Shown: in pieces, positions 1 to 63,527 of the stretch | Layout of the letters: each line of letters starts with the position of its first letter | How positions within the stretch are numbered: the first letter of the stretch is position 1 | Assembly (NCBI GenBank): GCA_964373045.1 | Contig: CAYJSI010000008.1 | Location: 1 to 63,527 of the forward strand | Origin: an uncultured bacterium | GTDB lineage: Bacteria; Omnitrophota; Omnitrophia; Omnitrophales; Aquincolibacteriaceae | Direction: 5' to 3' | Length of the DNA: 63,527 nt | Translations under genes and position numbers: made by a program | Notes under the pieces: generated by a model | Databases searched by the model: none | The model's input: the letters and a program-made list of their open reading frames with translations, nothing else | What the model was told of the DNA's origin: nothing

Positions 1-3000
1 ATTGATATCGTAGTAAGCTCGCGTCTCGGAGCGGGATAAACCAAGAATTGTTTCAAGGGCTTTTTTGTACAGGAAACGATTTGCAAAACTGGTAATCAGC
101 AGGTTTTCGGTCTTTCCGATGCTGGGTTGTGCAAGCGCTTTGGCCTTTGCTTCGATATCTTGGTACTCTGCCCTCGAAATCGTAATTTCATGAATGGCTT
201 CGGCGGGAACCGTGTTAAAACTTGCAGCTCCCGTCTGATAGAAATACCGAAAATGCTTCCTCTGGGTACCCTGGGTCCCAAGAACCTCCAGAGGGAGTGT
301 TCCCGTTTTACTCTTTTCGTCGGGTACCCCAGAAATTATAAAATCAGGAGTTTCGGTGAGGATATGTATCTTCGGAAAAATACCTTTACTCCAGTCTGGG
401 CTACTATAATTGGCGATGTAAATCATTATTCCCTGCAGCCGCTCTTGAAATTCAGGAAGGGGCATTATGGTTCGCCCCAGGAAACTGGTGATGTGATTCT
501 TGCCCTCGAATACAAAATAATGGTACTGACCGCTTGTGCCTGGCTTCTGACCGTGAAATCCTAGCGTGGGAATATTCTGAGTGCCTTGGGCTGTCACTCT
601 CGCTTCCAATGCTTTAACGCTCTCCTCTAACGAATCAACAAGATTCCCTCTCACCTCGGCGCGCTTGCCCGCCGTCTTTGTGGCGGAGGCTGGTCGGGCA
701 AGAGCTGCTGTAGAGGAGACGTCCTTTTCATTTTGGAGAATATCATCTCGGTGCCGCTTCGCGGCTGCGATAACTTCTGCGACTGTTAAACCATCACCCA
801 TAGCCCCCTCAAAAGCCGGTTCGCCTGTCAGAAGTGTTACCGATTCAATTTCTCTTTTAGCCCATCGCAAAGCAGATTTTTCCAAGTCGTCCCCATCGAC
901 GGCTGAAGCATCCAACAAGTCAGTATTGAGTTCCCTCCATCCCCAGTCTTTAAATTTCACGACCCAATAATCTCCCAGAAATGGAGAATAGGGAATGCCC
1001 TTGCCCCATAATTTTAATTTGGCCTCCACCTTCCGCCGGTGAGCGGTAGAAAGAGAATAAAATTGTTTCATCATGATTTCATTGATTTTTGAACGTACGT
1101 CTCTTTCAAAAAGAAAATAACTGGAGAGATCGACCGTTGACAAGCTTTTTTGCTCTATATCCCTTGTTAATTGAATGGGCTGTCCGGGAGCTGGTTTTTC
1201 GATCAACCTAAACTTCAGCAATGCTGTCCGTATGATCATCGCGGTCAAATATTTTGACTGCTCCTCATTTGCGCGCTTAACAAGATCCTGAAGTGAAATG
1301 GTTTGAGCATTGGGCATTGCGCGAAGTGTCTCTTTGTAGGCCTCAAAATCAGGCTGTGCTTGATCAACCCCAGGCTCCCATTCCAGAAGGGTTCTATCCG
1401 CGGTGAGAAGGTCATCAAGTGTAAGCCTGCGCGCAGGAAATGCAACCTGCGCGGCAAGCATCGGTCTATTGCGCGCCTTGAGAAGCCATTCCACCCGACT
1501 CTCTAAATCTCTTGCCCCTAAACTCTTTAGCTGCTCTTTTTCCTTAAGCCCCATGACATGGGCATATTGGTTCAAACGAGCCCGGACATTATTTCTTTCC
1601 GCTACGAACACCGCAATATCATCCAAGGCGTCTTTCAAGCTAAAATTGGCAGAATATGATTCCGTGATAAAAACAAATTGCCCCAGATGAGGAAACTCGG
1701 GCTTGAATCGTACCGGAGACTCATATTGTTCAGAGTCCTCAAGCATTTTAAGATCGAGAAGGAATGCCCGCGCGATTAGGCGCATCAGCGTTTGAACCGC
1801 GGCCCGGTTTTCCCCTGCGGCACGGACAAGATTATCCAGGGATTTAAATGAACCGTGGTTTTCCATAAAATTCTTTAAAAAATCGGGATCAGGTTCCCTA
1901 AACTCATAGTGCATTTCCCGCACGAAATAATCCTGTGCGCTATAAATTTTTTCGACGGTTATTCCCTCATGCTCAGCGAGCGCAATAAAATCTTTATACT
2001 CCCGGCGATTAACGGGTGTGTTTAAAGGCGTTAAGATTTGCCTCAATGCATTTTCAACTTGATAAGGGGGGGTTCCAAGCTGCAACTCCTCCCGATTCAG
2101 AGTTTGCGCAACCAGTTCGCCCTCATTCAACCATTCTCGCACAACTGCCTGAAGCTGAGTCCTGATGCCATTCAATTCTTGTGCAACAGCGCCTTGGATG
2201 CTGGGCTCACGAGAATAGAGCCAAGTATATTCGCCTATCAAAGCTAACTTTGCGCTTAGTCCAGAAATATGTGCCTGATACTTTGCCGGGTCTTTGCCCG
2301 GCTTCAGGAGATCCAACCCCAGATACGAACTCCATTGAAAAGATTCTCGCGGTGCTTGGGACTGACTTACAGCCGCGGCGGAACCCACATCCCCCGACAG
2401 CGCTTTAGTAGGCTCTAAATATTTTGCTTTCAAAGCATCGGCGGCGGATAAAATTTCTCGGACCTGATCACGCGTTCTCACTTCCGGGCCGTCCATGCGG
2501 CCTTTGGAATGCATCAACTCCTTTTCTGCGGCTTCCGGGTTTAACCTTCCGTCCAAGTACCCGGTAATGACAAGTTCCTCCGCCCCCTGCTCCGGCTGCA
2601 ATTGGAATTGCCAGAAAATCATGCTAGCAATGGTCGATAAAACGTGATCAGGTTTTTCTAGGGTAGCAACAAGTCTCCAGCCATCTCCTGCCGGTAAAAG
2701 CATCCAGAACACAGGCGAGTAGTTTTGATCCGCTTCCACTTTTTCCAAAGCCGCTTGGATAGAGTCGCTAATATTTTGAGGCGTCCTTGAGGCATCAAAA
2801 GACAATGTCTCTGATTTTTCGCTGGCTTGGCTGGCTTGGATCGTGAGCATCACTTTGTTGCTCTTACCCGCGTGTAGAGACGCCCAGCTTTGCTGAGAAA
2901 TAGTTTTAGCGATAAAATCCCGGACAAACCTTTTATCCGAAAAGAAAGTTGTTAGACCATCAAGTTTCAATTCCGGCGCACGTCCCACCTCGGCCTTTAG

Positions 3001-6000
3001 GCCAAGGACGGCTGCGCGGGACGCCGAGCGGTCGTCCCGTCGCATCTCGGAGCGGTTGGAAAAAGATGCGGCGGCCAACTGATTGATATATTGGTCAATC
3101 CTTATGTTAGAAAATCCAAAGGCTTTAAAAATTCTTTTCAGAATTTCTTTATTTTCATCGCTTAGACCTGCTTTGAGGGCTTCGTCATAAATCTGACCCA
3201 CCTTCATTGCGAACTGAATAAAAATTTCTCCATTTTGGGTAGGCGAAAATCTTTTCTCAAACTCTGGAAGCGAATATCCATTCGCTTCGGTAAATCCCAG
3301 CCTTGCGGCGTAACCCGAAAGCCGCGGGTTCACCACGTTGGTGAGAAAATAAGCCGTCCCTTTGAATGCCTCAAAGATGGGGACTGGTTTTTTATCGTAG
3401 AAACCAAGCGCTCCCTCTTCATATAGGTCTGCTATCATTTGAAAATAATTTTTTGCATCCCGGTTCTCATCCAGAGGTTTCGTCGAATACGATTCAACCG
3501 CTGTGATCAAATCAGCAGCGGCAATGGCAGCTCCGGCATTCAAAATGTCCCGAATCTCTCCTTCTTCCTCGATCCCAGCTTTAATCAAACGATCACGAAG
3601 GCGTTTCGTTTGCTCCTCGGAGCTTGCATTTTTCCCTTCTTCAAGAGTTGTACCGTCAGCTCTTTTCACATCCCCAAATTTTGTGAATTCGATCAAAATC
3701 TGAATGATCTCTAGTTCCCGGGGCGCCACTTTAACCCCCGCTTTATCAAAGAGCTTCTGTGCGCTAAAAGGATAGTTTTGGATCCAGGTTCGTGCACTCT
3801 CAACCAGAGCCTTCCCCGAGGGTCCTTCGACGATATCCTTAGGAGCTCCTGCATTCACCAGCATACCTTTTAAGAGTTCGTCGCTTATTTCGCCGCCAAT
3901 CCCCAACACCTCGTGGAAGGGGTACCTTTGAATATTGACGTGTTGGGTTTCCCCTTGAGAATTGACAAACGATAATTGTTCAATACCCAACAAATCAATC
4001 GTTCCGGCATCATGAAGAATAGCGGCCAACGCAGCCAACTCCAATATCCTGGGATTAGAAACAACGGAGGTTCCAGGCTTAGAAGCGCTCGGTGAAATCA
4101 AGAAACGTATACCTCCCAATGCCACTTCGGCGGAATGCTGCTCATCATGATATCTTGCAATTACCTTTTCCCGGTGATGGTCTGTTCCGCCTCCTCGGCG
4201 ACGGATATCTTGAAACGCCTTGACTATAGCGACAAACAATTTTTCAACTCGTTCGGTGGGCGCTAAATACTCACCGAGCATATTCGTTAGGGCTTGTTGT
4301 GCTCCATTAAGAGAGAGAAAATTTTCTTCTATCGTTCCATTTATCGGCAAATGAAGATCGCCTGCGAGTCGGCTAATTTCAGCTAACGCTTCTGGTGTTT
4401 GAGCCCTTTTTCTGAAGAACCCGGTGCCAGACGGAGCGGCTTCTGTTGTCGCTCCCCGCACCTCGGAGCGCTTGCCCGCCGTCTTTGTGGCGGGGGATTG
4501 GCCTTCAAGAGTTTCGATCAAATCTGAGGCATCCTTAAAAGGCTGTGACCTTTTATCTCGGATGCTGTTCCTGAATTTTTTCGCGGTAGGAAGAATGATC
4601 TGCGCTTGAGAGGGATGCTTCTTCAATATACGAAGGAGGTATCCCTGATGCTCTTTGTTAGAAGCATGGGGTAGACTCTCTAAAATATGTTCCACCAAGG
4701 TTTTCTCAGGTAAATAACGTTCCAACACGGGAACTACCAGATAAGCTTCTTTTGTACGCAAAAGAAGGATGAGATCGTTCATGGCCGGCTGGGCAAGCGC
4801 GGCATCAACTTCAAAAAAATCCATAATCGTTGTGGAATAGCCACCCTCATGCAATAGCTTGATCACAGCAGGAACGGCGGGAAACGCTTCTTTTCCATAA
4901 TTGTAAGTAAGCGCGGTCAAAGCCATTCGTCTTTGATCTGGGTCAGCATCGGATAGACTTCTAACAAGCTCTTCCAGGCTGCGGCCCGGCTTTGTCTTTC
5001 TCATCTCTTCCCAAACCACGCGGGATAAACGACTTGTGTAGCGATCAGAATAAAGCTCTTCTTTTTTACTCAGAAAAAATGTTCTTAATTCCTGAAGGGT
5101 TTGGAATCCTCGAGGAGACAATGCTTTGCTTGGAGTGGACCACACGCTTAAAGGATCTGAATAAAATCCCATGATTTCAGCCACGGGTTCGGCATCAAAA
5201 CCTTTTTCCAATAATTGACCGGCCGCTTCATGGGCTACGCGAAGGGTCTCGGGATCCGGCGGAATTTTTGCTAAGTTTTCATTGACAGCATCGAAACCGC
5301 CCATTTCATATTGAACTTCCCCCTCCGCCGACATAAAAACTTCCGCTCTTTCGACTTCGTAACCTTTCCAGGTTCCGCTCAGGATCATTTTGTCTCCCCC
5401 GGGACTTAATGAAATCTTCACATCTTCAACGCGCTGACTGAGAAGGGGTTTTAACTTCGTCGCGATCCCAAGCAAATTTCCCTCCTGATCAAATGAGACG
5501 TTTGCGTAAAGATCCCCATGGAACACGATCGCATGAGCAAATCCTAAAAACCGTGTCCTCACTTCTATGGGAAATCTATTTTTTATGGGAATAAAATAAT
5601 TTAAAAATTGTTCCAGGCCCTCAGAAGCTCTCAAGTCCCCGTAGGTCACGGTTCCATCCTTATTTTTTCTTCCTTTGAAACCCGCCGCCTGTAAGGACGC
5701 GAGCCATTTACTTTTTACGCGCTGAGTATCTTCTTCAGCTTCCCTGTAACCTAAAAACAATGCCCGGGAGTAAAGCGCCCAGGCCCGAAGTAAATGCTTC
5801 TCTGCTTCAAACTTTTGAGCCTGAAGAAGTGCTTCTCTTGCTTCTGGAATTTCCTGAACACCCTGCTCAAGGGCTCTTTGATAAACCTGCAGAAAAAACT
5901 CCGCACCGATTCCGTGGTCAAACATGACACGCAATATTGAAGGGAGGTCGGACGGTGTCATTCCAGTTGCTCCTGCCAGCAGCATCATGTTCTTTTTTCC

Positions 6001-9000
6001 GCCAGGAAGTTCTACAAGATGCTGCTTAATAAAATCCCCGGCTGCGTGAGCTTCGGCTTCTAAATATTCATTTTGAGGATAAAGATTTCTTACAATCTGC
6101 GCCGCAAACTGAATTTGTTCATCAGGATTTCTCACCTCATCCAAATCCTCTCCCCTGGGAGATATGGGCGCTTCTCTTTTGGCTTGAAGGACTTGTTTTT
6201 GTTCATTGTTCAGTTGGAGCCCCAACTGATCACTCAAAAATAAAATCCGCTCGATGGAGAAAAATTGGGCGGTAGGGGCGAGAAGGCTAATGTCTTTGAT
6301 TAATCCTTTAGCATTTTTAATTTCATTCTCGGCTTGTTCTTTTTGAACATTGGGGCGAGCGGCGCGCTTTATTTTGCGCTCAACACTTTCGAGAAGTTTT
6401 ACGAGAAGCTGAGACTGAACAGCGGAAGGAATGCCGGTTCGAACGGCTTGAAAAGCTTCGGCCCCGAGCGGATCTTTCGCTTTAAGTTTTGCATCAATCC
6501 ATCTTAAAAATTGGCCCAATTTCACGTCTGCTTCACCCGTGTTCTCTTCAGCTGATTTCATGATTAAAACGATTCCTCGATTAATCAATTCGGAGCTCTT
6601 GCGGCGTTCTTTAACCGTTTCGCGAGCCGATTGAATACTCTCAAACAGAATCCCTCGCGTGGGACGTGAAACTTTATTCAGAAGCTCTGCAACGGGGGAC
6701 AAATCAGTTATAATTTCTGCCTTATTTGCTTCATTCACCTCGACATAAGTCAAAAAGGAATCTAATTTCTTGCCCAAGGCCTGCTGCAACTGGTCGATTT
6801 CATCCTGGCCAAAGACACCATCCATTATTTGTCCAATTTTATCTGCGCTGTAACCCAGAGATTCTTTTGATAATTTCTCTCGAATTGCTTCCTGATCACG
6901 ATCCAATGAGAGCTCAAGTAAAAGCTCAAGCCATTTTCTTCTAACCTTCTCTTCAATATCTGTGCGAACCCCTGCTGTTTCAGAATCAATTCCAAGAAAT
7001 CCTTCAATTTGATGAGTGTAAGGATTAATAAACCCGCGAACAATTTTTAGTTTTGATTTTTCATTTTGAAGCGGAGGAACATACTCTGCGCTTTGATGAA
7101 GGGCATCTTTGAACTCCTCTGAAAGGAATTGATCCTTATTTTGTTTTATGGCTTCATCGCGCTGAGCTTTTAATTGTTGATTTGCTCTTTCGATGCTTTC
7201 TTGGAGGATTGCCTTAAGAGGCTCCGGTACGTCAGTGTTGAATGTCGGGGCTGAATAGAGATAGCGGTCATCATCTGTTCCCTCAATATTTCTTTGTACC
7301 TTGATCATGAAGCGAACACCTTTCGACATTCCCTCTTCCAATGTCGCGGGATCTGGTTCTGTGTTCAACACATTTCGAATGGTTCCCGCGTCATCAATGA
7401 GAATAGATATTTTTCTATAACCGCCCTTAACTTTCTGCCGACCCAAAATTTCTAGAGTTTGGCTTGATATGAGCGTTCCTTGATTGTCAACTTTAATCTT
7501 TTCAACCGCGACAGCAGTTTCTCGCTTTTTTGCTTCTAATACCTTTTTAGAGGCAAGTAGATCCGCTAGGGCGGCTACAACCTTATTGATTGAAATCCAC
7601 CATGCCGCCAATACAGGATTTTGCGTATTTCCCGCACTTCGCATCTCCGAACGTGGGATCGCGCGACCTCCCACCACTGCTCGTTTGTCAGAGACGGGAG
7701 AAGATTGTTCTCTTGTGTCGCGAAAATTTTCTCCGACCTGATGTAACTTGTCTAAGATTCTCGTGATTCGCGGAGAAGGTTCCGGATAAACCCATTCAAT
7801 GAGCTCGATCGAATGAAGAATAATATTTTCCAAGATCGCGCTTCGCGGTGGAGGAAGACTCCTTGAACTTGAGCCTGGGCCTAATCCTTCTGATCTTTTT
7901 CCCAAGTCCAAGAATCCCAGCAACATACTTTTTGGTTCGACATTCGCTGCTCGATATTGCTGAAAAGCTGTCTGAAGCATCGGGCTAAGACCTACGAATA
8001 AGCCAAGCGCCCCCACAAAAGCTCCGACCCAAGCGGCAACTTCTAGCGACCTGGTTGAAATAAGAAAAATTCCCGCCTGGATTTCCATCAAAAGGATGGC
8101 CTTCCAAGCAACGCCTCTGACTCTAGGATCTCGGTTGAGCAAACCCATAAAAATACTGAGCAGAGATTGCTTCTCAGATTTCCCCCTCACCTCGGCGCGT
8201 CCTGCACGGGCCTCGGCACGGGATTTCCCGGGCCCGTCAAATTCACGAGGAAGGGTGATTTCTCTTGTGTGGCGGAAGAAACCGTTTAATTGCCATTCAA
8301 GCCGGATAATTTGAACGTCAATGGCATCCGGTATTCGGGGGATGATGGAGTGTAGAAAATCCCCAAGACCGTTCGTGTCGCTGACCCTCCGATTTTTGCG
8401 GGGGTTGAGCCACTGATTGATCGCACCTATAATTCCCCGCTCAGGCGCTGCATATAGATCAAGACGCCTGCGTTCGAGTCCTTGCACTCGAAGTGACTTG
8501 TCTTGCGGTAAAATTCCATCATCTTGCACCCTCGTCTCGGCTCGGGATCGCATTCCAGCAAGCTGGGTTGAAACAGGAGCGGTAGGAGGTTGGCGGGATT
8601 CAGCTTGGGCCGCAGCCGTGGCCCGGTTTGCAAGGTCTATCGTCGGATCAAGTTTTCCCAGAGTTACCTTCACTCCGCCAATCGTTTCCTCAACGACCGT
8701 TTGTCCCGGGGTTGCTCTGGGTGAGTTAAGATATGCTTTCTTAAAATTTACAGCTGCGACATTGCCATTACCATCCTGCCAAAGTTCAAAACTGTACGCA
8801 TCGTTGTCTCCGGGCAATTCAATCGTCACCCGGTAAGCATTTCTATTTTGGGACTTCATAATATTGAGTGCTGCACTACGATCCTTAAAGTAGGCGGCAC
8901 TTAAAAGATGATTTAAAATTTTTGCCAATTCTGTGGGATCTTTAACCTTAGATTGGATGATATCCACAACGGCGCTGAGGGCACTTTTAATATCCTTTTC

Positions 9001-10713
9001 TCCATTGACACCAAGCGTTTTCATTGCGGCGATTGACTGTAGCCTATTCACCATTTCAATCGTAGCGAGGTCGAAGAGGGTGGGCTGCTCCTCCATCATG
9101 GTGGCGAGGTAGCCTGAGTTCTCGGCCTTCTCGGTGAGGCGCGGCGTTAAGATACCGTAATTGATCCCCTTTTCGCGGAAGATGTCCGAGAGGCCTTCGG
9201 TGTGGAAACCGCCTGTGACGAGGACCGCCTTCTCGGCCTTGCGTGAACCCATCTCGGCCTGGAGCTTTTCATAGAAGGCCATTTCACGCTGCTGCGCATA
9301 ATCATAAAAGAGGAAGGCCTTTTGAAAGACCTCGATCATTTTGGAGTCGGCCTCGCTTGGCGGCGCCTGCGATCGCTCCCCGGACGCACCCTCCTGCAGC
9401 ATCTCGAGCTTCATTTCATCTTCAATGGCCGAGGCGCGGGTGACGAGCGCCTGGGGCTCAATCCAGTCCTTGCGGTAGAAGGCGCGCGCCCAGTCTTTGC
9501 GGGAGAGCTCAAGATGCAGGAGCTGGCGCGAGAGCTCGAGATCGCGGAAGAGCTCGAGTAAATTTTTCTCACGCTCTCTTAAGGCGAGCTCGTTTAGGAT
9601 CCTCTCAAAAAGCCGCTCGATTTCGTCAAAAAGCGATTTTGATTCAAGCTCGCTTTGCAAGATGAGATAACCCGCATAAAGACTGAAGGCGGGGTAATCG
9701 TGAAAATAAAATCCCTTGGGCCCTGCTTCATCAGCGAGGCGCTCAAGGAGATAGCGCGGCAGATCGTTTTTGGCGCTCTCCCCCTTTTTAAGGCTCACCA
9801 CGTTGATGCGCTTATCTTCCAAGCGCTCCACATCGGAAATAAGCTGCTTGGAGATCCCCTTGGATTTTAAGAATTCGATTAATTGACCGCGTTCTTGGAC
9901 GGCCTTTTCGCGGTTAAGCTCCGGCTCCATCGATTGCAGGACCAGAAGCCGTGTGATCTGGGGCCACTCGATTTGTGAAAAAAGGCTTTCGAGATCAAGC
10001 CCCAGGGTCTTTTTGGCGTCGGCGGCCAGGTTTTTGACAAAGGGGAGAAAATCGCGGTGCCCGCTGTGAAATTTCCTCCACTCTGAAAGAAGGCGGCGCG
10101 TGTCGTGCGATAAAAATCGGGACGAGAGCCGCTCGAGGCGTGCCTCCAGACCTGAAAGAAATTGATCCGTTTCGGATTTGGCGCGATAGACCTCGCGGAA
10201 AAGCTTGTAATCTTCGCGGTAAAGCTCAGGATTTTCGATGCCAATCGCCTCGATCGTGTTCGGGGCATCCATGAGGAAGTATTCCACTCCTGTCAGTTCG
10301 CCCCGCTTGGCAAGGTAATCGGCCAGTTCAAGGTTTCGCTCTTTTGTGGGGAAAAGCTTTAAAAGTTCAGGATTCAGCTTTTCCGCCGCGCCTTCCACAA
10401 ACAGAAGATTAAATCCGTATTTTTCGTGCAGGTAGGCGAGAAGTTTTTTGATTTGAACTTGGGCTTCGTAATTGCCGTGGGCGTTTTGAACGTGCAGGAC
10501 TAACTGAGGATCGGCCTTGGGCGGGGCCTCATAAATTTCTTCGATGGACGCAAGCTCGGGAGGGATATCGATTTGAAGGAAACCGGGCGTCTCCGGCTCT
10601 CCAGTAAGCGACATAACGCCCGCCGGTGAGGCGTAAGAAACTTGAGAGACGAGGAAAAAGAAAAGGGTCCCCGCCGAAACAATTTTCTTGAGTTTTGTAC
10701 TCTCGTTTGGCAT
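1..10713 (-). CDS. Giant secreted/membrane-associated multidomain protein; N-terminus complete, C-terminus beyond left window edge (>=3571 aa)
   Basis: Manual reverse-complement translation from ATG 10713-10711 gives unbroken sense codons in the frame that ends exactly at nt 1. None of the listed minus-strand fragments lies in this frame. The ORF is absent from the track because it has no stop in the window. N-terminus MPNESTKLKKIVSAGTLFFFLVSQVSYA/SP looks like a signal peptide. Hydrophobic hairpin at about nt 8110-7975. Tentative modules: ChaN/TraB/Tiki-like (nt ~10500-9190), HEAT-like repeats (nt ~4990-4700), H..HD motif HSAEV...LHDAG (nt ~4200-3990). Confidence 0.8.
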   Translation of the reverse strand, partial: MPNESTKLKKIVSAGTLFFFLVSQVSYASPAGVMSLTGEPETPGFLQIDIPPELASIEEIYEAPPKADPQLVLHVQNAHGNYEAQVQIKKLLAYLHEKYGFNLLFVEGAAEKLNPELLKLFPTKERNLELADYLAKRGELTGVEYFLMDAPNTIEAIGIENPELYREDYKLFREVYRAKSETDQFLSGLEARLERLSSRFLSHDTRRLLSEWRKFHSGHRDFLPFVKNLAADAKKTLGLDLESLFSQIEWPQITRLLVLQSMEPELNREKAVQERGQLIEFLKSKGISKQLISDVERLEDKRINVVSLKKGESAKNDLPRYLLERLADEAGPKGFYFHDYPAFSLYAGYLILQSELESKSLFDEIERLFERILNELALREREKNLLELFRDLELSRQLLHLELSRKDWARAFYRKDWIEPQALVTRASAIEDEMKLEMLQEGASGERSQAPPSEADSKMIEVFQKAFLFYDYAQQREMAFYEKLQAEMGSRKAEKAVLVTGGFHTEGLSDIFREKGINYGILTPRLTEKAENSGYLATMMEEQPTLFDLATIEMVNRLQSIAAMKTLGVNGEKDIKSALSAVVDIIQSKVKDPTELAKILNHLLSAAYFKDRSAALNIMKSQNRNAYRVTIELPGDNDAYSFELWQDGNGNVAAVNFKKAYLNSPRATPGQTVVEETIGGVKVTLGKLDPTIDLANRATAAAQAESRQPPTAPVSTQLAGMRSRAETRVQDDGILPQDKSLRVQGLERRRLDLYAAPERGIIGAINQWLNPRKNRRVSDTNGLGDFLHSIIPRIPDAIDVQIIRLEWQLNGFFRHTREITLPREFDGPGKSRAEARAGRAEVRGKSEKQSLLSIFMGLLNRDPRVRGVAWKAILLMEIQAGIFLISTRSLEVAAWVGAFVGALGLFVGLSPMLQTAFQQYRAANVEPKSMLLGFLDLGKRSEGLGPGSSSRSLPPPRSAILENIILHSIELIEWVYPEPSPRITRILDKLHQVGENFRDTREQSSPVSDKRAVVGGRAIPRSEMRSAGNTQNPVLAAWWISINKVVAALADLLASKKVLEAKKRETAVAVEKIKVDNQGTLISSQTLEILGRQKVKGGYRKISILIDDAGTIRNVLNTEPDPATLEEGMSKGVRFMIKVQRNIEGTDDDRYLYSAPTFNTDVPEPLKAILQESIERANQQLKAQRDEAIKQNKDQFLSEEFKDALHQSAEYVPPLQNEKSKLKIVRGFINPYTHQIEGFLGIDSETAGVRTDIEEKVRRKWLELLLELSLDRDQEAIREKLSKESLGYSADKIGQIMDGVFGQDEIDQLQQALGKKLDSFLTYVEVNEANKAEIITDLSPVAELLNKVSRPTRGILFESIQSARETVKERRKSSELINRGIVLIMKSAEENTGEADVKLGQFLRWIDAKLKAKDPLGAEAFQAVRTGIPSAVQSQLLVKLLESVERKIKRAARPNVQKEQAENEIKNAKGLIKDISLLAPTAQFFSIERILFLSDQLGLQLNNEQKQVLQAKREAPISPRGEDLDEVRNPDEQIQFAAQIVRNLYPQNEYLEAEAHAAGDFIKQHLVELPGGKKNMMLLAGATGMTPSDLPSILRVMFDHGIGAEFFLQVYQRALEQGVQEIPEAREALLQAQKFEAEKHLLRAWALYSRALFLGYREAEEDTQRVKSKWLASLQAAGFKGRKNKDGTVTYGDLRASEGLEQFLNYFIPIKNRFPIEVRTRFLGFAHAIVFHGDLYANVSFDQEGNLLGIATKLKPLLSQRVEDVKISLSPGGDKMILSGTWKGYEVERAEVFMSAEGEVQYEMGGFDAVNENLAKIPPDPETLRVAHEAAGQLLEKGFDAEPVAEIMGFYSDPLSVWSTPSKALSPRGFQTLQELRTFFLSKKEELYSDRYTSRLSRVVWEEMRKTKPGRSLEELVRSLSDADPDQRRMALTALTYNYGKEAFPAVPAVIKLLHEGGYSTTIMDFFEVDAALAQPAMNDLILLLRTKEAYLVVPVLERYLPEKTLVEHILESLPHASNKEHQGYLLRILKKHPSQAQIILPTAKKFRNSIRDKRSQPFKDASDLIETLEGQSPATKTAGKRSEVRGATTEAAPSGTGFFRKRAQTPEALAEISRLAGDLHLPINGTIEENFLSLNGAQQALTNMLGEYLAPTERVEKLFVAIVKAFQDIRRRGGGTDHHREKVIARYHDEQHSAEVALGGIRFLISPSASKPGTSVVSNPRILELAALAAILHDAGTIDLLGIEQLSFVNSQGETQHVNIQRYPFHEVLGIGGEISDELLKGMLVNAGAPKDIVEGPSGKALVESARTWIQNYPFSAQKLFDKAGVKVAPRELEIIQILIEFTKFGDVKRADGTTLEEGKNASSEEQTKRLRDRLIKAGIEEEGEIRDILNAGAAIAAADLITAVESYSTKPLDENRDAKNYFQMIADLYEEGALGFYDKKPVPIFEAFKGTAYFLTNVVNPRLSGYAARLGFTEANGYSLPEFEKRFSPTQNGEIFIQFAMKVGQIYDEALKAGLSDENKEILKRIFKAFGFSNIRIDQYINQLAAASFSNRSEMRRDDRSASRAAVLGLKAEVGRAPELKLDGLTTFFSDKRFVRDFIAKTISQQSWASLHAGKSNKVMLTIQASQASEKSETLSFDASRTPQNISDSIQAALEKVEADQNYSPVFWMLLPAGDGWRLVATLEKPDHVLSTIASMIFWQFQLQPEQGAEELVITGYLDGRLNPEAAEKELMHSKGRMDGPEVRTRDQVREILSAADALKAKYLEPTKALSGDVGSAAAVSQSQAPRESFQWSSYLGLDLLKPGKDPAKYQAHISGLSAKLALIGEYTWLYSREPSIQGAVAQELNGIRTQLQAVVREWLNEGELVAQTLNREELQLGTPPYQVENALRQILTPLNTPVNRREYKDFIALAEHEGITVEKIYSAQDYFVREMHYEFREPDPDFLKNFMENHGSFKSLDNLVRAAGENRAAVQTLMRLIARAFLLDLKMLEDSEQYESPVRFKPEFPHLGQFVFITESYSANFSLKDALDDIAVFVAERNNVRARLNQYAHVMGLKEKEQLKSLGARDLESRVEWLLKARNRPMLAAQVAFPARRLTLDDLLTADRTLLEWEPGVDQAQPDFEAYKETLRAMPNAQTISLQDLVKRANEEQSKYLTAMIIRTALLKFRLIEKPAPGQPIQLTRDIEQKSLSTVDLSSYFLFERDVRSKINEIMMKQFYSLSTAHRRKVEAKLKLWGKGIPYSPFLGDYWVVKFKDWGWRELNTDLLDASAVDGDDLEKSALRWAKREIESVTLLTGEPAFEGAMGDGLTVAEVIAAAKRHRDDILQNEKDVSSTAALARPASATKTAGKRAEVRGNLVDSLEESVKALEARVTAQGTQNIPTLGFHGQKPGTSGQYHYFVFEGKNHITSFLGRTIMPLPEFQERLQGIMIYIANYSSPDWSKGIFPKIHILTETPDFIISGVPDEKSKTGTLPLEVLGTQGTQRKHFRYFYQTGAASFNTVPAEAIHEITISRAEYQDIEAKAKALAQPSIGKTENLLITSFANRFLYKKALETILGLSRSETRAYYDIN
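652..686. repeat. 35-nt intragenic repeat copy A (encodes ..ATKTAGKRAEV..)
   Basis: cacctcggCgcgcttgcccgccgtctttgtggcgg differs at one base from nt 4459-4493. Both copies lie in the giant ORF in the same frame. Confidence 0.85.
4459..4493. repeat. 35-nt intragenic repeat copy B (encodes ..ATKTAGKRSEV..)
   Basis: cacctcggAgcgcttgcccgccgtctttgtggcgg; 34/35 identical to nt 652-686. Confidence 0.85.
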
Positions 10714-10802
10714 AAGACTTTTGAAATTGTTTTATATACATTTAAAAGATACACGCTTGTTTGGAGAATTACAAGGGAAGGAAGTAAATGATATAACTTG
10801 CT

Positions 10803-13010
10803 CTAATCAAATAAGATACGGCGCTTTACTTCATCATGATCGTAATCAATGATCAGATCATCGTCATGCTGGGCGTCTGTGCTCTTAATTGAAATAGATT
10901 GCTCTTGCAAGAGTGAGGAAGAAATTTCAGAGAGAAAGCGCGAGGGTAAATTTTGTTCGTAGGAGCCATAAAGCAGGCGGGATTGAGCATAGGTAAGGTG
11001 CAGTTTATCCTTAGCGCGCGTCATGCCGACGTAGCACAGCCGGCGCTCTTCTTCTAATTCATCATCCGTTCCGATCTGGTTGTACGGGCGACTCGCCGAG
11101 TCGCCCCTGCTCCCATTCAACACATTGACATGAGGAAATATCCCTTCTTCCATACCTACCATGAAAACGATTGGGAATTCGAGGCCCTTGGCGGTGTGAA
11201 AAGTCATAAGGGTTAAAACGTTTGTTCCATTGTCCCAGGTGTCGAGGTCGGTCATAAGGGAAATCGATTCGAGGAAGACGCGCAATCCGGTTGTAGGGGC
11301 GGGCCTTGCGCCCGCCCGCGTATCGGATTCGTCCGTCCGTGTACCGGATGTGCCGACGATTTGGGCGCCCACAAGGGGCGCCCCTACATCCGTAACCGGT
11401 ACCGTCTCCTCCCAATCACTGATCACGCTGAAAAATTCTTGGATGTTTTCGAGGCGCGCTTGCGCCTCGATGGATTTCTCCGCCTCAAGCGCTGCCACGT
11501 AACCGGTTTTTTCGAGAATGAATGTGACAAGATCGGAAACGGAAGGGGCGGCCCCGGCAACGCCGACCGCACTCCGGAACGCGGTTATCATCCGATAAAA
11601 ATCTGCAATGGATTTTTGCGCCTTCGGACCCAATGCTGATGGGGCCAGGCACCGAACTTCGGTGCCTGGCCCCTTTAGGTTTTGCAATGCCCCTACGGCT
11701 TTTAACGTCTCATCAAAACCCCACTGATTTTTCTGGGCGATTTCTTCCAGGGTTTCGATCGTCTTCTTTCCGATCCCCCTCGAGGGCACGTTCAGAATGC
11801 GCTTCAGGCTGATATCGTCATGCGGATAAGCTGCGGCTCGCAAGTAAGCAACAATATCCTTGATTTCCTTGCGATCGTAAAATCGGATCCCGCCCACGAT
11901 CTTATAAGGAATCTTGGCGCGGCGAAGATGATCTTCTAAGACGCGCGACTGGGCGTGCATGCGGTAGAAGACGACCTGGTCGGCCAGGGTTTTCCCTTGG
12001 GCACAATAATTCACAATCTCGCGCACCACATAGGCGGCTTCTTCCTTTTCATCCTGCGCTTGAAAGAGCGCGATCTTCTCCCCTTCTTTGCGCTCTGTCC
12101 AAAGGACCTTGGGCTTTCTTTGCTCGTTGCGCTGGATAAGTTCATTGGCTGCCTGAAGGATGACGGGAGTGGAGCGGTAGTTTTGCTCCATGCGGATCAC
12201 ACCCGCCTCCGGATAATCTTTTTCAAAGTTGAGGATGTTTCGAATATCCGCGCCCCGCCAGGCATAGATCGATTGGTCGGGATCGCCCACTACCGTGATC
12301 TTGCGGTGGGCCTGGGCAAGGAGCTTGACGAAACGGTACTGCGCGTGATTGGTGTCCTGGTACTCATCAATTAAGATGTGATGGAACCTATCCTGCCAGC
12401 TCCGGAGCGCTTTCGGCGCGCGGTCAAAGAGCGCCACGGTTTTCATAATAAGATCGCCAAAATCGAGGGCCTTTAACTTGACAAGCCTTTCTTCGTAAAG
12501 CAGATAGACCTTAGCCACTTGATCTTCATAGAGGCCCATCCCCTTCTCTGCGTATTGAAAGGGAGTGATTAAGACGTCCTTGGCGCGCTGAATACGCTCG
12601 CGCACTCCCTTGGGATGAACCTGCTTTTCATTCATTTTCAGCTCCTGAATACACTCGCGGATGAGGATAAGCTGGTCATGCTCGTCGTAGATCGTGAAAT
12701 TTCGATCGATCCCGATGGCGCTCCCATCTTGGCGCAGCATGCGAAGACAAGTGGAGTGAAACGTGCTCACCCAAACCGCCTGCCTCACCAGCTTTTCAAC
12801 GCGCGAGCGCATCTCCTGGGCTGCCTTATTGGTAAAAGTGACACCTAAGATATGAAAGGGAGGCACCCCCTGTGAAATAACGTGGGCGATGCGGCGCGTG
12901 AGGATCCTCGTCTTGCCGCTGCCTGCGCCGGCCAGGACAAGGAGCGGCGCCGCGGGCCAGGTCACGGCCTGAAGCTGCGTTGGATTTAGATTGGAGAGAA
13001 TGGGATTCAT
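10803..13010 (-). CDS. uvrD: ATP-dependent DNA helicase, UvrD/PcrA/Rep family
   Basis: Contains LNPTQLQAVTWPAAPLLVLAGAGSGKTRILTRRIAHV (Walker A), DEYQDTN, and QNYRST motifs. The track ORF extends to 13070, but the extra 20 aa are a translation of a palindromic repeat. The likely start is ATG 13010 (MNPILSNLNPTQ). Confidence 0.93.
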   Translation of the reverse strand: MNPILSNLNPTQLQAVTWPAAPLLVLAGAGSGKTRILTRRIAHVISQGVPPFHILGVTFTNKAAQEMRSRVEKLVRQAVWVSTFHSTCLRMLRQDGSAIGIDRNFTIYDEHDQLILIRECIQELKMNEKQVHPKGVRERIQRAKDVLITPFQYAEKGMGLYEDQVAKVYLLYEERLVKLKALDFGDLIMKTVALFDRAPKALRSWQDRFHHILIDEYQDTNHAQYRFVKLLAQAHRKITVVGDPDQSIYAWRGADIRNILNFEKDYPEAGVIRMEQNYRSTPVILQAANELIQRNEQRKPKVLWTERKEGEKIALFQAQDEKEEAAYVVREIVNYCAQGKTLADQVVFYRMHAQSRVLEDHLRRAKIPYKIVGGIRFYDRKEIKDIVAYLRAAAYPHDDISLKRILNVPSRGIGKKTIETLEEIAQKNQWGFDETLKAVGALQNLKGPGTEVRCLAPSALGPKAQKSIADFYRMITAFRSAVGVAGAAPSVSDLVTFILEKTGYVAALEAEKSIEAQARLENIQEFFSVISDWEETVPVTDVGAPLVGAQIVGTSGTRTDESDTRAGARPAPTTGLRVFLESISLMTDLDTWDNGTNVLTLMTFHTAKGLEFPIVFMVGMEEGIFPHVNVLNGSRGDSASRPYNQIGTDDELEEERRLCYVGMTRAKDKLHLTYAQSRLLYGSYEQNLPSRFLSEISSSLLQEQSISIKSTDAQHDDDLIIDYDHDEVKRRILFD
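11293..11387. repeat. REP-like palindromic element (family A, GTAGGGGC...GCCCCTAC) inside the helicase CDS
   Basis: GTAGGGGCGGGCcttgcGCCCGCCC ... GGGCGCCCacaagGGGCGCCCCTAC: two GC hairpins bounded by inverted termini. It is translated in frame as ..VGAPLVGAQIVGTSGTRTDESDTRAGARPAPTT.. Confidence 0.7.
11641..11673. repeat. Perfect 14-bp-stem palindrome (family B, GCCAGGCACC core) inside the helicase CDS
   Basis: ggggccaggcaccg-aactt-cggtgcctggcccc. It is 33 nt (11 codons) and is translated as GPGTEVRCLAP. Confidence 0.8.
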
Positions 13011-13020
13011 TGTAATCAAC

Positions 13021-13086
13021 GTAGGGGGCGGACCCATGTGTCCGCCCGTTGTTCGATGGCGGGCCGACACGCGGGTCGGCCCCTAC
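13021..13086. repeat. REP-like element family A, intergenic
   Basis: GTAGGGGGCGGACccatgtGTCCGCCC ... GGGCCGACacgcggGTCGGCCCCTAC. It lies between the helicase start (13010) and the upstream gene stop (13091). Confidence 0.8.
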
Positions 13087-13090
13087 AACG

Positions 13091-13468
13091 TTATTCGTCC
13101 TTTATCTTATACCCGTCATCAAACGCTTCTTTGAAATCGTACACATCCTTAAATTCTTCCAATTGATCTTCCGGCTGCTTGCGCAAGATCCCGGCATCCA
13201 CAAGGGCGAAGACAATTTTTCCGAAATCTTCTGTCACTTGAATCCCCCAATAATTAAAGACCGTACGGGCGAGCGGACCAAATTGTTCCAGGCCGTATTC
13301 GCGAATGCCCTCTAAAAGTTCGCGGCCTGTGACGTGCCGCGCCTTGGGGAGTTTGGAAACGGAATGGTGAAGCCCCGCCATCACAAAGCTGTAGGCCTCA
13401 AATTTAAACTGGGGATTGTCCGCGAGCAGCTTTTCAATCTTATCGAGAAATTTTTCCAGTTCTTTCAT
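13091..13468 (-). CDS. Small conserved hypothetical protein (resembles the Minf_1886/TIGR04138-type PVC family; assignment from memory)
   Basis: 125-aa ORF MKELEKFLDKIEKLL..HVTGRELLEGIREYGLEQFGPLARTVFNYWGI..; compact and not repeat-derived. Confidence 0.6.
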   Translation of the reverse strand: MKELEKFLDKIEKLLADNPQFKFEAYSFVMAGLHHSVSKLPKARHVTGRELLEGIREYGLEQFGPLARTVFNYWGIQVTEDFGKIVFALVDAGILRKQPEDQLEEFKDVYDFKEAFDDGYKIKDE

Positions 13469-13474
13469 AACGCC

Positions 13475-14281
13475 TCAATGAACCATCGTAACGGGGCCCA
13501 TCGTAACGGGGCCAGGTAGGGGCCCGGCCCCATCGGCATTGCCATCAGCATTGTAAGGGCCGCCGGCTGCCGCAATTTTTTCCGCCTCCGCCAATATTTC
13601 CGGATCCAAATCCACTTCGACGATTTCCACCCTGAAGACTTTCTCAAATGCCCTTTTCAAGGCAGGCATCAACCGCTCTGCATCCATCCCTTTCATGAGC
13701 CGAATGGATTCTTCGTGCAGCATCCCTCCGGCGGAGCGCTTCTGAGCGCCGCCCGCAATTTTTTCGCCGTCAAGCGCAAGGTCGGTGGCAATGGGAAATT
13801 GAAAGCAGTCGGATCCTTTGGGTAAATTTTCATCGCAGCGATAGAATCGGGGCTTAAAGTTGAGGAACTCTAAGGCCGCTTTGAGGGCTTCGTGAATTTT
13901 CCAATAACTTTTTCTTATAGAACCGAAGGATTCGTCGTCCTCTTTGGCGGCAAAAAGAGAAAACATAAGGTCGTTACCGTGGCGGACAACACCCCCGCCT
14001 GTGATGCGTTTACAGAAGGGCAGGCGACGGGTAACCGATACCTGAAACCCAACATCTGGCACCTGGCACCCGAAACCTGTTTTATAGGAGTACCCCACCG
14101 TTATCCAGGGTTCGGAGGAGAAATAAAAACGTAAAATGGGTGGTGAGTTTCGGGTGACGGGTGTCGGGTGACGGGTGTCGAATTCTAGTGCCTGGCACCT
14201 TCTGCTGAATAAAATTTCATCGAGAGCCATTTGAAACGGCATAGGAGCGGAAATCGTGGGAAGAAGATTCCAAGACGGCAT
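13475..14281 (-). CDS. lplA: Lipoate-protein ligase family protein (BPL/LplA/LipB catalytic domain)
   Basis: Motifs ILRFYFSSEPWITVGYS, KRITGGGVVRHGNDLMFSLF, EKIAGGAQKR. It is adjacent to the gcv operon, which encodes the lipoylated GcvH. It contains repeat-derived insertions and a repeat-derived tail. Confidence 0.8.
   Translation of the reverse strand: MPSWNLLPTISAPMPFQMALDEILFSRRCQALEFDTRHPTPVTRNSPPILRFYFSSEPWITVGYSYKTGFGCQVPDVGFQVSVTRRLPFCKRITGGGVVRHGNDLMFSLFAAKEDDESFGSIRKSYWKIHEALKAALEFLNFKPRFYRCDENLPKGSDCFQFPIATDLALDGEKIAGGAQKRSAGGMLHEESIRLMKGMDAERLMPALKRAFEKVFRVEIVEVDLDPEILAEAEKIAAAGGPYNADGNADGAGPLPGPVTMGPVTMVH
13483..13555. repeat. Short tandem repeats (15 nt x2, then a GC palindrome, then 12 nt x2)
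   Basis: ccatcgtaacggggc x2 (13483-13512); gtaggggcccggcccc; atcggcattgcc/atcagcattgta (13532-13555). Together they encode the LplA tail ..NADGNADGAGPLPGPVTMGPVTMVH. Confidence 0.8.
14151..14199. repeat. 14-nt tandem duplication plus GTGCCTGGCAC palindrome inside the lplA-like CDS
   Basis: cgggtgacgggtgt x2 (14151-14178), then ..tagtgcctggcacc. Translated as ..RCQALEFDTRHPTPVTRNS.. between conserved LplA blocks. Confidence 0.75.
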
Positions 14282-14296
14282 AGAAAATATCAGAGC

Positions 14297-14421
14297 ATCA
14301 GAATATCAGAATGAGATTTCAGAAAATAGAATAACGGAAAATGAATAGCCGTCAGTTCTTTCTTTTTCATTTTATTTTTCTGCTCCTCTAAACTCTCGCT
14401 CTGATTCTCTGATATTCTGAT
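14297..14421. repeat. AT-rich inverted repeat (14-bp perfect core, about 97-nt spacer) in the gcvPB-lplA intergenic region
   Basis: atcagaatatcaga (14297-14310) pairs with tctgatattctgat (14408-14421). Flanking iterations of the tcaga/tctga half-sites are present. Confidence 0.75.
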
Positions 14422-14431
14422 CTTCTTTTTT

Positions 14432-15937
14432 TCAGTTTGCCGGCACGCCTTCGGCGGCGAGAATTCTTTCGCGGACCTGATCGCGATAAGAAAGAATGGG
14501 TTTGCGTGCGGCAAGGACTTCATCGGGCCGCCGGATGGGAAGCGTATGAGGGGCCCGCTTCACCTTCTCAGGATCCTCGGCAATTTCCTTCGCAATTTCA
14601 CCCATCACTTCGATGAAGTGATCGAGCGTTTCTTTGCACTCCGTTTCCGTGGGCTCGATCATCAGGGCCTCTTCCACCACCAAGGGAAAGTGCACGGTAG
14701 GGGCGTGAATCCCGAAATCAAGCAGCCTTTTTCCGACATCCCCGGCATGGACCCCGCTTGCCGCCGCCTGCTTCAGGGTCAGTACAAACTCATGCATGCA
14801 GGGTTCGTCCACGGCCAATTGAAAATATTTTTTGAGTTTCTCTTTTAAATAATTGGCATTTAAAATGGCGTCCTCACTCACCTGCTTCAAGCCCGGAAGG
14901 CCGAGCGTCTTGATGTAGACAAAGGCCCTTAAGAGCATGCCCACGTTGCCAAAGAATGATTTCACGCGGCCGATGGAGCGCTCGACATGATAAATCATGC
15001 GGTACTCCGCTCCCCGCTTCTCCACCAGCGGCACGGGAAGAAAAGGGATCAGCCTCTCCTTCACACCCACCGGGCCGGAGCCGGGTCCCCCGCCGCCATG
15101 CGGCGTGGAAAAGGTCTTGTGAAGATTAATATGCATAATATCAAACCCCATGTCGCCCGGCCGGGCAATGCCCAAAAGGGCGTTTAGATTTGCCCCGTCA
15201 TAATAAAGAAGGGCCCCCTTTTCATGCACGCGCTTGGTAACTTTCAGAATATCTTCCTCAAAGAGGCCAAGGGTATTGGGATTCGTGAGCATCAGGCAGG
15301 CTGTCTCGTCATCCAAGTGTTCTTCCAGGACATCAACATCGACCCGCCCCCGCGCGTTTGATTTTAACTCGATCACGTGGTAACCAAAAAGGGCCGCGCT
15401 GGCAGGATTGGTTCCGTGGCTTGAATCCGGGACAAGGACCTTGCGGCGTTTGGTGTCGCCCTTCGCTGCGTGGTAGGCGCGCACCAGCATCATCCCCGTC
15501 AACTCTCCATGCGCCCCAGCCGCCGGCTGAAGCGTAAATCGATCCATGCCCGTAATCGTTTTAAGCGCCTCCTCCAGCTCATAAATCACCTGAAGGATGC
15601 CCTGCGAGAGAGATTCCGGCTGCATGGGGTGCACCGATGCAAAGCGGTCAAGGGCCGCCGCCCATTCGTTGATCTTGGGGTTGTATTTCATGGAACAGCT
15701 CCCCAGCGGATAAAAATGGGTATCGATGGAAAAATTCTTTTTAGAGAGATTGACGAAATGCCGCACAATTTCGGGCTCCGTAAGCTCCGGAAACAAGAGC
15801 GGGCGCTTGCGGCGCAGGTTTTCCGGAATGGCCTCTAGAATTTTTTTTCCGTAATAGCGCGAGGCCGGGAGCTTGGCACCGCGTCTGCCGCTCTGACTCT
15901 TTTCAAAGCTGAGGCGGCTGTCTGGGTTGGCTAGCAT
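14432..15937 (-). CDS. gcvPB: Glycine dehydrogenase (decarboxylating) subunit 2
   Basis: 501 aa; PLP-enzyme block DIMHINLHKTFSTPHGGGGPG; 7-nt overlap with gcvPA. Confidence 0.95.
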   Translation of the reverse strand: MLANPDSRLSFEKSQSGRRGAKLPASRYYGKKILEAIPENLRRKRPLLFPELTEPEIVRHFVNLSKKNFSIDTHFYPLGSCSMKYNPKINEWAAALDRFASVHPMQPESLSQGILQVIYELEEALKTITGMDRFTLQPAAGAHGELTGMMLVRAYHAAKGDTKRRKVLVPDSSHGTNPASAALFGYHVIELKSNARGRVDVDVLEEHLDDETACLMLTNPNTLGLFEEDILKVTKRVHEKGALLYYDGANLNALLGIARPGDMGFDIMHINLHKTFSTPHGGGGPGSGPVGVKERLIPFLPVPLVEKRGAEYRMIYHVERSIGRVKSFFGNVGMLLRAFVYIKTLGLPGLKQVSEDAILNANYLKEKLKKYFQLAVDEPCMHEFVLTLKQAAASGVHAGDVGKRLLDFGIHAPTVHFPLVVEEALMIEPTETECKETLDHFIEVMGEIAKEIAEDPEKVKRAPHTLPIRRPDEVLAARKPILSYRDQVRERILAAEGVPAN

Positions 15938-17268
15938 CGGGAAAGCGCCTCCACGAATCGATCGAGGTCCTCTTTTGTTTTCGTTTCCGTCGCGCAGAGC
16001 AGAAATTCATTTTTCATTTCCGGATAAAATTGCGCAAGGTCGATCCCGGCAAAGATCTGCTCACCCAGCAATTTTTCCTGAACGTGAGCAAAGGGTTTCT
16101 CGGAACGGACCTTGAATTCATTAAAAAGGGTGACGCCCATCTCGACCTGAAATCCCTTCAGCCTCGAAATCTTTTCTCTTAAATAATAGGCCCGGTCCAT
16201 ATTAATCTCGCCCACCTCAAACATTCCCTGTTTTCCGAGAAGCGTCATGTAAACACAGGCGGCCAGGGCGCAAAGGGCCTGGTTCGTACATATATTAGAG
16301 GCCGCCCGCTCGCGGCGGATATGCTGTTCGCGGGCCTGGAGCGTCAAACAAAACGCCCGCTTGCCTTCGGAGTCCACAGTAAGACCCGCGAGGCGGCCCG
16401 GGATCCTGCGCATGAGGGCTCGCGTTGCGGCAAAATAGCCCAAATAAGGGCCGCCGAATTGAGGCGGGATCCCGAGCGGCTGGCCTTCTCCCACGGCCAC
16501 GTCCACCCCCCATTCCCCGGGTGATTTTAAAACCGCGAGCGACAAGGGATGAGAGGCCATGATTAAAAGCGCGCCCGCGCGGTGAAGTTCCTCGCTCACC
16601 CCTTCAAGATTTTCCACCACGCCTAAAAAATTCGGGCTTTGAAAAATGGCCCCCGCCGTTTCCTTTGAGATGAGGGAGGAAAATTTCTCGCGATCAAAGG
16701 AGCCGTCTTTTGAAAAATGAAACTCCTCCACAGAGTAGGGCGTGCCCTCCAAATAAGTTTTGAGAACGCGGCGGTAATGGGGGTGAATGGCTTGGGCCAC
16801 TAAGATTTTTGTGCGATCCGTATGCCGAAGCGCAAGCAGGGCCGCCTCCGCCATGCTGGTGGCCCCGTCATAATGCGAGGCATTGGAAACATCGAGGCCC
16901 GTCAGCTCGGTGATCAAACTTTGATATTCGTAAATCGCCTGAAGAGTTCCCTGTGAGGCCTCCGGCTGGTAGGGGGTGTAGGCCGTGTAAAACTCGTGTC
17001 GGCCCGTGATCTGAGCCACGGCAGCGGGAATGAAATGCTCGTAGCTCCCGCCCCCCAGAAAGGAGAGATGGGTCTTGGAATGGGCATTTTTAGCGCCAAG
17101 CTTGCTTAGGAGTGATTGGATTTCAAGCTCGCTCAATCCATCCGGCAAATCAATTTTGGGGTTGCGAAGTTCGCGCGGAACTCCTTTCAGAAGGTCTTCA
17201 AAGGAGGAAACGCCGATTTCCTTCAGCATAACCTCTTTATCGTTTTTAGTTAAGGGGTGATAGTGCAT
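15931..17268 (-). CDS. gcvPA: Glycine dehydrogenase (decarboxylating) subunit 1
   Basis: 445 aa; typical GcvPA sequence (FLGGGSYEHFIPAAV, YTPYQPE); operon context. Confidence 0.95.
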   Translation of the reverse strand: MHYHPLTKNDKEVMLKEIGVSSFEDLLKGVPRELRNPKIDLPDGLSELEIQSLLSKLGAKNAHSKTHLSFLGGGSYEHFIPAAVAQITGRHEFYTAYTPYQPEASQGTLQAIYEYQSLITELTGLDVSNASHYDGATSMAEAALLALRHTDRTKILVAQAIHPHYRRVLKTYLEGTPYSVEEFHFSKDGSFDREKFSSLISKETAGAIFQSPNFLGVVENLEGVSEELHRAGALLIMASHPLSLAVLKSPGEWGVDVAVGEGQPLGIPPQFGGPYLGYFAATRALMRRIPGRLAGLTVDSEGKRAFCLTLQAREQHIRRERAASNICTNQALCALAACVYMTLLGKQGMFEVGEINMDRAYYLREKISRLKGFQVEMGVTLFNEFKVRSEKPFAHVQEKLLGEQIFAGIDLAQFYPEMKNEFLLCATETKTKEDLDRFVEALSRC

Positions 17269-17283
17269 TAAGCGTCAACCATC

Positions 17284-17345
17284 GTAGGGGCCGACCTGCG
17301 TGTCGGCCCGTGGTCAAACGGGCGGACACACGGGTCCGCCCCTAC
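17284..17345. repeat. REP-like element family A, intergenic (opposite orientation to the 13021 copy)
   Basis: GTAGGGGCCGACctgcgtGTCGGCCC ... GGGCGGACacacggGTCCGCCCCTAC. It lies between the gcvPA start and gcvH. The gcvH stop codon sits in its terminal CCCCTAC. Confidence 0.8.
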
Positions 17346-17731
17346 TTTATTTCCTGTTTAAGGTGTGACTCATACGCCTCTGCGGTCATGAGGTTACTCC
17401 ACTCGGCCGCATTTGTGATTTCCATCTCAAAAAACCAGCCGTCCCCGTAGCAATCCTGATTCACGAGCGCGGGGTTAGTCTCAAGGGCGTTATTGGCCTT
17501 CATAATCTGCCCCGACATGGGGGCATAGATATCAAAGGCCGCCTTCACGGACTCGACAACTGCAATGGGTTTGCCTTGCTGGCCCGCCCGCCCAATCTTG
17601 GGCAGTTCAACAAAGACAACATCCGATATTTCCTTCTGGGCGTAATCGGTGATGCCGACTTTCAAGCGGTTTCCATCCAGACGCGCCCATTCGTGGGATT
17701 TGGTGTAGCAACATTCTTTGGGGAAATTCAT
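17342..17731 (-). CDS. gcvH: Glycine cleavage system H protein
   Basis: 129 aa; lipoyl-lysine motif VESVKAA; WFFEMEI C-terminal block. Confidence 0.95.
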   Translation of the reverse strand: MNFPKECCYTKSHEWARLDGNRLKVGITDYAQKEISDVVFVELPKIGRAGQQGKPIAVVESVKAAFDIYAPMSGQIMKANNALETNPALVNQDCYGDGWFFEMEITNAAEWSNLMTAEAYESHLKQEIK

Positions 17732-17743
17732 GATCCATTCTCC

Positions 17744-18841
17744 TTATGATTTCTGTCTCTTATAAAATGGCAATTTCACAATTTTTGCCTTCAAAGAATG
17801 ATCTCTGACGATGATTTCGATTTCATTTCCAAGAGCCGCCACATCCACGGCAACGTACCCCATCCCGATATTTTTCTTGAGGGTGGGTGAAAAACTCCCG
17901 CTCGTCACCTTTCCGATAGCGCGTCCCTTTTTTTGGATTTCATAATCCTGACGAGGGATCCCGCGCTCGATCATTTCAAATCCGACCAGCTTGCGTTTCA
18001 CCCCGTTTTCTTTTTGCTTGGCAAGGGCATCGCGCCCTATAAAGGAAGGCTTGCTTAAATCCACCGCCCACCCGAGTCCGGCCTCAAGCGGCGTCGTGTC
18101 ATCCTTTAAATCATGACCGTACAAGGGCATGCCGGCTTCAAGACGGAGCGTATCGCGTGACCCAAAGCCGACGGGGAGAAGGCCCCCATCTTTTCCCGCT
18201 GACACCAGGGCCTCCCAAACGCAGGGAAGATCCTTCTGATCCACCATGATTTCAAAACCATCTTCCCCTGTATAGCCCGTTCTCGCGATCATGCCGCTCG
18301 ACCATTCTTTAAAATGATAATAGGGAAGGGCCGAAAAACCTGCCCCGTAAGCGCGCTGAAGGATTTCGGCGCTCCTGGGCCCCTGAAGGGCGAGGAGCCC
18401 CTTAGAATCGCTTCGATCCTCAAACTCGACTCCTTGGGGGACATGAGATTCGATCCAGCGGTAATCTTTTTCGATATTGCCGGCGTTCACGATCAAAAGA
18501 AAGCCGCATTCCGCAAAGCGGTAAACAATAATATCATCAATAATCCCACCCCGTTCATGAAGGAGGGGCATGTAAAGGGCCTGCCCGACTTTCATGCCGG
18601 CCACACGCCTCGGGAGCAACCCCTCAAGAAAGTCAGGTGCCCCGAGGCCGCTCACCCAAAACTCACCCATGTGCGAGATGTCAAAGAGCCCGGAGCGAGC
18701 GCGCACCGCCTCATGCTCCTCGAGAATGCCGGTGTAATAAAGCGGCACTTCCCAAACACCAAAGGCGCCGAATTTAGCTCCCTTCTCGACATGTTTGGAG
18801 TGAAGGGGGAGCTGCTGGATATTTCCCGATCCCGCGGTCAT
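17744..18841 (-). CDS. gcvT: Aminomethyltransferase (glycine cleavage T protein)
   Basis: 365 aa; LFDISHMGEF, ARTGYTGEDGFEI motifs. Confidence 0.95.
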   Translation of the reverse strand: MTAGSGNIQQLPLHSKHVEKGAKFGAFGVWEVPLYYTGILEEHEAVRARSGLFDISHMGEFWVSGLGAPDFLEGLLPRRVAGMKVGQALYMPLLHERGGIIDDIIVYRFAECGFLLIVNAGNIEKDYRWIESHVPQGVEFEDRSDSKGLLALQGPRSAEILQRAYGAGFSALPYYHFKEWSSGMIARTGYTGEDGFEIMVDQKDLPCVWEALVSAGKDGGLLPVGFGSRDTLRLEAGMPLYGHDLKDDTTPLEAGLGWAVDLSKPSFIGRDALAKQKENGVKRKLVGFEMIERGIPRQDYEIQKKGRAIGKVTSGSFSPTLKKNIGMGYVAVDVAALGNEIEIIVRDHSLKAKIVKLPFYKRQKS

Positions 18842-18852
18842 GATCGGAGGAC

Positions 18853-18880
18853 ATTATAAAAGGGACGAGTGAAATTGCAA
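18853..18880 (-). promoter_or_regulatory. Candidate sigma70-type promoter for gcvT (TTGCAA-16-TATAAT), with the -10 box only 11 nt from the ATG
   Basis: Minus-strand TTGCAA (18880-18875) and TATAAT (18858-18853). No Shine-Dalgarno sequence lies between it and ATG 18841. Confidence 0.35.
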
Positions 18881-18886
18881 TGCAAA

Positions 18887-18970
18887 AGTCCGCAGTCCAT
18901 AGTCCGTCGTCAAAAAAAAGAACGGCGGTTATTTTTAAAACTGCGAACTGTCGACTGTCGACCGTGGACT
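18887..18970. repeat. Long imperfect inverted repeat in the ftsA-gcvT intergenic region (possible terminator/REP)
   Basis: agtccgcagtccatagtccgtcgtc ... actgcgaactgtcgactgtcgaccgtggact. The arms are partly complementary and flank an A/T-rich centre. Confidence 0.5.
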
Positions 18971-20216
18971 AGAAGTACGAGGAGAACCAGTCGCGGGCGG
19001 AGGCAAATGTCTTTTCGAGAAATCCGGAAGGGGAAAAAAAACGTTTTTGCTCTTGGGCGTTCAGTGAAAGCCAGCGGAAAAGACCCAGGGCGCCAGCCAT
19101 CGAAGGGTCCACCAAGAGCTCGGTCGGGGCCTCCATTTTTCGCGCCGTGCCGATGCGGGCATCTTTTGAAAACTGCCGGTGAAGATACTCCAAAAAACCA
19201 TCCATCGAAATGCCGCCGCCGGTGAACACAAAATGCGGGAAAAGCACGCCCTCTTCTTTGGAGTAACACTCCACCTCCCCAAGAATTTTCTCCGTCCAGT
19301 TTTTGACCTGAGTGAGAAATTTCTCCTGAAATTCCTGACGGCGCATCTGATGGTTGGCCTTTCCGTTTCGCTCAACCGTGGGAATTAATTCCCCCCCGAA
19401 ACTCGCGGGGCCTTCAAGAGAGCCGTATCGTTCCTTGAGCTTGGCGGCATCGCAGGCCTCAATCTCCAGGCCCTTGGCGAGCTCGCCGATCAGCCATTGA
19501 TTCCCCCAGGGGAGGGCGCGGGTCCCGAGCATGGAACCATTCTTCCAAAGAATGAGATGGGTATGGTCCTGGGCTACATCGACGATCGCAGCTCCTTCCT
19601 CTTTTTCCATTTCGGTTAAGACCGCCGCCGAAACCGTGAGGGTTTTGGGAAAATAATTTTCGATTTCGATTTCGGCGACTTCAAAGGCGCGTGAAATATT
19701 CTTAAATTCCTGAAAACTCATGGTAGAAATTTCAAGGTTAACGCTTAAGCGGTGCGCCTCAAGGCCTAAGGGATTACGGATATTCGCCGTATCGTTCACT
19801 GTAAACGATTCGGGAATGGCCTGCAGGACAAATTCCGAAAGGGGCAGCGTGGCCACACTCCGCGTCTGATCAACAACGGAGCGGATCTCCTGCGCCGTAA
19901 GGGAGCGCTGGATCCCCTGATAATACTGCGAGCTTGCAAAATGGTAGGTCTTCAGCTTTTGATTCCCGAGGACGGCATAAAAAACTGCATCGTTGAAGTT
20001 AGAGGTGGGGTCGAGTGCTTTCAAAACGGCTTGAAGGGAGGACGACGCCTTTTCTAAATGCGTCACCAGACCATTTTGAAAGCCCTCGGGTTGAAGATTG
20101 CGGGCAAAGCGGGTCACGCGGGGCTCCCCCTGCCCCGCGATCCCCTCCAGCGCAATCAGCTTACGGGTCCCCACATAAATGACGATCTCGCGATTCGCCT
20201 CACCCGCTTGATTCAT
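18969..20216 (-). CDS. ftsA: Cell division protein FtsA
   Basis: 415-aa actin-fold-like sequence directly after ftsQ (3-nt gap). Confidence 0.88.
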   Translation of the reverse strand: MNQAGEANREIVIYVGTRKLIALEGIAGQGEPRVTRFARNLQPEGFQNGLVTHLEKASSSLQAVLKALDPTSNFNDAVFYAVLGNQKLKTYHFASSQYYQGIQRSLTAQEIRSVVDQTRSVATLPLSEFVLQAIPESFTVNDTANIRNPLGLEAHRLSVNLEISTMSFQEFKNISRAFEVAEIEIENYFPKTLTVSAAVLTEMEKEEGAAIVDVAQDHTHLILWKNGSMLGTRALPWGNQWLIGELAKGLEIEACDAAKLKERYGSLEGPASFGGELIPTVERNGKANHQMRRQEFQEKFLTQVKNWTEKILGEVECYSKEEGVLFPHFVFTGGGISMDGFLEYLHRQFSKDARIGTARKMEAPTELLVDPSMAGALGLFRWLSLNAQEQKRFFSPSGFLEKTFASARDWFSSYF

Positions 20217-20219
20217 GTC

Positions 20220-21035
20220 TCACCTTTTTCGCTTCACGATGACGTTATCAAATTGCAAGTCGATGTAATCGATCCGGCTGCGGTCCTCTTCACGAAGCAG
20301 CCTCATGGCCTTCTCAAGCGCCCCAAAGCGCTCAAGTGGTTGACGCCCAAGGAGTATCACAGGGCCCCCGACTAAGGTCACTTTCACATTTCCATGCCGG
20401 TCAAAACCTAATTTGGCCAGGCTCTCTTCCCGTGCAAACGGATGCTCCGAAAAAGCCTTGGCAAAGCGAATGGCCTGATCAAGTCCTGCGTGACGGATCT
20501 CGCGGCCAATGGGCTGATCCTTGATCCCCGACCCAAAGCCCTCGATCAAAGTGAGCGCCAGCACACGCTCTCTCGAAATATTCAAAATCATGCCGTCTAA
20601 AGAAATTTCTGCGTAGCTCCCGCGAGGAATCGATTGGAGCTGGGCAAACAGCTCACGCTTGATGAATGCGATCTCCAAGGTTGAGGGAAGACGCCGAACC
20701 ACCCGGGCTTCTTCAATTTGTGTATCGCGCTCGAGCTCCCGCGCAAGTTTCTTAAGATCCATTTGCAATATATTTTTTCCGATGAGACGCGATTCGAGCT
20801 CCTGACGTTTGGGGATGCTAAGCGTTTGCGCCGGCACGACAACGATTTTATCCACCTTGAAACTTAAGTCCGCAAAAAGCGCTCCTCGAACCCCGAAGAA
20901 GACAACCGCGAGTCCTAGCATCACCGCTAAAAAAGGCAAACCCCGGAAAAGACCCTCCGCCAGGATCGAGCATGCAGATCCTACGGCGGCGAAGGAACCG
21001 TTTTTTCCCGACTTTTTACGCTTTTTCTTTCCCAT
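20220..21035 (-). CDS. ftsQ: Cell division protein FtsQ (POTRA domain)
   Basis: 271 aa; N-terminal TM segment, then a POTRA-like FKVDKIVVV..; position between ddl and ftsA. Confidence 0.85.
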   Translation of the reverse strand: MGKKKRKKSGKNGSFAAVGSACSILAEGLFRGLPFLAVMLGLAVVFFGVRGALFADLSFKVDKIVVVPAQTLSIPKRQELESRLIGKNILQMDLKKLARELERDTQIEEARVVRRLPSTLEIAFIKRELFAQLQSIPRGSYAEISLDGMILNISRERVLALTLIEGFGSGIKDQPIGREIRHAGLDQAIRFAKAFSEHPFAREESLAKLGFDRHGNVKVTLVGGPVILLGRQPLERFGALEKAMRLLREEDRSRIDYIDLQFDNVIVKRKR

Positions 21036-22012
21036 CAGGGGCGTCTTCCCTTTCTTTTCATCTTAAGACCGCGACGATAGGCCGCCTCGACCAATCGGTA
21101 ACAAAGCTCTTCGAATGAGATGCCCGCAGCACGGGCCGCTTTGGGCAGCAAACTTAACTCCGTAAAACCAGGTATGGAGTTCACTTCAAGGACATACGGC
21201 CTTCCTTTTTCATCCGTCATGATATCCACGCGCGAAAAATCGCGAAGCCCGAGCGCCCGATGGGCTTTCAGGGCCATCCTTTGAAGTTTCCTCGTCAGGA
21301 CGGGCGTTATCGGGGCCGGGACCAGGTAATCGGTCATCCCTTTTGTATATTTAGCGCGGTAATCATAAAACGCGCGCCGAGGCTTAAGCTCGATCACGGG
21401 AAGCGGTCTTCGGCCCAACACCCCCACCGTGAATTCACGGCCTTGAATCTTCTTTTCGACCAAAAGGCGGCCGTAGGTCCGGACGGCGCTGTATAGTTTT
21501 TCGGCGGATTTTGACAAATCTTCAACCGAAAATGCACCCACACTTGAACCTTCACGCACGGGTTTGACAAAAAGAGGCGCGGGAATCCTCCTCAGCCTAT
21601 TTTTATAGTTCGAGGGACGAATCAAGACATAGGGAGGCGTCGAAATACCCGATCGACTGAAAATTTTCTTGGCCAGGTTTTTATCGAAGGCCCGCCGGCT
21701 GGCAACGGGGTCGGAACCGACGTAAGGAATCCCGGAGCGCTCGAGACGGCGCTGGATTTTTCCGTCTTCACCGCCCTCGCCGTGCAGGGCAATGAAAACA
21801 AGGTCGACGGTTTTAAGGCCTCGGGTGAAGGGGCCCGCCTTGGCGGGGTCGAGGACGAGGGTCGTGAATCCGATCCGCCTGAGGGCGCGATTGACAGCAC
21901 GGGCCGAGCGAATGGAGATTATTCTTTCCGAAGAAGATCCTCCAGAGAGGACACCCAGCTTAAGCTTTTTCGATAATGCGAACTTCAGGTTCGAGTTTGA
22001 TTCCCGTGCCAT
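21035..22012 (-). CDS. ddl: D-alanine--D-alanine ligase
   Basis: LKLGVLSGGSSSERIISIRSA, FIALHGEGGEDGKIQ, and an ATP-grasp C-terminal half. Confidence 0.93.
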   Translation of the reverse strand: MARESNSNLKFALSKKLKLGVLSGGSSSERIISIRSARAVNRALRRIGFTTLVLDPAKAGPFTRGLKTVDLVFIALHGEGGEDGKIQRRLERSGIPYVGSDPVASRRAFDKNLAKKIFSRSGISTPPYVLIRPSNYKNRLRRIPAPLFVKPVREGSSVGAFSVEDLSKSAEKLYSAVRTYGRLLVEKKIQGREFTVGVLGRRPLPVIELKPRRAFYDYRAKYTKGMTDYLVPAPITPVLTRKLQRMALKAHRALGLRDFSRVDIMTDEKGRPYVLEVNSIPGFTELSLLPKAARAAGISFEELCYRLVEAAYRRGLKMKRKGRRP

Positions 22013-22874
22013 CCAAAACCGCTTGTTGAATTTTAGTCATGAGTTCAATGACGTCTGAACTTTTCGCGCCGCCGGCATTGATAATGTAATTACCGTGAAG
22101 CTCCGAGACCTTCGCCCCGCCGACCCGCATCCCCTTCAGCTCCAAACGCTCTATCAGCTGCCCGGCACTCGGGGTTGGCGGAAGCGGATTCTTAAAAACG
22201 GAGCCGGAGCTCGGGTGTTTTAAATCCTGCTTTGAATTGCGATATTCAAAATTGGCCTGAACTTCTTTTTCAATTTCTTCGCTCCTCCGCCGCCAGACTT
22301 TTAAGGTTGCGCTGAGAATAATTTTACCGTTTAAATTCGATCGTCGGTAGGAGAAATCGAGATCCGATTGCAAGAGGGTTTCTTTTTTACCGTTCGGCTG
22401 CAGCACGGTCACTTCTTCGATGAGATCCCCGATCTCATTTCGCTGACCGGGAAAGCGGCTGAAACCGGCATTCATGATGAGCGCCCCTCCCAGCGTACCG
22501 GGGACATTCGCCAGAAATTCAATGCCGCCCATTCCTTTGTCGCGGCAGACCAGCACCAGCCGGTAAAGGTAAATGCCGCTTGAGGCCGTCACTCGGAGTC
22601 CTTCCGGATCGAATTCAATGCGATCCTGCTCATAATGAATGAGGGTAACAACAAGGCCCGGATAGCCCTCGTCTTGAAAAAGGACATTGGAGCCCTTTCC
22701 CAGAATCATCCAGGGGATATTTTCGTGGCGGGCAAAGTCAAGGAGCTCGATGAGCTCCTCTTCACGGGTCGGCTCGGCAAAATAGGTTGCCGGCCCTCCC
22801 ACTTGCATAGTGCAGTAACGCGCCAGGCTAACGTTATGCCTGAGCGAGGTCTTTAAATCGGTTCGCAAACTCAT
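21960..22874 (-). CDS. murB: UDP-N-acetylenolpyruvoylglucosamine reductase
   Basis: MQVGGPATYF..ILGKGSNVLF; FAD-binding MurB pattern. Confidence 0.93.
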   Translation of the reverse strand: MSLRTDLKTSLRHNVSLARYCTMQVGGPATYFAEPTREEELIELLDFARHENIPWMILGKGSNVLFQDEGYPGLVVTLIHYEQDRIEFDPEGLRVTASSGIYLYRLVLVCRDKGMGGIEFLANVPGTLGGALIMNAGFSRFPGQRNEIGDLIEEVTVLQPNGKKETLLQSDLDFSYRRSNLNGKIILSATLKVWRRRSEEIEKEVQANFEYRNSKQDLKHPSSGSVFKNPLPPTPSAGQLIERLELKGMRVGGAKVSELHGNYIINAGGAKSSDVIELMTKIQQAVLDGTGIKLEPEVRIIEKA

Positions 22875-24234
22875 CTGCTATTTCTCCAATATCCCCCGCC
22901 CCGAGAAAGGCCACGATGCCATGAAGATCGCGGCGTCCCAAAAGGTCCGCAAGGATGTTCTGTTTATTGACAACCCGAACCGAGGAGTGGCCGAAGCGTT
23001 GGACTTCGTCATAGATCAAGCGCACATCCATATGGGCGTGATTCTTTTCTCCGGCCGCGTAGATATCTGTCAGGATTAACTCATCGGCATCGCCGAAAGC
23101 GCCCGCAAATTCATGCAGGAGGTGCTGGGTCCGCGAATAGCGGTGCGGCTGGAAGACCACCGTCACGCGACGTCCCGAATTCTTAAGCGCCCGGATCGAA
23201 GCCTTCACTTCGGTGGGGTGATGGGCATAATCATCCACGATCCACAAATCCTCAGACTCCCATTTAATCTCAAGCCGCCTTCTTGCGCCGCGGAACTTTG
23301 AAAGGGCACTTCCCACTTCATCGGGGTCCAGCCCGAGCTGTACAAGGAGGGCCATCGAGGCCAGGGCGTTCGAGATATTATGAAGGCCGGGAACTGAGAG
23401 CTCAAAACGCCCCACAAAGATTCCCGTCTCAAGGAGATCAAATTCAGAGCCGTAACCGCTCAATTGAATGCTCTCGGCCGCAAAATCAGCTTTCCCCAAA
23501 ATGCCGAAACTCAATCGCGGCTTCCCGCTCGACTCTACAATCTTACTTAAGACCGGGTCATCCGCGGAATAAATGACCAGGCCTGGATTTCTGGTATTTT
23601 GAACAAATTTTTCAAAGGAGCGTTTGAGCGTCTCCAAATCCTTATAATGATCGAGGTGATCTTCTTCGAGATTCGTCAAAACGGCGTAATTGGGAGCATA
23701 AAACTCGTGGGTTTGATCGCTCTCATCGACTTCCGAAATCCAAAGGTCCGAACCTCCCAGGATGGCATTGGTTCCGAAATTAAGGACATCTCCCCCTACC
23801 AAACAGGTCGGATTTTTTCCAAGGGTTGAAAGGACAAAGGAGATCATAGACGAGGTGGTCGTTTTGCCGTGCGTCCCCGTGATGGCCACCGAGGTCCTCG
23901 CTTGATTTAAAAGGGAGGAGAGAATTTCGGCGCGGTGATGGACTTTTCTTCCTTCGTCACGGGCTGTTTTAAGTTCCAGTTGATCGGGGCGAATAGCAGA
24001 GGAATAAATAATGAGGTCGGAATCACCGAACGTAATCTGATCCTGGCCGATAAAAACTTGAATGCCTGATTGCGTCAGCTCGCGGGTGGTGCGGCTTTCG
24101 TGCCGATCCGAGCCCAGCACTTCTAACCCGCGGTGTTTGAGCACGCGGGCAAGGGCGCTCATCCCCACTCCCCCGATTCCGATAAAAAATGCCCGGCGGC
24201 TTGCTCCGATGAGGTCTTCGTCAATCACGGTCAT
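22834..24234 (-). CDS. murC: UDP-N-acetylmuramate--L-alanine ligase
   Basis: FFIGIGGVGMSALARVLKHRG, GTHGKTTTSSM. The likely start is ATG 24234, which overlaps the murG stop (ATGA). The track ORF extends to 24351. Confidence 0.93.
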   Translation of the reverse strand: MTVIDEDLIGASRRAFFIGIGGVGMSALARVLKHRGLEVLGSDRHESRTTRELTQSGIQVFIGQDQITFGDSDLIIYSSAIRPDQLELKTARDEGRKVHHRAEILSSLLNQARTSVAITGTHGKTTTSSMISFVLSTLGKNPTCLVGGDVLNFGTNAILGGSDLWISEVDESDQTHEFYAPNYAVLTNLEEDHLDHYKDLETLKRSFEKFVQNTRNPGLVIYSADDPVLSKIVESSGKPRLSFGILGKADFAAESIQLSGYGSEFDLLETGIFVGRFELSVPGLHNISNALASMALLVQLGLDPDEVGSALSKFRGARRRLEIKWESEDLWIVDDYAHHPTEVKASIRALKNSGRRVTVVFQPHRYSRTQHLLHEFAGAFGDADELILTDIYAAGEKNHAHMDVRLIYDEVQRFGHSSVRVVNKQNILADLLGRRDLHGIVAFLGAGDIGEIADEFANRFKDLAQA

Positions 24235-25430
24235 TGAAGAATCTTTTTCTCCAGTAATTGTCCGGCTAAATGCGCTAATTTCTCCGCGGCCCCCGGCTTG
24301 GCAACATTTCCGATCATCCAGGACATGGTTTTTTGATGGTGAGGGTCGCATCGAAGCGTGCGGATCACTTCAAGAAGCCACTCCCCATTCACCCGTCCTT
24401 CGCGCTCGCAGAAGACGGCGCGGTGCGATTTAAAAAAATCCGCGTTGGCCTCCTGATGCGAGCCGGCATGGGGATAAGGAATCACGGCCGCAGGCACCTT
24501 AAAGAGGGCCAATTCAAAAAGGGTATTGGCCCCCGCACGCGTGAGCGCAAGATCAGAGCGCCCGTAAAGCTCATCCATCTTTTCAAAGAAGGGGTAGATC
24601 TCAAGGCGCATTCCGAGAACCTCGTAAAGACCTTTGATCACCGAAAAATCTCTTTGTCCCGTGATATGAATAACGGCAATTTCCTGCTTTTCCTCAGGGG
24701 TTAATCGGCGAAAACATTCCAACGCGACTTCATTCAGGCGTTTTGCGCCTTGAGATCCCCCCACCACAAGGATCGTGAATCGATTTTCCGGGCCCGCTGA
24801 CCCGCGCCTTGATCGCTGGCCGCTCTCCTGGTGAGCCACGGCAGCCTTTTCCAAAAAAGAGCGGAGGGGAAGTCCGGTGACGACCCATTGCTTTAATTTC
24901 TGGCGCGCCAGGGTCTCCTCAAAGGTCACGGCCACGCCATCCATATGAGGCGCAAGCCATTCGGTCGCCCTCCCGGGATGAAAATTTTGTTCATGAATGA
25001 GTGTCGGTATTTTAAAGAACCGACTGACGAGCATGCCCGGGTAGGAAACAAAGCTCCCGAAACCGACGCTTAACTCCGGCTTTATTTGACGAATCAAGAC
25101 CACGGATAAAAAAAAGGCCTGGAGGAGCCTGAACAAAAAGCGCAGGGTGCGCCATGAAAAATCTGAAGGAGATGGAAACTCGGGAAGATAATAAACGCCG
25201 CGAAAGGCTCCTTCCGGCATCCGCTCCACAAGCGTTTGGCCCCGCCGGCTTGTCACAAGCGTCAAACTCGAGCTGGGATATTCCTGGGAAAATTTTTCGG
25301 CAAAGGCAAGGGCGGGAAAGAGGTGGCCGCCTGAGGGGCCGGCAAAAACAAGAATGTTTCGCCGCCCATGATTACTGTGATCGATGCTGGGAGAAATCGT
25401 TTTTTTAATCTCGAACAAAAGTTCCGGCAT
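24231..25430 (-). CDS. murG: Undecaprenyldiphospho-muramoylpentapeptide beta-N-acetylglucosaminyltransferase
   Basis: VFAGPSGGHLFPALAFAEKF N-terminal motif; GT28 C-terminal block RAGANTLFEL. Confidence 0.92.
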   Translation of the reverse strand: MPELLFEIKKTISPSIDHSNHGRRNILVFAGPSGGHLFPALAFAEKFSQEYPSSSLTLVTSRRGQTLVERMPEGAFRGVYYLPEFPSPSDFSWRTLRFLFRLLQAFFLSVVLIRQIKPELSVGFGSFVSYPGMLVSRFFKIPTLIHEQNFHPGRATEWLAPHMDGVAVTFEETLARQKLKQWVVTGLPLRSFLEKAAVAHQESGQRSRRGSAGPENRFTILVVGGSQGAKRLNEVALECFRRLTPEEKQEIAVIHITGQRDFSVIKGLYEVLGMRLEIYPFFEKMDELYGRSDLALTRAGANTLFELALFKVPAAVIPYPHAGSHQEANADFFKSHRAVFCEREGRVNGEWLLEVIRTLRCDPHHQKTMSWMIGNVAKPGAAEKLAHLAGQLLEKKILQ

Positions 25431-25437
25431 TTAAATT

Positions 25438-26544
25438 CTAAACCCGTTTTCGCTTGAGTTGAAACTGGCGGTCGGTTCCCAAGAGGAGGCCGACGGCCAT
25501 TAAATTGAAAAGGAGCGAGGTCCCGCCAAAGCTCACAAAGGGAAGCGGCAACCCTTTGGTCGGAATGAGACCTACCGTCACCAGCATATGGATCAAGGCC
25601 TGTAAGACAATCATGAGGGTGAGCGAGACGATTAAAAATTTTTCATAGTCTTGATGGGCCTTCTCCGCCATCTGAATCCCGCAGACAAAAATCACAAGGT
25701 AGAGCAGCATCACGCCAAAAACTCCAAAGAGGCCCAATTCCTCAGCAATCACCGAAAAGATGAAGTCATTATAGCTCGAGGGCAGATAAAATAGCTTTTG
25801 AATTCCCTCGCCCAGCCCAACCCCCTTCAAACCACCCAAGGCAAAGGACAAGAGCGATTGAATCATTTGAAAACCGCTGCCTTGAGGATCGTTCCAGGGA
25901 TTGAGATAGGCCGTCACACGCGCCAAACGATAAGGGACCCGCACCACCACCAAATAGAAAATAGGGAGGATGACCAAAAAAGCGGTAAGGACATAATGAA
26001 GCCGAACGCCGGACCAGAAAAAAAGGATGGCGACCAAAAGCAAGATGAAGGCGCAGGAACCAAGATCGGGTTGAAGAATCGTGAGAACGCAGGCAATGCC
26101 GACCAAAAGAAGCGGGGGTCCAAAAACACGAAGGTCGCCTGTTTTGATCATTTTCTTTTTCCGGGAAAGGTAATCCGCCAGGTAGATACAAGAGGCGATC
26201 TTGGCAAATTCCGCCGGTTGAAAATTGAAAAATCCAAGTGAGATCCAGCGCCTCGCGCCCCCCGCAGCATGGCCGATCACGGGAAAGTAAACCATCGTAA
26301 GAAATACAATCGCAAGCAGCATGCAGCCCCGGGCATTCTCCTTCCAAAAATTCACAGGAATCGAAGCGGTGATAAAAAGGACCGTGGTCCCGACCACGGC
26401 GTAAACGATCTGTCTGAGGAGATAATACTGAAAGTTGTCATGAAAATGCTCAGCATAAATGGCGCTTGCGCTGTAAGTCATGACCAGACCCAGGCCCACT
26501 AAAATATAGACACAGATAAATAGGATGCGGGATTCTTTAGACAT
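25438..26544 (-). CDS. ftsW: SEDS-family peptidoglycan glycosyltransferase FtsW
   Basis: Multi-TM protein with a QPDLGS motif. The likely start is ATG 26544 (MSKESRILF..). The track ORF extends to 26784 through the murD 3' end. Confidence 0.9.
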   Translation of the reverse strand: MSKESRILFICVYILVGLGLVMTYSASAIYAEHFHDNFQYYLLRQIVYAVVGTTVLFITASIPVNFWKENARGCMLLAIVFLTMVYFPVIGHAAGGARRWISLGFFNFQPAEFAKIASCIYLADYLSRKKKMIKTGDLRVFGPPLLLVGIACVLTILQPDLGSCAFILLLVAILFFWSGVRLHYVLTAFLVILPIFYLVVVRVPYRLARVTAYLNPWNDPQGSGFQMIQSLLSFALGGLKGVGLGEGIQKLFYLPSSYNDFIFSVIAEELGLFGVFGVMLLYLVIFVCGIQMAEKAHQDYEKFLIVSLTLMIVLQALIHMLVTVGLIPTKGLPLPFVSFGGTSLLFNLMAVGLLLGTDRQFQLKRKRV

Positions 26545-27811
26545 GGGCCGTAGAAGCACCGATAAGCTCGAGGACAATTTTCTTAAAAAGAGCCCCCCGC
26601 TCTTCGTAGTTTTTAAACATATCAAAACTCGCGCACGCAGGTGACAACAACACCACGTCTCCGCGAACCGCGCCCTCCCGGGCCTTATGAACGGCCTCTC
26701 GGAAGGTGCTGCTTTCCTGGATCGGGGCGGCTCCTTCCCAGGCCTTGCGAAGCAGTGGCCGCGCCTCTCCGATGAGGATGGCAAGTTTGACTTTTTGTTT
26801 CACGAGAGAGCGCACCTGATCAAAATCGACGGACTTGGGATGACCTCCCGCAAGCAGCACCACCCTTTGATCCTGAAACTTCTCAAGCGCCCAGGTAAGC
26901 GAAGCTGTCGTCGTGCATTTTGAATCATTAATGTAGTCCACGCCCTCTGAGGTCCCGATCTTCTCAAGGCGATGCGGAATCCCTTCAAAGGTGCTCAAGA
27001 CCTCGTTAACGGTAGACTCCGGACAATCCAAGAGCCTTGCCGTAAGCCTTACCACTTCTTCATTGGGATTAAGCGAGGGGTCCTCCCCAAAATAAGAGAC
27101 ATTGGGCTTCCAAAGACGATTCGGAAAATAACGCTCTTCGTCTTTTTTCCGAATCAAGGCCGCATCGCGCGATGTTTGATTCGTAAAAAGCCGGAGCTTC
27201 GCCCCGACATACTCCGGCATATCCCGGTGCCAATCCTGATGGTTGGGGGCAATATTTAAAAGAATGCCGATCTCGGGGTGAAAGCGCTCGCACTGGGCAA
27301 GCTGGAAGGAACTTAATTCGAGGACGACAAAATCGCCGGGCTTAATTTTCCCCAACTCACCGATCCAGGGGTTGCCGATATTGCCGCAGCAAAAGGCCTT
27401 TCCTGTCGCTTTTTCAAGGACTCGCGAAATCAAGGTCGTCACCGTGGTTTTTCCCGCAGAACCCGTGACTCCGATGATGCGGCTCGATGGGCAATACCAA
27501 CTCGCCACCTCGATTTCACTTCGGATTGGAATTTTGCGTTTAACACATTCCTCATAGATCAAAGCCGTGGGCGGGATGCCCGGCGAAATCAAAACCCAGT
27601 CGCAAGCGAGAATTTTTTCCTTGGAATGCTGTCCCGTCTCGACCTCAATCCCCTCTTGGCGAAGACGGCGGGCATACTCAAGAACCATGTCAGATGCCGC
27701 CTGATCTGAAGCGAAGAGCTGAAAACCCTTTTCTTTGAGAAAGAAGGCGCTGGCGTAACCGCTCTTCCCGAGACCCAAAATGGCGACCTTTCTTCCGAGG
27801 GGCTTTTTCAT
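26537..27811 (-). CDS. murD: UDP-N-acetylmuramoylalanine--D-glutamate ligase
   Basis: VAILGLGKSGYASAFFL, GVTGSAGKTTV. The likely start is ATG 27811, which overlaps the mraY stop (ATGA). Confidence 0.93.
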   Translation of the reverse strand: MKKPLGRKVAILGLGKSGYASAFFLKEKGFQLFASDQAASDMVLEYARRLRQEGIEVETGQHSKEKILACDWVLISPGIPPTALIYEECVKRKIPIRSEIEVASWYCPSSRIIGVTGSAGKTTVTTLISRVLEKATGKAFCCGNIGNPWIGELGKIKPGDFVVLELSSFQLAQCERFHPEIGILLNIAPNHQDWHRDMPEYVGAKLRLFTNQTSRDAALIRKKDEERYFPNRLWKPNVSYFGEDPSLNPNEEVVRLTARLLDCPESTVNEVLSTFEGIPHRLEKIGTSEGVDYINDSKCTTTASLTWALEKFQDQRVVLLAGGHPKSVDFDQVRSLVKQKVKLAILIGEARPLLRKAWEGAAPIQESSTFREAVHKAREGAVRGDVVLLSPACASFDMFKNYEERGALFKKIVLELIGASTAHV

Positions 27812-28893
27812 CGGACCTTGAGGGTGCTTAGCCCCACCACCGCCAGGATGATGGCAATGATCCAAAGCCGAATCGTCACCTTCGATTCGGGCCAGCCTTT
27901 AAGCTGCAAGTGGTGATGGAAAGGAGACATTAAAAAAATCCGCTTTCGGAAAAGCTTAAAGCTAGCTACCTGAAAGATCACGGAAAGCGCCTCCCAGACA
28001 AAAATACCGCCCACAATAATCAAAAGGGCTTCCTTTTTAATCAGAATCGACATGGCGCCAATGGCTCCCCCCAAGGCCAGCGAGCCCGTGTCTCCCATCA
28101 TAACTTCTGCGGGATAGCAATTAAACCAGAGGAATCCAAGGCTCGCTCCGACCAACGCAGCCGCGAAGACCGTCACCTCCCCCGCATCCGGGACATAGGG
28201 AATCGATAGGTAGGCGCTGAAATCCACACGGCCTACGAGATACGAAACAATGGCAAAGGCCGCGGCGGTAAAGACCGTGCACCCGATGGCAAGACCATCT
28301 AGACCATCTGTCAAATTGAGGGCATTGGAGGAGCCCACGAGCACGAGCACGATGAAAGGAATATAAAAAACACCCAGGTAAATCGCCCCTTTTTTAATCA
28401 GAGGAAGATAAAGCCACCGATCAAAATCGGGATCCAGATAAAGATAAAACCCGATGGCGAGCCCCAAGATGAGCTGGCCTGTTATCTTCGTGAGCGAGCT
28501 TAAGCCGCGCGAACTTTTCGAACGCATCTTAAGCCAATCATCGAGAAAACCCACCAGCCCAAACCAGGCGACGGTCGCTAAAAGGATCCAAACAAAACGA
28601 TTGGTCAGATTCCCCCACAAAAACACCGAGATCACCACACTCGCCACAATCAGGATCCCGCCCATGGTCGGCACACTATCCTTGTGGGCATAAAAGGCAT
28701 GGATGGAGGCCGCGTGCTCACGCTTGTTAAAGGCCGTGATCTTGATGTGTTTCAGCCACCCGATCATGCGGGGACCCAGCCACAGGCACAGAATAAAAGC
28801 CGTGATGCTTGCCCCTGCAGAGCGAAACGTGATGTAGCGGAAGAGATTGAAAAGAATAAAAACATCTTTGAGGGAGTGGAGAAAATAAAGCAT
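27808..28893 (-). CDS. mraY: Phospho-N-acetylmuramoyl-pentapeptide transferase
   Basis: 361-aa polytopic protein; NLTDGLDGLA, VMMGDTGSLALGG motifs. Confidence 0.95.
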   Translation of the reverse strand: MLYFLHSLKDVFILFNLFRYITFRSAGASITAFILCLWLGPRMIGWLKHIKITAFNKREHAASIHAFYAHKDSVPTMGGILIVASVVISVFLWGNLTNRFVWILLATVAWFGLVGFLDDWLKMRSKSSRGLSSLTKITGQLILGLAIGFYLYLDPDFDRWLYLPLIKKGAIYLGVFYIPFIVLVLVGSSNALNLTDGLDGLAIGCTVFTAAAFAIVSYLVGRVDFSAYLSIPYVPDAGEVTVFAAALVGASLGFLWFNCYPAEVMMGDTGSLALGGAIGAMSILIKKEALLIIVGGIFVWEALSVIFQVASFKLFRKRIFLMSPFHHHLQLKGWPESKVTIRLWIIAIILAVVGLSTLKVR

Positions 28894-28907
28894 TTTACAG
28901 TTTCAGC

Positions 28908-30386
28908 TCAGACATTCGTGGCAGCTTCTTCGGAGGGTTCGATCCTTCTGTGAGACAGGTATTTTTCCTCAAGGAGCCGGATGGCCTCTTCCACTTTCAT
29001 GCCGCGCGAGGCCTTAAAAAGAAGCACATCGCCCGGATGGATGCGGTCCTTCAGCCACCCCGCCAGCTCTTCTACAGAATCAAAATGTTCCGCCGAAAGA
29101 TTCTGCGATTCGCGGCGCAAAACTTCGATGCTGGCCTTGGTCCTCTCTCCGTAAGCAGCCACGTCATCAAAACCCCATTGAGCAATCTTTTTGCCCAGCT
29201 CCTCATGATAACGTCTTTCCTCGCTGCCTAGTTCTAACATATCGGCAAAAACCAGGATTTTCTTCCCCCTCGCTTCCAAGGCCGCCAGGGTTTCGAGCGA
29301 CTTCTCGAAAGAGGCGGGATTGGCATTGTAGCCATCATCAATGATGCGAATTCCCTCTCCCAATATTTTTTCCTGAAATCGACCCCCGGGGAGTGAAAGC
29401 GAACGCCAGGCCTGCGGGATGGCCTTTAAGTTCAAACCTTGTGTCTCAGCCGCCGCAATCGCCAGGGCGGCATTACGCGCCAGGAAACCCGCGATACCCG
29501 GAAATCGAAAACGCCGGCCATTGACCGCAAACCGCACCCAGCCGTTTTTGACCTCGACCTTTGAAATTTGATAGTCCGCCTGCTTAGAAGCGCCCACGCG
29601 AATGCACTGAAGGCCGAGCGCGGCGGCGCGGTCTTTTAAAATGGAATCCTCTTCGGGGAAGATCGCCGAGGCACCGGCGGGCAGGGATTCAAAGAGTTCC
29701 AGCTTCGCCTGATAGATCCCTTCAAGAGATCCGAAGCCCTCCAAGTGGGCCGGGGAAACTTGCGTGATCATTCCGCAGGTGGGTTTAAGAATGTCGGCCA
29801 GATACCGAATCTCACCCGCGTGATTGGCGCCGAGCTCCGCCACGCAAAAACGATCGCCGGGGGTGAGTCTGAGCAGGGTCAGAGGCAGCCCGAGGTGGTT
29901 ATTGAAATTTCCCGCGTTGGCGAGGACGGGATATTTTTGGCGCAGGACATATTGTAAAAATTCTTTGGTGCTCGTTTTGCCGACGCTTCCCGTAATTCCG
30001 ATGACCTTGAGATCAAAACGCGAGCGCTGCCATTTCGCAATGTCGGTTAAAGCCTGCTCGGGATCCTGAACCGCAAGAAGATTCTGAAAAGGAACGGTAG
30101 GGTTTGAAAATCGATCAGGATTTGAATCGAGGACCTCGCGGCGTAGGAGTGCCCCCGAAGCCCCTTTTCGGAATGCTTCTTCTAAAAAAGTGTGGCCGTC
30201 CCGCCCGGAACCCTTGAGGGCAATAAAAAGATCGCCGGGCTGAATGGAGCGGGTATCGATCGAGGCACCGGTGACATGAATATAGTAATGGGGACGCTCA
30301 ATGGGAACGCCGAGGAGGCGGGAAAGCTCAGGAAAGGAAAACACCACTTTTCCTTTTAAGAGAGTCCTGAACCATGAGCCGATCAT
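28908..30386 (-). CDS. murF: UDP-N-acetylmuramoyl-tripeptide--D-alanyl-D-alanine ligase
   Basis: IGITGSVGKTSTKEFL; Mur ligase middle and C-terminal domains. Confidence 0.92.
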   Translation of the reverse strand: MIGSWFRTLLKGKVVFSFPELSRLLGVPIERPHYYIHVTGASIDTRSIQPGDLFIALKGSGRDGHTFLEEAFRKGASGALLRREVLDSNPDRFSNPTVPFQNLLAVQDPEQALTDIAKWQRSRFDLKVIGITGSVGKTSTKEFLQYVLRQKYPVLANAGNFNNHLGLPLTLLRLTPGDRFCVAELGANHAGEIRYLADILKPTCGMITQVSPAHLEGFGSLEGIYQAKLELFESLPAGASAIFPEEDSILKDRAAALGLQCIRVGASKQADYQISKVEVKNGWVRFAVNGRRFRFPGIAGFLARNAALAIAAAETQGLNLKAIPQAWRSLSLPGGRFQEKILGEGIRIIDDGYNANPASFEKSLETLAALEARGKKILVFADMLELGSEERRYHEELGKKIAQWGFDDVAAYGERTKASIEVLRRESQNLSAEHFDSVEELAGWLKDRIHPGDVLLFKASRGMKVEEAIRLLEEKYLSHRRIEPSEEAATNV

Positions 30387-31809
30387 CGAAGGGGATTTTC
30401 CGCTCCCCTAAGATCTGATAATCCTCATGCCCCTTGCCCAGGACAAAGAGCACATCTCCCGGCTCGGCCATGGCAATCAACTTATCGATGGCCTCCCGCC
30501 GATCGATGACTTCCAGCACATGGTCTCTCGGAGTCTCCGCAGGAATACCTTTTTTGATGTCCCGCAAAATCATCTCCGGATTCTCGGACCGGGGATTGTC
30601 GGAAGTCAGCACCACCACATCCGAATAGCGGCACGCGGCCTGCGCCATCAAGGGGCGCTTCGTGCGGTCGCGATCGCCTCCGCATCCAAAAAGGGTAAGA
30701 ATTCGATGAGGATTCAATTTTCGAGCCTCCCGTAAAACATTTTCAATGGCATCCGGCGTGTGGGCATAATCCACAAAAACCTGAAAACCCTCCGAACCCA
30801 CGACCTGCTCAAGACGGCCTGGGATCCCGGGAATTTCCTGCAGCATGCCTCGAAATTCTTCCGGATCGTATCCTAAAAGATCGAGCCCCGCCAAGACCGC
30901 GACCACATTGGCGACATTGTGGCGCAGCGGCAATCGAATCTGGAACGGGGCCTCCCTTCCCTTGAAGCGCAGCTTAAATCGGCTGCCCTGAAAAGACGGC
31001 TCTATCTCTACCGCTTGATAGTCGGCCGCATCCGTTAAACTGAAACTCTTGGCTTGCGGATGCTCGGATAAGATTCTGCGTCCATACGGGCAATCCCGAT
31101 TAATGAGCATGCGCCGCGGCTCCGGCTGCGAGGTGAAAAGGCGGCGCTTGGCCTGAAAATAATCTTCAAGATTTTTATGATAATCCAGGTGATCTTGGGT
31201 CAGCTGGGTAAAGATGGCGAGTTCAAAGGCAAGGCCATAAACTCTGCGCTGATCGAGGGCGTGCGATGAAACCTCCATGACACAGTGCCGTACCTTCTCG
31301 CGATCCATTTGATGAAGAAGCGGAATCAAGACCTCTGCCCCCGGCGTCGTATTGGGGGCCGGCAATTTTTCTCCGGGAAGCTCATACCACAAAGTCCCCA
31401 CATAAGCCGATTTGGCTTTTTCTCTTAGCAACCGATGGAGTAAATAGGCGACTGTGGTCTTCCCGTTCGTCCCGGTCACGCCTACCAATTTGACACGCTC
31501 ATCGGGGTGCCGGTAGAAACGATTGAGAAGCTGTGACAGGCAGGCCTGAGAATCTTGGACACGGAGAAGGACGACCTTGGGCGGGATCGTAAATTCAGGG
31601 GTTCGTTCGCAAACAATGACCGAAATTTTGGCGACCAGGGCCTCGCCGATGAAATCGTGACCGTCCATCCGAGATCCGGAGCAGGCCACAAAGACATCCC
31701 CTGCTTCGAGGAGACGAGAATCCGACGTCACCTTTCCAATGGAGCGGTGCGGATCCCAATGAATTTTTTCCAGGACGGATATTCCGTCAAAAAGCGCGCC
31801 CAGCTTCAC
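30328..31809 (-). CDS. murE: UDP-N-acetylmuramoyl-L-alanyl-D-glutamate--2,6-diaminopimelate ligase
   Basis: VGVTGTNGKTTVAYLL; DNPRSE motif. Confidence 0.92.
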   Translation of the reverse strand: MKLGALFDGISVLEKIHWDPHRSIGKVTSDSRLLEAGDVFVACSGSRMDGHDFIGEALVAKISVIVCERTPEFTIPPKVVLLRVQDSQACLSQLLNRFYRHPDERVKLVGVTGTNGKTTVAYLLHRLLREKAKSAYVGTLWYELPGEKLPAPNTTPGAEVLIPLLHQMDREKVRHCVMEVSSHALDQRRVYGLAFELAIFTQLTQDHLDYHKNLEDYFQAKRRLFTSQPEPRRMLINRDCPYGRRILSEHPQAKSFSLTDAADYQAVEIEPSFQGSRFKLRFKGREAPFQIRLPLRHNVANVVAVLAGLDLLGYDPEEFRGMLQEIPGIPGRLEQVVGSEGFQVFVDYAHTPDAIENVLREARKLNPHRILTLFGCGGDRDRTKRPLMAQAACRYSDVVVLTSDNPRSENPEMILRDIKKGIPAETPRDHVLEVIDRREAIDKLIAMAEPGDVLFVLGKGHEDYQILGERKIPFDDRLMVQDSLKRKSGVFLS

Positions 31810-31854
31810 GCACGCACCCTGAACTGAGTTCTTGACTTCTATTGACTAAGATAA

Positions 31855-32322
31855 TTATGTTTCGGATTTTTTGATGCGAAACTGAAACACGGAAGAATGG
31901 GCATCGACTTCATATATCTCTTTGATTCCGTCCGTCCCCAGCCCTAAATCCGCAATAAAACGGTCCAGCACAACCTCAGACACGCCTTCGATCTGCGACC
32001 ACTCGCCCAATAATTTTGCTTGGACATTTTGACTGACGAGTCTAACACGTAAAAGTCGATCATGCAAAAGAGAATGCAAAAAATATTCGACTTGGAGTGT
32101 TCCGGAAACAAGTTCTACCTTCTCTTCCAGTTGAAAGCGGGCATCCCGGAGGTAAAAAACGGGCCGGAAAAGGACGGGAATGAAAGAGCCGCGGATTTTT
32201 ATCTCGAGACGGCGCTCCAGTTCATGCCGGACTAAGAGACCGGCGAGTGGAGAGGAAAGAGTCAGGAGGACCATTGCGATTAAAACACAGGAAAGAAGAC
32301 GGTTTTTCAGGACTTTCGGCAT
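31855..32322 (-). CDS. Hypothetical membrane-anchored protein
   Basis: 155-aa ORF with an N-terminal TM segment (LLSCVLIAMVLLTLSS). It occupies the slot upstream of murE where ftsL/ftsI usually sit. No family was recognised. Confidence 0.55.
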   Translation of the reverse strand: MPKVLKNRLLSCVLIAMVLLTLSSPLAGLLVRHELERRLEIKIRGSFIPVLFRPVFYLRDARFQLEEKVELVSGTLQVEYFLHSLLHDRLLRVRLVSQNVQAKLLGEWSQIEGVSEVVLDRFIADLGLGTDGIKEIYEVDAHSSVFQFRIKKSET

Positions 32323-32417
32323 GAACCCGGTTGGGACTCCGCAGTCATGATTAAAATAATTATAAATTGCATTATCCTGAGCTTGTCCCGCAAACCGAAG
32401 TAACCATGGCGCGTTTT

Positions 32418-33062
32418 CTAGTATTTCTTGGGTGAGATGACAATCTCGACACGGCGATTATTCATCTGCCCCTCGGACGTGCCATTGTCCGCCACGGGAT
32501 GAAACTCTCCGTAACCCGCGACGGCAAGACGCTCAGGAACGAGATTCCCTGCCTCGATGAAATAATAGATGACTTCCAACGCACGGGCCGTGGAAAGCTC
32601 CCAATTAGAGGGCCAACCCGACTGCTGAATAGGAACATTGTCCGTGTGACCTTCTACGTAAATCATCTGGTCTCTTACTTTGCCTTTCAGGATCTCGGCC
32701 ACTTTGCTAAGCGCCGCTTCGGAGGATGGCTTCAGAGTTGCCTTGCCCGAGTCAAAGAGCACGCGGTCGAGAACCGTGACCACAAGCCCCTTCTCCTGCA
32801 TTGAAACCGAGAGGTCCCCAGCGTTCATCTCATCTTGCAGCTTCCACTCGAGCTCTGATTTTGCCCGCACAAGGTCTTGACGGGCCTGCATCAGTTCATC
32901 GAGCTGCCGATTGAGCCGCTCCACCTCATTTTTCAAACTCCGAATGGTCAGGGCCTGTTCCTGGGTGATGCGCGTAAGATCCTGATCCGTCGAGGCGCAG
33001 CCTGCGGCCAGAAGAAGGAGGCCGAGGATTGCCCGATTTTTAAGGCAGAGAATTTTAGGCAT
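32418..33062 (-). CDS. OmpA/MotB-family peptidoglycan-binding lipoprotein with coiled-coil segment
   Basis: The likely start is ATG 33062 (MPKILCLKNRAILGLLLLAAGC, a lipobox). C-terminal OmpA block VEGHTDNVPI..NWELSTARA..NRRVEIV. Confidence 0.88.
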   Translation of the reverse strand: MPKILCLKNRAILGLLLLAAGCASTDQDLTRITQEQALTIRSLKNEVERLNRQLDELMQARQDLVRAKSELEWKLQDEMNAGDLSVSMQEKGLVVTVLDRVLFDSGKATLKPSSEAALSKVAEILKGKVRDQMIYVEGHTDNVPIQQSGWPSNWELSTARALEVIYYFIEAGNLVPERLAVAGYGEFHPVADNGTSEGQMNNRRVEIVISPKKY

Positions 33063-34605
33063 GGGCTGAAGTTTTTTCCGATTCTCTTTGAACGCGGAAA
33101 AGTTTCTCTTCGATATCTTTTCTCCGGATGACTTTGAGAAAGGCATCCACCACCTGAGGATCAAATTGGGTACCACGATTGGCCTGAATTTCGGCAATGG
33201 ACTGCTCCGTGCTAAAGGCCTCGCGGTAAGTACGCTTTGAGACCATGGCAAGAAAAGAATCGACTACGGCCACAATCCTCGCCCCGATGGGAATTTGCTC
33301 CCCCTTCAACCCTTGAGGATAACCCTTCCCGTCGAAACGCTCCCGGTGATGCAGCACAATCGGAATAATCGGCCGGAGCGACCCAATGGAGCGAAGAAGA
33401 TTAGCGCCCTGCATGGGAATTTGCTTGAACACCTCAAATTCCTTTTTGGTCAGTTTTCCCTTTTTAAGTAACGTCTTTTCGGGAAGCGCAAGGGCCCCCG
33501 TATCTAAAAGCGAAATCGCGCGGTCAAGATGCGTGAGCTCACGGCCTGAGAGCCCCAGTTCCTTGCCCACCTCCAGAATGATCTCGCCAAAAATAGGAAG
33601 CTGTCCCCGGTCTCCGCCGAAATTGACATCCAGCAGCTCGTTAATCGTCTTGATGCTCCCCAGGGTCAGCTGTTCCGTTTCTTCGTAGAGCTGGGCATTT
33701 TTAATCGCCACCACCGCCTGCTCGGAAAGGGACTTCAAGATCTCAAGGTCGATTTTAGTAAAGGGTTGATTGTCAATTTTGTCCCACAGGACGATCACTC
33801 CCACCACGTCATCTTCAATGAACGGGACACCAATGGAGCGGCGCGCCAAATGAAAATCTCCGGTCTTGGCAATCCCCCCCTCCAACCCACGGCCGATTCG
33901 AAGTTTGTTTTTATGAGCAAACTCCGAACTTGAACCAAAGGAAAAGGCCGGAACGAGATATTCGTGATTGGCATCGCAAAGAAGGATGGAACAGCCCTTG
34001 GCCTTTAAAACTTGAGCACTTAAACGTCCGATCCGAGGCAGAAGCTCGCCCAAGCGAAGCGAGTGGCTGATGACGCGGTGGACCGAATGCATGGTGGAAA
34101 GCGCCAGGGCGCGGGGATGGACGGTTTCATAAAAATTGTTTAACTCAAACGCCTTAAAAGCCAATTCCACATGGGTCGAGACAAATTGATCAAAGGGCGT
34201 CAGCAGATCACGGATTGCTTTTTCGCTTCTCGTGAAGGCGCAGAGAATTAAAAACCCCTTGGTTTTTCCCAAGTGGCGCAGGGCGAAGACCGCTCCGTTT
34301 TTTCCAAAGGCGCATTTATAAAAAGTGGGAAGTTTTTCCGAAGAGTCTTCGCTCTGATGCATCATGTTGCTGTACTTACAGAGGAAGGACTCACAGCTTG
34401 ATTGATTCGAGGTGGAGTTGGCATAAAAAGAACAGTTACCCTTGCGATCAAGCCGGATCAGACGGCTTTCCCCATCATCATCCAAGACCGCCAACCAAGC
34501 CAAGGGACGCCCGAAAAGGTGATTAAAGGACTTGTAGCCCTCCTGCCAAAGAGGATTGGGCAGCAGGAATCGTTCCAGGACGCTTCGTTTATGTTTCCCG
34601 TTCAT
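33055..34605 (-). CDS. GAF domain / HD-GYP-like domain protein (HD metal ligands appear degenerate)
   Basis: C-terminal HHRERFDGKGYPQGLKGEQIPIGARIVAVVDSF is a GYP block. The position of the canonical LHDIGK reads LLDTGA. Confidence 0.85.
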   Translation of the reverse strand: MNGKHKRSVLERFLLPNPLWQEGYKSFNHLFGRPLAWLAVLDDDGESRLIRLDRKGNCSFYANSTSNQSSCESFLCKYSNMMHQSEDSSEKLPTFYKCAFGKNGAVFALRHLGKTKGFLILCAFTRSEKAIRDLLTPFDQFVSTHVELAFKAFELNNFYETVHPRALALSTMHSVHRVISHSLRLGELLPRIGRLSAQVLKAKGCSILLCDANHEYLVPAFSFGSSSEFAHKNKLRIGRGLEGGIAKTGDFHLARRSIGVPFIEDDVVGVIVLWDKIDNQPFTKIDLEILKSLSEQAVVAIKNAQLYEETEQLTLGSIKTINELLDVNFGGDRGQLPIFGEIILEVGKELGLSGRELTHLDRAISLLDTGALALPEKTLLKKGKLTKKEFEVFKQIPMQGANLLRSIGSLRPIIPIVLHHRERFDGKGYPQGLKGEQIPIGARIVAVVDSFLAMVSKRTYREAFSTEQSIAEIQANRGTQFDPQVVDAFLKVIRRKDIEEKLFRVQRESEKTSAHA

Positions 34606-34654
34606 ACTTAATTATTATACTCCCGCTAGACTCCATTATATGCAAATTGCAAAT

Positions 34655-34693
34655 GGTGCCAGGCGCCGACGGACTGACGGTGCCTGGGGTACC
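34655..34693. repeat. Family B palindrome (GGTGCCAGGC.CC), intergenic; possible terminator
   Basis: ggtgccaggcgccg-acggactga-cggtgcctggggtacc, between the dgt stop and the GAF/HD-GYP start. Confidence 0.6.
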
Positions 34694-34717
34694 TTCTGTT
34701 TTTAAAGTAATCGGCTA

Positions 34718-35878
34718 TTAGACTCTTTCATAAGGCTCAAAGAGGCGGTTATATTCATCCGAGGCAAAGCGGTCCGTCATCCCCGCTACATAATCGCAGA
34801 TCACGCGGTGGATGCCCTCTTTCTCTTTTTTCGCCAGAAGATCGGGCGGGAGCTGGGTCGGCTTCTGCAAATAAACTTGAAACATGGCCTTCAAAAGCCT
34901 TTGACCCTTGTCCGTCATCCGCACAACCCGGTAGTGCTGGTAGAGCTGGTGATTCAGGAATTTTTTCAACTCCGCGAGCTGCCTGGCAATCTTCTCTGAA
35001 AAAAGGACAGCGGGCCGCTCGGTTTTTTGTAAATCTTCAATCGACCGAATCCCGAGTTTCTTGATGGAGCGCTGGGTTTCCTCCACCCCATCACTGACAA
35101 GACGATTGACGATGAGGCGAATGGCGAGGCGTTTTCTCTTCAAGGTCGGAAGTTTCGGGTATTTCTTTTGAATATACTGCAAGGCGTCCCGCCAAAGGGA
35201 GAGGGCTTCGATCTGCACCTCAGTAATCAACTCCGAACGCAGTCCGTCATCCAGGTCGTGCGTGTTATAAGCGATGGCATCCGCGATATCAACCACCTCC
35301 GCTTCGAGGGAACGAAAACGGCGCTTGCGATCCTTATAAAAACGTTCGGGGTGCTTCTTTAAACCCTCGCGGGTTTCAAAGGTGAGATTAAGGCCGGGAA
35401 AATCCGGATAACTTTCTTCCAGGATTTCCACGATGCGAAGACACTGAACATTGTGCTCGAACCCCCCGTGGTCTTTCATGAGTTCCTGGAGGGCCCACTC
35501 CCCTGCGTGACCGAAAGGTCCGTGGCCGATGTCATGGGCCAGGGCAATGGCCTCGGTCAAATCTTCATTCAAGGTGAGGGAACGGGCCATGGAGCGCGCG
35601 ATCTGACAGGTTTCGAGGGTGTGCGTGAGGCGGGTGCGGTAGTGATCGCCCTCGTGATTGACAAAGACTTGCGTCTTGTATTGAAGCCGGCGAAAAGCTG
35701 TTGAGTGAATAATGCGGTCGCGGTCGCGCTGAAAGGGGGTTCGTAAGTCGTGTTCTTTTTCAGGGTACTTGCGGCCGCGCGAGGTTTTGCTTTTGACGGC
35801 ATAGGGGGCCAAAAATTGGGCCTCCCGTTCTTCAATGGAACGCCTGGTCATGGCAAAAGAGTGAGCAGATTCTTTCAT
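34718..35878 (-). CDS. dgt: dGTP triphosphohydrolase-like HD-domain protein
   Basis: HTLETCQIARS.., LAHDIGHGPFGHAGE. ATG 35878 overlaps the HIT gene stop (TGATG). The track ORF starts at 35917. Confidence 0.9.
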   Translation of the reverse strand: MKESAHSFAMTRRSIEEREAQFLAPYAVKSKTSRGRKYPEKEHDLRTPFQRDRDRIIHSTAFRRLQYKTQVFVNHEGDHYRTRLTHTLETCQIARSMARSLTLNEDLTEAIALAHDIGHGPFGHAGEWALQELMKDHGGFEHNVQCLRIVEILEESYPDFPGLNLTFETREGLKKHPERFYKDRKRRFRSLEAEVVDIADAIAYNTHDLDDGLRSELITEVQIEALSLWRDALQYIQKKYPKLPTLKRKRLAIRLIVNRLVSDGVEETQRSIKKLGIRSIEDLQKTERPAVLFSEKIARQLAELKKFLNHQLYQHYRVVRMTDKGQRLLKAMFQVYLQKPTQLPPDLLAKKEKEGIHRVICDYVAGMTDRFASDEYNRLFEPYERV

Positions 35879-36396
35879 CAAGATTTTTTCTTCGCAGATT
35901 TTTTGGGGGAAAGGCACCTTAAGGCCGGAGATAACGTACGGTAAACTGACTCCAGAGATTCGGAAATCACTTTGGTTTGCCCGATCACGGGGATGAAATT
36001 GGTATCCCCTTTCCAGCGGGGTACGATGTGAAGATGAAGGTGGTGCGGAACCCCGGCTCCGGCAACCTTCCCCAGATTCATGCCGGCATTGAAACCATGC
36101 GGCCTCAAAGTCTTCTTAAGCGCCAAGAGGACCTCATCGTAAAGAGAAAGCCAGTCGAGCTTTTCGTGGTCTGAGAGCGCATGCAGGGAATCCACATGTC
36201 TTTGGGGTACCACCATAACGTGGGCATTGTTGTAAGGGTAAACATTCAGGATGGCGAAACTGTGGGGAGTTCTTTTGAGGATAAAATTTTTCGCATCTTT
36301 CTCTTCTGTCAGGAGTCGACAGAATAGACATCCCTTGTCTTTGCGAATTTTAGGCCGAATGTACGCTTTGCGCCAGGGCGCCCAGAGTCGATCCAT
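35878..36396 (-). CDS. HIT (histidine triad) family protein
   Basis: MDRLWAPWRKAYI.. and the HLHLHIVPRW histidine triad. The likely start is ATG 36396. Confidence 0.9.
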   Translation of the reverse strand: MDRLWAPWRKAYIRPKIRKDKGCLFCRLLTEEKDAKNFILKRTPHSFAILNVYPYNNAHVMVVPQRHVDSLHALSDHEKLDWLSLYDEVLLALKKTLRPHGFNAGMNLGKVAGAGVPHHLHLHIVPRWKGDTNFIPVIGQTKVISESLESVYRTLSPALRCLSPKKSAKKKS

Positions 36397-38068
36397 CCTC
36401 TTCCTTTTCTTTGTAAAAAATAACCTGCGGAAGATCGTAAAGTTCAAATAAGGCGTTTAAATCTTTAAGATCCCAGAGCTGGATCCCGGCCTCCTGAGCC
36501 ATGAGCTTCGCATTTTGGTCGATCCCCTGCAGGGCAATCATGATCTTCCGCTGCACCCTTTTCTTAGAACGCTTAAGCTCATCCAAAAAGAAGGTAACAT
36601 CCTCCTCCTTTACGGCATTATGGATCATTTGACAGATCCATCTTACTTTCGAATTTTTGGCAAGCAAGGGAAAAATCCGGCCTTGAGCGGGGCGCAAGGC
36701 GATCTCCGAAAATTGTGGGCAACACATCTTTTTTTGATTAATTTCCACCACATCGTTTCGAAATTCCTTAAAAAGGGCTTCGAGGCGTGCCGAAAGGTCC
36801 AAACCCTCTTCTTCGAGGTGTTCCCATTCGCGGCGAATAGCGCCCCCCACGGCCTGCTGGATTGAAATCTCATCCGGTGTATATTGCTGCCCGCGCCGTT
36901 CCCACACCTCGCAGAGCCAAAATTGAAAGAGAGGATCTTGGAGCGTATAGAAGGAACCTCGCTTCACAATCTTCTCCTCCGCCTCAAGACGCTTTAAAAT
37001 CTTCTTGGTCTCACTCGTCCTTTTATCAATATAAGCGGAAATCGCGAGCGCCTTGCGTTTTCCCTGAGCGATGGCAAGTAATGTTTTAAGGTAGGCCGCG
37101 CCGTCTTTAAGTGACAGGCGGCGGCATTCTTCAAGCCGCCTTTCAAAAATGAGCGCAAGCCGGCTCTGGCGGCTGGCAAGCTCCTGCTGAAAGGCCTCTC
37201 GAATCCAGGCGTTTGAAACCACCTCTTTCGCGGGTCGAAGAAACGTAAAAGGATCACCCGACTGCGAATCAAGACACGAGGCAAGCCGGTCTGAGAGGAT
37301 TTCAAGATAAAGCGGGTGACCCTTGGTGAGGTGCATGAAAAATTTCTTCTGCTGAGCCGTTAATTTTTTTTCTGAGAACCGGTCACTGAGGTATCGCGCC
37401 GTTTCTTCCATATCAAAGGGTTCAAGGCGGATCACCTCGAAATTGCCGAAGAGGAGCGAGAGCTTCTCTCGAAAAATCTCCTCTGCCCGCTTTGCGTTCG
37501 AGCTGGCAACAAGATAAAGCGTATTTTTTGTCACCATGATTTCCTTGCCCCAGAGGGCAAAAGGGTCTGAGGATGGCAAAGATTCAAGAGCGTGAAATTC
37601 GTCGATCATCATGAGAATTTTTTTCCCCGCCTCTTCGGACAACACATCGGTCAGGGAAAAAAGTTCCCGTACCGCCGCCGCATTTTTTTCACGGCGCGCA
37701 CTTTTTTTCAAGCGGCGGATACGGTCGGTTGTTTTCGGAATAATGGGATCAGCCGCAAGAAGAAGCGAATGAAAATTGGAGGGAGGTTGAACGGCCTGGC
37801 TTAAAAAGATGCCGCTTAAGAGACCGCCGATCCAGCGGTCGATCAACTGATCGACGTCAACAGCGCGAGCATCCAAATACACCGGCACGATCCCGGGCCG
37901 GCCGGAAAATGAAGTGAAAAGAGAAGACAGGAGATGCGTCTTGCCGATGCCGGGGGGACCGAGGAGCGCAACATTTTGGCGGTAACCCTTCTCGAAGGCC
38001 TCGATGCGCTTTTCGACGGACATCCGAATTTGATCCCGCAAAAACGGAGTCTGAATTCCGGCTTCCAT
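36350..38068 (-). CDS. AAA+/archaeal-type ATPase domain protein
   Basis: Walker A LLGPPGIGKTHLL and Walker B ILMMIDEFH; 572 aa. Confidence 0.8.
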   Translation of the reverse strand: MEAGIQTPFLRDQIRMSVEKRIEAFEKGYRQNVALLGPPGIGKTHLLSSLFTSFSGRPGIVPVYLDARAVDVDQLIDRWIGGLLSGIFLSQAVQPPSNFHSLLLAADPIIPKTTDRIRRLKKSARREKNAAAVRELFSLTDVLSEEAGKKILMMIDEFHALESLPSSDPFALWGKEIMVTKNTLYLVASSNAKRAEEIFREKLSLLFGNFEVIRLEPFDMEETARYLSDRFSEKKLTAQQKKFFMHLTKGHPLYLEILSDRLASCLDSQSGDPFTFLRPAKEVVSNAWIREAFQQELASRQSRLALIFERRLEECRRLSLKDGAAYLKTLLAIAQGKRKALAISAYIDKRTSETKKILKRLEAEEKIVKRGSFYTLQDPLFQFWLCEVWERRGQQYTPDEISIQQAVGGAIRREWEHLEEEGLDLSARLEALFKEFRNDVVEINQKKMCCPQFSEIALRPAQGRIFPLLAKNSKVRWICQMIHNAVKEEDVTFFLDELKRSKKRVQRKIMIALQGIDQNAKLMAQEAGIQLWDLKDLNALFELYDLPQVIFYKEKEEDGSTLGALAQSVHSA

Positions 38069-38113
38069 GAAGGAATCCTTAAAGAATTGATATTCAATCG
38101 TTCAGTGGAAAAA

Positions 38114-38177
38114 CGCGGGAAGAGGTCTGAAGCGGATGGTGGATATTAATGAGTGCGGTAACAACGCCGCTTCCCGC
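38114..38177 (-). terminator. Candidate rho-independent terminator after the REC-YvcK gene
   Basis: Minus strand GCGGGAAG...CTTCCCGC followed by GTTTTT. The loop is long, with an alternative inner stem GAAGCGG/CCGCTTC. Confidence 0.3.
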
Positions 38178-38238
38178 TCAATGTTTAAACCGGAGTGATC
38201 TTACAACGTTCAAAATCGAAAGCAAGCATTAATTCAGA

Positions 38239-39570
38239 TCAAGATCGGATGTGCTGGATGATTTTTTTGAGTTCACGCGCAAGCTTGATGCTGTCGTGAC
38301 GCACAAGCTCGCTTTCCGAGGCCACATCGCTCCAAATGAATTTTGCTTTTGTGAGAGCGCCCAGTTCTCTTTTGGAACCATCTTTCACAGGCACCTGATT
38401 CTTCACCGCATAAATTTGCAGCGCGGATTTCGAAAATTCCGTGGAGGAGCAGAGGACAAAATCCAGAACATCCTTCTTAAGGTACTTCACGACTTCGCGC
38501 ACGTGGTCGCTTACTTTGAAATCCGTGGTCTCGCCGGGTTTGGTCATCACATTACACACGTAAATTTTCTTGGCGCGGCTCGAAACAATGGCCTCCAAAA
38601 TCCCGCGGACGATTAAATTGGAAATAATGCTGGTAAACAAATCCCCGGGTCCAAGGATAATCACCTGGGCATCTAAAAGAGCCTGCAGGGCGTCGGGGTT
38701 TGCGCTCACCTCCGGCTCCTGCCAGAGCTTCTTGATACGAAGGTTGGGGTCATGCTCTTCAAAAATATCGATGCGATGCTCCCCTTCGATGATGGCGCCA
38801 TTTTCAAGTTCCGCCTTCAACGTGTTGACTGTTTCAGTCACCGGTACCACCTGGCCCTGAATGTTTAAAATTTCGCCGATGGCTTTGACGGCGGGCGACA
38901 TGGAACCGCGCATCTCGCAAAGCGCCGTTAAAAGAAGGTTGCCCAGATTATGGCCCTTTAATTCACCTCCCCGCTCAAAGCGGTATTGCATGAGCTCATT
39001 CAAGAGATCCGGAGCGGAGGAGAGAGCGACAAGGCTTCTGCGGATATCGCCCGGAGGTAAGATACCAAACATATCCCGTAGCTGCCCCGTCGAGCCGCCA
39101 TCATCACTCATACTCACCACCGAAGTCAGACCGATGCCGGAGATTGTTTTAAGGCCCGAGAGAAGCGTAAAAAGCCCGGTCCCTCCCCCTAGGCACACCA
39201 CCCGCGTCACCTGATGAAGGATTTGCTGGATGATGGCCACCAGCTTTCGAAGCGCGATCGGCCGCGATACGATTTCGGTCTTTGGAAAATGCCCGGCCTC
39301 GATCGTTTCGCGTTCGGCCTCGGAAGTCGTGAGAACGATCGCCGGCGGCCGATTGAAATTTTCCAGCCCTCCTAACCGGCGCAGGATCTCAAGGGCATTC
39401 ATCCTTGACAGGTTAAATTCGAGCAAAAGGAGATCGTGTTTTCCCGTGATGGCTTTCTGGAAGGCGTCCAAACCGTTATGGACGATCGACCAATCGTAAT
39501 GAAAATGGGCCAGTGATTTCTTGATTAAATCGGCGAGCGGCTCATTTTCTGCCGCGAGCAGGATGCGCAT
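38239..39570 (-). CDS. Receiver-like domain fused to YvcK/CofD-family (UPF0052, gluconeogenesis factor) domain
   Basis: N-terminal ~115 aa are CheY-like but degenerate. They are followed by VVCLGGGTGLFTLLSGLK, SMSDDGGSTGQLRD, GHNLGNLLL. Confidence 0.85.
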   Translation of the reverse strand: MRILLAAENEPLADLIKKSLAHFHYDWSIVHNGLDAFQKAITGKHDLLLLEFNLSRMNALEILRRLGGLENFNRPPAIVLTTSEAERETIEAGHFPKTEIVSRPIALRKLVAIIQQILHQVTRVVCLGGGTGLFTLLSGLKTISGIGLTSVVSMSDDGGSTGQLRDMFGILPPGDIRRSLVALSSAPDLLNELMQYRFERGGELKGHNLGNLLLTALCEMRGSMSPAVKAIGEILNIQGQVVPVTETVNTLKAELENGAIIEGEHRIDIFEEHDPNLRIKKLWQEPEVSANPDALQALLDAQVIILGPGDLFTSIISNLIVRGILEAIVSSRAKKIYVCNVMTKPGETTDFKVSDHVREVVKYLKKDVLDFVLCSSTEFSKSALQIYAVKNQVPVKDGSKRELGALTKAKFIWSDVASESELVRHDSIKLARELKKIIQHIRS

Positions 39571-39572
39571 GG

Positions 39573-40448
39573 TCAGGCGGCGCCTTCCGGATCGAAGTGC
39601 ACGGTAATATCCGCTCCCTCATAGCGGCTTTGGATTTTGGCGATGAGGGATTCGGTCATATCGTGGGCGCGATTAAAATTCTCCTCCCCACGGATCTCAA
39701 TGTGAAAATCGAGGAAGACCTTCTCCCCCACCTTGCGGCTGCGGAAATTATGAAGCCCGACAATGGAGGCGTGGTGGCCGCGAATGAGGTTTTCGATTTC
39801 TTCTTTCGAGACCTCGGGAAGGCCCCGATCGAGCAGCTCATCGATGGAGCGGCGCATGATCTGAAAAGACACTTTAAAAATATAAATCGAAATCCCGATC
39901 GAAACCAGAAGATCCCAAAAAATCTGGCCGCTCATCTGGACGAGAAGAAGGGTGAGGATGACGCCGCCGTTACTCAAAATATCCATCGTAAAATGAAGTC
40001 TCTCGGTCGAAAGGATGAGGGAGGTGCTCTCGCGGCCCACGGCAGACATCCTCCAGACAATCAGACCACTGACCAGGATGGAGAATATCATGACCCAGAT
40101 ACCGGTTGAAATCGAGGTGAGCAAACTTCCCGCAATGAGGCGCTTCGTCGCTTCCACGACTAAAAATAAACCGCCAAGCCCAATCAAAACACTTTGAAAG
40201 AGCGAGGCGAGGCTCTCAATTTTTCCGTGGCCGTAGGCGTGCTCCTTATCGGGGGGTTTCGCGGCTTCGTGCGCCGCGATAAAATTGATAACAGAAGTGG
40301 CCACGTCCATGGCGGAATCAAGCGCCGAGGCCATGACGGCCATGGAATTCGTCAGGAGGCCGGCTGCGAATTTGGCAGCGGCCAAGACAAGAGCGGCTGC
40401 GATATTAAATTGAATGATCGACGTGGTCTGAACTTTTTTATTTTCCAT
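39573..40448 (-). CDS. Cation diffusion facilitator family transporter
   Basis: Six TM segments plus a cytoplasmic C-terminal domain; AALDSAMDV..HAYGHGKIE pattern. Confidence 0.88.
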   Translation of the reverse strand: MENKKVQTTSIIQFNIAAALVLAAAKFAAGLLTNSMAVMASALDSAMDVATSVINFIAAHEAAKPPDKEHAYGHGKIESLASLFQSVLIGLGGLFLVVEATKRLIAGSLLTSISTGIWVMIFSILVSGLIVWRMSAVGRESTSLILSTERLHFTMDILSNGGVILTLLLVQMSGQIFWDLLVSIGISIYIFKVSFQIMRRSIDELLDRGLPEVSKEEIENLIRGHHASIVGLHNFRSRKVGEKVFLDFHIEIRGEENFNRAHDMTESLIAKIQSRYEGADITVHFDPEGAA

Positions 40449-40454
40449 AAACCG

Positions 40455-41564
40455 TTAAGACCTGAACCTCCGGGGATCGAAGGGTTGCAGAGTTTTTGGC
40501 ATTTTACCTGAAACTATCCCTTTTGCCAAAAGTCTTCCCATGAGACAACCCAGCAATATACCGCTTCGATAAAACCCGGTGGCGAGATAGAGCCCTCGAA
40601 CAGACGTCGCCCCCACCAGGGGCAAGCGATCCGGAGAAAAGGGCCTTAGACCCGCATGTGCACTCACGGCTTGAAACTCTTTCAAGGCTGGGGCAAGCCG
40701 GCGGATCCTCCGCTTAATCGATTCGATTCCTTTCTTGGTCACAGAGGGTTTCATTCCGACGAATTCAAGCGTGGACCCCAAAAGGTATTGATTCAAACCC
40801 CAGGGAACCACATAGGCCCCGTCAAGGGAGTGAAGGATGATCGAAATCTTAGGCTGCTTGCTTCGCACCACAAGCACCTGGCCTCGAGCGGGAATGACGG
40901 GTGGGCGAATCAGAAGCCTGCGATTCGCACCCGCCCAACTCCCCGTGGCATTCACCGCACAGGACGAAGCAATTTTTTTTTCCCCAATTTTTATTCCAAT
41001 GACACGATTTTTGCGGACTATCAAGGAAGAAGATTTTAAATGGGTTTGAACGGTCACACCCAGCCTTTGAGCGTAACGGCGCAAGACCCGCAAAAGATCG
41101 GGCGGTCTCACGCGGCCGACCGTAGGATAAAACAGCCCGTAGCGGGCGCGCTCGGGGAGAGCACCGGCCTTACGCCGGATCCACGCGTGACGGACTTCTC
41201 GAACCGGAATCCCCCACTTTTTTTGCCAGCAAAACTTTGACCGGAGAAGGGTCTCCTCTTTTATATTGAGTGCCGCATAAAGCATCCCTGTACGACGATA
41301 ACCCGCATTTTCGGGTTTTTGATGGGTAAGACGCCTGAGCCAGGCGGGGTATTCCTGGAAGGCCCGGCACATAATAGGAAGCAGTGGATTCTTGGGATGC
41401 ATTTCAAGAAAAGGATCGAGGATTCCCGCCGCCGCCAACGAGGCCTCTCCTTTCATATTTTTTTTCCCGATCAGAAGGACTTGCTTACCCGCTTGAGCAA
41501 GGGCTGCTGCCGTGCCAAGTCCCGCAATTCCCGTTCCCAAAATAATCGCGTCCCACTTTTTCAT
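40455..41564 (-). CDS. FAD-dependent oxidoreductase (DAO/glycine-oxidase-like)
   Basis: N-terminal dinucleotide fold [28 protein letters not shown]; 369 aa. Confidence 0.85.
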
Positions 41565-43783
41565 GAGGCAAGTTTTTTTTCAATATCCCCTAAGGTGGCT
41601 ACCGGCAAATCACAAACATGGCTGCGGCAGACGTAAACTGTCGTTTTTTCTTGCAAGGGTTTCTGATCCTTCATAAAACTTGCGAGCGCTTCGATTTTCT
41701 TTCCTTCTCCTCCGCTTGGATGATGCAATACCACATCCAGGGGATGAAAGCCCTTCCGGATGAACGTAAGGACCTCGTTAAAATGAGACCCATCGCGATC
41801 CCCTGCGATCACAATTTCACGCGTGGGGCCCTGGGCAAAATGAAGGGCGATCAGCATCTGAGGAAAACCCACGGGGTGCTGCGTCAGCATCGCGGCATTG
41901 GATTTGGCAACGGCTTCGGCCAATTTTTCATAGCTGGCTGAATCACCCGTCATCCGCGAGAGTCTGAGCAGCACAAGCGCCGCAATCGAATTTCCAGAAG
42001 GAACCGCTCCGTCATAGTATTCTTTGGGGCGAGCGATCAAACGTTCGGCATCCTGAGCAGTTGAAAAAAATCCGCCCTCGTTTTTATCCCAAAAAAGGCG
42101 AATCATATCATCGGTAAGCCGCTTTGCCTCTTCCAGCCATCGGACCTCGAACGTCGCCTCATATAGATCCAGTAAGCCAAGGGCCAGGCAAGCATAATCT
42201 TCGTGAAAGGCAAGGATCGCGGCTTCCCCTGCCCGATAGCGATGAAGGAGCCGCCCATTCCTCACCATCCTTTTCAATAAAAAATCAGCGGCACGTGAAG
42301 CCGCTTGTGAATAAATCGGATCTCCCAACGCCTGAGACCCTACGGCAAGCGCCGAAATCATCAAACCATTCCAGGACATAAGAATTTTGTCGTCCAGGTG
42401 AGGACGGATTCTCTTGGAACGGATTTCCAGAAACTTTTGCCGAGCCTTCGCCAAAACTTCCTTGAATTCTTTGAATTCTTTTTCCTTGAGATTTTTTTTC
42501 CGGGCAAAAAATTCAAGCGGCTCTTCGATATGAAGGATGGAGGTGGCGCCTTCGAAATTGCCGCCTTCTTGAACGCCGTAAAATTCGTTAAAAAGTTTCC
42601 CGGTTTCCACTCCGAGCACCCGAATAATTTCCTCAGGCCTCCAGACATAAAATTTTCCCTCCTCGCCTTCACTATCAGCGTCCTCCGCCGAATAAAAGGC
42701 GCCGTCCGCATCCTTTAAATCGCGCAGGACATAGGAGAAAATATCGCGGGCCACTTCCGCATAAAAATCTTTTCCCGTCTCCTGATAGGCCTCAAGATAA
42801 GTTTTGGCTAAGATCGCCTGGTCGTAGAGCATTTTTTCAAAATGCGGAACAAGCCAATCGGCATCCGTCGAATAACGGTGAAATCCGCCTCCTAGCTGAT
42901 CATACATGCCGCCTCGGGCCATGTGATCGAGTGTGACCTCAACCATTTCAAGGGCGTGACGGCTGCCTGATCTTTTCCCATATCGTAAAAGAAAGGAGAG
43001 TTCATGGCTGCGGGGAAACTTGGGCGCACCGCCGAAGCCGCCTTTCTCAGAATCAAAGCTTGATTCAAATTGAACATAGGCTTGCTCAAAAATGTTTTTA
43101 AGGGAAAGGGACGCGGAGGCGGTTTCGGTTTTGGGTTGAAGGAGGCGGGTCAGGTCCTCTCCTGCCCGCAAAACCTCTTGGCGTTTTTCTTTCCACATCT
43201 GAGCCACCCGGGGCAAAATGGATTTCATGCCGCCGCGGCCCCAGCGATCTTCGGGAGGAAAATACGTCCCGCCTGTAAAGGGTTTACCTTCCGGGGTGAG
43301 AAAAACCGTAAGCGGCCAGCCGCCTGAACCGGTCATGGCCTGAACGGCGCTCATGTAAATATGGTCAATGTCAGGGCGCTCCTCGCGATCCACTTTAACC
43401 GCCACAAAGAATTCGTTGAGAAGCCGCGCGATCTCCTCATTTTCAAAGGACTCCCGCTCCATCACGTGGCACCAGTGGCAGGTGGAATAACCGATCGAAA
43501 GAAAAATCAACTTATCTTCCGTCTTGGCCTTTTGAAAGGCCTCCGCGCCCCAGGGATACCAATCCACGGGGTTCATGGCATGCTGAAGGAGGTAAGGGCT
43601 TTTCTCCTTGGCCAGGCGATTCGGGGTCTTGGAGGGAGATGTCGGCTCGTTCATTTTTTTACTCGTGGGCAGTATATCATGATCCAGAAAACCCGAGTAG
43701 GCGTTTGGGGGCAAGGCGCTCAAGAGGAGAATTAGGAAGGCCGATATAAGAGTCGTGATGAATAATGCTTGGAGACTTTTCAT
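41561..43783 (-). CDS. Thioredoxin-domain protein, YyaL/DUF255 (SSP411-like) family
   Basis: [35 protein letters not shown]. Signal anchor [22 protein letters not shown] from ATG 43783. The track ORF starts at 43807. Confidence 0.9.
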
Positions 43784-44144
43784 TCTGGCGCTCCTTTGGG
43801 TGACCACCTTGTTTCTTTCAGGCTGTATCGGATTTAATTTTCCTCAGCCCTTTTCCTGGAAGCCGGTGGAGATGCTCAATGGCGGGGCGCAGATCGGCCG
43901 CGACCAGCTCGCCAATCGATCCCTCGCCGCGAATCACATCGTGCGTCTTGATGGGCTAAGCGGAAACGAGGTGCTCTCGATTCTGGGGCAGCCTCAAAGC
44001 GTTCAAATCGTGGAGCCGCAGGTTTCTGAGGACTGGCATTTTATCTACTACAAGCGCTACAAAACGGCACCCCGAACCGGTGAAGGGGCCTTCATCGTAA
44101 GGTTTTATCAGAGCAAAGTTATCGATGTCGTCAAAACGAGTTGA
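43755..44144 (+). CDS. Small lipoprotein, BamE/SmpA-OmlA-like (tentative)
   Basis: [24 protein letters not shown] lipobox; [15 protein letters not shown]-type fold signature. Confidence 0.6.
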
Positions 44145-44680
44145 CCCTCTCGCCTAAGAAATACTTCTTTTTCGCCGCTTCTTTCAGCTACACCGCGTTT
44201 CTTTTCTTTCTCGTTTTCTATGCCCTCCCCGTGGTCAGTTTTCTCCAAAGGATGGGCATTTATACCTTCCTCATTCCTGTTATCGGTCTTAGTTTTGCCG
44301 TAATCGTCTTCGCATCACTGTTCCAGGCACGCTCTCATGCTTCGAGATCCTTCGCCTCCGCCTTGATCTCATTGGCTGCAATTTATCTCTTCCTATTTTT
44401 TTATGTAAAAGATCCCATCCAAAAAATTCATTTAGGACTTTATGCCCTGCTTGCCCTGATTTATTTCAGAACGCTTGGGGAATATAACTTTGCCTTCTCT
44501 TCGCGCCTGGGCGGCACCTTGATCTTGGGTTCTTTGGTGGGCATCCTCGATGAGGGGTTTCAAAAATATATCCCGGGCCGTTTTTTTGAGTGGTTGGATC
44601 TCATGCTGAATGTTGCCGCCGTGGCGATGGGCAGTCTTTACGGCTGGATCCGCCATTCACTTAAAAACCCCATTTCTTAA
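44141..44680 (+). CDS. VanZ-like family membrane protein
   Basis: Four TM segments; DEGFQKYIPGRFFEWLDLMLNVAAVAMG; TTG start overlaps the upstream stop. Confidence 0.8.
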   Translation: MTLSPKKYFFFAASFSYTAFLFFLVFYALPVVSFLQRMGIYTFLIPVIGLSFAVIVFASLFQARSHASRSFASALISLAAIYLFLFFYVKDPIQKIHLGLYALLALIYFRTLGEYNFAFSSRLGGTLILGSLVGILDEGFQKYIPGRFFEWLDLMLNVAAVAMGSLYGWIRHSLKNPIS

Positions 44681-45710
44681 GTTCCCCCGCAATGGCTTCA
44701 GCCGCCGCCTCGTGGCCGAAACGATTCCAATGGTCATCAATTCGAAAGTACGGCAATTTCCCTGTCTTGAGCCAAAATTCCTTCAAGGGACCTGCTAAAT
44801 TCAAAAAATCGATTTCATAGTCAAGGCAATATTGACGCAAGCGCTCAACTTCCGGCTTCACTGCTTCACCACGCCTTTCAAGCCAATCGCCTTTAATCGG
44901 AAAATAGACGAGGACTAACCTCGTCCGCCCTCGCGTGATTTCCCGCAGCTGATCGAGTACTCCCGTGTCCAAGCTGGGAAGGCTCGAATCATCTTGCGCC
45001 ATCAAATTTTTTGAAAATTCCTTACGGCGATGGAAATTTTCCAGGGTGAAGTGAATTCCTCGCTCTAGAACGGTATAGACATAAGAGACGCGGTAAAGAG
45101 AAAAACGAATTTTTTCCTTCCACGAATAGGTGTCCGGTGATTTTGGCCAGTACATCCGTCCCCTTTTCCAATAAACCTTACGGTCGATATCCGGGGTCGG
45201 CCATTCTGACAAAAAAAATAATATGATGTCGGGTTGATATTTCATGCCGTCTTGCTCCAGGCGGGCCATCTGCTGGTAGGGCGAATAACCCGAAACACCC
45301 GTATTGAGCACCTCGGCGCCTTGAAGCCACTTATTTTCAAGAAGCTCCGTCACAGTTTGATCAATTTGAACACCCCATCCAAAGATGTGAGAATCGCCCA
45401 GCGCCAGAATCCTTTTTACGCCGGAAGGCTTTTCGATCGAATAATCACGATCCCTTAAATGGTCTCGATTAATCCGAACGCGTGTAATAAATTCCCGGTT
45501 CCAAAAAATTTGCTCCGCACCGTCCCTGGGAACATAAAGAATCCGTGGATCTTCATGCGGCTCAGAGCAGGTCTGCTGAATAATATTTCGATTATTAAAA
45601 TAGAGCCAATGAGGCGGATTCCATCTTAAGTAAATTTCGCCCATCAGAAGACCTGAGGCGAGAGAAACCAAGAAGGTCAAAAAAGGGCGGCTACTAAGAG
45701 CCCGGAACAC
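44661..45710 (-). CDS. SGNH/GDSL hydrolase family protein with N-terminal membrane anchor
   Basis: RILALGDSHIFGWGV block I. The track ORF runs to 45920, which would overlap the upstream gene by 227 nt. GTG 45710 gives a 17-nt overlap and a TM segment at the N-terminus. Confidence 0.75.
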   Translation of the reverse strand: MFRALSSRPFLTFLVSLASGLLMGEIYLRWNPPHWLYFNNRNIIQQTCSEPHEDPRILYVPRDGAEQIFWNREFITRVRINRDHLRDRDYSIEKPSGVKRILALGDSHIFGWGVQIDQTVTELLENKWLQGAEVLNTGVSGYSPYQQMARLEQDGMKYQPDIILFFLSEWPTPDIDRKVYWKRGRMYWPKSPDTYSWKEKIRFSLYRVSYVYTVLERGIHFTLENFHRRKEFSKNLMAQDDSSLPSLDTGVLDQLREITRGRTRLVLVYFPIKGDWLERRGEAVKPEVERLRQYCLDYEIDFLNLAGPLKEFWLKTGKLPYFRIDDHWNRFGHEAAAEAIAGELKKWGF

Positions 45711-47733
45711 GATGCCGCTCCTTTTTATATTTGAATCCTTCCTGAGCCGTGAGGCGCATGCCACTCGGCAGGGCTGAAATCCAGTACTGCCCCCTGGTGG
45801 GATCTTCAAAATGAATGTCAAAAACCCTTGCCCCCACTCCCCAAGCAAGGTCGGGATAGGCCGCTTCGGGAAAATCTTTAAACCGCTCTTGCTGGAAACC
45901 TTGAGGCGGCCACCCTTCAAACAAAAAGCTCGAATAAACGTAACCCATCCCCCGGAAAACCCACTGTTTTTGTTTTTCTTCCAGGGAGATCACTTGTTGA
46001 ATCGCTTGATCGCAGCGCGTCTCAACGCATGGGGCAGCCAGTAAATTGCCACGGTGAAACAGATAGGCGGGGATTGAGGCAATATTGCCTGAATCGCGAA
46101 GCGCTCGTTGGATGTCAGAGAGATTGCTTCCCTCCGCCGCATAAAAAGCCAACCCATTTTCAAAGAATTTCATTTCATTCTCAGTGAATCCCTCTGAAAG
46201 AAACTTTTTAATTTTCTCGCCCTTCTCCCTCGCCAAACACTCAAGATAATAGGGGCGATAAGATGGCGTTGCGATGTCCAAAAGTTTAAAAAGGTCTCTC
46301 TCTCCCATCTCCTCCCGTCCGCAAAGACTGTTGAAGAGGCCGTGCTCGAAGAAAAATCGGTCTTGAGGAGAGAGACGATTCACGATCTGGTGATATTTCA
46401 ACGAATCCCTTGTATCAAAATATCGGAAAAGGGTCTCAGACCACAGCATTCCAAGTTGGGCATAGGAGTAACCTTTAAATTTCAAACCGATTCCCACAGG
46501 ATCTTTGAACAGAAATTGCGACGAGCCCAGGATCCCGAACAAAAGCAAAATGATGAAGCAAAATCTTTTTTTGAGAAGGTGAACACCCGAAGCTGCAAAA
46601 ATAATTCCAAAAAAATAAAGGGGGACAAAATAGCGGCTGTCAAGGTAGTGCCCGTAAATGGGAAAAGAACCGATAAAGTTGCTGGCCGTTCCCAACAGCC
46701 AAAAAACAACGGGAAAGACGTAAAAAAAAACATAACGTTTCTTCTCAGGGCTCCCCTGGAGCGTTCCTCCCCGATACATCCCACGAACCAGATAGACAAT
46801 GATTCCGTAGTAAACGTATGCGCCGACCCAGCTGAGCCCCTTCGAGTAAGGAAAGAAATGAAAGGAGGCGGGAAGAGAGATAAGCGGAAAATCAATCGCC
46901 CTCCGAACTATTCTTAAAAACTTGCTCAGAATGAAGCGGGGCGTGAAATCATCCGGGGCAAAGGCCCTTAAAAGAAAAAGCGCCGATTCTCCCCCACAGA
47001 AAATATTGTAGAGAAGATAGGGTAAAAGCCCGACAAAGAAGGCGGTAAGGAAAATAAAAAATTCGCGGCGCCAAAAAGACTTCCCTTGAATCAACCCCCC
47101 GCATAAAAGAAGGCTTAACGTTGTAAGACCCGTAATATTCACAAACCAGAACCCGAAACCGCTCACAACCCCGGAAAAGACAAGGAACAGGTTTTCCCTG
47201 GGACGCCCCGTTTTGGGGAAAAAATAGGCGTAAAAAAAATAAAGACTCAAAAGGCTAAAGAGAAGGGACTCGCTGTGAAAACCCATGGCCAAGTGAGTCA
47301 GGTAAGTCAAAGAGGGCGGCGGAAATGTAAAAAGGAGGCTCGCCATCCACGCCACTTGAAAACCAAGAAAACGCTTCGCGAAAAAATAAAGGAGAACGAG
47401 CGTCGCGGTCGAGAATAAAAGGGGCGTTAATTTAAGAACGAATAGGCTTTCCCCAACGTGTCGAAAAAAGAAACTTACGACCCAGGCCACTGCCAACGAG
47501 CCTCCCGAGTAGTAATCCGCTTGATAATCCCATAGGGGCGCTTTTAATCCCTGGACGATCTCCTTTGCAATCACCCCCCGATAAAGCTCCTCTGAGAATT
47601 GAACCGTTTCGATGGCCGTTAAAAGAGTGACAAGATGGTATCCTCCATAAAGCAGGACAAGGCAAAGGGGAACGACAAGGGTTCGGGTAAACGAAAAATT
47701 TTTTGCAGGTGTAAATATGGAAGTTGAAGCCAT
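45694..47733 (-). CDS. GT-C fold membrane glycosyltransferase (ArnT/PMT_2-like) with C-terminal soluble domain
   Basis: 679 aa. The N-terminal ~420 aa are polytopic with an ArnT/PMT-like first loop (..YYSGGSLAVAW..LKLTPLLFSTATLVLLYFFAKRF). Confidence 0.7.
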   Translation of the reverse strand: MASTSIFTPAKNFSFTRTLVVPLCLVLLYGGYHLVTLLTAIETVQFSEELYRGVIAKEIVQGLKAPLWDYQADYYSGGSLAVAWVVSFFFRHVGESLFVLKLTPLLFSTATLVLLYFFAKRFLGFQVAWMASLLFTFPPPSLTYLTHLAMGFHSESLLFSLLSLYFFYAYFFPKTGRPRENLFLVFSGVVSGFGFWFVNITGLTTLSLLLCGGLIQGKSFWRREFFIFLTAFFVGLLPYLLYNIFCGGESALFLLRAFAPDDFTPRFILSKFLRIVRRAIDFPLISLPASFHFFPYSKGLSWVGAYVYYGIIVYLVRGMYRGGTLQGSPEKKRYVFFYVFPVVFWLLGTASNFIGSFPIYGHYLDSRYFVPLYFFGIIFAASGVHLLKKRFCFIILLLFGILGSSQFLFKDPVGIGLKFKGYSYAQLGMLWSETLFRYFDTRDSLKYHQIVNRLSPQDRFFFEHGLFNSLCGREEMGERDLFKLLDIATPSYRPYYLECLAREKGEKIKKFLSEGFTENEMKFFENGLAFYAAEGSNLSDIQRALRDSGNIASIPAYLFHRGNLLAAPCVETRCDQAIQQVISLEEKQKQWVFRGMGYVYSSFLFEGWPPQGFQQERFKDFPEAAYPDLAWGVGARVFDIHFEDPTRGQYWISALPSGMRLTAQEGFKYKKERHRVPGS

Positions 47734-47752
47734 ACGCAGAATTCGATATAAT
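47724..47752 (+). promoter_or_regulatory. Candidate sigma70-type promoter of the RiPP-like operon (TTGAAG-17-TATAAT)
   Basis: -35 at 47724-47729 and -10 at 47747-47752, which is only 9 nt before ATG 47762. The -35 lies inside the divergent GT-C gene's first codons. Confidence 0.35.
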
Positions 47753-47761
47753 TTACCTGCT

Positions 47762-48052
47762 ATGTTCGACAGTGTCTATGCAAAAAATAGGGATTACGTT
47801 TACCGCGAAGTCGCGGGCGAATATCTCCTCATCCCCATCCGCCAAAAATTGAACGAGGCCAACAAACTTTACGTCTTGAACAAAACGGGCTCGGAGGTCT
47901 GGAATCGCCTTGATGGCAAACGCCCTTTAAGTTCCATTGTCTCCGAACTTGGAGAAATGTTCGAGGTCAGCTCCGAAACACTTCAGCAGGACATCCAGAC
48001 ACTCCTTCAAGACCTGCTCAGCATCCAAGCCGCGCAAGAAACCGCGTCGTGA
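47762..48052 (+). CDS. PqqD-family protein (RiPP recognition element) no. 1
   Basis: YREVAGEYLLIPI..YVLNKTGSEVWNRLDGKRPLSSIVSELGEMFEVSSETLQQDIQTLLQDL. The track ORF starts at 47717. Confidence 0.85.
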   Translation: MFDSVYAKNRDYVYREVAGEYLLIPIRQKLNEANKLYVLNKTGSEVWNRLDGKRPLSSIVSELGEMFEVSSETLQQDIQTLLQDLLSIQAAQETAS

Positions 48053-49608
48053 TCGTCACCGGCAACTTCCAGAAGGAGTTTACCGAGGTTCATCCCGGCA
48101 TCTTTGTCATGGAAAATCATGACGGGGCCCACCACGTCTGGAAGCAAAGAGGATGCCGCGACAAGATCCTTTTGCATTTTGATGCCCACATTGATTTTTC
48201 GTGGATCACGCCTTCCGTCGGTGAACTCCTTCTTTCGGACTCCATCCAGGATTTTGAGTCCCAACTGAATCAGTCACGCCTCTGGAGCTGGACGGACCAA
48301 TCAGCCGAGGATCGAACCCACCTAGGCAATTACATCTATCAGGGGCTCAAGGGCGATATCGTTAAAGAATTTATTTGGATCTATCCGGATGCCCCGTCGC
48401 CTGATCGCCAGGCCCGAGCCGTGGAGCGGATCTTAAGGAATACGGGCGCCATTATGCCCGAATTCTTTAAAGTCAAAGAGGGTGAAGAGGCCGGTTGCTT
48501 CGAGGGCTTCATTTTAAATAAACCCTTTAAGGCTCTCCCCTTTTCAAAGCTCAATACTATTTCCGGTTTTGAAGAATCCATTCTTTTGAATGTCGATACC
48601 GATTTTTTTGTCATCCAAGAATTGTATTCTCGTTCTTATCCCTACCGCAATTTTGACAAGGATCTTCGAGGCTGGCTCTCCCCCCAGGGACTCCTCGACC
48701 AAATCAAGTCTCGGGAGATTGTCTCCGATTGTCTGACCTTGGCCTTTTCTGTCGAGGAGGGTTATACACCTATCTCCCTGAAGTTCTTAGGGGAAGAGTT
48801 CTGGAAAAGATTTGCCGACACCCTCCACCTTGAGGAAGAAAAGGCATTTGACGGCTTGAAGGAATCTTTCTCTCTGCCTCCTCAAGATGCGCGGCGTCTG
48901 CTGAACGGGCTCATTCAAGATACCCCTGAGCGGGCTGACCTCCATTTTAATCTAGCGGTTCATTTAGCAGCGATGAGCGATATCACAGAGGCGAGAACGC
49001 ATTACTGGAAAGCAGTTGAACGCGATGAGAGCTACCGGAGCGCTTACAACCATGAGGGCCGCGCCCTGTATTTTTGCGAAAGAAAAAAGGAAGCGGATGT
49101 CTCCTTCTCCCAAATAAAAGCGGTGGACCCTGAGCATCCTGATGCCCTCTTTTACGACATCGAGCGGGCTGCCGAAAAAAAAATATGGGGTGAGGTCTTA
49201 AAAAGAGTGGAGGAGGCACGCCATCAGGGACTTCAAGATTCCCGCGTCGCCTTAATGAGAGGGGAGGCCCTTGACGCCACAGGCCGATGGCAGGAGGCCT
49301 GTGCTAGTATCAAAAATTTTGACTCCACAGAAGAGGGGCTTGGATTTTTCCGCATCCGATTCCTCACCCTCAAGGCACGCCTCGCCGAGAGAGGAAATGA
49401 AATCGATGAGGCGATCGATGCCTGGCGCGAGATCATCAATCTTCGGGTCCTTTTGACGGAGGCCCATCTTCGGCTCTTCTTTCTTTACTTTAAAAAAGGG
49501 AACCTCTATCAAATGAAAAGAAATTTCATGAAAGGTTTACGCTTTTCCTTTTTTGAATGCTTCAGGCCGCTTATCCGATGGAGTGCTAAGCAAAAGACTT
49601 ACCTATGA
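48049..49608 (+). CDS. UPF0489-like (arginase/deacetylase-fold-like) domain plus TPR repeat protein
   Basis: VMENHDGAHHVW..ILLHFDAHIDF and LLNVDTDFFV resemble UPF0489. The C-terminal ~230 aa are TPR-like. The GTG start overlaps the pqqD1 stop (GTGA). Confidence 0.6.
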   Translation: MIVTGNFQKEFTEVHPGIFVMENHDGAHHVWKQRGCRDKILLHFDAHIDFSWITPSVGELLLSDSIQDFESQLNQSRLWSWTDQSAEDRTHLGNYIYQGLKGDIVKEFIWIYPDAPSPDRQARAVERILRNTGAIMPEFFKVKEGEEAGCFEGFILNKPFKALPFSKLNTISGFEESILLNVDTDFFVIQELYSRSYPYRNFDKDLRGWLSPQGLLDQIKSREIVSDCLTLAFSVEEGYTPISLKFLGEEFWKRFADTLHLEEEKAFDGLKESFSLPPQDARRLLNGLIQDTPERADLHFNLAVHLAAMSDITEARTHYWKAVERDESYRSAYNHEGRALYFCERKKEADVSFSQIKAVDPEHPDALFYDIERAAEKKIWGEVLKRVEEARHQGLQDSRVALMRGEALDATGRWQEACASIKNFDSTEEGLGFFRIRFLTLKARLAERGNEIDEAIDAWREIINLRVLLTEAHLRLFFLYFKKGNLYQMKRNFMKGLRFSFFECFRPLIRWSAKQKTYL

Positions 49609-49901
49609 TCGCGTTCGGCTCCACAAAACTTCAAGGCGTTTACCAAGCCGTCGGCTCCGCTCAATGGAAGGAGATGGAAGGACAGGCCGTCATCCTCGAC
49701 CCTCGAAATTCGCAGGTGGTGCGGCTCAATGAGCTGGGCGCTCGGATCTGGAAACAAATCAACGGGATAAATACGCTAGAGGAAATTGCCGCCAGTCTTG
49801 AAAAGGAATATAATGTGCCGAGAAGGAAAGCCGAAAAAGACACGCTTGACTTTGTTTGTAAACTTTTTGAACGGGAATTAATCGTTAAAAAACATGATTG
49901 A
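49605..49901 (+). CDS. PqqD-family protein (RiPP recognition element) no. 2
   Basis: QAVILDPRNSQVVRLNELGARIWKQINGINTLEEIAASLEKEYNV..DTLDFVCKLFEREL; ATGA overlap with the upstream gene. Confidence 0.85.
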   Translation: MIAFGSTKLQGVYQAVGSAQWKEMEGQAVILDPRNSQVVRLNELGARIWKQINGINTLEEIAASLEKEYNVPRRKAEKDTLDFVCKLFERELIVKKHD

Positions 49902-50805
49902 ATCTTATTCTCTTTCCCGCCTCCCTGATCGTTACCCCATTCATGGCCAGTGGGAGATCACCTGCCGCTGCAATCTCAAATGCGTGATGTGCTATACGGA
50001 TTGTTTTAATACCCCCGAAAAAATCCGCCAGGAATTATCCACGGCTGAAATCAAGGCAATCATGGATGATATTGCCGCCGAAGGCTGTGTTGAACTATGC
50101 CTGACAGGGGGCGAACCGCTGGCCAGACCTGATTTTCGAGAAATCTACGCTTATGCCAAAGAAAAGGGGTTCCTCATTACCTTATTTACAAACGGAACTC
50201 TCATCGATAACGCTATGGCAGATTTTTTCGCGTCGCTCCAACCGCGCGTCATTGAAATTTCACTCCATAGCCTGACCCCCAAGACCTTTGAAACCATCAC
50301 GGCCGGGAAGGGATCGTTTGATAAATGCATGGAAGGCATCCGGCGGCTCATGGAACGAAGGCTGCCGCTTGTCCTTAAAATGGTCGCCCTGACCTTGAAT
50401 CAGGATGACGTTATTGCCGTCAAGCGATTCACGGACCAATTTCCCTCGGTTCGTTTTAAGCTTGGGGAAGACCTTCGACCTACACTCGATGGAAATCAAA
50501 CCCCTGGACAATATCAGCTAAGCGAAGAAGCGCTTCGCCGGATTAAAGAACAGGATAGGGATATTTATCTTGATTCGTGTCAGGATGAAAGCGAGAAACC
50601 CTTCCACGCCTGCCACGAAGGCAAAAAGAGTTTTCATATCGATGCCTACGGCAGCCTTCAGCTTTGTTCCGGCAATCGGCGTCAAAGTTACGATTTAAGA
50701 AAGGGCTCTTTCCGGGAAGGCTTTTACGAATTCCTGCCCCATTTCCCTTGCCCGGCCAAAAAAATTCTTACCGGCGCCGAAAGTTCATACGAGGGACCAT
50801 GCTAG
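49894..50805 (+). CDS. Radical SAM enzyme no. 1 (truncated SPASM/twitch-like C-terminus)
   Basis: CNLKCVMCY (CxxxCxxC), LTGGEPLARPDF, and C-terminal CHEGKKSFHIDAYGSLQLC. Confidence 0.9.
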   Translation: MIESYSLSRLPDRYPIHGQWEITCRCNLKCVMCYTDCFNTPEKIRQELSTAEIKAIMDDIAAEGCVELCLTGGEPLARPDFREIYAYAKEKGFLITLFTNGTLIDNAMADFFASLQPRVIEISLHSLTPKTFETITAGKGSFDKCMEGIRRLMERRLPLVLKMVALTLNQDDVIAVKRFTDQFPSVRFKLGEDLRPTLDGNQTPGQYQLSEEALRRIKEQDRDIYLDSCQDESEKPFHACHEGKKSFHIDAYGSLQLCSGNRRQSYDLRKGSFREGFYEFLPHFPCPAKKILTGAESSYEGPC

Positions 50806-51968
50806 AGCTGAGACCCCTCCCTCGAATTCCCTACGCAGCACTGAGTGAGAAAATTTATGACCGTTCGCATGACGCCGGACAAGTCACGCGCGTGCAAATG
50901 GAATTGACCAATCGCTGCAATCTCCACTGTCTTCATTGCTACACCGATCCTCTAAACAAACCGAACTATTTTTCCAAAGAAATGACTACGACGGAGGTGA
51001 AAAACATTCTGGATCAGATAGCCGATCACGGCATCCTCTGGGTCAATTTTACGGGCGGCGAGTGCCTCGCCCGTGCGGATTTCTTTGATATTTATGACTA
51101 TGCGTCCCAGAAAGGATTTATTTTAAGCATTTTTTCAAATGGCACGACCTTAAATGAAAAAACCGTGTTGCGATTTAAAAAAAATCCACCATTTTTTATT
51201 GAGATTTCGGTGCATTCAGTCCATGCAAAGGCCTTTGACGCCTTCACCCAAGTTCCCGGATCCTTTCAGAAATTCCTTAAGGGACTCCATCTTCTCAGAG
51301 AACATCAAATCCCCTTTCGCCTCAAGACCAAGGCTATGAATTGGAACCAGCAGGAGATTCCGGAGATCCGCCGTTTTGTGGAATCTTATGGTTTAAAATT
51401 TAGCTACACCACAAACCTTTACCCCCGCCTGGATGGAGACTTGGGTCCCACCCGGATGAGGCTTTCGCCGGCGGAGATCAAGACCCTCGATAACGAGCAG
51501 AAGACTTGGCGGGATGACGAAGAATCCTGTCAGCTCATAAGTGAATGGATTGGACCGCCAGAGTCTGATAAAGTGTACCGCTGTGCATGTGCGACGAACA
51601 CGATCCACATTAACGCGTGGGGAGAACTCGGCACGTGTACGTTTGAATACGAGAAAAGAGTCTCATTGCGAAAAGTCCCCTTGAGTGAGGCGATCGATCA
51701 AGTTTTTTCATATGTCCGATCTTTGAGTTTCGAGAAAGAAACGCCCTGCCGGCGCTGCGAGGTCCATGCCTTTTGCGAACGAAGCGCCACGTCCTTTCAG
51801 AGGGAAACGGGCGACCGCGAAAATCCGGTACCCCATTTCTGCGATGTGGCTTATGATCGGGCCGTTCGCTTTGCGGGAGAAAAAGTTCTTCATCCCTTAA
51901 CCCATCAAGCCAAAGGAGCCGACGATGAATACCGCCAAGAAAACCTACGTATCTCCAAAACTCTTTGA
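50799..51968 (+). CDS. Radical SAM/SPASM enzyme no. 2
   Basis: CNLHCLHCY, FTGGECLARADF, and SPASM cysteines CACATNTIHINAWGELGTC...CRRCEVHAFC. The likely start is ATG 50799 (7-nt overlap). The track ORF starts at 50664. Confidence 0.9.
   Translation: MLELRPLPRIPYAALSEKIYDRSHDAGQVTRVQMELTNRCNLHCLHCYTDPLNKPNYFSKEMTTTEVKNILDQIADHGILWVNFTGGECLARADFFDIYDYASQKGFILSIFSNGTTLNEKTVLRFKKNPPFFIEISVHSVHAKAFDAFTQVPGSFQKFLKGLHLLREHQIPFRLKTKAMNWNQQEIPEIRRFVESYGLKFSYTTNLYPRLDGDLGPTRMRLSPAEIKTLDNEQKTWRDDEESCQLISEWIGPPESDKVYRCACATNTIHINAWGELGTCTFEYEKRVSLRKVPLSEAIDQVFSYVRSLSFEKETPCRRCEVHAFCERSATSFQRETGDRENPVPHFCDVAYDRAVRFAGEKVLHPLTHQAKGADDEYRQENLRISKTL
51914..51918 (+). promoter_or_regulatory. Shine-Dalgarno (AGGAG) for the precursor ORF
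   Basis: caaAGGAGccgacgATG, with a 6-nt spacer. It lies inside the 3' end of rSAM no. 2. Confidence 0.6.
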
Positions 51969-52113
51969 AGTCGAACTGAACCCGACTCAAGCCATTCTCA
52001 CGACCTGCAACAACACCTCCACCACCCTTTCAACGAACAGCACCAGACGCCGTTGCGTTGGGACCTGCCGTCGAAGCGGCGCCGGCGGTCAGGACAATAC
52101 AACTGTTTCATAG
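51925..52113 (+). CDS. Candidate RiPP precursor peptide (62 aa)
   Basis: MNTAKKTYVSPKLFEVELNPTQAILTTCNNTSTTLSTNSTRRRCVGTCRRSGAGGQDNTTVS. It has its own SD sequence and a YxxPxL leader-like motif. The C-terminal part is rich in Cys, Ser, Thr, Asn and Arg. It sits between rSAM no. 2 and the kinase. Confidence 0.7.
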   Translation: MNTAKKTYVSPKLFEVELNPTQAILTTCNNTSTTLSTNSTRRRCVGTCRRSGAGGQDNTTVS

Positions 52114-52122
52114 CCATCCTGC

Positions 52123-53034
52123 ATGTTCTCGACATCGTTAAATATCGGCGGCTACACTCTGCGTGTAGCAGAAAAGAAAGATTTTCCCCTCCTTTCCTGG
52201 CCGAATCCTTTCTTCGAACCCTTTGCGGGGGATCCGGATTCCGCACCGGATATCGATCTGGAGATAGAGGTCACAGAGCGTCTCCCTTCAATTCAAAAAG
52301 GCTCCCCGCTCTTTGACGCCTGTGAAGGTCATTGGAAACTTTGGGAATACGATTCAAAGAATTTTTTCGTTGAGACATCTAGTCCCAAAACTAAAAAGTG
52401 TTTTACCTGCGGTTTTCTCACAAAAGACTTTCGGAAGGCCTCCCTTTGGACGCTGGTGGACTATTTAGATAAAGACAAAACGAAGCCGGGTTGGAGCCCC
52501 TCCAAGGTCCTTAACCCTGTCGGAGAAATTTGTTTGGTCACTCGGCTCGCGCGGGAGGGAGGATTTCTGCTCCACGGCGCGGGGATCGAGGTTGAAGGCG
52601 AAGGGTGGATTTTTACGGGGCCCTCAGAGGCAGGCAAATCCACCCTCTCCAAATTTTTCTTTGATCAAGGCTACACCGTCTATACCGACGAGAAAACGAT
52701 TGTGCGGCGGTTAGAAGGTATTCCCGTTGTCATGGGAAGCCCCTGGCCGGGCGAGGGTTATTATCTCCACAACGGTCAAATCCCTCTTTCACGTCTTCAT
52801 TTTATCCGCCATGGAAAAAATGCCCACGAAATTAAAAAACTTTCTCCTGCCCTGGCGGCCACCCAGTTGATTCAATTATGCTTTCTCCCTTATTGGGATC
52901 GAGAAGCCATGGATCAGACCTTGGCCTTTATCCGGGAACTGGTTCAGGCAATCGATTGCTTCGAGCTTGCCCCTCTTAAAACCCCGGACGTGGTCAACTA
53001 TTTAAAACATTTTCATGCCGGTGTGTTGGCTTAA
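52123..53034 (+). CDS. HPr kinase/phosphorylase C-terminal-domain-like kinase
   Basis: LLHGAGIEVEGEGWIFTGPSEAGKSTLS (P-loop in HprK-like context); 303 aa. Confidence 0.75.
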   Translation: MFSTSLNIGGYTLRVAEKKDFPLLSWPNPFFEPFAGDPDSAPDIDLEIEVTERLPSIQKGSPLFDACEGHWKLWEYDSKNFFVETSSPKTKKCFTCGFLTKDFRKASLWTLVDYLDKDKTKPGWSPSKVLNPVGEICLVTRLAREGGFLLHGAGIEVEGEGWIFTGPSEAGKSTLSKFFFDQGYTVYTDEKTIVRRLEGIPVVMGSPWPGEGYYLHNGQIPLSRLHFIRHGKNAHEIKKLSPALAATQLIQLCFLPYWDREAMDQTLAFIRELVQAIDCFELAPLKTPDVVNYLKHFHAGVLA

Positions 53035-53039
53035 CGGAA

Positions 53040-54098
53040 ATGGAGACCCTGCGAGAAGTTTATTTATTTGATCGCCTCGTAGACCAGTCTACCGATTCTC
53101 ACATTCCATCCAACGTCACCTTTGAGCTCACTTACGGCTGTAACTTTGCTTGCGTTCACTGCTTGAATCCCACGCATCAGGCAGGTGTTCGGGAATTAAA
53201 AACCGCTGAAGTTTGCCGTATCCTTGACGAGGTCCGGGGTCTCGGTGTTTTCTTGATTAATTTCACGGGCGGTGAACTTCTCACACGACCCGATCTGTGG
53301 ACGATTTTAGACCACGCCGGGGAGATCGGACTCGTCTTTTCCTTATTTTCAAATGCCTCTCTTCTCACGGAAGACATCCTGAAAAGGTTGTGCACCTACC
53401 CCCTCGTTCACTTCATGACTTCGATTTATGGGGCGCAAGAGGAAACCTACGAGCAGATGACGCAAAGGCCCGGTTCCTTTTCAAAATTTTGCGGGGGGTT
53501 GGAACTTCTCCGGCAATTTTCCAAAATGAGAACGGTCGTCAGAATGCCAGTCACGCGGCTGAACCAACATGAAATTAAGGAAGCGGAGACCCTCGTCCAT
53601 TCTTACGGATTTCGTTTCCAATACTCTCTTGAAATTCATCCCCGCCAGGATCAGAACCCCGCTCCGCTCGAGTATCGGCTTTCGCCGGAAGAAAAATTTG
53701 AAATCATGAAGCAATTCAGCGAAGGATTTTCTCGCGAGACGGAGGAGGCGGCTTGCGCCCGCCAGCCGGAGAATGAAAAGTTCATCGATTGCGCCTGCGG
53801 AAAAAGTCAGTTTGCAATTACCCCTTTCGGAGAAATGAACCTTTGCACGGGTTTTCCTATGCCTCGGTATGATTTGAGGATGGGAAGTATCCAGGAGGGA
53901 TGGGAGGTTCTTAAAAAAATCGTCCGCGAAGCGAGGGGGAATGAACGTTACGAATGTCCGACTTGTTCACTGAAACCTTTTTGCCGCCAGGGAAGGAATG
54001 ACGCTTGGCTTGAAACGGGCGACCCAAGCCCGTGCCTCCCCCATTTTAAGGAGCTGGCCCGCTTAGAAAGTGAAAGCTACTCAAGAAGCGCTCGTTGA
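53040..54098 (+). CDS. Radical SAM/SPASM enzyme no. 3
   Basis: CNFACVHCL, FTGGELLTRPDL, and SPASM CACGKSQFAITPFGEMNLC...CPTCSLKPFC. Confidence 0.9.
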   Translation: METLREVYLFDRLVDQSTDSHIPSNVTFELTYGCNFACVHCLNPTHQAGVRELKTAEVCRILDEVRGLGVFLINFTGGELLTRPDLWTILDHAGEIGLVFSLFSNASLLTEDILKRLCTYPLVHFMTSIYGAQEETYEQMTQRPGSFSKFCGGLELLRQFSKMRTVVRMPVTRLNQHEIKEAETLVHSYGFRFQYSLEIHPRQDQNPAPLEYRLSPEEKFEIMKQFSEGFSRETEEAACARQPENEKFIDCACGKSQFAITPFGEMNLCTGFPMPRYDLRMGSIQEGWEVLKKIVREARGNERYECPTCSLKPFCRQGRNDAWLETGDPSPCLPHFKELARLESESYSRSAR

Positions 54099-55014
54099 CC
54101 AAGTCATTCGAGCCTACTCCCACGTAAGCCTCAATAACCACCGGATCTTTGAGCGCTTTAAGGTGGTCCTGTCAGCCCTTGAAGAGGCCGGGATCCCCTG
54201 TATGCCGCTCAAAGGGGCGGATCTCCTTTTTCGTCTCTACGGCGTCATGGGCAGCCGCCCCATGTATGACGTCGATCTGTTAATCCGCCCCGGGAATCTT
54301 GAGCGAACCGATCAAATTTTAAGAACGCTCGGTTTTTCCCAAGTCCAGGACGGCAACCCCTCCTATCACGACAGGGATAATGTCCTGGCACTCGACATCG
54401 TCACCGATCTTTGGTATCTCGAAAATACCGAAGCCCTTTGGGAGCGATCGCAAATCAAAAAGGTTCTTGGCTCGACCATGAATTTTATGGCGGCGGAGGA
54501 TCTCTTCCTTTATCTCTCAGCTTACAATGTTATCCATCGCGGTTTTTTAACAGCTGCCTTTGAGAAGGATCTTCTTCTCCTCCTTGAACATGAAACCTTG
54601 GATTGGGATGAAATCCTTCAAAAAAGCCAGCGTTGCCGATTAAAACCCGCTTTACTTTTAATCTATGAAAAGAATCCTCTTTTGCGGCATCGTTGGCCGA
54701 GCCGCTTTGCCTCACAGCTTAAACCTCAAACCTTAAGCGAACTTTTGATCTTCCTTTTTTTAAAAACATTTGTCACCAAAAAGGAGCTGCCGGGCCTCGG
54801 CCATCTCCTTCTCTGGCTCACGGCGCCGAGGCGTTCACAGCTCCGCTGGCTTCAAGCGAAGTTTTTTCCCTCAAATTTTTTTTTGCGGTATCGTTATCCC
54901 AAGGAGTATCAATATCCAAAATTCCTGATCCTGTCAAAACGTTTTTTTTATCTCCTTTATCGATCTCTTAAACTTTCCCTTTTCCTTATCTTGCGATTTT
55001 TTCAGTTAAAATGA
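54070..55014 (+). CDS. Nucleotidyltransferase family protein (PF14907/NTP_transf_5-like)
   Basis: GIPCMPLKGADLLFRLYGVMGSRPMYDVDLLIRPGNLERTDQILRTLGF; GTG start; 29-nt overlap with rSAM no. 3. Confidence 0.75.
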   Translation: MKATQEALVDQVIRAYSHVSLNNHRIFERFKVVLSALEEAGIPCMPLKGADLLFRLYGVMGSRPMYDVDLLIRPGNLERTDQILRTLGFSQVQDGNPSYHDRDNVLALDIVTDLWYLENTEALWERSQIKKVLGSTMNFMAAEDLFLYLSAYNVIHRGFLTAAFEKDLLLLLEHETLDWDEILQKSQRCRLKPALLLIYEKNPLLRHRWPSRFASQLKPQTLSELLIFLFLKTFVTKKELPGLGHLLLWLTAPRRSQLRWLQAKFFPSNFFLRYRYPKEYQYPKFLILSKRFFYLLYRSLKLSLFLILRFFQLK

Positions 55015-55772
55015 GTCTCCGTTCCCACTTGGCCCAAGGCGTCTTAAAAACGGCGCAAACCCTTCCGAGTTTAATCCCCGCCTTTTTAAAACCGCAGGAA
55101 CTGATGGCTCTGAATGAGACCTACTATCAAGAAAAAAAGGAAGGCGCCTTAGAATCATTTCAGCCCGAACTTTATGAGGATGAGAAGCGATTGCTTTCTT
55201 ATCTCCCGGCAAGGAGCCGGATTCTTTGTTTGGGGGCGGGACTTGGGAGGGAGGCCCTCGCCCTTGCCGAGCTAGGTTATGAGACCTGGGGAATTGAAAA
55301 TGTCCCGGAACTCGCTTCCTTTGCAAAAACCTATGCCGAGACGCACCATCTGTCTGCCCGTTTCATTCTGGCGAATGTCCTGGACCTCCCGGATCTCAAG
55401 GTAAGTTTTGACTGCGCCCTGCTCCTCAATTGTTTTTATAATCTCATTCCGGGAAGGCGGCTCCGACAGCGCCTCCTTTCCAGTGTTAAAAGAAGCCTTG
55501 TCCCGCAAGGGATTTGCATCCTTCAACTAACCTTGAGACCGACCTCCGAACGGGAAAAAAAATGGCATCGCCTTTTAAAGTCTTTAGCCCAAGTCCTTGG
55601 GAATCCAGAGTATGAGATGGGAGACCGTATGGTCGATGCGGGTCTTTACTACCATTTCTTTTCTTCTTTTGAACAGGCGTGGGGCGAAATCAAAGAGGCT
55701 GGTTTTAATCTGAAGGAGCGCTTATCCCTCGATGGATTTTATACCACGCTCATCCTTCAATCTCATGATTGA
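55011..55772 (+). CDS. Class I SAM-dependent methyltransferase
   Basis: Motif I RILCLGAGLGREALALAELGYETWGIE; ATGA overlap with the upstream gene. Confidence 0.85.
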   Translation: MSLRSHLAQGVLKTAQTLPSLIPAFLKPQELMALNETYYQEKKEGALESFQPELYEDEKRLLSYLPARSRILCLGAGLGREALALAELGYETWGIENVPELASFAKTYAETHHLSARFILANVLDLPDLKVSFDCALLLNCFYNLIPGRRLRQRLLSSVKRSLVPQGICILQLTLRPTSEREKKWHRLLKSLAQVLGNPEYEMGDRMVDAGLYYHFFSSFEQAWGEIKEAGFNLKERLSLDGFYTTLILQSHD

Positions 55773-56544
55773 AACGCTCGAGCTCCAGCACCTGCCTTTA
55801 CGGAAGCTTCTGAACAAGTCTGGCACCGTAACGATCCGCTCAAACGGCTGGAGCATGTTTCCTGCAATCTTAAAAGGAGACCTTTTAACAATCATTCCAA
55901 AGACCCGCCCGGAGGTGGGCGATCTGGTCGTTTTCGAGCAAAACGGCCAATGGATCTGCCACCGCCTCATCCGGATCGAAAAGGACGTTTACCGCACCCG
56001 GGGGGACAATACCACCCGACCCGATACCCCCATCAAAGAGGATAATGTTTTGGGCATTGTGTCCGAAATATTGCGCCGAGGAAACCCTATTTCTCCCGAG
56101 TCGCCCTTACCCGAGCGTTGGCACGATCGGGGATGGATGTTGCTTGACCGTTCAAGCCTTTTTGCCCATCTCCTCTTTAACAAGATTCTCAAATGGCTCT
56201 TGGACTTTATCCTTGCATTTTCCTTGGGACGGCAGGTTTTAGGCCAAATACTTGGCTCGTTTAACAAGCTTAAAATTGCTTTTCCCTCCCCCTTGGAATC
56301 CCTGCGGACCTCTCGATCGTTGTCGCTAGGATCTTTCACTAAGCCACGCCTCGGCCAAATACCACTTTCTTTTAAAAGGGAAGCGGGCTGGATTCTAAGT
56401 GCCCATTTTTTGGGTTTTATTTTTGCGCGCTACCTTTACCCTGCCGGTCAGTTTGAATTCCGGTTTCAAAAAGGGTTTGAGCCGCTTGAATTGCGCTTTC
56501 GAAAAATGGTCCAGGAAATCCTTGATGTCACTGCCTCCGATTGA
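55765..56544 (+). CDS. S26B (archaeal/SipW-type) signal-peptidase-like serine peptidase with ~140-aa C-terminal extension
   Basis: IRSNGWSMFPAILKGDLLTI..GDLVVFEQNGQWICHRLI..YRTRGDNTTRPD. The likely start is ATG 55765. Confidence 0.75.
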   Translation: MIETLELQHLPLRKLLNKSGTVTIRSNGWSMFPAILKGDLLTIIPKTRPEVGDLVVFEQNGQWICHRLIRIEKDVYRTRGDNTTRPDTPIKEDNVLGIVSEILRRGNPISPESPLPERWHDRGWMLLDRSSLFAHLLFNKILKWLLDFILAFSLGRQVLGQILGSFNKLKIAFPSPLESLRTSRSLSLGSFTKPRLGQIPLSFKREAGWILSAHFLGFIFARYLYPAGQFEFRFQKGFEPLELRFRKMVQEILDVTASD

Positions 56545-57295
56545 TGTTCAAAATTTAAGCAAAACGTTCGACCATTCTCCGGTCTCTTTGTTTTCCCGCA
56601 CTCGCATAAAAACGACGGCGCTGGATCGAATTCATCTTCAAATTCCGGAGGGGGAGATTTTCGTCCTCTTAGGTCCGAACGGCGCGGGAAAATCCACTTT
56701 TCTAAAAATCCTCACGGGCCTTATCAGCCCCGATGCGGGGAGTGTTCAGATTTACGGAAGGTCTCACCGCGAAAAAAAATCGGTTCAAAATTTATCTCTT
56801 CTGATCAATGACGAAAGGAGTTTTTATTTTCGCCTGTCTGCGAGGCAAAATCTAGAATTCTTTGCCGCGCTTTACGGCTTCTCGGACCGTGAGAAAAAGG
56901 CGCGGATTGAATTTCTTCAAAAAAGATTTGCCTTGGATTATCTGGATCTTCCCTATCAGGAATGCTCGGTCGGGATGAAGCAGCGTCTTGCCCTGGCGCG
57001 TTGCTTCCTGAAAAATTCAAAAATCCTGCTCATGGATGAGCCGACGCGAAGCCTTGACCCTCACGCCAGAAGAAATTATTGCCAATGGGTTCGAGATCTC
57101 AAAAGTCAACACAACGCCACCATCCTCTTTACCACCCACGATCTTGAAGAGGCTGAGCTTTTGGCAGACCGCGTGGGCATCCTCTGTGAGGGAAGACTCC
57201 TAGCGGTGGGAACGATGGACGACTTACGAAAAAAAATTAAAAATACGGAGGCTTCTTTGAGGGATATCTATTTCGCGCTGGAGCCATCGCGATGA
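56525..57295 (+). CDS. ABC transporter ATP-binding protein
   Basis: Walker A LLGPNGAGKSTFL, signature-like SVGMKQRLALA, Walker B LLMDEPT. The likely start is ATG 56525. Confidence 0.92.
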   Translation: MSLPPIDVQNLSKTFDHSPVSLFSRTRIKTTALDRIHLQIPEGEIFVLLGPNGAGKSTFLKILTGLISPDAGSVQIYGRSHREKKSVQNLSLLINDERSFYFRLSARQNLEFFAALYGFSDREKKARIEFLQKRFALDYLDLPYQECSVGMKQRLALARCFLKNSKILLMDEPTRSLDPHARRNYCQWVRDLKSQHNATILFTTHDLEEAELLADRVGILCEGRLLAVGTMDDLRKKIKNTEASLRDIYFALEPSR

Positions 57296-58104
57296 TATTT
57301 TTTCGAAAACTTTTGGCTATTTTTAAACGCGACTGCCTTGAGCATTTAAGCTATCGGCAATCCCTTTTTCTTGACATAGCCTCAATCGCGGCTAGTCTGA
57401 TCACCTTTTATTTTATTGGGAAATTAGTCGGCAGCTCGGCCCTTCGCTCTTTGGTCTCTTTTAATGGGGCCGATTATTTTCCCTTTGTCCTCCTAGGTCT
57501 TGCCCTTTCAAGCTTTCAGACGCTGGCCCTGAGTGGTCCTTCGGAGGCTTTGTTGAAGGAGCAATCCTACGGAACCTTGGAGGCCGTTATGATGACCTCA
57601 ACCGGTTTTGAGACCCTCCTCTCGGCGGGCTTCCTTTGGCCGCTCATTTTCTCCACCCTGAGGGTCACGGCTTATTTTATCGCGGGCTTTTTTCTCGGCG
57701 CCTCTTTCCCTTTAAGCCAACTCCCTCTATTTTGTCTCATTGTATTTTTAAGCATCCTTTCGCTGCTAGGACTGGGATTGTTTTCAGCCGGCTATTCCCT
57801 TGCCTACAAACGCGGGAACCCTGTTCAGTTTTTTTTTGAGCCCCTCTCGAAATTAACGGCGGGTGTTTATTTTCCGGTTGCTCTCTTCCCTTTATGGCTC
57901 CAGCCCTTTACGTATCTCAATCCTTTTACCCATGCCCTCGAAGCAACCCGCTTAGTCCTTCTCTCGAATGCCACCCTTCCCCAAATTATGCCTCACCTCA
58001 CGGCCCTTGCCTTGTTTGCTTCGTTTTTGATTCCGCTTGGGATATTTTCCTTCCATTTTTATCTCAACAAGGCAAAGAAAGACGGCTCTCTTGCATTTTG
58101 TTGA
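57292..58104 (+). CDS. ABC-2 type transporter permease
   Basis: 270 aa with about 6 TM segments; ATGA overlap with the ATPase gene. Confidence 0.85.
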   Translation: MIFFRKLLAIFKRDCLEHLSYRQSLFLDIASIAASLITFYFIGKLVGSSALRSLVSFNGADYFPFVLLGLALSSFQTLALSGPSEALLKEQSYGTLEAVMMTSTGFETLLSAGFLWPLIFSTLRVTAYFIAGFFLGASFPLSQLPLFCLIVFLSILSLLGLGLFSAGYSLAYKRGNPVQFFFEPLSKLTAGVYFPVALFPLWLQPFTYLNPFTHALEATRLVLLSNATLPQIMPHLTALALFASFLIPLGIFSFHFYLNKAKKDGSLAFC

Positions 58105-58111
58105 AGATGAT

Positions 58112-58198
58112 GTCATCCCGGCCACCGAGCCCTGCCTCGCCGGCAGGCGGGCGGGATCCAGGGATTTGGATGCCGGCGGGCAGGAAGCCCGGCATGAC
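58112..58198. repeat. GC-rich composite palindrome between convergent genes (REP/bidirectional terminator candidate)
   Basis: gtcatcccggcc...ctgcctcgccggcagg...gcccggcatgac, with imperfect outer and inner inverted repeats. Confidence 0.55.
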
Positions 58199-58208
58199 AC
58201 TTAGGGTA

Positions 58209-59114
58209 CTATTGCTTGAGGGCGTAGAGGGTGAGGGAGGAACCGCGCAGAAGACGGCCGCCTGTTAAATGATAAAGCAGCTCAAAGATCCCGTACCAGG
58301 CGTAGCGGCGCAAGAGCTCAAGCCAGGTGCCCGTGGCTCGAGGAATCCCGTTTCGAATGGAAAGGATCCTAAATCCCCTTTGATCCAAGAAGCGGCTGAG
58401 TGTTTTTGGGCTGTAGTCGAATAAATGCCGCGGCGGATTGATGAGAAAGAATTTTTGAAATCCTAAGAAATTCAGGATCCGGTCGATCGTCACGTTCTGA
58501 TTCGGAACTCGAATAATGAGCAATCCTCCCGGTTTAAGCAGCCTCGCGACTCGGTCCAGGATTTCGTGAGGGTTGGGGACATGTTCCAGGACATACCAGA
58601 GGGTCACGGCGTCAAATGAATCCGAAAGCACTGCCTCCTCAATCGTTCCTTCGTAGAGATCAAGTTTCAGTTTCTCCCTTGCGTGCCGCGCCGCCTCGGG
58701 GGCCGGCTCGATCCCCTTCGTGTCCCAACCCGCCTGACGCATGAGGTCGAGAAAAAAACCCATCCCGCATCCCACATCCAAAAGTTTTGGCTTTGCGTTT
58801 AATTTTAAAACCCCGGAGCCCTTAAACTCGCGGATGCGATTGAGACCCTCCTTTAAGAAAACATCCGCCATTTGTTTCTGCCACAAGGGGGCGGACTCCA
58901 TAGGAAAATAATTTTCATAGAATTGAAGGAGTCCATCGCGATTGGGCCGGGGATTGACAAACACAAGAGCGCACCCTGCGCAGCGCACCACAGGAAGCGT
59001 TTGCTCCACGACCAGGGTCTTAAAATCGAGGCCGCGGCATAGCGGGCACGGGATGGTCTCCAGCGCCGCTCCCCCTCGATACTCCAAATTTTCCAATTTA
59101 TTTTTATTCATCAT
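58209..59114 (-). CDS. Class I SAM-dependent methyltransferase with N-terminal Cys4 zinc-ribbon-like motif
   Basis: CPLCRG..CAGC, then LLDVGCGMGFFLDLM. Confidence 0.85.
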   Translation of the reverse strand: MMNKNKLENLEYRGGAALETIPCPLCRGLDFKTLVVEQTLPVVRCAGCALVFVNPRPNRDGLLQFYENYFPMESAPLWQKQMADVFLKEGLNRIREFKGSGVLKLNAKPKLLDVGCGMGFFLDLMRQAGWDTKGIEPAPEAARHAREKLKLDLYEGTIEEAVLSDSFDAVTLWYVLEHVPNPHEILDRVARLLKPGGLLIIRVPNQNVTIDRILNFLGFQKFFLINPPRHLFDYSPKTLSRFLDQRGFRILSIRNGIPRATGTWLELLRRYAWYGIFELLYHLTGGRLLRGSSLTLYALKQ

Positions 59115-59132
59115 CCTCCCCTTGCAAAAACC

Positions 59133-59179
59133 CTAACGGTGCCAGGCACCGTGCCTGGCACCGTGCCTGGCACCGTTAG
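59133..59179. repeat. Family B palindrome, triple GGCACCGTGCC unit
   Basis: ctaacggtgccaggcaccgtgcctggcaccgtgcctggcaccgttag, between the formyltransferase stop and the methyltransferase start. Confidence 0.8.
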
Positions 59180-59182
59180 CCG

Positions 59183-59977
59183 TTAGAAGAAGCGGCGGCC
59201 GCGGCGGCGAAGCTGGCGTATGGCCTCGGCCGTAATGCGCGAATAATAGCTTGAGGCGCCGTCATCCTGTTGACTCAGCTCTGAGCCCTTCTCGAGCCTT
59301 TCAAGGGCCTCAGGAAGCATCCTTGCCGCCTCTAGGCTGCAGCGGCGGTAAAATGAAAAGACGGTGTCGCTATCCCGGATCTCCACCTTTTTTTGGCATA
59401 CGATATCGCCATTATCGATTTCCGACGTTACAAGGTGAATCGAGGTGCCGAATTCCTTTTCTCCATTGACAAGAGCCCAAAAATTAGGAGCCATTCCCCG
59501 GTATTTGGGAAGGGGCGAGGTGTGAATGTTGATCGTCCCGCAGCGCGGAATCTCAAGTAAAGCCGGCTTGATAATTTCATTAAAAAGGTCGGCCAGAATG
59601 ACGTCGGGCTTCCATCGGGCCACAAGCTCGACGGAAGACTCGTCATTCACGCTTCGGACAGGGTAGTGTTCTAAGTGATAATGGCGAAGGACTTCTCTTA
59701 AATCGAGAAATTCGCGTTTTGTGATTGGTTTTCTTTCGAGAAACATTTCCTTCAGGGCCTGAGCACGGAACCAAAGAGAGGCCAAGACCATTGAAATCAT
59801 ATAATCAAAACCTGATTTTTGAATGACGGCACGCACTTGAGCAAGTGCGGCCTTACGCGAGGAAAGCTTCGGCGTTGAGACAACCAGGATTTGATCCTGG
59901 CGCCGCGCTTCACAAAGCTCTCTGAGGACCACCGGCGCGTGAAAATGATGGAGAGGGGTGAGGACTACGATTTTCAT
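59183..59977 (-). CDS. Formyltransferase family protein (Fmt/ArnA N-domain-like)
   Basis: NIHTSPLPKYRGMAPNFWALVNGEKEFGTSIHLVTSEIDNGDIV. Confidence 0.85.
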   Translation of the reverse strand: MKIVVLTPLHHFHAPVVLRELCEARRQDQILVVSTPKLSSRKAALAQVRAVIQKSGFDYMISMVLASLWFRAQALKEMFLERKPITKREFLDLREVLRHYHLEHYPVRSVNDESSVELVARWKPDVILADLFNEIIKPALLEIPRCGTINIHTSPLPKYRGMAPNFWALVNGEKEFGTSIHLVTSEIDNGDIVCQKKVEIRDSDTVFSFYRRCSLEAARMLPEALERLEKGSELSQQDDGASSYYSRITAEAIRQLRRRGRRFF

Positions 59978-61173
59978 GAAGGCATCCGAATTCCATTTTC
60001 ACGAAGAAGTTTCTCGTAAAGGCCTTCTGTTTTTCGGATCATTTGATCCAGGGAAAAGAATTCCTGCGCCCGCCTAAGACCGTTGGCCCCCATTTTTTTC
60101 CGAACGAGCTCGTCTTTCATCAGGAGCCGCACGGCTTCCGCGATGGCCTCCGCCTTAGCCGGTTCCACCAAAATTCCGTTCGCCCCGTGATCCACGATCC
60201 CTGCGACCCCGCCGACTCGCGTGGCAAGGACCGGCACCTGCATGGCCATGGCTTCCGCAAGGACAATCCCCATGGCTTCATAGAGCGAGGGCAAAATAAA
60301 AATATCCGAAATGGAAAGAACGCGCGCCACATCGTCGCGCCGGCCGAGAAATCGCACCAGGGACTCTGCCCCCAGTTCCCGAGTCCGCTTGAGGAGTCCT
60401 TCACGTTCAGGGCCGTCCCCCACAAGCAAAAGCTTCAGGCTTGGGAATGAGGAGGCAAGCAAAACCGCGGCCTCTAAAAGATAGCTCAATCCCTTCTCGG
60501 GACTCAGCCGCGATACACAGACTAAAATAGGGTAATGGCGATAATCGATTTCAAGCTCACGACGAATCTCAGCAGGGTCACCCACCGCATCGCGGCTGAA
60601 GGCCTTGAGATTCACCCCGTTATGAATCACCTGAAACTTAGCGTAACCGGCAATCCCGAGTTCAACCTGTTCTTTTTCGTCCTGCAAAGTCAGGGCGATT
60701 ACTTTGTCGCTTAAGGCAGCCACCCACCGGCGCAGCCAAAGAAGCGGCCCCAGCATTTTTTGATCGAGATCCCTAAGACGCGCACGCCGGTCAAAGATAT
60801 GACCGTGAGAGGAGTAGATCACCACACACACCCCTGCAAGGCGGGCCGCCAGAACTCCCAGCACGCCCGCCTTGGAGGTATGAAGATGAATGATCGTAAA
60901 GCGCTTCGTAAAAAATAGAAACCAGAGGTGGAAGAAGGCGGTCCCATCATGAAGCAGAGAAATCTTTCTCACCAAAGAAGGGATCTTGATCAAGCGTATT
61001 TTATGCCTTGCTACTTCCTCAAAAAAATGTCCTTCGCTCCCTGTCTCCAGCCCCGTCAGGAGCGTCACCTCATAGCGCTCGTCGTCGAGCCCCTCCACAA
61101 GATCGAGGCAGACGCGCTGGGCCCCGCCTTGAATCAAACGCGTGATCACGTGAGCGACTTTAATTCTTTTCAC
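59974..61173 (-). CDS. Glycosyltransferase family 4 (GT-B)
   Basis: VGDGPEREGL..ILPSLYEAMGIVLAEAMAMQVPVLATRVGG. Confidence 0.9.
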   Translation of the reverse strand: MKRIKVAHVITRLIQGGAQRVCLDLVEGLDDERYEVTLLTGLETGSEGHFFEEVARHKIRLIKIPSLVRKISLLHDGTAFFHLWFLFFTKRFTIIHLHTSKAGVLGVLAARLAGVCVVIYSSHGHIFDRRARLRDLDQKMLGPLLWLRRWVAALSDKVIALTLQDEKEQVELGIAGYAKFQVIHNGVNLKAFSRDAVGDPAEIRRELEIDYRHYPILVCVSRLSPEKGLSYLLEAAVLLASSFPSLKLLLVGDGPEREGLLKRTRELGAESLVRFLGRRDDVARVLSISDIFILPSLYEAMGIVLAEAMAMQVPVLATRVGGVAGIVDHGANGILVEPAKAEAIAEAVRLLMKDELVRKKMGANGLRRAQEFFSLDQMIRKTEGLYEKLLRENGIRMPS

Positions 61174-62458
61174 TTTTCTTCACCACAAAAATGGGATTGG
61201 ACAGCAGGTAAGACAATTCGGGCTCGGGCGAATGGGCTTCGATGCGATAATAAATTTTGGGCGTTTCCGAGAGCGCCAGATCTTCCTCGTAGGTTAAGAG
61301 GACGTCACCGCCCCCGCTTGTCTCCCGAACCATCTTTCCCATACGAATCAACTTAACCTTGATTTCGCTCACCAGCGAAGAATGGATGGAGAGGCGCGAG
61401 CGAACCGAGATCATCCCTTGAGCGTAAAGTTCTTCGCCGGAGCGGGCGATTTCTCCTTCGTTATTTTGGACCGAAAAATCCTCGAGCTTGAGTCGGTCTG
61501 TACGACCCCTTGAAACCGCATAAAATCGCCCCTTGCGGAAAGCCTCGAAAAGCTCCGATTCATTTTTTCCGCGAACCCAGGCCACGTTCAGGCGGTGATC
61601 CAAATCGATGGGGAGAATCACATGCATAATGAGTTCGGCAAAGACCCAAGGCGGGGTCTTGCGTCTCCCTTGAGTATACTGAAGAAGCGTTCGGTCCCAA
61701 AGCCCTCCGTGAAGCCCCGTTTTGTCGTGACCCTCCGGAATAATGCAGACACCTGCTGCTCCCTGCGTCGCCCTCAAGGATTCGGCGTAAGGATCGGTCC
61801 TAAATCGCACCGGGCCTTTTTTAAAGGTGGTGGCGGGATTTTCATCCGGTGTCGACCAAACGGCAAACCCCCCGCGCCCTTGCGCATAATCAATCACCTC
61901 CTGATACGGCCGCTCGCCTTCTCGGCCCTTGTGATAGGCATCGGCCTTTACTTTATGATTTGAAACCGTGGGAATTTCTTTCATATCGTCTTCGTAAAGG
62001 CCGAACACCAAAAGGTTTTTTTGGAGATTGTTGACGGTCAGATTATTTTTAAATAAACTCCCGCTCCACCAATAGGCGGGCGCCACTTCCGCACCGGCAA
62101 GAAGAAGGACATCGGGGTATTTTTTTTGAGCTTGAGCCAATTCCCGAAAGTACCTTTGAAATCCGTAACGCGAGATCGATGGTTTCTCAAACCAGACCTT
62201 CAAAATTTTATGAAATGGATAAAGTCCGAGTTCGACACGTTGCTTGAAATAATCGGTCAAAATCACAGCATCGACTCCCTTCCCGCGGGCGCGGATGGCA
62301 ATCTCATCCAGGGTGCTATTATTCGGACCGCTTGAGCGCGTGTGAACATGGAGCGCGGCGCTCATCTCGAGCAGGGGTTCGGCGGCCTGCGCCGGAAAGC
62401 TTAGAAACATTCCCACGGCAAGGCCCAGACCCGACCATGATAGCCATCGTTTTATCAT
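61160..62458 (-). CDS. Secreted PHP-domain-like metallohydrolase (CehA/McbA-like, tentative)
   Basis: Signal peptide ..SFPAQA/AE; LHVHTRSS..GVDAVILTDY N-terminal PHP motif. Confidence 0.6.
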   Translation of the reverse strand: MIKRWLSWSGLGLAVGMFLSFPAQAAEPLLEMSAALHVHTRSSGPNNSTLDEIAIRARGKGVDAVILTDYFKQRVELGLYPFHKILKVWFEKPSISRYGFQRYFRELAQAQKKYPDVLLLAGAEVAPAYWWSGSLFKNNLTVNNLQKNLLVFGLYEDDMKEIPTVSNHKVKADAYHKGREGERPYQEVIDYAQGRGGFAVWSTPDENPATTFKKGPVRFRTDPYAESLRATQGAAGVCIIPEGHDKTGLHGGLWDRTLLQYTQGRRKTPPWVFAELIMHVILPIDLDHRLNVAWVRGKNESELFEAFRKGRFYAVSRGRTDRLKLEDFSVQNNEGEIARSGEELYAQGMISVRSRLSIHSSLVSEIKVKLIRMGKMVRETSGGGDVLLTYEEDLALSETPKIYYRIEAHSPEPELSYLLSNPIFVVKKSEKN

Positions 62459-63527
62459 GAAGGAATTTTTTTAAGGACAAACCGATCGATTTGTCTTCGG
62501 CAGGCCCGTAAAACTTCTTCGATGGTCACAGCCTCCATATAAGGATTGCCTTGGACGCGCGTGGACTTGGTCCATGGCCACTCCGGAATCTTGTGCCAGA
62601 TGGGATGAAAAAACTCATAGCCCTCTCCGTAGGTCCCGTAGGCGGGGTAATTGCCGGGGCCGAAAATCCCTACAGTTGGAATCCCGAGGGCGATGGCCAT
62701 ATGCATGGGGCCGGTGTCGGCGCCCAAGTAAAATTGCGTACGCTCAAGCAAGGCCCCGAATTCGCGGATCGAGGCCATCCCCGCGGCATTCACCGCCGCA
62801 TTTTCGCCCACAGCCTTAAGGATGCGGTGGGCCAGGGGCTGATCGGTTTTGCCACCCACGAGCAAGAGCTTGGCTTGATAGAGACGCAACAATTCTTTCG
62901 CCACGGCAATAAATTTTTCCACGGGCCAAAATTTGAGCGGGAAGTCGATATTGGCGCCCGGATGGATGCAAAAGACCCGTTCCCCTTGAAGCCTATGCTT
63001 CACGAAGACCTTTTGAGCAAATGATCGATCTTGTTCGGTGAGCCAGATTTCGGTTTTTCTTGAATCGCGCTTAGCACCCACCGCTTCCACCACACGCAGG
63101 CAGCGGTCAATTATATGGTCAAATCCGTAGGTCGTGGTCCGAATGCGGCGGTTTAAAAAAAACCCTCGACCGTCCGTATCTAATCCGGCCTTTAATCTTG
63201 TCCCCGAAATCAAACCAATCAGCCACGGCTTAAAAACGCTCGAAAAATAATAAAGGTCATGAAAGTCGATATAAAGATCGTAACGATTCCTTCTTACGGC
63301 GTAGACGAAGTCCCGGAGCCGGCCCAGCATGGCCGGTTGAAGAAAGCGGAAATAATTCTGACAGCGGTAGAGGTCGTCAAAAACAATATAGTCTTCAAAA
63401 AGCCCGGAATAACGAATGAGTTCAACGGGAGTTGCTTCAGCGCAAAGGGTCAATTTCGCCTGAGGAAATTTTTTTTTTAAAGCCCGTGCGGCCGGAGTCA
63501 TGGTCACGACATCTCCAATCCCCCCCA
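62455..63527 (-). CDS. Glycosyltransferase family 9 (heptosyltransferase-like), 5' end outside window
   Basis: The frame stays open to nt 63527 (..GGIGDVVTMTPAARALKKKFP, the GT9 N-terminal motif). C-terminal LGADTGPMHMAIALGIPTVGIFGP. Confidence 0.88.
   Translation of the reverse strand, partial: GGIGDVVTMTPAARALKKKFPQAKLTLCAEATPVELIRYSGLFEDYIVFDDLYRCQNYFRFLQPAMLGRLRDFVYAVRRNRYDLYIDFHDLYYFSSVFKPWLIGLISGTRLKAGLDTDGRGFFLNRRIRTTTYGFDHIIDRCLRVVEAVGAKRDSRKTEIWLTEQDRSFAQKVFVKHRLQGERVFCIHPGANIDFPLKFWPVEKFIAVAKELLRLYQAKLLLVGGKTDQPLAHRILKAVGENAAVNAAGMASIREFGALLERTQFYLGADTGPMHMAIALGIPTVGIFGPGNYPAYGTYGEGYEFFHPIWHKIPEWPWTKSTRVQGNPYMEAVTIEEVLRACRRQIDRFVLKKIPS

What the first reader, a model, noticed from the sequence alone, without database searches (positions are those of the whole stretch)
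19..8544. Recurrent R-[SA]-E-x-R pentapeptide in low-complexity linkers of the giant protein
Eight copies of R-[SA]-E-[VMTA]-R occur in the giant ORF:
- RAETR at nt 8530-8544
- RAEAR at nt 8206-8220
- RAEVR at nt 8185-8199
- RSEMR at nt 7639-7653
- RSEVR at nt 4456-4470
- RSEMR at nt 3040-3054
- RAEVR at nt 649-663
- RSETR at nt 19-33

These correspond to roughly aa 724, 832, 839, 1021, 2082, 2554, 3351 and 3561. Each sits in a Gly/Ala/Ser/Pro/Thr-rich stretch between more structured-looking blocks (for example PATKTAGKRSEVRGATTEAAPSG and GPGKSRAEARAGRAEVRGKSEK). This is far more often than chance would give for a 5-residue pattern. The placement suggests module boundaries. Possible roles are a processing site for a dedicated protease (polyprotein-like maturation) or a docking or modification site.
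Basis: partly seen in the sequence, partly recalled or inferred. Interest (0 to 1): 0.65.

Follow-up and report, generated by a model that had tools for sequence, protein, structure and literature searches.

The report
Module-boundary pentapeptide in Omnitrophota long proteins
The repeated Arg-Ser/Ala-Glu-x-Arg pentapeptide is real and strongly selected, it marks the start of each module in a large undescribed family of long modular proteins of the uncultured phylum Omnitrophota, and it is the first concrete candidate for where such proteins are cut or handled.

Summary
All eight R[SA]E[VMTA]R copies lie at the stated coordinates in one minus-strand ORF. That ORF starts at nt 10713 and is at least 3571 aa, cut by the window edge. 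Composition predicts 0.045 copies.

The other roughly 53 kb of the window holds none. The codons differ between copies, so selection acts on the protein.

The ORF is the positional orthologue of 1000-1250 aa proteins of Candidatus Omnitrophota, in the same uvrD-adjacent position. In 80 genomic relatives plus the window (166,132 aa), R[SA]ExR occurs 327 times against 8.7 expected. Near-miss patterns stay at background.

Family architecture:
- a signal peptide and a conserved N-domain of about 650 aa;
- 0 to 13 or more unrelated, mostly orphan modules, each tending to begin with the motif;
- a conserved C-domain of about 310 aa that ends in -SA or -AA.

Known domains (REC, HEAT) start 5-14 residues after a motif. 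Co-occurring sequence variants switch sequence within 5 nt of one motif.

The reading as module boundaries is supported. Cleavage by a dedicated protease is my preferred mechanism (about 0.4), but it is untested. I found no description of the motif in the papers I searched.

The parts
1..10713 (-). Long ORF of at least 3571 aa, truncated by the window edge. It is an expanded member of an Omnitrophota-specific modular protein family.
   Evidence: Open frame and ATG start. No Pfam or NCBIfam match. Same uvrD-adjacent position as the 923-1125 aa family proteins of relatives, whose loci share the gcvT-H-P-lplA-uvrD order (window genes). Contigs of an independent public run tile it with no differences.
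10630..10713 (-). N-terminal signal peptide or membrane anchor (aa 1-28, MPNESTKLKKIVSAGTLFFFLVSQVSYA).
   Evidence: Read from the sequence. Helix 3-28 in the AlphaFold2 model. Equivalent hydrophobic N-termini in the homologues.
8731..10584 (-). Conserved N-terminal domain (about aa 44-661) that defines the family. Invariant residues are H79, Q85, E107, G108, E160, E364, R476 and G501-G502-F503-H504. It may be a hydrolase of the erythromycin-esterase/ChaN/Tiki type, on weak evidence.
   Evidence: 55 homologues at 27-60% identity over the first roughly 600 aa only. Alignment A1 gives the invariant columns. AlphaFold2 pLDDT is mostly above 90 up to aa 661. Foldseek finds nothing significant; the highest match probability (0.41) is erythromycin esterase EreC. 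Pfam gives only sub-threshold ChaN/Tiki and DUF5694 hits.
8434..8724 (-). Predicted disordered linker after the N-domain (aa 664-760), containing motif copy 1.
   Evidence: pLDDT 27-45 over aa 664-760 in a model built from a 40-sequence alignment.
8530..8544 (-). Motif copy 1, RAETR (aa 724).
   Evidence: The closest homologue P0001 has RAETR at aa 691, inside the collinear BLAST match P0001 3-705 to window 6-738.
8206..8220 (-). Motif copy 2, RAEAR (aa 832). Co-occurring sequence variants switch sequence here.
   Evidence: Assembly-graph branches at nt 8219 and 8223 in run X1, the first also in run X4.
8185..8199 (-). Motif copy 3, RAEVR (aa 839), 28 residues upstream of a pair of hydrophobic helices.
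7969..8115 (-). Two adjacent hydrophobic segments (aa 867-887 and 889-915), a likely membrane hairpin at the start of the module that follows motif copies 2 and 3.
   Evidence: Kyte-Doolittle scan. Relatives show the same pattern of a motif followed by a membrane- or signal-peptide-like segment.
7639..7653 (-). Motif copy 4, RSEMR (aa 1021).
4456..4470 (-). Motif copy 5, RSEVR (aa 2082), in the linker PATKTAGKRSEVRGATTEAAPSG.
   Evidence: 99.9th percentile of local G/A/S/P/T content.
3040..3054 (-). Motif copy 6, RSEMR (aa 2554).
649..663 (-). Motif copy 7, RAEVR (aa 3351). It opens the only variable-region module of the window that matched any of the 80 fetched family members.
   Evidence: It aligns with KRSESR of the L032 protein.
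19..33 (-). Motif copy 8, RSETR (aa 3561).
43..711 (-). Module aa 3335-3557, bounded by motif copies 7 and 8. It is 38% identical to aa 792-1014 of the L032 protein, where it is the first module after the N-domain and lies between motifs at aa 810 and 1041.
647..704 (.). Direct DNA repeat, copy A (58 nt, 83% identical to copy B). It encodes the linker and motif ...ATKTAGKRAEVRG.
   Evidence: family D1, spacing 3807 nt, in frame.
4454..4511 (.). Direct DNA repeat, copy B. It encodes ...ATKTAGKRSEVRG.

Best explanation
R-[S>A]-E-x-R is a short linear motif under strong selection at the protein level. It marks the N-terminal edge of each module in an Omnitrophota-specific family of 'beads-on-a-string' proteins.

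The family layout is:
- a signal peptide or membrane anchor;
- a conserved N-domain of about 650 aa;
- a variable string of unrelated, fast-evolving cargo modules, including REC, HEAT, methyltransferase-like, membrane-hairpin and mostly orphan segments;
- a conserved C-domain of about 310 aa ending in -SA or -AA.

The window's ORF is the uvrD-adjacent member of this family. Its variable middle has expanded from roughly 100-150 aa in the short relatives to more than 2900 aa. This much is shown.

The mechanism I think most likely is inferred, not shown. The motif would be the recognition site of a dedicated endopeptidase encoded in the same genome. That enzyme would probably be Arg-specific, reading Glu at P3 and cutting after the second Arg. 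The long ORF would then be a bacterial polyprotein whose modules are released, with the free N-terminus a few residues ahead of each domain.

The enzyme could be a separate protein. Less likely, it is the family's own conserved N-domain, which has invariant His and Glu residues.

Because the junctions lie between independent units, they are also the places where modules get exchanged by recombination.
For: Shown:
1. The window has 8 copies against 0.045 expected, and none elsewhere in the window.
2. Across the family there are 327 copies against 8.7 expected in 166,132 aa. Near-miss patterns stay at background: R[SA]D.R 7, K[SA]E.K 4, R[SA]E.K 4, K[SA]E.R 2, R[TG]E.R 3. Flanking positions carry under 0.4 bit each, so the five residues themselves are selected, and Lys and Asp are not accepted in place of Arg and Glu.
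3. Codons differ between the window's copies. The first Arg uses CGA, CGT or CGC; the last uses AGG, CGT, CGA, CGG or AGA.
4. Nearly all copies (4 exceptions among about 320) lie after the N-domain. The first usually lies at aa 600-800, and one lies 302-324 aa before the C-terminus in 15 complete long members.
5. Domain edges coincide with motifs:
   - L046: REC at aa 1740-1861, between motifs at 1722 and 1867.
   - L008: REC starts at 3229 after the motif at 3219-3223.
   - L008: HEAT repeats start at 1343 after the motif at 1334-1338.
6. Starts of BLAST matches between members fall within 10 aa of a motif in 32% of cases against 7% at random.
7. A homologous module carries the motif at the aligned position although it occupies a different ordinal place in the two proteins.
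8. Copy 1 lies in a segment with pLDDT below 50, right after a confidently folded domain.
9. The preferences at positions 2 and 4 are shared by paralogues of one genome:
   - RSESR in 17 of 20 copies in assembly CAZDVO01.
   - RAE[KRN]R in 12 of 13 copies in assembly DAOPYQ01.
   This is as expected if one factor per genome reads the motif.
10. Other proteins of the same genomes lack it, including a neighbouring ORF of at least 3204 aa with no copy.

Favouring cleavage specifically (inference):
- Many modules in relatives begin with the motif followed by a signal-peptide-like or Tat-like segment, as if each were its own exported protein.
- Modules are unrelated to each other and include normally stand-alone domains such as REC.
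- An E-x-R ending resembles the sites of Arg-specific proteases such as factor Xa (IEGR). This last point is from my own knowledge.
Against: - No cleavage product has been seen. No proteomic data were available here.
- No protease domain was detected in any of the seven long members scanned against Pfam.
- The link of the N-domain to the Tiki/erythromycin-esterase hydrolases is weak. The best relevant Foldseek E-value is 0.4 at probability 0.41, and the Pfam hits are below threshold.
- In the AlphaFold2 model the motif at aa 724 does not dock onto the N-domain.
- About half of the short members (about 1000 aa) have no copy, so the motif is not needed for the core function of the N- and C-domains.
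- Position +1 after the motif is only weakly conserved (Gly 16%).
- Genome-specific variants could also come from recombination between paralogues rather than from co-evolution with a reader.
Confidence: 0.42

Rival explanations
1. The motif is an uncleaved recognition or docking site. A common partner would bind each inter-module junction. Candidates are a chaperone, a translocation or assembly factor, or the family's own N- or C-domain. For example, the alternating R-x-E-x-R could form one face of a short beta strand. The partner would then handle, fold, export or bundle the long chain module by module while the chain stays intact.
For: All the evidence for a specific reader applies equally: strict Arg, Glu and Arg, near-miss patterns at background, and genome-specific positions 2 and 4. 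The copy modelled lies in an accessible disordered stretch. Many members have membrane segments between modules, which fits one membrane-threaded chain. Published work on the largest Omnitrophota ORFs likewise reports many predicted membrane helices and leaves cleavage open.
Against: No partner is identified. The AlphaFold2 model shows no docking of the motif onto the N-domain. Five residues with free flanks is short for a stable binding site. Signal-peptide-like starts of modules fit separate products better.
Confidence: 0.25
2. The motif is a recombination junction, a cassette handle. It would persist because modules are duplicated and swapped at these points, so that linker and motif spread by duplication and gene conversion. 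It would have no biochemical reader.
For: Three co-occurring forms differ exactly at copy 2. One has the same upstream sequence but a different downstream one (...GKS-RAEVR-TEDEPG...); it is seen in run X1 and in run X4, where window nt 7500-8185 has zero depth. Another has a different upstream sequence (...LHDLLKASTT-S-RAEAR...) joined to the same downstream one. The breakpoints are at nt 8219 and 8223. A 58-nt, 83% identical DNA repeat covers copies 5 and 7, and shorter DNA similarity links other copies. L033 has perfect tandem module duplicates in step with the motif. Paralogues within one genome share motif variants.
Against: Only five residues are conserved, their codons vary, and the flanks carry almost no information. 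Fifteen degenerate bases are too few for homologous recombination. Passive spread does not explain the exclusion of Lys and Asp, or the retention of the motif between proteins that are only 38% identical. Other branch points in the same reads (nt 3916, 4176, 6034, 9433, 9694, 10347, 10490) are not at motifs. Recombination at junctions is better seen as a consequence of modularity than as its cause.
Confidence: 0.13
3. The motif is a structural or topogenic element of each module. It could be a charged N-terminal cap or salt-bridge clip. Alternatively it could be a charged cluster that sets the membrane orientation of the hydrophobic segment that often follows.
For: The motif sits 5-14 residues ahead of domain starts. 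It is often followed by hydrophobic helices.
Against: It precedes unrelated folds such as REC, HEAT and orphan modules, many with no hydrophobic segment. A structural cap common to unrelated folds is unlikely. Orientation rules accept Lys as well as Arg and do not require Glu, yet Lys-containing variants are at background. The one confidently modelled copy is disordered.
Confidence: 0.07
4. The motif is a chance or compositional artefact of an Arg-, Glu- and Ser-rich low-complexity protein.
For: The pattern was defined after looking at the sequence. Some copies lie in low-complexity linkers.
Against: 0.045 copies expected against 8 observed, and none of 20,000 shuffles exceeded 3. Independent replication gives 327 against 8.7, with near-miss patterns at background. 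The motif is absent from other genes.
Confidence: 0.01

Closest known systems
Viral polyprotein cleavage sites, for example the flavivirus NS2B-NS3 sites on the cytosolic side of internal signal sequences
   Same: A short consensus recurs at junctions between unrelated functional units within one long ORF. It contains basic residues, and in relatives it often lies just upstream of an internal signal-peptide-like segment.
   Different: This is a cellular, chromosomal gene of a bacterium. The consensus is different (R-[SA]-E-x-R). No cognate protease has been identified, and cleavage has not been shown.
Demarcation motifs of polymorphic toxin systems: VENN in CdiA and PxxxxDPxGL in Rhs (from my own knowledge)
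   Same: A tiny conserved motif separates a conserved N-terminal part from hypervariable cargo that is exchanged by recombination. Population variants here switch sequence exactly at the motif.
   Different: The motif is repeated up to 13 times per protein instead of once. A conserved C-domain follows the variable part. No toxin or immunity module was detected by Pfam. The sequence is unrelated.
Endoproteolytic motif S/T-X-F|X-D/E in the P97/P102 adhesin families of Mycoplasma hyopneumoniae, and the gingipain/HagA polyproteins of Porphyromonas gingivalis cut at Arg or Lys (from my own knowledge)
   Same: Large bacterial surface proteins of host-dependent bacteria are cut at short motifs in disordered stretches, giving several products from one ORF.
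   Different: Those cleavages are experimentally shown. The motifs and lineages differ, and those proteins have far fewer and related modules.
Giant ORFs of Omnitrophota ('Archaeovorins' and multi-enzyme long proteins; West-Roberts 2023 bioRxiv 10.1101/2023.11.21.568195; bioRxiv 10.64898/2026.06.07.730766)
   Same: Same phylum. The proteins are long, have many membrane helices, and consist of poorly conserved concatenations of unrelated domains that include REC, HEAT and HD-type modules. Whether they are cleaved is stated to be an open question.
   Different: Those papers treat ORFs of 10,000 aa or more (the preprint) or over 30,000 aa (West-Roberts). They describe neither this N-/C-domain family nor any boundary motif. 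West-Roberts et al. state that information about cleavage points is absent. I could not test whether the very largest proteins carry R[SA]ExR.

Membership tests
Omnitrophota N-domain / C-domain modular family (defined here; not in Pfam or NCBIfam) | Conserved N-terminal domain of about 600-650 aa with the invariant residues H79, Q85, E107, G108, E160, E364, R476 and G501-G502-F503-H504 | tested here: met
   27-60% identity to 55 proteins over aa 1 to about 600. Invariant columns from alignment A1. 361 genomic relatives; the 80 loci kept are Omnitrophota MAGs or unnamed 'uncultured bacterium' MAGs.
Omnitrophota N-domain / C-domain modular family (defined here; not in Pfam or NCBIfam) | Conserved C-terminal domain of about 310 aa ending in -[SA]A | not testable with these tools
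   The ORF leaves the window at nt 1. The window DNA was not found in the genome or metagenome contig collections, and the read-derived contig of run X1 also ends at nt 1. Relatives have the domain.
Omnitrophota N-domain / C-domain modular family (defined here; not in Pfam or NCBIfam) | Conserved genomic position downstream of gcvT-H-P1-P2-lplA-uvrD | tested here: met
   Window genes match the order in L003, L004, L005 and L087.
Polyprotein with site-specific proteolytic processing | A recurrent consensus at the junctions between functional units | tested here: met
Polyprotein with site-specific proteolytic processing | An identified cognate protease, in cis or in trans | tested here: inconclusive
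   No peptidase Pfam domain in seven long members. The N-domain resembles erythromycin esterase/ChaN/Tiki only weakly. M48 and MA_2 peptidase genes lie 2-4 kb downstream in four syntenic loci, but that may be plain synteny.
Polyprotein with site-specific proteolytic processing | Mature products with termini at the sites | not testable with these tools
   This needs proteomics or N-terminomics.
CdiA (VENN) or Rhs (DPxGL) polymorphic toxins | The VENN or PxxxxDPxGL motif, a C-terminal toxin and a downstream immunity gene | tested here: not met
   The motif differs and occurs many times. No toxin, Rhs, YD or haemagglutinin-repeat Pfam hit was found. A conserved non-toxin C-domain follows the variable part.
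Tiki / TraB / ChaN / erythromycin-esterase superfamily (for the N-domain only) | An alpha/beta core with two His-containing motifs (GxxH type) plus conserved Glu, and a significant sequence or fold match | tested here: inconclusive
   H-G-x-x-E and T-G-G-F-H motifs are invariant. The best relevant Foldseek matches are EreC 6xcq (E 0.4, probability 0.41, TM-score 0.22 per target), 6xcs, 3b55 and 2rad. Pfam ChaN scores E 0.023 in 1 of 40 members and DUF5694 in 2 of 40. A profile search of PDB sequences found nothing.
Twin-arginine or Sec signal n-region | S/T-R-R-x-F-L-K, or a basic n-region always followed by a hydrophobic core | tested here: not met
   The two Arg are separated by three residues with an obligatory Glu. 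REC and HEAT domains follow the motif directly with no hydrophobic core. Only some copies precede hydrophobic segments.
Archaeovorin-type giant proteins (West-Roberts 2023) | Over 30,000 aa with glycosyl transferase, glycosyl hydrolase, methylase, NUDIX and SecA-like domains | tested here: not met
   At least 3571 aa are visible, with no Pfam domain. The full length is unknown. The phylum and the general character (long, modular, with membrane helices) are shared.

The most novel reading that the evidence does not exclude
Long and possibly giant Omnitrophota ORFs of this family would be true bacterial polyproteins, in effect an operon within one ORF. R-[SA]-E-x-R would be the cut site of a dedicated Arg-specific protease that co-evolves with it genome by genome. 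That protease could be the family's own Tiki/erythromycin-esterase-like N-domain. Each released module, many with their own signal peptide, would then act as a separate protein. Other Omnitrophota lineages would use other site sequences, such as [KR][KR]SP[SA]G seen in P0056.
Probability: 0.35. Interest if true: 0.88.

Novelty: new variant of a known kind. Interest (0 to 1): 0.72.

Why it matters
Omnitrophota carry the longest known prokaryotic ORFs. Whether these act as single chains or are cut into many proteins is an explicitly open question. West-Roberts et al. [quoted passage not shown]

A five-residue motif occurs about 40-fold more often than expected, sits at domain starts and varies by genome. 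This has three practical consequences:
- It gives a rule for cutting such proteins into units for structure prediction and annotation.
- It gives a direct proteomic test, namely new protein termini at the motif.
- It provides a handle for finding the enzyme or partner that reads the motif.

It also defines a widespread family that is in neither Pfam nor NCBIfam. The family has 361 genomic relatives, often with several paralogues per genome. Its variable middle appears to be a site where new, mostly orphan protein modules accumulate and are shuffled.

Tried and rejected
Searches that led nowhere:
- The homology search with the whole 3571-aa protein timed out.
- An exact search for the window's first 50 nt found nothing in the genome or metagenome contig collections, so the missing C-terminus could not be recovered.
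- An exact look-up of the UvrD product failed, probably because of a different called start. The gcvT look-up gave only short contigs.
- Variable-region modules are essentially orphans:
  - aa 2082-3350 and aa 3335-3571 had no hit in the word-indexed search;
  - aa 1022-2081 had only 2 hits among 1.84 billion representatives.
- Foldseek against the PDB with the N-domain model gave no significant match. A profile search of PDB sequences and a C-domain search gave nothing.
- Single-sequence AlphaFold2 of aa 2050-2620 gave pLDDT 35 and is not usable. It shows only that both motifs fall in gaps between predicted helices.
- The script machine was lost. The family-wide codon-usage test of the motif (Glu GAG against GAA, Arg codon spread) was therefore not completed. 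Only the window's eight copies were examined.

Ideas considered and rejected:
- A DNA- or RNA-level signal such as an internal Shine-Dalgarno sequence plus start codon. Position 4 is GTG or ATG in 5 of the 8 window copies, but across the family it is often Ala, Ser, Thr or Lys, and the codons vary.
- A Tat or Sec n-region, because REC and HEAT domains follow the motif directly.
- A phosphorylation site on the Ser, because Ala replaces it in 19% of copies.
- A compositional artefact.
- No tRNA gene and no Rfam family was found in the window.

Full report
**1. The observation**

The first 10.7 kb of the window is one open frame on the minus strand (nt 10731 to 1). Its first ATG is at nt 10713, and it runs off the left edge, so the protein has at least 3571 aa.

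The protein's own composition predicts 0.045 copies. None of 20,000 shuffles gave more than 3.

Every R.E.R in the protein belongs to the set. No other open frame of 100 aa or more in the remaining roughly 53 kb of the window contains R[SA]E.R.

The eight copies use different Arg codons, so the constraint acts on the protein rather than the DNA. Six of the eight sit in locally Gly/Ala/Ser/Pro/Thr-rich sequence. The copies at aa 2554 and 3561 do not.

**2. What the protein is**

Pfam and NCBIfam find nothing in it. The neighbouring genes are ordinary bacterial housekeeping genes: uvrD, a lipoate ligase, gcvP, gcvT, ftsA, ftsQ, ddl and the mur genes (gcvH).

The first 760 aa have 55 homologues. 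Those that carry a phylum name are nearly all annotated Candidatus Omnitrophota/Omnitrophica, and most of the complete ones are 1000-1250 aa long. Only the first roughly 600 aa are homologous.

In relatives the gene order gcvT-H-P1-P2-lplA-(small ORF)-uvrD-[this family] is conserved. The window's long ORF is therefore the positional orthologue of a protein of about 1000 aa whose middle has expanded.

A scan of one genome per species found 361 relatives. The 80 loci kept are Omnitrophota MAGs or unnamed 'uncultured bacterium' MAGs, often with several paralogues per genome. Some lie in tandem.

Their ORFs range from about 900 aa to more than 4000 aa. Many are cut by the 10-kb flank limit or by contig ends.

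**3. The motif is a hallmark of the family**

The 55 homologues already carry RSE[LVAT]R, always after aa 500.

In the 80 genomic loci plus the window (166,132 aa), R[SA]E.R occurs 327 times against 8.7 expected, with up to 13 copies per protein.

Near-miss patterns stay at background:

| Pattern | Count |
|---|---|
| R[SA]D.R | 7 |
| K[SA]E.K | 4 |
| R[SA]E.K | 4 |
| K[SA]E.R | 2 |
| R[TG]E.R | 3 |

Position 2 is Ser in 81% and Ala in 19% of copies. Position 4 is variable (Val, Ala, Met, Ser, Thr and others). Flanking positions carry under 0.4 bit each.

Genes next to family members do not carry the motif. A neighbouring ORF of at least 3204 aa in one genome has no copy on its strand. The enrichment is therefore specific to the family, not a property of the genome or of long ORFs in general.

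**4. The motif marks module starts**

- *Fold prediction.* AlphaFold2, with a 40-sequence alignment, folds aa 1-661 confidently. It leaves aa 664-760 below pLDDT 50, and this stretch includes RAETR at aa 724.
- *Closest homologue.* P0001 has RAETR at aa 691, inside the collinear match P0001 3-705 to window 6-738.
- *Known domains in relatives:*
  - In L046 a receiver (REC) domain at aa 1740-1861 lies between motifs at 1722 and 1867.
  - In L008 a REC domain starts 6 residues after a motif.
  - In L008 a HEAT array starts about 5 residues after another motif.
- *All-against-all BLAST outside the N-domain.* Match starts fall within 10 aa of a motif in 32% of cases against 7% at random. Match ends show no such bias. 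The motif therefore belongs to the start of the following unit.
- *C-domain boundary.* In 15 complete long members a motif lies 302-324 aa before the C-terminus. This is at the start of the conserved C-domain, which ends in -SA or -AA.
- *A shuffled module.* The only variable-region module of the window that matched any of the 80 fetched family members is aa 3335-3557, between copies 7 and 8.
  - It is 38% identical to aa 792-1014 of the L032 protein.
  - There it is the first module after the N-domain, lying between motifs at aa 810 and 1041.
  - KTAGKRAEVRG aligns with RTVGKRSESR.
- *Tandem duplicates.* L033 contains perfect tandem module duplicates in step with the motif.

**5. What the modules are**

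Most are orphans. Window aa 1022-2081 has 2 hits among 1.84 billion representative proteins. Window aa 2082-3350 and 3335-3571 have none in the word-indexed search.

Four long relatives have no Pfam hit at all.

In relatives many modules begin with the motif followed by a segment that looks like a Sec or Tat signal peptide or a membrane helix. Examples are RSELRSNWWQKIGLALMGLALSLNVARAQG and RSELRVSEREILQPVTRRTFFAASLGLLASALTVEAGE in L046.

In the window, copies 2 and 3 precede a pair of hydrophobic helices at aa 867-915.

**6. Evidence for a reader and for recombination**

Paralogues of one genome share preferences at positions 2 and 4:
- RSESR in 17 of 20 copies in the three paralogues of assembly CAZDVO01;
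- RAE[KRN]R in 12 of 13 copies in the two paralogues of assembly DAOPYQ01.

This fits one reading factor per genome, or concerted evolution of the paralogues.

Contigs of public run X1 tile the whole ORF without a difference. The assembly graph branches exactly at copy 2:
- One alternative keeps the upstream sequence and continues ...GKS-RAEVR-TEDEPG.... It is also seen in the independent run X4, where window nt 7500-8185 has zero depth.
- Another joins a different upstream sequence (...LHDLLKASTT-S-RAEAR...) to the window's downstream part.
- The breakpoints are at nt 8219 and 8223. Depths are 19.5 for nt 2787-8214, 15 for the junction piece at 8185-8248, and 37 for 8219-8470.

Other branch points in the gene are not at motifs, so this is a single clear case and not a rule.

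A 58-nt, 83% identical direct repeat covers copies 5 and 7.

**7. Mechanism**

*Shown.* The motif is a five-residue signal under strong protein-level selection. It is specific to one family, it sits at module starts, and its detail varies by genome.

*Inferred.* Something reads it. I favour a dedicated endopeptidase acting on a polyprotein, at about 0.4, for three reasons:
- The units are unrelated to each other.
- They are often equipped with their own export signals.
- They include domains that normally stand alone.

An E-x-R ending also suits Arg-specific proteases; this point is from my own knowledge.

*An uncleaved docking or handling motif* is the main rival, at about 0.25.

*A pure recombination handle* is less likely, at about 0.13. 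Only 15 degenerate bases are conserved, and Lys and Asp are excluded.

*A structural or topogenic role* is unlikely, because unrelated folds follow the motif and Lys is not accepted.

*The N-domain* has invariant His and Glu residues. It weakly recalls erythromycin esterase, ChaN and Tiki hydrolases. It is a speculative candidate for the protease. The model shows no docking of the motif onto it.

*M48 and MA_2 peptidase genes* lie 2-4 kb downstream in four syntenic loci. This may be no more than conserved gene order.

**8. Comparison with what is known**

A full-text search for the six pentapeptide variants found only chance hits in unrelated papers.

I searched three papers on long Omnitrophota proteins for terms such as motif, cleavage and polyprotein, and read their sections on giant proteins. 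None mentions such a motif or this family. One of them states that cleavage points are unknown.

The closest analogues are:
- viral polyprotein cleavage sites;
- the VENN and DPxGL demarcation motifs of polymorphic toxins;
- the cleavage motifs of mycoplasma adhesins.

Each shares the logic. None shares the sequence, the repetition or the context.

**9. Verdict**

The biochemical role is open, but it can now be tested directly.

The finding reaches well beyond the window. It defines a widespread, unannotated Omnitrophota protein family and gives a simple rule for cutting its members into units.

Noticed in passing
P0056 (NCBI MFC1590711.1, partial 3049-aa protein of Candidatus Omnitrophota): This unrelated long Omnitrophota protein has no R[SA]ExR. 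It carries a different recurrent hexapeptide, [KR][KR]SP[SA]G (KRKSPSGDE, GRRSPSGAE, SRKSPSGAV, RRKSPSGGS, KRRSPAGKE), in linker-like stretches. Other lineages or families may use other boundary motifs.
   Followed up: partly
C-termini of family members (P0001-P0052; L006-L085): Most complete members end in a small-residue tail...[ST/A]-x-[SA]-A (for example ATSVSA, ATAKAA, RLAASA). This could be a C-terminal recognition signal in its own right.
   Followed up: partly
window 8185-8248 (runs X1, X4): Three co-occurring sequence forms branch within 5 nt at the start of motif copy 2. Read depth rises from 19.5 in the variable part (nt 2787-8214) to 26-37 across nt 8219-8861 and 28 from nt 8911 on, so strains or paralogues share the N-side of the gene but not the modules.
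   Followed up: partly
window 1-468: The read-derived contig of run X1 ends exactly at window nt 1. The source assembly probably breaks inside the gene, perhaps at a repeat or a point of strain variation.
   Followed up: no
window 1-8000 against the rest of the window: The variable part of the long ORF has lower G+C (0.44-0.48) than the N-domain and the neighbouring genes (0.51-0.54). The motif-bearing linkers are locally GC-rich.
   Followed up: no
L015 1-9783 and 9953-16663; L086 1-8004 and 8001-11774: Long ORFs occur in tandem. In L015 an upstream ORF of at least 3245 aa carries 9 or more motifs and ends in ...VVAFSA, directly before a 2236-aa family member. In L086 an ORF of at least 3204 aa with a weak FHA hit and no motif overlaps the family gene's start by 4 nt.
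   Followed up: partly
L033 ORF 9986-19288 (aa about 976-1400): There are two identical 97-aa units (RAEVRLTERDRE...) followed by two nearly identical 112-aa units (R[AS]E[IV]RVKAADLV...). Each unit starts with the motif, indicating recent module duplication.
   Followed up: no
L003, L005, L087, L088 downstream of the family gene: The downstream block is conserved: acyltransferase, Exo_endo_phos, (an alpha/beta hydrolase in L003, L004 and L005), Peptidase_M48, Peptidase_MA_2, BatD, and a TPR/SH3 protein. The two peptidases are untested candidates for the motif reader.
   Followed up: no
window 44000-48000: A stretch of lower G+C (0.465-0.477) with a strong AT skew (+0.25 at 46-48 kb), around a 679-aa minus-strand ORF at 45694-47733.
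   Followed up: no
window 1-63527: No tRNA gene and no Rfam family at gathering score in the whole 63.5 kb. This includes the lack of a glycine riboswitch call upstream of the gcv genes.
   Followed up: no

Follow-up and report, generated by a model that had tools for sequence, protein, structure and literature searches.

A predicted RiPP biosynthetic operon with three radical SAM enzymes, an HprK-like kinase and a putative peptide arginase

To our knowledge, the SynChlorMet (ScmC/ScmD/ScmE/ScmF; TIGR04248-04251), GeoRSP (TIGR04302/3) and HprK-related kinase A/B systems are bioinformatically defined and uncharacterised. They combine PqqD, radical SAM (rSAM)/SPASM and HprK-like P-loop proteins, and the same combination is found in the 13-gene operon described here, which occupies positions 47717-58104 of the window (the whole stretch of DNA analysed, 63,527 nucleotides). 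An earlier note on this DNA had named the TIGRFAM HprK-rel-A and GeoRSP systems. These are, together with SynChlorMet, the nearest named relatives, but the cut-offs are missed by wide margins: the operon proteins score 20.8 bits for ScmC (cut-off 125), 32 for ScmD (100), at most 83 for ScmE/F (400), at most 72 for the GeoRSP rSAM (400) and 26 for HprK_rel_A (200). No operon protein reached the NCBIfam equivalog cut-offs of the SynChlorMet, GeoRSP, HprK-rel-A, lasso or mycofactocin families. In contrast to the named systems, the family in the window has three rSAMs, an NTP_transf_5 protein, an S24-type peptidase and an identified precursor.

The operon also resembles the paeninodin and pseudomycoidin lasso peptide clusters, which likewise contain an HPr-kinase homologue, an 'uncharacterised nucleotidyltransferase' and a stand-alone PqqD RRE. 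In lasso pathways, the C-terminal Ser of the linear precursor is phosphorylated by HPr-kinase homologues, and the nucleotidyltransferase attaches hexoses to the resulting phosphate (PMC8498205, PMC7533575). One lasso kinase requires the B1 RRE, and a non-terminal Ser can also be the target, as Ser3 is for BsfK (PMC10368454). The precursor described here shares with phosphorylated lasso peptides a leader YxxPxL, a Ser or Thr two residues before the presumed core and a terminal Ser, although the Tyr stands 20 residues from the presumed core here and 17 in lasso precursors. As the earlier note had stated, no Asn-synthase-like lasso cyclase or transglutaminase-like B2 protease is found among the scanned ORFs of the whole window; the operon has three rSAMs and an S26B-type peptidase instead. 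The two PqqD proteins score 32-46 bits against lasso_PqqD_Bac (cut-off 80), and the kinase falls in the ScmC family, not in Pfam Hpr_kinase_C.

Sactipeptide and ranthipeptide maturation (SkfB, AlbA, PapB, CteB) has in common with the operon RRE/PqqD domains, SPASM/twitch rSAMs and a Cys-containing precursor. The PapB, AlbA and TIGR04133 models align full-length to the window rSAMs, but at only ~60 bits for PapB (cut-off 340) and 77 bits for AlbA (850). The RRE in the window is a separate protein, whereas that of the known maturases is an N-terminal fusion, and there are three paralogous maturases, with putative thioethers and with kinase, nucleotidyltransferase and arginase tailoring in addition. 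We found no paper in the searchable literature that describes this system or architecture; the earlier note had not recognised the combination as a described RiPP class.

Operon organization and the precursor peptide

The 13 genes, g1 to g13, run head-to-tail on the plus strand, and all ORFs and their overlapping or near-abutting junctions agree with the earlier description. Four junctions (g1/g2, g2/g3, g9/g10 and g12/g13) are 4-nt overlaps, GTGA or ATGA. The other overlaps are 8 nt (g3/g4), 7 nt (g4/g5, with ATG 50799 and its Shine-Dalgarno site taken as the g5 start), 44 nt (g5/g6), 29 nt (g8/g9), 41 nt (g10/g11) and 20 nt (g11/g12, with ATG 56525 taken as the g12 start). The pairs g6/g7 and g7/g8 are separated by gaps of 9 nt and 5 nt, respectively. 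The operon had been called the only plus-strand block in the region. This holds for the surrounding ORFs of at least 150 aa that are not nested in a longer minus-strand ORF, with the exception of one weak VanZ-like ORF at 44141-44680.

The precursor gene g6 (51925..52113) encodes 62 aa and has a ribosome-binding site, AAGGAG, 6 nt upstream of its start. The leader comprises approximately residues 1-27 (KKTYVSPKLFEVELNPTQAILTT), and the core, from C28 to the C-terminal Ser62, contains three conserved Cys, Cys28, Cys44 and Cys48, with the motif C48-R49-R50. All 54 intact precursors have the leader KKxYxxPxLFxVxLxxxQAIL, which includes the lasso-like YxxPxL, and all 54 end in Ser. Their Cys count is always odd (3, 5 or 7), and in 51 of them the tail reads DSGxRxS or nearly so, with Arg at -3. 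The core varies in length and sequence and is Ser/Thr-rich, and both tandem and orphan precursor copies occur within genomes. In a distant ScmC cassette (L006), the leader is similar, yet the last residue of the peptide is Gly. Judging from this conservation, the 62-aa ORF, which the earlier note had proposed as a candidate, is a genuine conserved precursor. The conserved precursor, its YxxPxL leader and its C-terminal Ser also bear out the earlier view that the operon is RiPP-like, with rSAM/SPASM and PqqD proteins at its base and lasso-type accessory genes.

A scan of species-representative genomes placed precursor homologues at 53 loci, mostly in Nitrospira/Nitrospiraceae. The window itself appears to come from an Omnitrophota host, not from Nitrospira. 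At 47 of these, cassette genes adjoin the precursor in a conserved order: PqqD, rSAM(twitch), rSAM(SPASM), precursor, ScmC/HprK-like kinase, rSAM(SPASM) and NTP_transf_5, usually followed by an S24/S26B peptidase. The same order is seen in independent neighbourhoods, and at least 47 genomes, mainly Nitrospira, share a core of seven to eight genes, so that the gene set, whose co-occurrence elsewhere the earlier note had wished to see surveyed, is not unique to the window.

Maturation and tailoring enzymes

Among the family assignments made earlier, profile searches recovered PqqD (twice), Radical_SAM (three times), NTP_transf_5, the methyltransferase, Peptidase_S24, ABC_tran and ABC2_membrane, but not Pfam SPASM, Hpr_kinase_C or, for the window protein, UPF0489. 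Both PqqD-family RRE proteins, no. 1 (g1, 47717..48052; 54.8 bits) and no. 2 (g3, 49605..49901; 68.0 bits), exceed the Pfam PqqD gathering score of 23.4 bits. The called start of g1 overlaps a divergent minus-strand gene by 17 nt, and an alternative ATG at 47762 would remove the overlap. PqqD no. 1 is 49-52% identical to the PqqD directly preceding the first rSAM in three related loci (L001, L003, L009), and no. 2 is present only in loci with a g2 homologue (L012, L013, L032). By these homologies, the chaperone conserved in the cassette is PqqD no. 1 rather than no. 2.

The three rSAM enzymes are g4 (49894..50805; Radical_SAM 90.5 bits), g5 (50799..51968, in an ORF opening at 50664; 73.0 bits) and g8 (53040..54098; 68.7 bits). 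All three retain CX3CX2C and conserved auxiliary-cluster Cys: C26/C30/C33 with invariant C229, C240, C258 and C286 in g4; C40/C44/C47 with eight invariant C-terminal Cys, including CX2CX5C, in g5; and C34/C38/C41 with seven invariant C-terminal Cys in g8. The Pfam SPASM model gave no match to these proteins at E<=0.01. The conserved Cys pattern assigns SPASM-type 7-8-Cys domains to g5 and g8, as earlier proposed, and one C-terminal twitch-like domain to g4, which had been taken for a plain rSAM. The nearest solved structure for g4 (E=3e-15) and for g5 (E=2.6e-9) is that of the thioether synthase SkfB (6EFN for g4). The best NCBIfam matches of the rSAMs (heme/NirJ, mycofactocin, MoaA) cover only the rSAM core and fall far below the cut-offs. 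Since one set of three rSAM genes serves precursors with 3, 5 or 7 Cys, a simple logic of one enzyme per Cys does not apply.

The kinase gene g7 (52123..53034) carries a precomputed assignment to Pfam PF27840 (ScmC) and had been called HprK-like. Pfam Hpr_kinase_C gave no match, but the AF2 model (pLDDT 93.8) has PEPCK and HprK/P as its top Foldseek matches (E 2e-6 to 3e-4), and there is a remote sequence match to HprK in the PDB (E ~1e-3). The Walker A motif GxSxxGKST is invariant, as are H151 and D189, and the only named families matched are SynChlorMet ScmC, GeoRSP and HprK-related systems. The confident fold match and the remote homology support the prediction of an HprK-like kinase, a P-loop protein of HprK/PEPCK fold. 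The nucleotidyltransferase g9 (54070..55014) matches PF14907 (NTP_transf_5) with 96 bits, and its catalytic residues G58, G61, R63, P64, D67 and D69 show at least 93% conservation across 49 orthologues.

The earlier description of g2 (48049..49608) as UPF0489-like plus TPR stands for the TPR repeats (Pfam matches at 279-341) and, at family level, for PF12640, which matches six of six family members (best E=1.6e-7); the window protein alone stays below threshold (E=0.01, 16.6 bits against 27) and scores ~18 bits for NF052474 (cut-off 350). The profile of the N-domain (approximately residues 1-255) has the OspR peptide arginase, 8BRP, as its top PDB match (E=2.9e-4), and all five g2 homologues found carry a UPF0489-like N-domain. 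A fold search with the full-length model was dominated by matches to the TPR part. The three motifs and six Mn ligands described for peptide arginases (PMC10028609) are conserved in the family, as EEH(N/H)EAF, DXHXD and LDIDLDYFSC and as invariant H24, D45, H47, D49, D183 and D185. The family thus resembles the peptide arginases OspR (of landornamide) and FlmR/OhkR (PF12640), but g2 is fused to a TPR domain of ~260 aa, is paired with its own PqqD RRE and has an rSAM cassette as its context, unlike the proteusin pathways and the orphan families of PMC12703449. The window protein has Asn23, and its homologues Asp, in place of the proposed guanidinium-stabilising Glu11 of OspR. These data support, at family level, the prediction that g2 combines a divergent peptide arginase with TPR repeats in one fusion protein.

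Homologues of g2 lie in this same rSAM cassette in both contigs looked up (L012, L013), and the scan of related loci added L032. By this distribution, g2 and PqqD no. 2 are an accessory module, found at four loci, and appear as a peptide-arginase insertion in the cassette. In the rSAM tree, the arginase-bearing loci are split over at least two positions. In all three arginase loci with a readable precursor (the whole sample for this covariation), the residue beside a conserved Cys is Arg (C-R) and the tail Arg is absent, whereas C-K and the tail Arg occur in every one of the remaining precursors, 40 of them arginase-negative and 11 of unknown status or orphan. The replacement of C-K by C-R and the loss of the tail Arg in arginase loci lead us to predict a conversion of Arg to ornithine.

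The remaining genes encode a class I SAM-dependent methyltransferase (g10, 55011..55772; Methyltransf_11/25), an S24/S26B-type Ser/His peptidase (g11, 55732..56544; Peptidase_S24 42.8 bits), a DrrA-like ABC transporter ATPase (g12, 56525..57295, in an ORF opening at 56399; ABC_tran 104 bits) and an ABC-2 type permease (g13, 57292..58104; ABC2_membrane 47.9 bits). Homologues of g10 at 27-34% identity in about half of the related loci mark it as an accessory gene. The peptidase scores 46.8 bits for TIGR02228 (cut-off 51.85), has a C-terminal extension of ~150 aa and conserves the catalytic residues S41-M42 and C76-H77-R78 to at least 93% in 41 orthologues; it is a candidate leader peptidase. The ATPase scores 196.6 bits for TIGR01188, below cut-off, and its homologues adjoin the cassette in L012/L021 and L031.

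Proposed pathway and alternative explanations

We think it likely that the operon is a RiPP biosynthetic gene cluster, in which a stepwise pathway, whose chemistry we infer, would cross-link the 62-residue peptide, modify its tail and lead to an exported product. PqqD no. 1 would bind the leader and present the peptide to the paralogous rSAMs g4, g5 and g8, which would introduce cross-links at Cys, most likely thioethers of the sactionine or ranthionine type; this type is a guess from family resemblance. The phosphate from the kinase step could be elaborated by g9 with a hexose or nucleotide, as by PsmN for pseudomycoidin. The predicted arginase module would hydrolyse Arg49, and perhaps Arg residues nearby, to ornithine, thereby recreating the primary amine given by the invariant Lys in arginase-less relatives. 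The methyltransferase would add a methyl group somewhere on the peptide, the peptidase would cut off the leader near QAIL(S/T)x|C, and the ABC-2 transporter might export the product or protect the producer.

Instead of simply decorating the C-terminal Ser, the kinase and nucleotidyltransferase might activate Ser/Thr or the C-terminus of a RiPP for elimination or ligation and so give a cyclase-independent macrocycle, for example by addition of Cys or Lys/Orn to dehydroalanine or by an adenylation-driven macrolactam with the Lys/Orn amine. It is well established that class II-IV lanthipeptide synthetases form dehydroamino acids by phosphorylation and subsequent elimination. Two invariant features lack another evident function, namely the primary-amine residue beside a Cys (C-K, or C-R with arginase) and the terminal Ser, and they covary with the presence of arginase; Ser and Thr are abundant in the core, and no other cyclase is encoded. 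However, a C-terminal dehydroalanine would be chemically labile, the domain searches revealed no lyase, lanthionine cyclase or ATP-grasp domain, and the sole experimental precedents for the enzyme pair are phosphorylation and phosphoglycosylation, which leaves this alternative unlikely.

We give rather less credence to a peptide-derived redox cofactor, comparable to PQQ or mycofactocin, in place of a secreted natural product. The PqqD chaperone and the rSAM/SPASM enzymes would modify the conserved tail, which would next be trimmed and decorated, in the way that MftC, MftE and MftF act on the C-terminal Val-Tyr of MftA. The best NCBIfam match of g8 is MftC (100.9 bits), with PqqE also scoring, conservation is far higher in the C-terminal heptapeptide DSGxRxS and at the last residue than in the mid-core, and most related loci with gene tables examined show no transporter directly adjoining the cassette. 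These scores, however, fall well short of the equivalog thresholds (265 for MftC, 381 for PqqE), partner dehydrogenase genes are absent, and the window, L012 and L031 have a dedicated ABC-2 exporter. A variable core, 3, 5 or 7 Cys and tandem and orphan copies are typical of diversifying natural products, not of cofactors. An anti-phage defence or nucleotide-modifying system of viperin-like rSAMs with kinase and nucleotidyltransferase, rather than a natural-product pathway, seems highly improbable. PADLOC viperin (pVip) models do match g4, g5 and g8 (E 1e-13 to 2e-19), and PADLOC has a model for 'viperins associated with kinases', but the matches span only the generic rSAM core (approximately the first 150 of 257 profile positions), the NCBIfam prokaryotic viperin scores are 54-58 bits (cut-off 180), and PADLOC gave no match for the kinase, nucleotidyltransferase, either PqqD, arginase or peptidase. 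The SPASM/twitch domains, the pair of RRE proteins and the Cys-rich precursor conserved alongside them are features characteristic of RiPPs.

The RiPP cluster that we favour would thus belong to an unstudied family known mainly from nitrite-oxidising Nitrospira, to which the operon in the window adds a predicted enzyme for the conversion of Arg to ornithine.

The operon and its precursor family

Thirteen consecutive ORFs (g1 to g13) occupy 47717-58104 on the plus strand of the window. They are separated by gaps of 5-9 nt or overlap by 4 nt (GTGA or ATGA), 7-8 nt or 20-44 nt, in agreement with the head-to-tail, overlapping or near-abutting operon described in the earlier note. These figures assume the most plausible starts for g5 (ATG 50799) and g12 (ATG 56525), both of which have Shine-Dalgarno-like sequences upstream. 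Profile searches upheld the domain list in the same note, including two PqqD proteins (g1 and g3), three radical SAM enzymes (g4, g5 and g8, or rSAM1, rSAM2 and rSAM3), an NTP_transf_5 nucleotidyltransferase (g9), a class I methyltransferase (g10), a Peptidase_S24/S26B-type protein (g11), an ABC ATPase (g12) and an ABC-2 permease (g13). Scans for promoters and terminators returned counts at the shuffled expectation (10 vs 8.7; 23 vs 19.1), and no RNA family in Rfam matched anywhere in the window. Of the sigma-70-like matches around the operon, which overall are no more frequent than chance predicts, the best is TTGAAG-17-TATAAT (10/12) at 47724-47752 (+). It lies just upstream of an alternative g1 start at 47762, so that a transcript from it would be nearly leaderless.

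Small ORFs from related cassettes align with g6 (51925-52113), and a scan pattern built from this alignment was searched against one genome per species. It found 53 loci, the majority in Nitrospira, Nitrospiraceae or Nitrospirota, with a few in Rokubacteria, Elusimicrobia and a 'Cytophagia' MAG. The peptides share the leader consensus KKxYxxPxL(F/Y)xVxLxxxQAIL, followed by (S/T)-x-C, a variable stretch with many Ser, Thr, Gly and Asn residues, and then further Cys. Fifty-four of the 59 peptides are intact, and every intact one ends in Ser. A DSGxRxS-type tail, with Arg at -3, is present in 51 of the 54, and 52 of the 54, read off the sequences, have S/T two residues ahead of the first Cys. We conclude from these alignments that the 62-aa product of g6 is a real precursor. 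A search for a further precursor gene in the window found none.

The number of Cys after the leader is always odd (loci L014-L066 and the window peptide), with three in 33 of the intact peptides, five in 15 and seven in 6, despite a constant set of three rSAM genes. Precursor genes occur as adjacent tandem pairs of differing length classes in L016, L017, L051 and L053, and as intact orphans distant from any cassette in L014, L015, L022 and L055. Truncated or frameshifted copies are found in L026 (at 9206), L034, L063 and L065, and the MAG s7_161 has three precursor loci in one genome. In an Anaerolineales MAG (L006), a distant PqqD-rSAM-ScmC cassette contains a 53-aa ORF at 9427-9588 whose leader (KKQAYQKPELRKVRLD) is similar and which also has three Cys, yet its C-terminal residue is Gly instead of Ser. 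This type of leader therefore reaches beyond the precursor family of the window and the 53 loci.

The neighborhood is conserved with the precursor. tblastn with the window proteins placed cassette genes next to the precursor in 47 of the 53 loci; the other six are orphan or decayed copies. Independent contigs share the order PqqD, rSAM (303 aa), rSAM (about 380 aa), small ORF (62-81 aa), ScmC-like kinase (g7 in the window), rSAM (about 352 aa) and NTP_transf_5. The S24-type peptidase usually comes next, except in L001, where it lies ahead of PqqD; a methyltransferase is often found in front. Homologues of g7 are 38-46% identical, are named 'hypothetical protein' and come in several cases from Nitrospira MAGs. 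A scan of the species genomes with g7 alone found no relatives, and an alignment-based g7 scan latched onto the generic Walker-A pattern and recovered two distant loci only; it was the precursor alignment that succeeded. The ScmC-like family runs to 1,892 clusters at 50% identity (E<=1e-30), a very large number, and in L148, a member that was sampled, this type of precursor goes with a permuted gene order; 53 loci is therefore a lower bound. The operon belongs to a conserved and apparently uncharacterised family.

Several related loci carry additional genes. In four loci of Nitrospira type, an ECF sigma factor and an RskA-type anti-sigma factor lie directly 3' of the cassette (L003 13807-15428; L009 13814-15432; L010 13510-15128; L011 9572-11193), and a conserved trio without Pfam matches precedes it, encoding a 105-aa TPR protein, a 66-aa ORF and a 365-aa protein. 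In L009, L010 and L011 there are also an NRPS gene and the gene for its phosphopantetheinyl transferase nearby. A small GIY-YIG-like ORF (YYVYILSNQPNGTLYIGVTNDLLRRIYEH...) at 12736-13000 of L012, between rSAM1 and rSAM2, looks like a mobile nuclease gene inside the operon of the relative with the closest architecture.

The window itself is chromosomal; among its genes are a dcw cell-wall cluster, those for glycine cleavage and uvrD. At the protein level its GcvPA shares 72% identity with the counterpart in MAGs without a name and 67% with the one in Candidatus Omnitrophota MAGs. The cassette proteins are 35-59% identical to their counterparts, which are mostly from Nitrospirota. The operon has a G+C content of 0.48-0.50, slightly below the roughly 0.51-0.54 of the 2-kb bins that flank it. 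The operon had been described as the only plus-strand block of the region, and in a survey of ORFs not nested inside a minus-strand gene the other long ORFs were all on the minus strand, except one weak VanZ-like ORF at 44141-44680 (+), which scores 23.9 bits, below cut-off. L012 likewise has a weak VanZ-like ORF near its cassette, at 19787-20308. The operon's position as a lone plus-strand island of slightly reduced G+C within polysaccharide genes would fit horizontal acquisition.

The minus-strand flanks of the operon (44661-47733 and 58209-63507) encode a PMT_2-like glycosyltransferase, a GDSL esterase, a methyltransferase, a formyltransferase and GT4 and GT9 glycosyltransferases. These are genes of envelope and polysaccharide type, and such genes border related cassettes too (Wzz/Poly_export in L013, GT2 in L001); the proximity may be a coincidence or a functional link. 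At the left end of the window, a minus-strand frame (1-10731) stays free of stops for over 3,577 codons and runs off the end, in a stretch of lower G+C (0.44-0.48); no Pfam model matched it at E<=1e-4, and its product is a giant protein.

Conserved motifs of the core enzymes

The three rSAM proteins have the hallmarks of sacti- and ranthipeptide maturation. In alignments of six orthologues per enzyme, each has CX3CX2C, followed by four invariant C-terminal Cys in rSAM1, eight in rSAM2 (CX2CX5C among them) and seven in rSAM3. PqqD is present as well, and all precursors have at least three conserved Cys. The four C-terminal Cys of rSAM1 point to one auxiliary cluster, as in twitch-like enzymes. 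The Pfam SPASM model had no match at E<=0.01 in any of the three proteins, and the closest solved structure to rSAM1 and rSAM2 is the thioether-forming SkfB. We rejected the idea that each Cys has its own rSAM enzyme, because the same three genes serve precursors with three, five or seven Cys. By BLAST, g1 and not g3 is the orthologue of the PqqD protein conserved in all loci.

The product of g7 has a Walker A motif, GxSxxGKST, in which G166, S168, G169, G171, K172, S173 and T174 are invariant or nearly so, as are H151 and D189. Its profile matches the HprK C-terminal domain in the PDB (E=1.1e-3), and the top Foldseek matches to its AF2 model (pLDDT 93.8) are ATP-dependent PEPCK and HprK/P, with probability 1.00. 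It combines the P-loop (GxSGxGKS), the catalytic His and Asp and the fold of the HprK/PEPCK group, and is a P-loop kinase of this fold in the Pfam ScmC family. In g9, the nucleotidyltransferase signature G-x2-G-x-R-P-x2-D-x-D is kept across 49 orthologues. In g11, Ser41-Met42 and His77 are kept across 41 orthologues and are the predicted Ser/His dyad of S26B (archaeal/SipW-type) signal peptidases; g11 scores 42.8 with Pfam Peptidase_S24 (gathering cut-off 23.3) and 46.8 with TIGR02228, just short of 51.85.

The accessory module with a putative arginase

The pair g2 and g3 is missing from most loci. The window, L012 (the same contig as L021), L013 and L032 have it, in each case between PqqD no. 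1 and rSAM1. Among 5.8 billion proteins, the search found only five homologues of the g2 N-domain; all five have the N-domain and at least four have TPR-family domains, and P0037 and P0038, the two for which the contig was inspected, are both within the cassette. A full-length g2 profile searched against the PDB was swamped by TPR matches, and the N-domain was excised for the profile instead. The top PDB match of the N-domain family is the peptide arginase OspR (8BRP; E=2.9e-4). PF12640 matches all six members of the g2 family at E<=10 (best E=1.6e-7) and is in the precomputed Pfam list for two of the five homologues. The window protein is under the family cut-offs for PF12640 (E=0.01; 16.6 vs 27 bits) and for NF052474 (18.2 vs 350).

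We know of no earlier peptide arginase that combines a fusion to TPR repeats with a dedicated RRE. Peptide arginases are defined by the motifs EEH(N/H)EAF, DXHXD and LDIDLDYFSC, which in OspR contain the Mn ligands H12, D39, H41, D43, D165 and D167 (PMC10028609). The g2 counterparts are MENHDGA, HFDAHID and LLNVDTDFF; H24, D45, H47, D49, D183 and D185 are invariant in the six sequences and align to the OspR motifs. In the window protein, Asn23 occupies the position of Glu11 of OspR. The g2 N-domain appears to be arginase-like.

The precursors covary with this module. All precursors from 40 arginase-negative loci, and the 11 precursors of unknown or orphan status, have a Cys-Lys motif. Three loci with the arginase have a precursor that can be read, and in all three the motif is Cys-Arg instead (window, TCRRS; L021, VCRRS; L032, ACRNS); only these three precursors lack the tail Arg. 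In the rSAM tree, the L032 enzymes are closest to those of the arginase-less loci L027 and L001 (distance 0.19) and far from those of the window and L021 (0.45), so the switch between Cys-Lys and Cys-Arg occurred at least twice. The simplest reading of this covariation, seen in three precursors, is that conversion of Arg to ornithine would supply the primary amine given elsewhere by Lys.

Relation to named systems and a proposed pathway

The operon resembles a hybrid of sacti- or ranthipeptide maturation, the tailoring set of phosphorylated lasso peptides and a landornamide-type arginase. A lasso peptide cluster is excluded because the cyclase and B2 are both absent. As the earlier note had stated, there was no Asn_synthase or transglutaminase-like match in the 13 genes or the other scanned ORFs of the window; the sole peptidase is the S24/S26B-type protein. 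In lasso leaders, YxxPxL at positions -17 to -12 is the element bound by B1, the RRE (PMC10368454); the window family has the same element, but with the Tyr at -20 rather than -17. Lasso leaders are also marked by a Thr at -2, to be compared with the S/T ahead of the first Cys in the window family. NF033536 scores 32.5 and 46.4 bits on the two PqqD proteins (cut-off 80).

Equivalog models of the other named families tested (SynChlorMet, GeoRSP, HprK-rel-A/B, mycofactocin, PQQ, PapB, AlbA and SkfB) all missed by large margins. The scores, given over their cut-offs, are 20.8/125 (TIGR04249), 28.6 and 32.1/100 (TIGR04248), <=82.6/400 (TIGR04250) and <=69.1/400 (TIGR04251) for SynChlorMet, and 29.4 and 23.1/100 (TIGR04302) and 60.3, 71.6 and 57.9/400 (TIGR04303) for GeoRSP. 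Unlike the SynChlorMet equivalogs, the broader Pfam model PF27840 (ScmC) does match g7. The earlier note had likened the gene set to HPr-rel-A and GeoRSP. The only NCBIfam models that g7 matches are HprK-related (HprK_rel_A, HprK_rel_B and ScmC), all of them far under cut-off: TIGR04352 gives 26.4 bits and TIGR04355 22.5 bits on g7 (cut-off 200), and each of the 25 members of the g7 family gives a weak match to both, again under cut-off (best E 4.8e-9 and 3.3e-12). Nor did any of ten proteins sampled from the wider ScmC-like family reach an NCBIfam cut-off. To our knowledge, SynChlorMet and GeoRSP are catalogued without a characterised product. A full-text literature search, with most subscription journals outside its range, returned no paper on this architecture; open-access surveys of Nitrospira gene clusters list generic 'RiPP' clusters only.

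The operon is very probably a real, intact RiPP-type cluster. From the precursor family, the conserved neighborhood, the catalytic motifs and the covariation, which the analysis establishes, we infer each step of the following pathway. PqqD no. 1 would bind YxxPxL in the leader and bring the three rSAM enzymes to the peptide, where they would form Cys-based cross-links. HPr-kinase homologues phosphorylate the C-terminal Ser of linear lasso precursors (PMC8498205), and at least one of them needs the RRE (PMC10368454); similarly, g7 would phosphorylate the invariant C-terminal Ser. In pseudomycoidin, PsmN adds hexoses to the phosphate (PMC8498205, PMC7533575), and g9 may elaborate the Ser phosphate in the same manner. 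Ornithine would be generated by the arginase, which has a dedicated RRE and a TPR domain, and g10 would methylate the product. The S26B-like peptidase would remove the leader, probably immediately before the first Cys, and the ABC-2 transporter would export the product. We consider this mechanism likely as a whole, and are less confident of the cross-link chemistry than of the rest.

Other readings are that the genes make a cofactor, that they activate a peptide for elimination or ligation, or that they form a defence system. Of the cofactor systems, the mycofactocin protein MftC (TIGR03962) scored at most 100.9/265, PqqE (TIGR02109) at most 74.3/381 and PqqD (TIGR03859) 35.7 and 38.5/46. PADLOC reports a similarity to viperins, but it is restricted to the generic rSAM core, and we rejected the defence reading. 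An unlikely extension of the RiPP pathway is that the operon would be the founding example of a large class of unexplored chemistry, recognised by a ScmC-type kinase, a nucleotidyltransferase, three rSAM enzymes and a lasso-like leader on the precursor. Phosphorylation or nucleotidylation would activate the invariant C-terminal Ser, and the invariant Lys amine would be linked either to this Ser or to a cross-link derived from Cys; in a few lineages a dedicated, RRE-guided arginase would make an ornithine in situ to provide the amine. If so, the product would have a constrained topology made without any lasso cyclase and would possibly be a signal or weapon of Nitrospira.

The analysis adds a precursor family to a set of HprK-like/PqqD/rSAM cassettes; among named systems, SynChlorMet and GeoRSP are the closest to them. 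For RiPP enzymology, the operon offers three co-operating rSAM paralogues and a pair of kinase and nucleotidyltransferase outside the lasso peptides. The arginase module is rare and informative, and yields a sharp and cheap prediction: ornithine in place of the invariant lysine. Nitrospira are the main nitrite oxidisers of soils, waters and wastewater plants, and a conserved, multi-copy peptide pathway in these bacteria could serve in signalling or competition within nitrifying communities.
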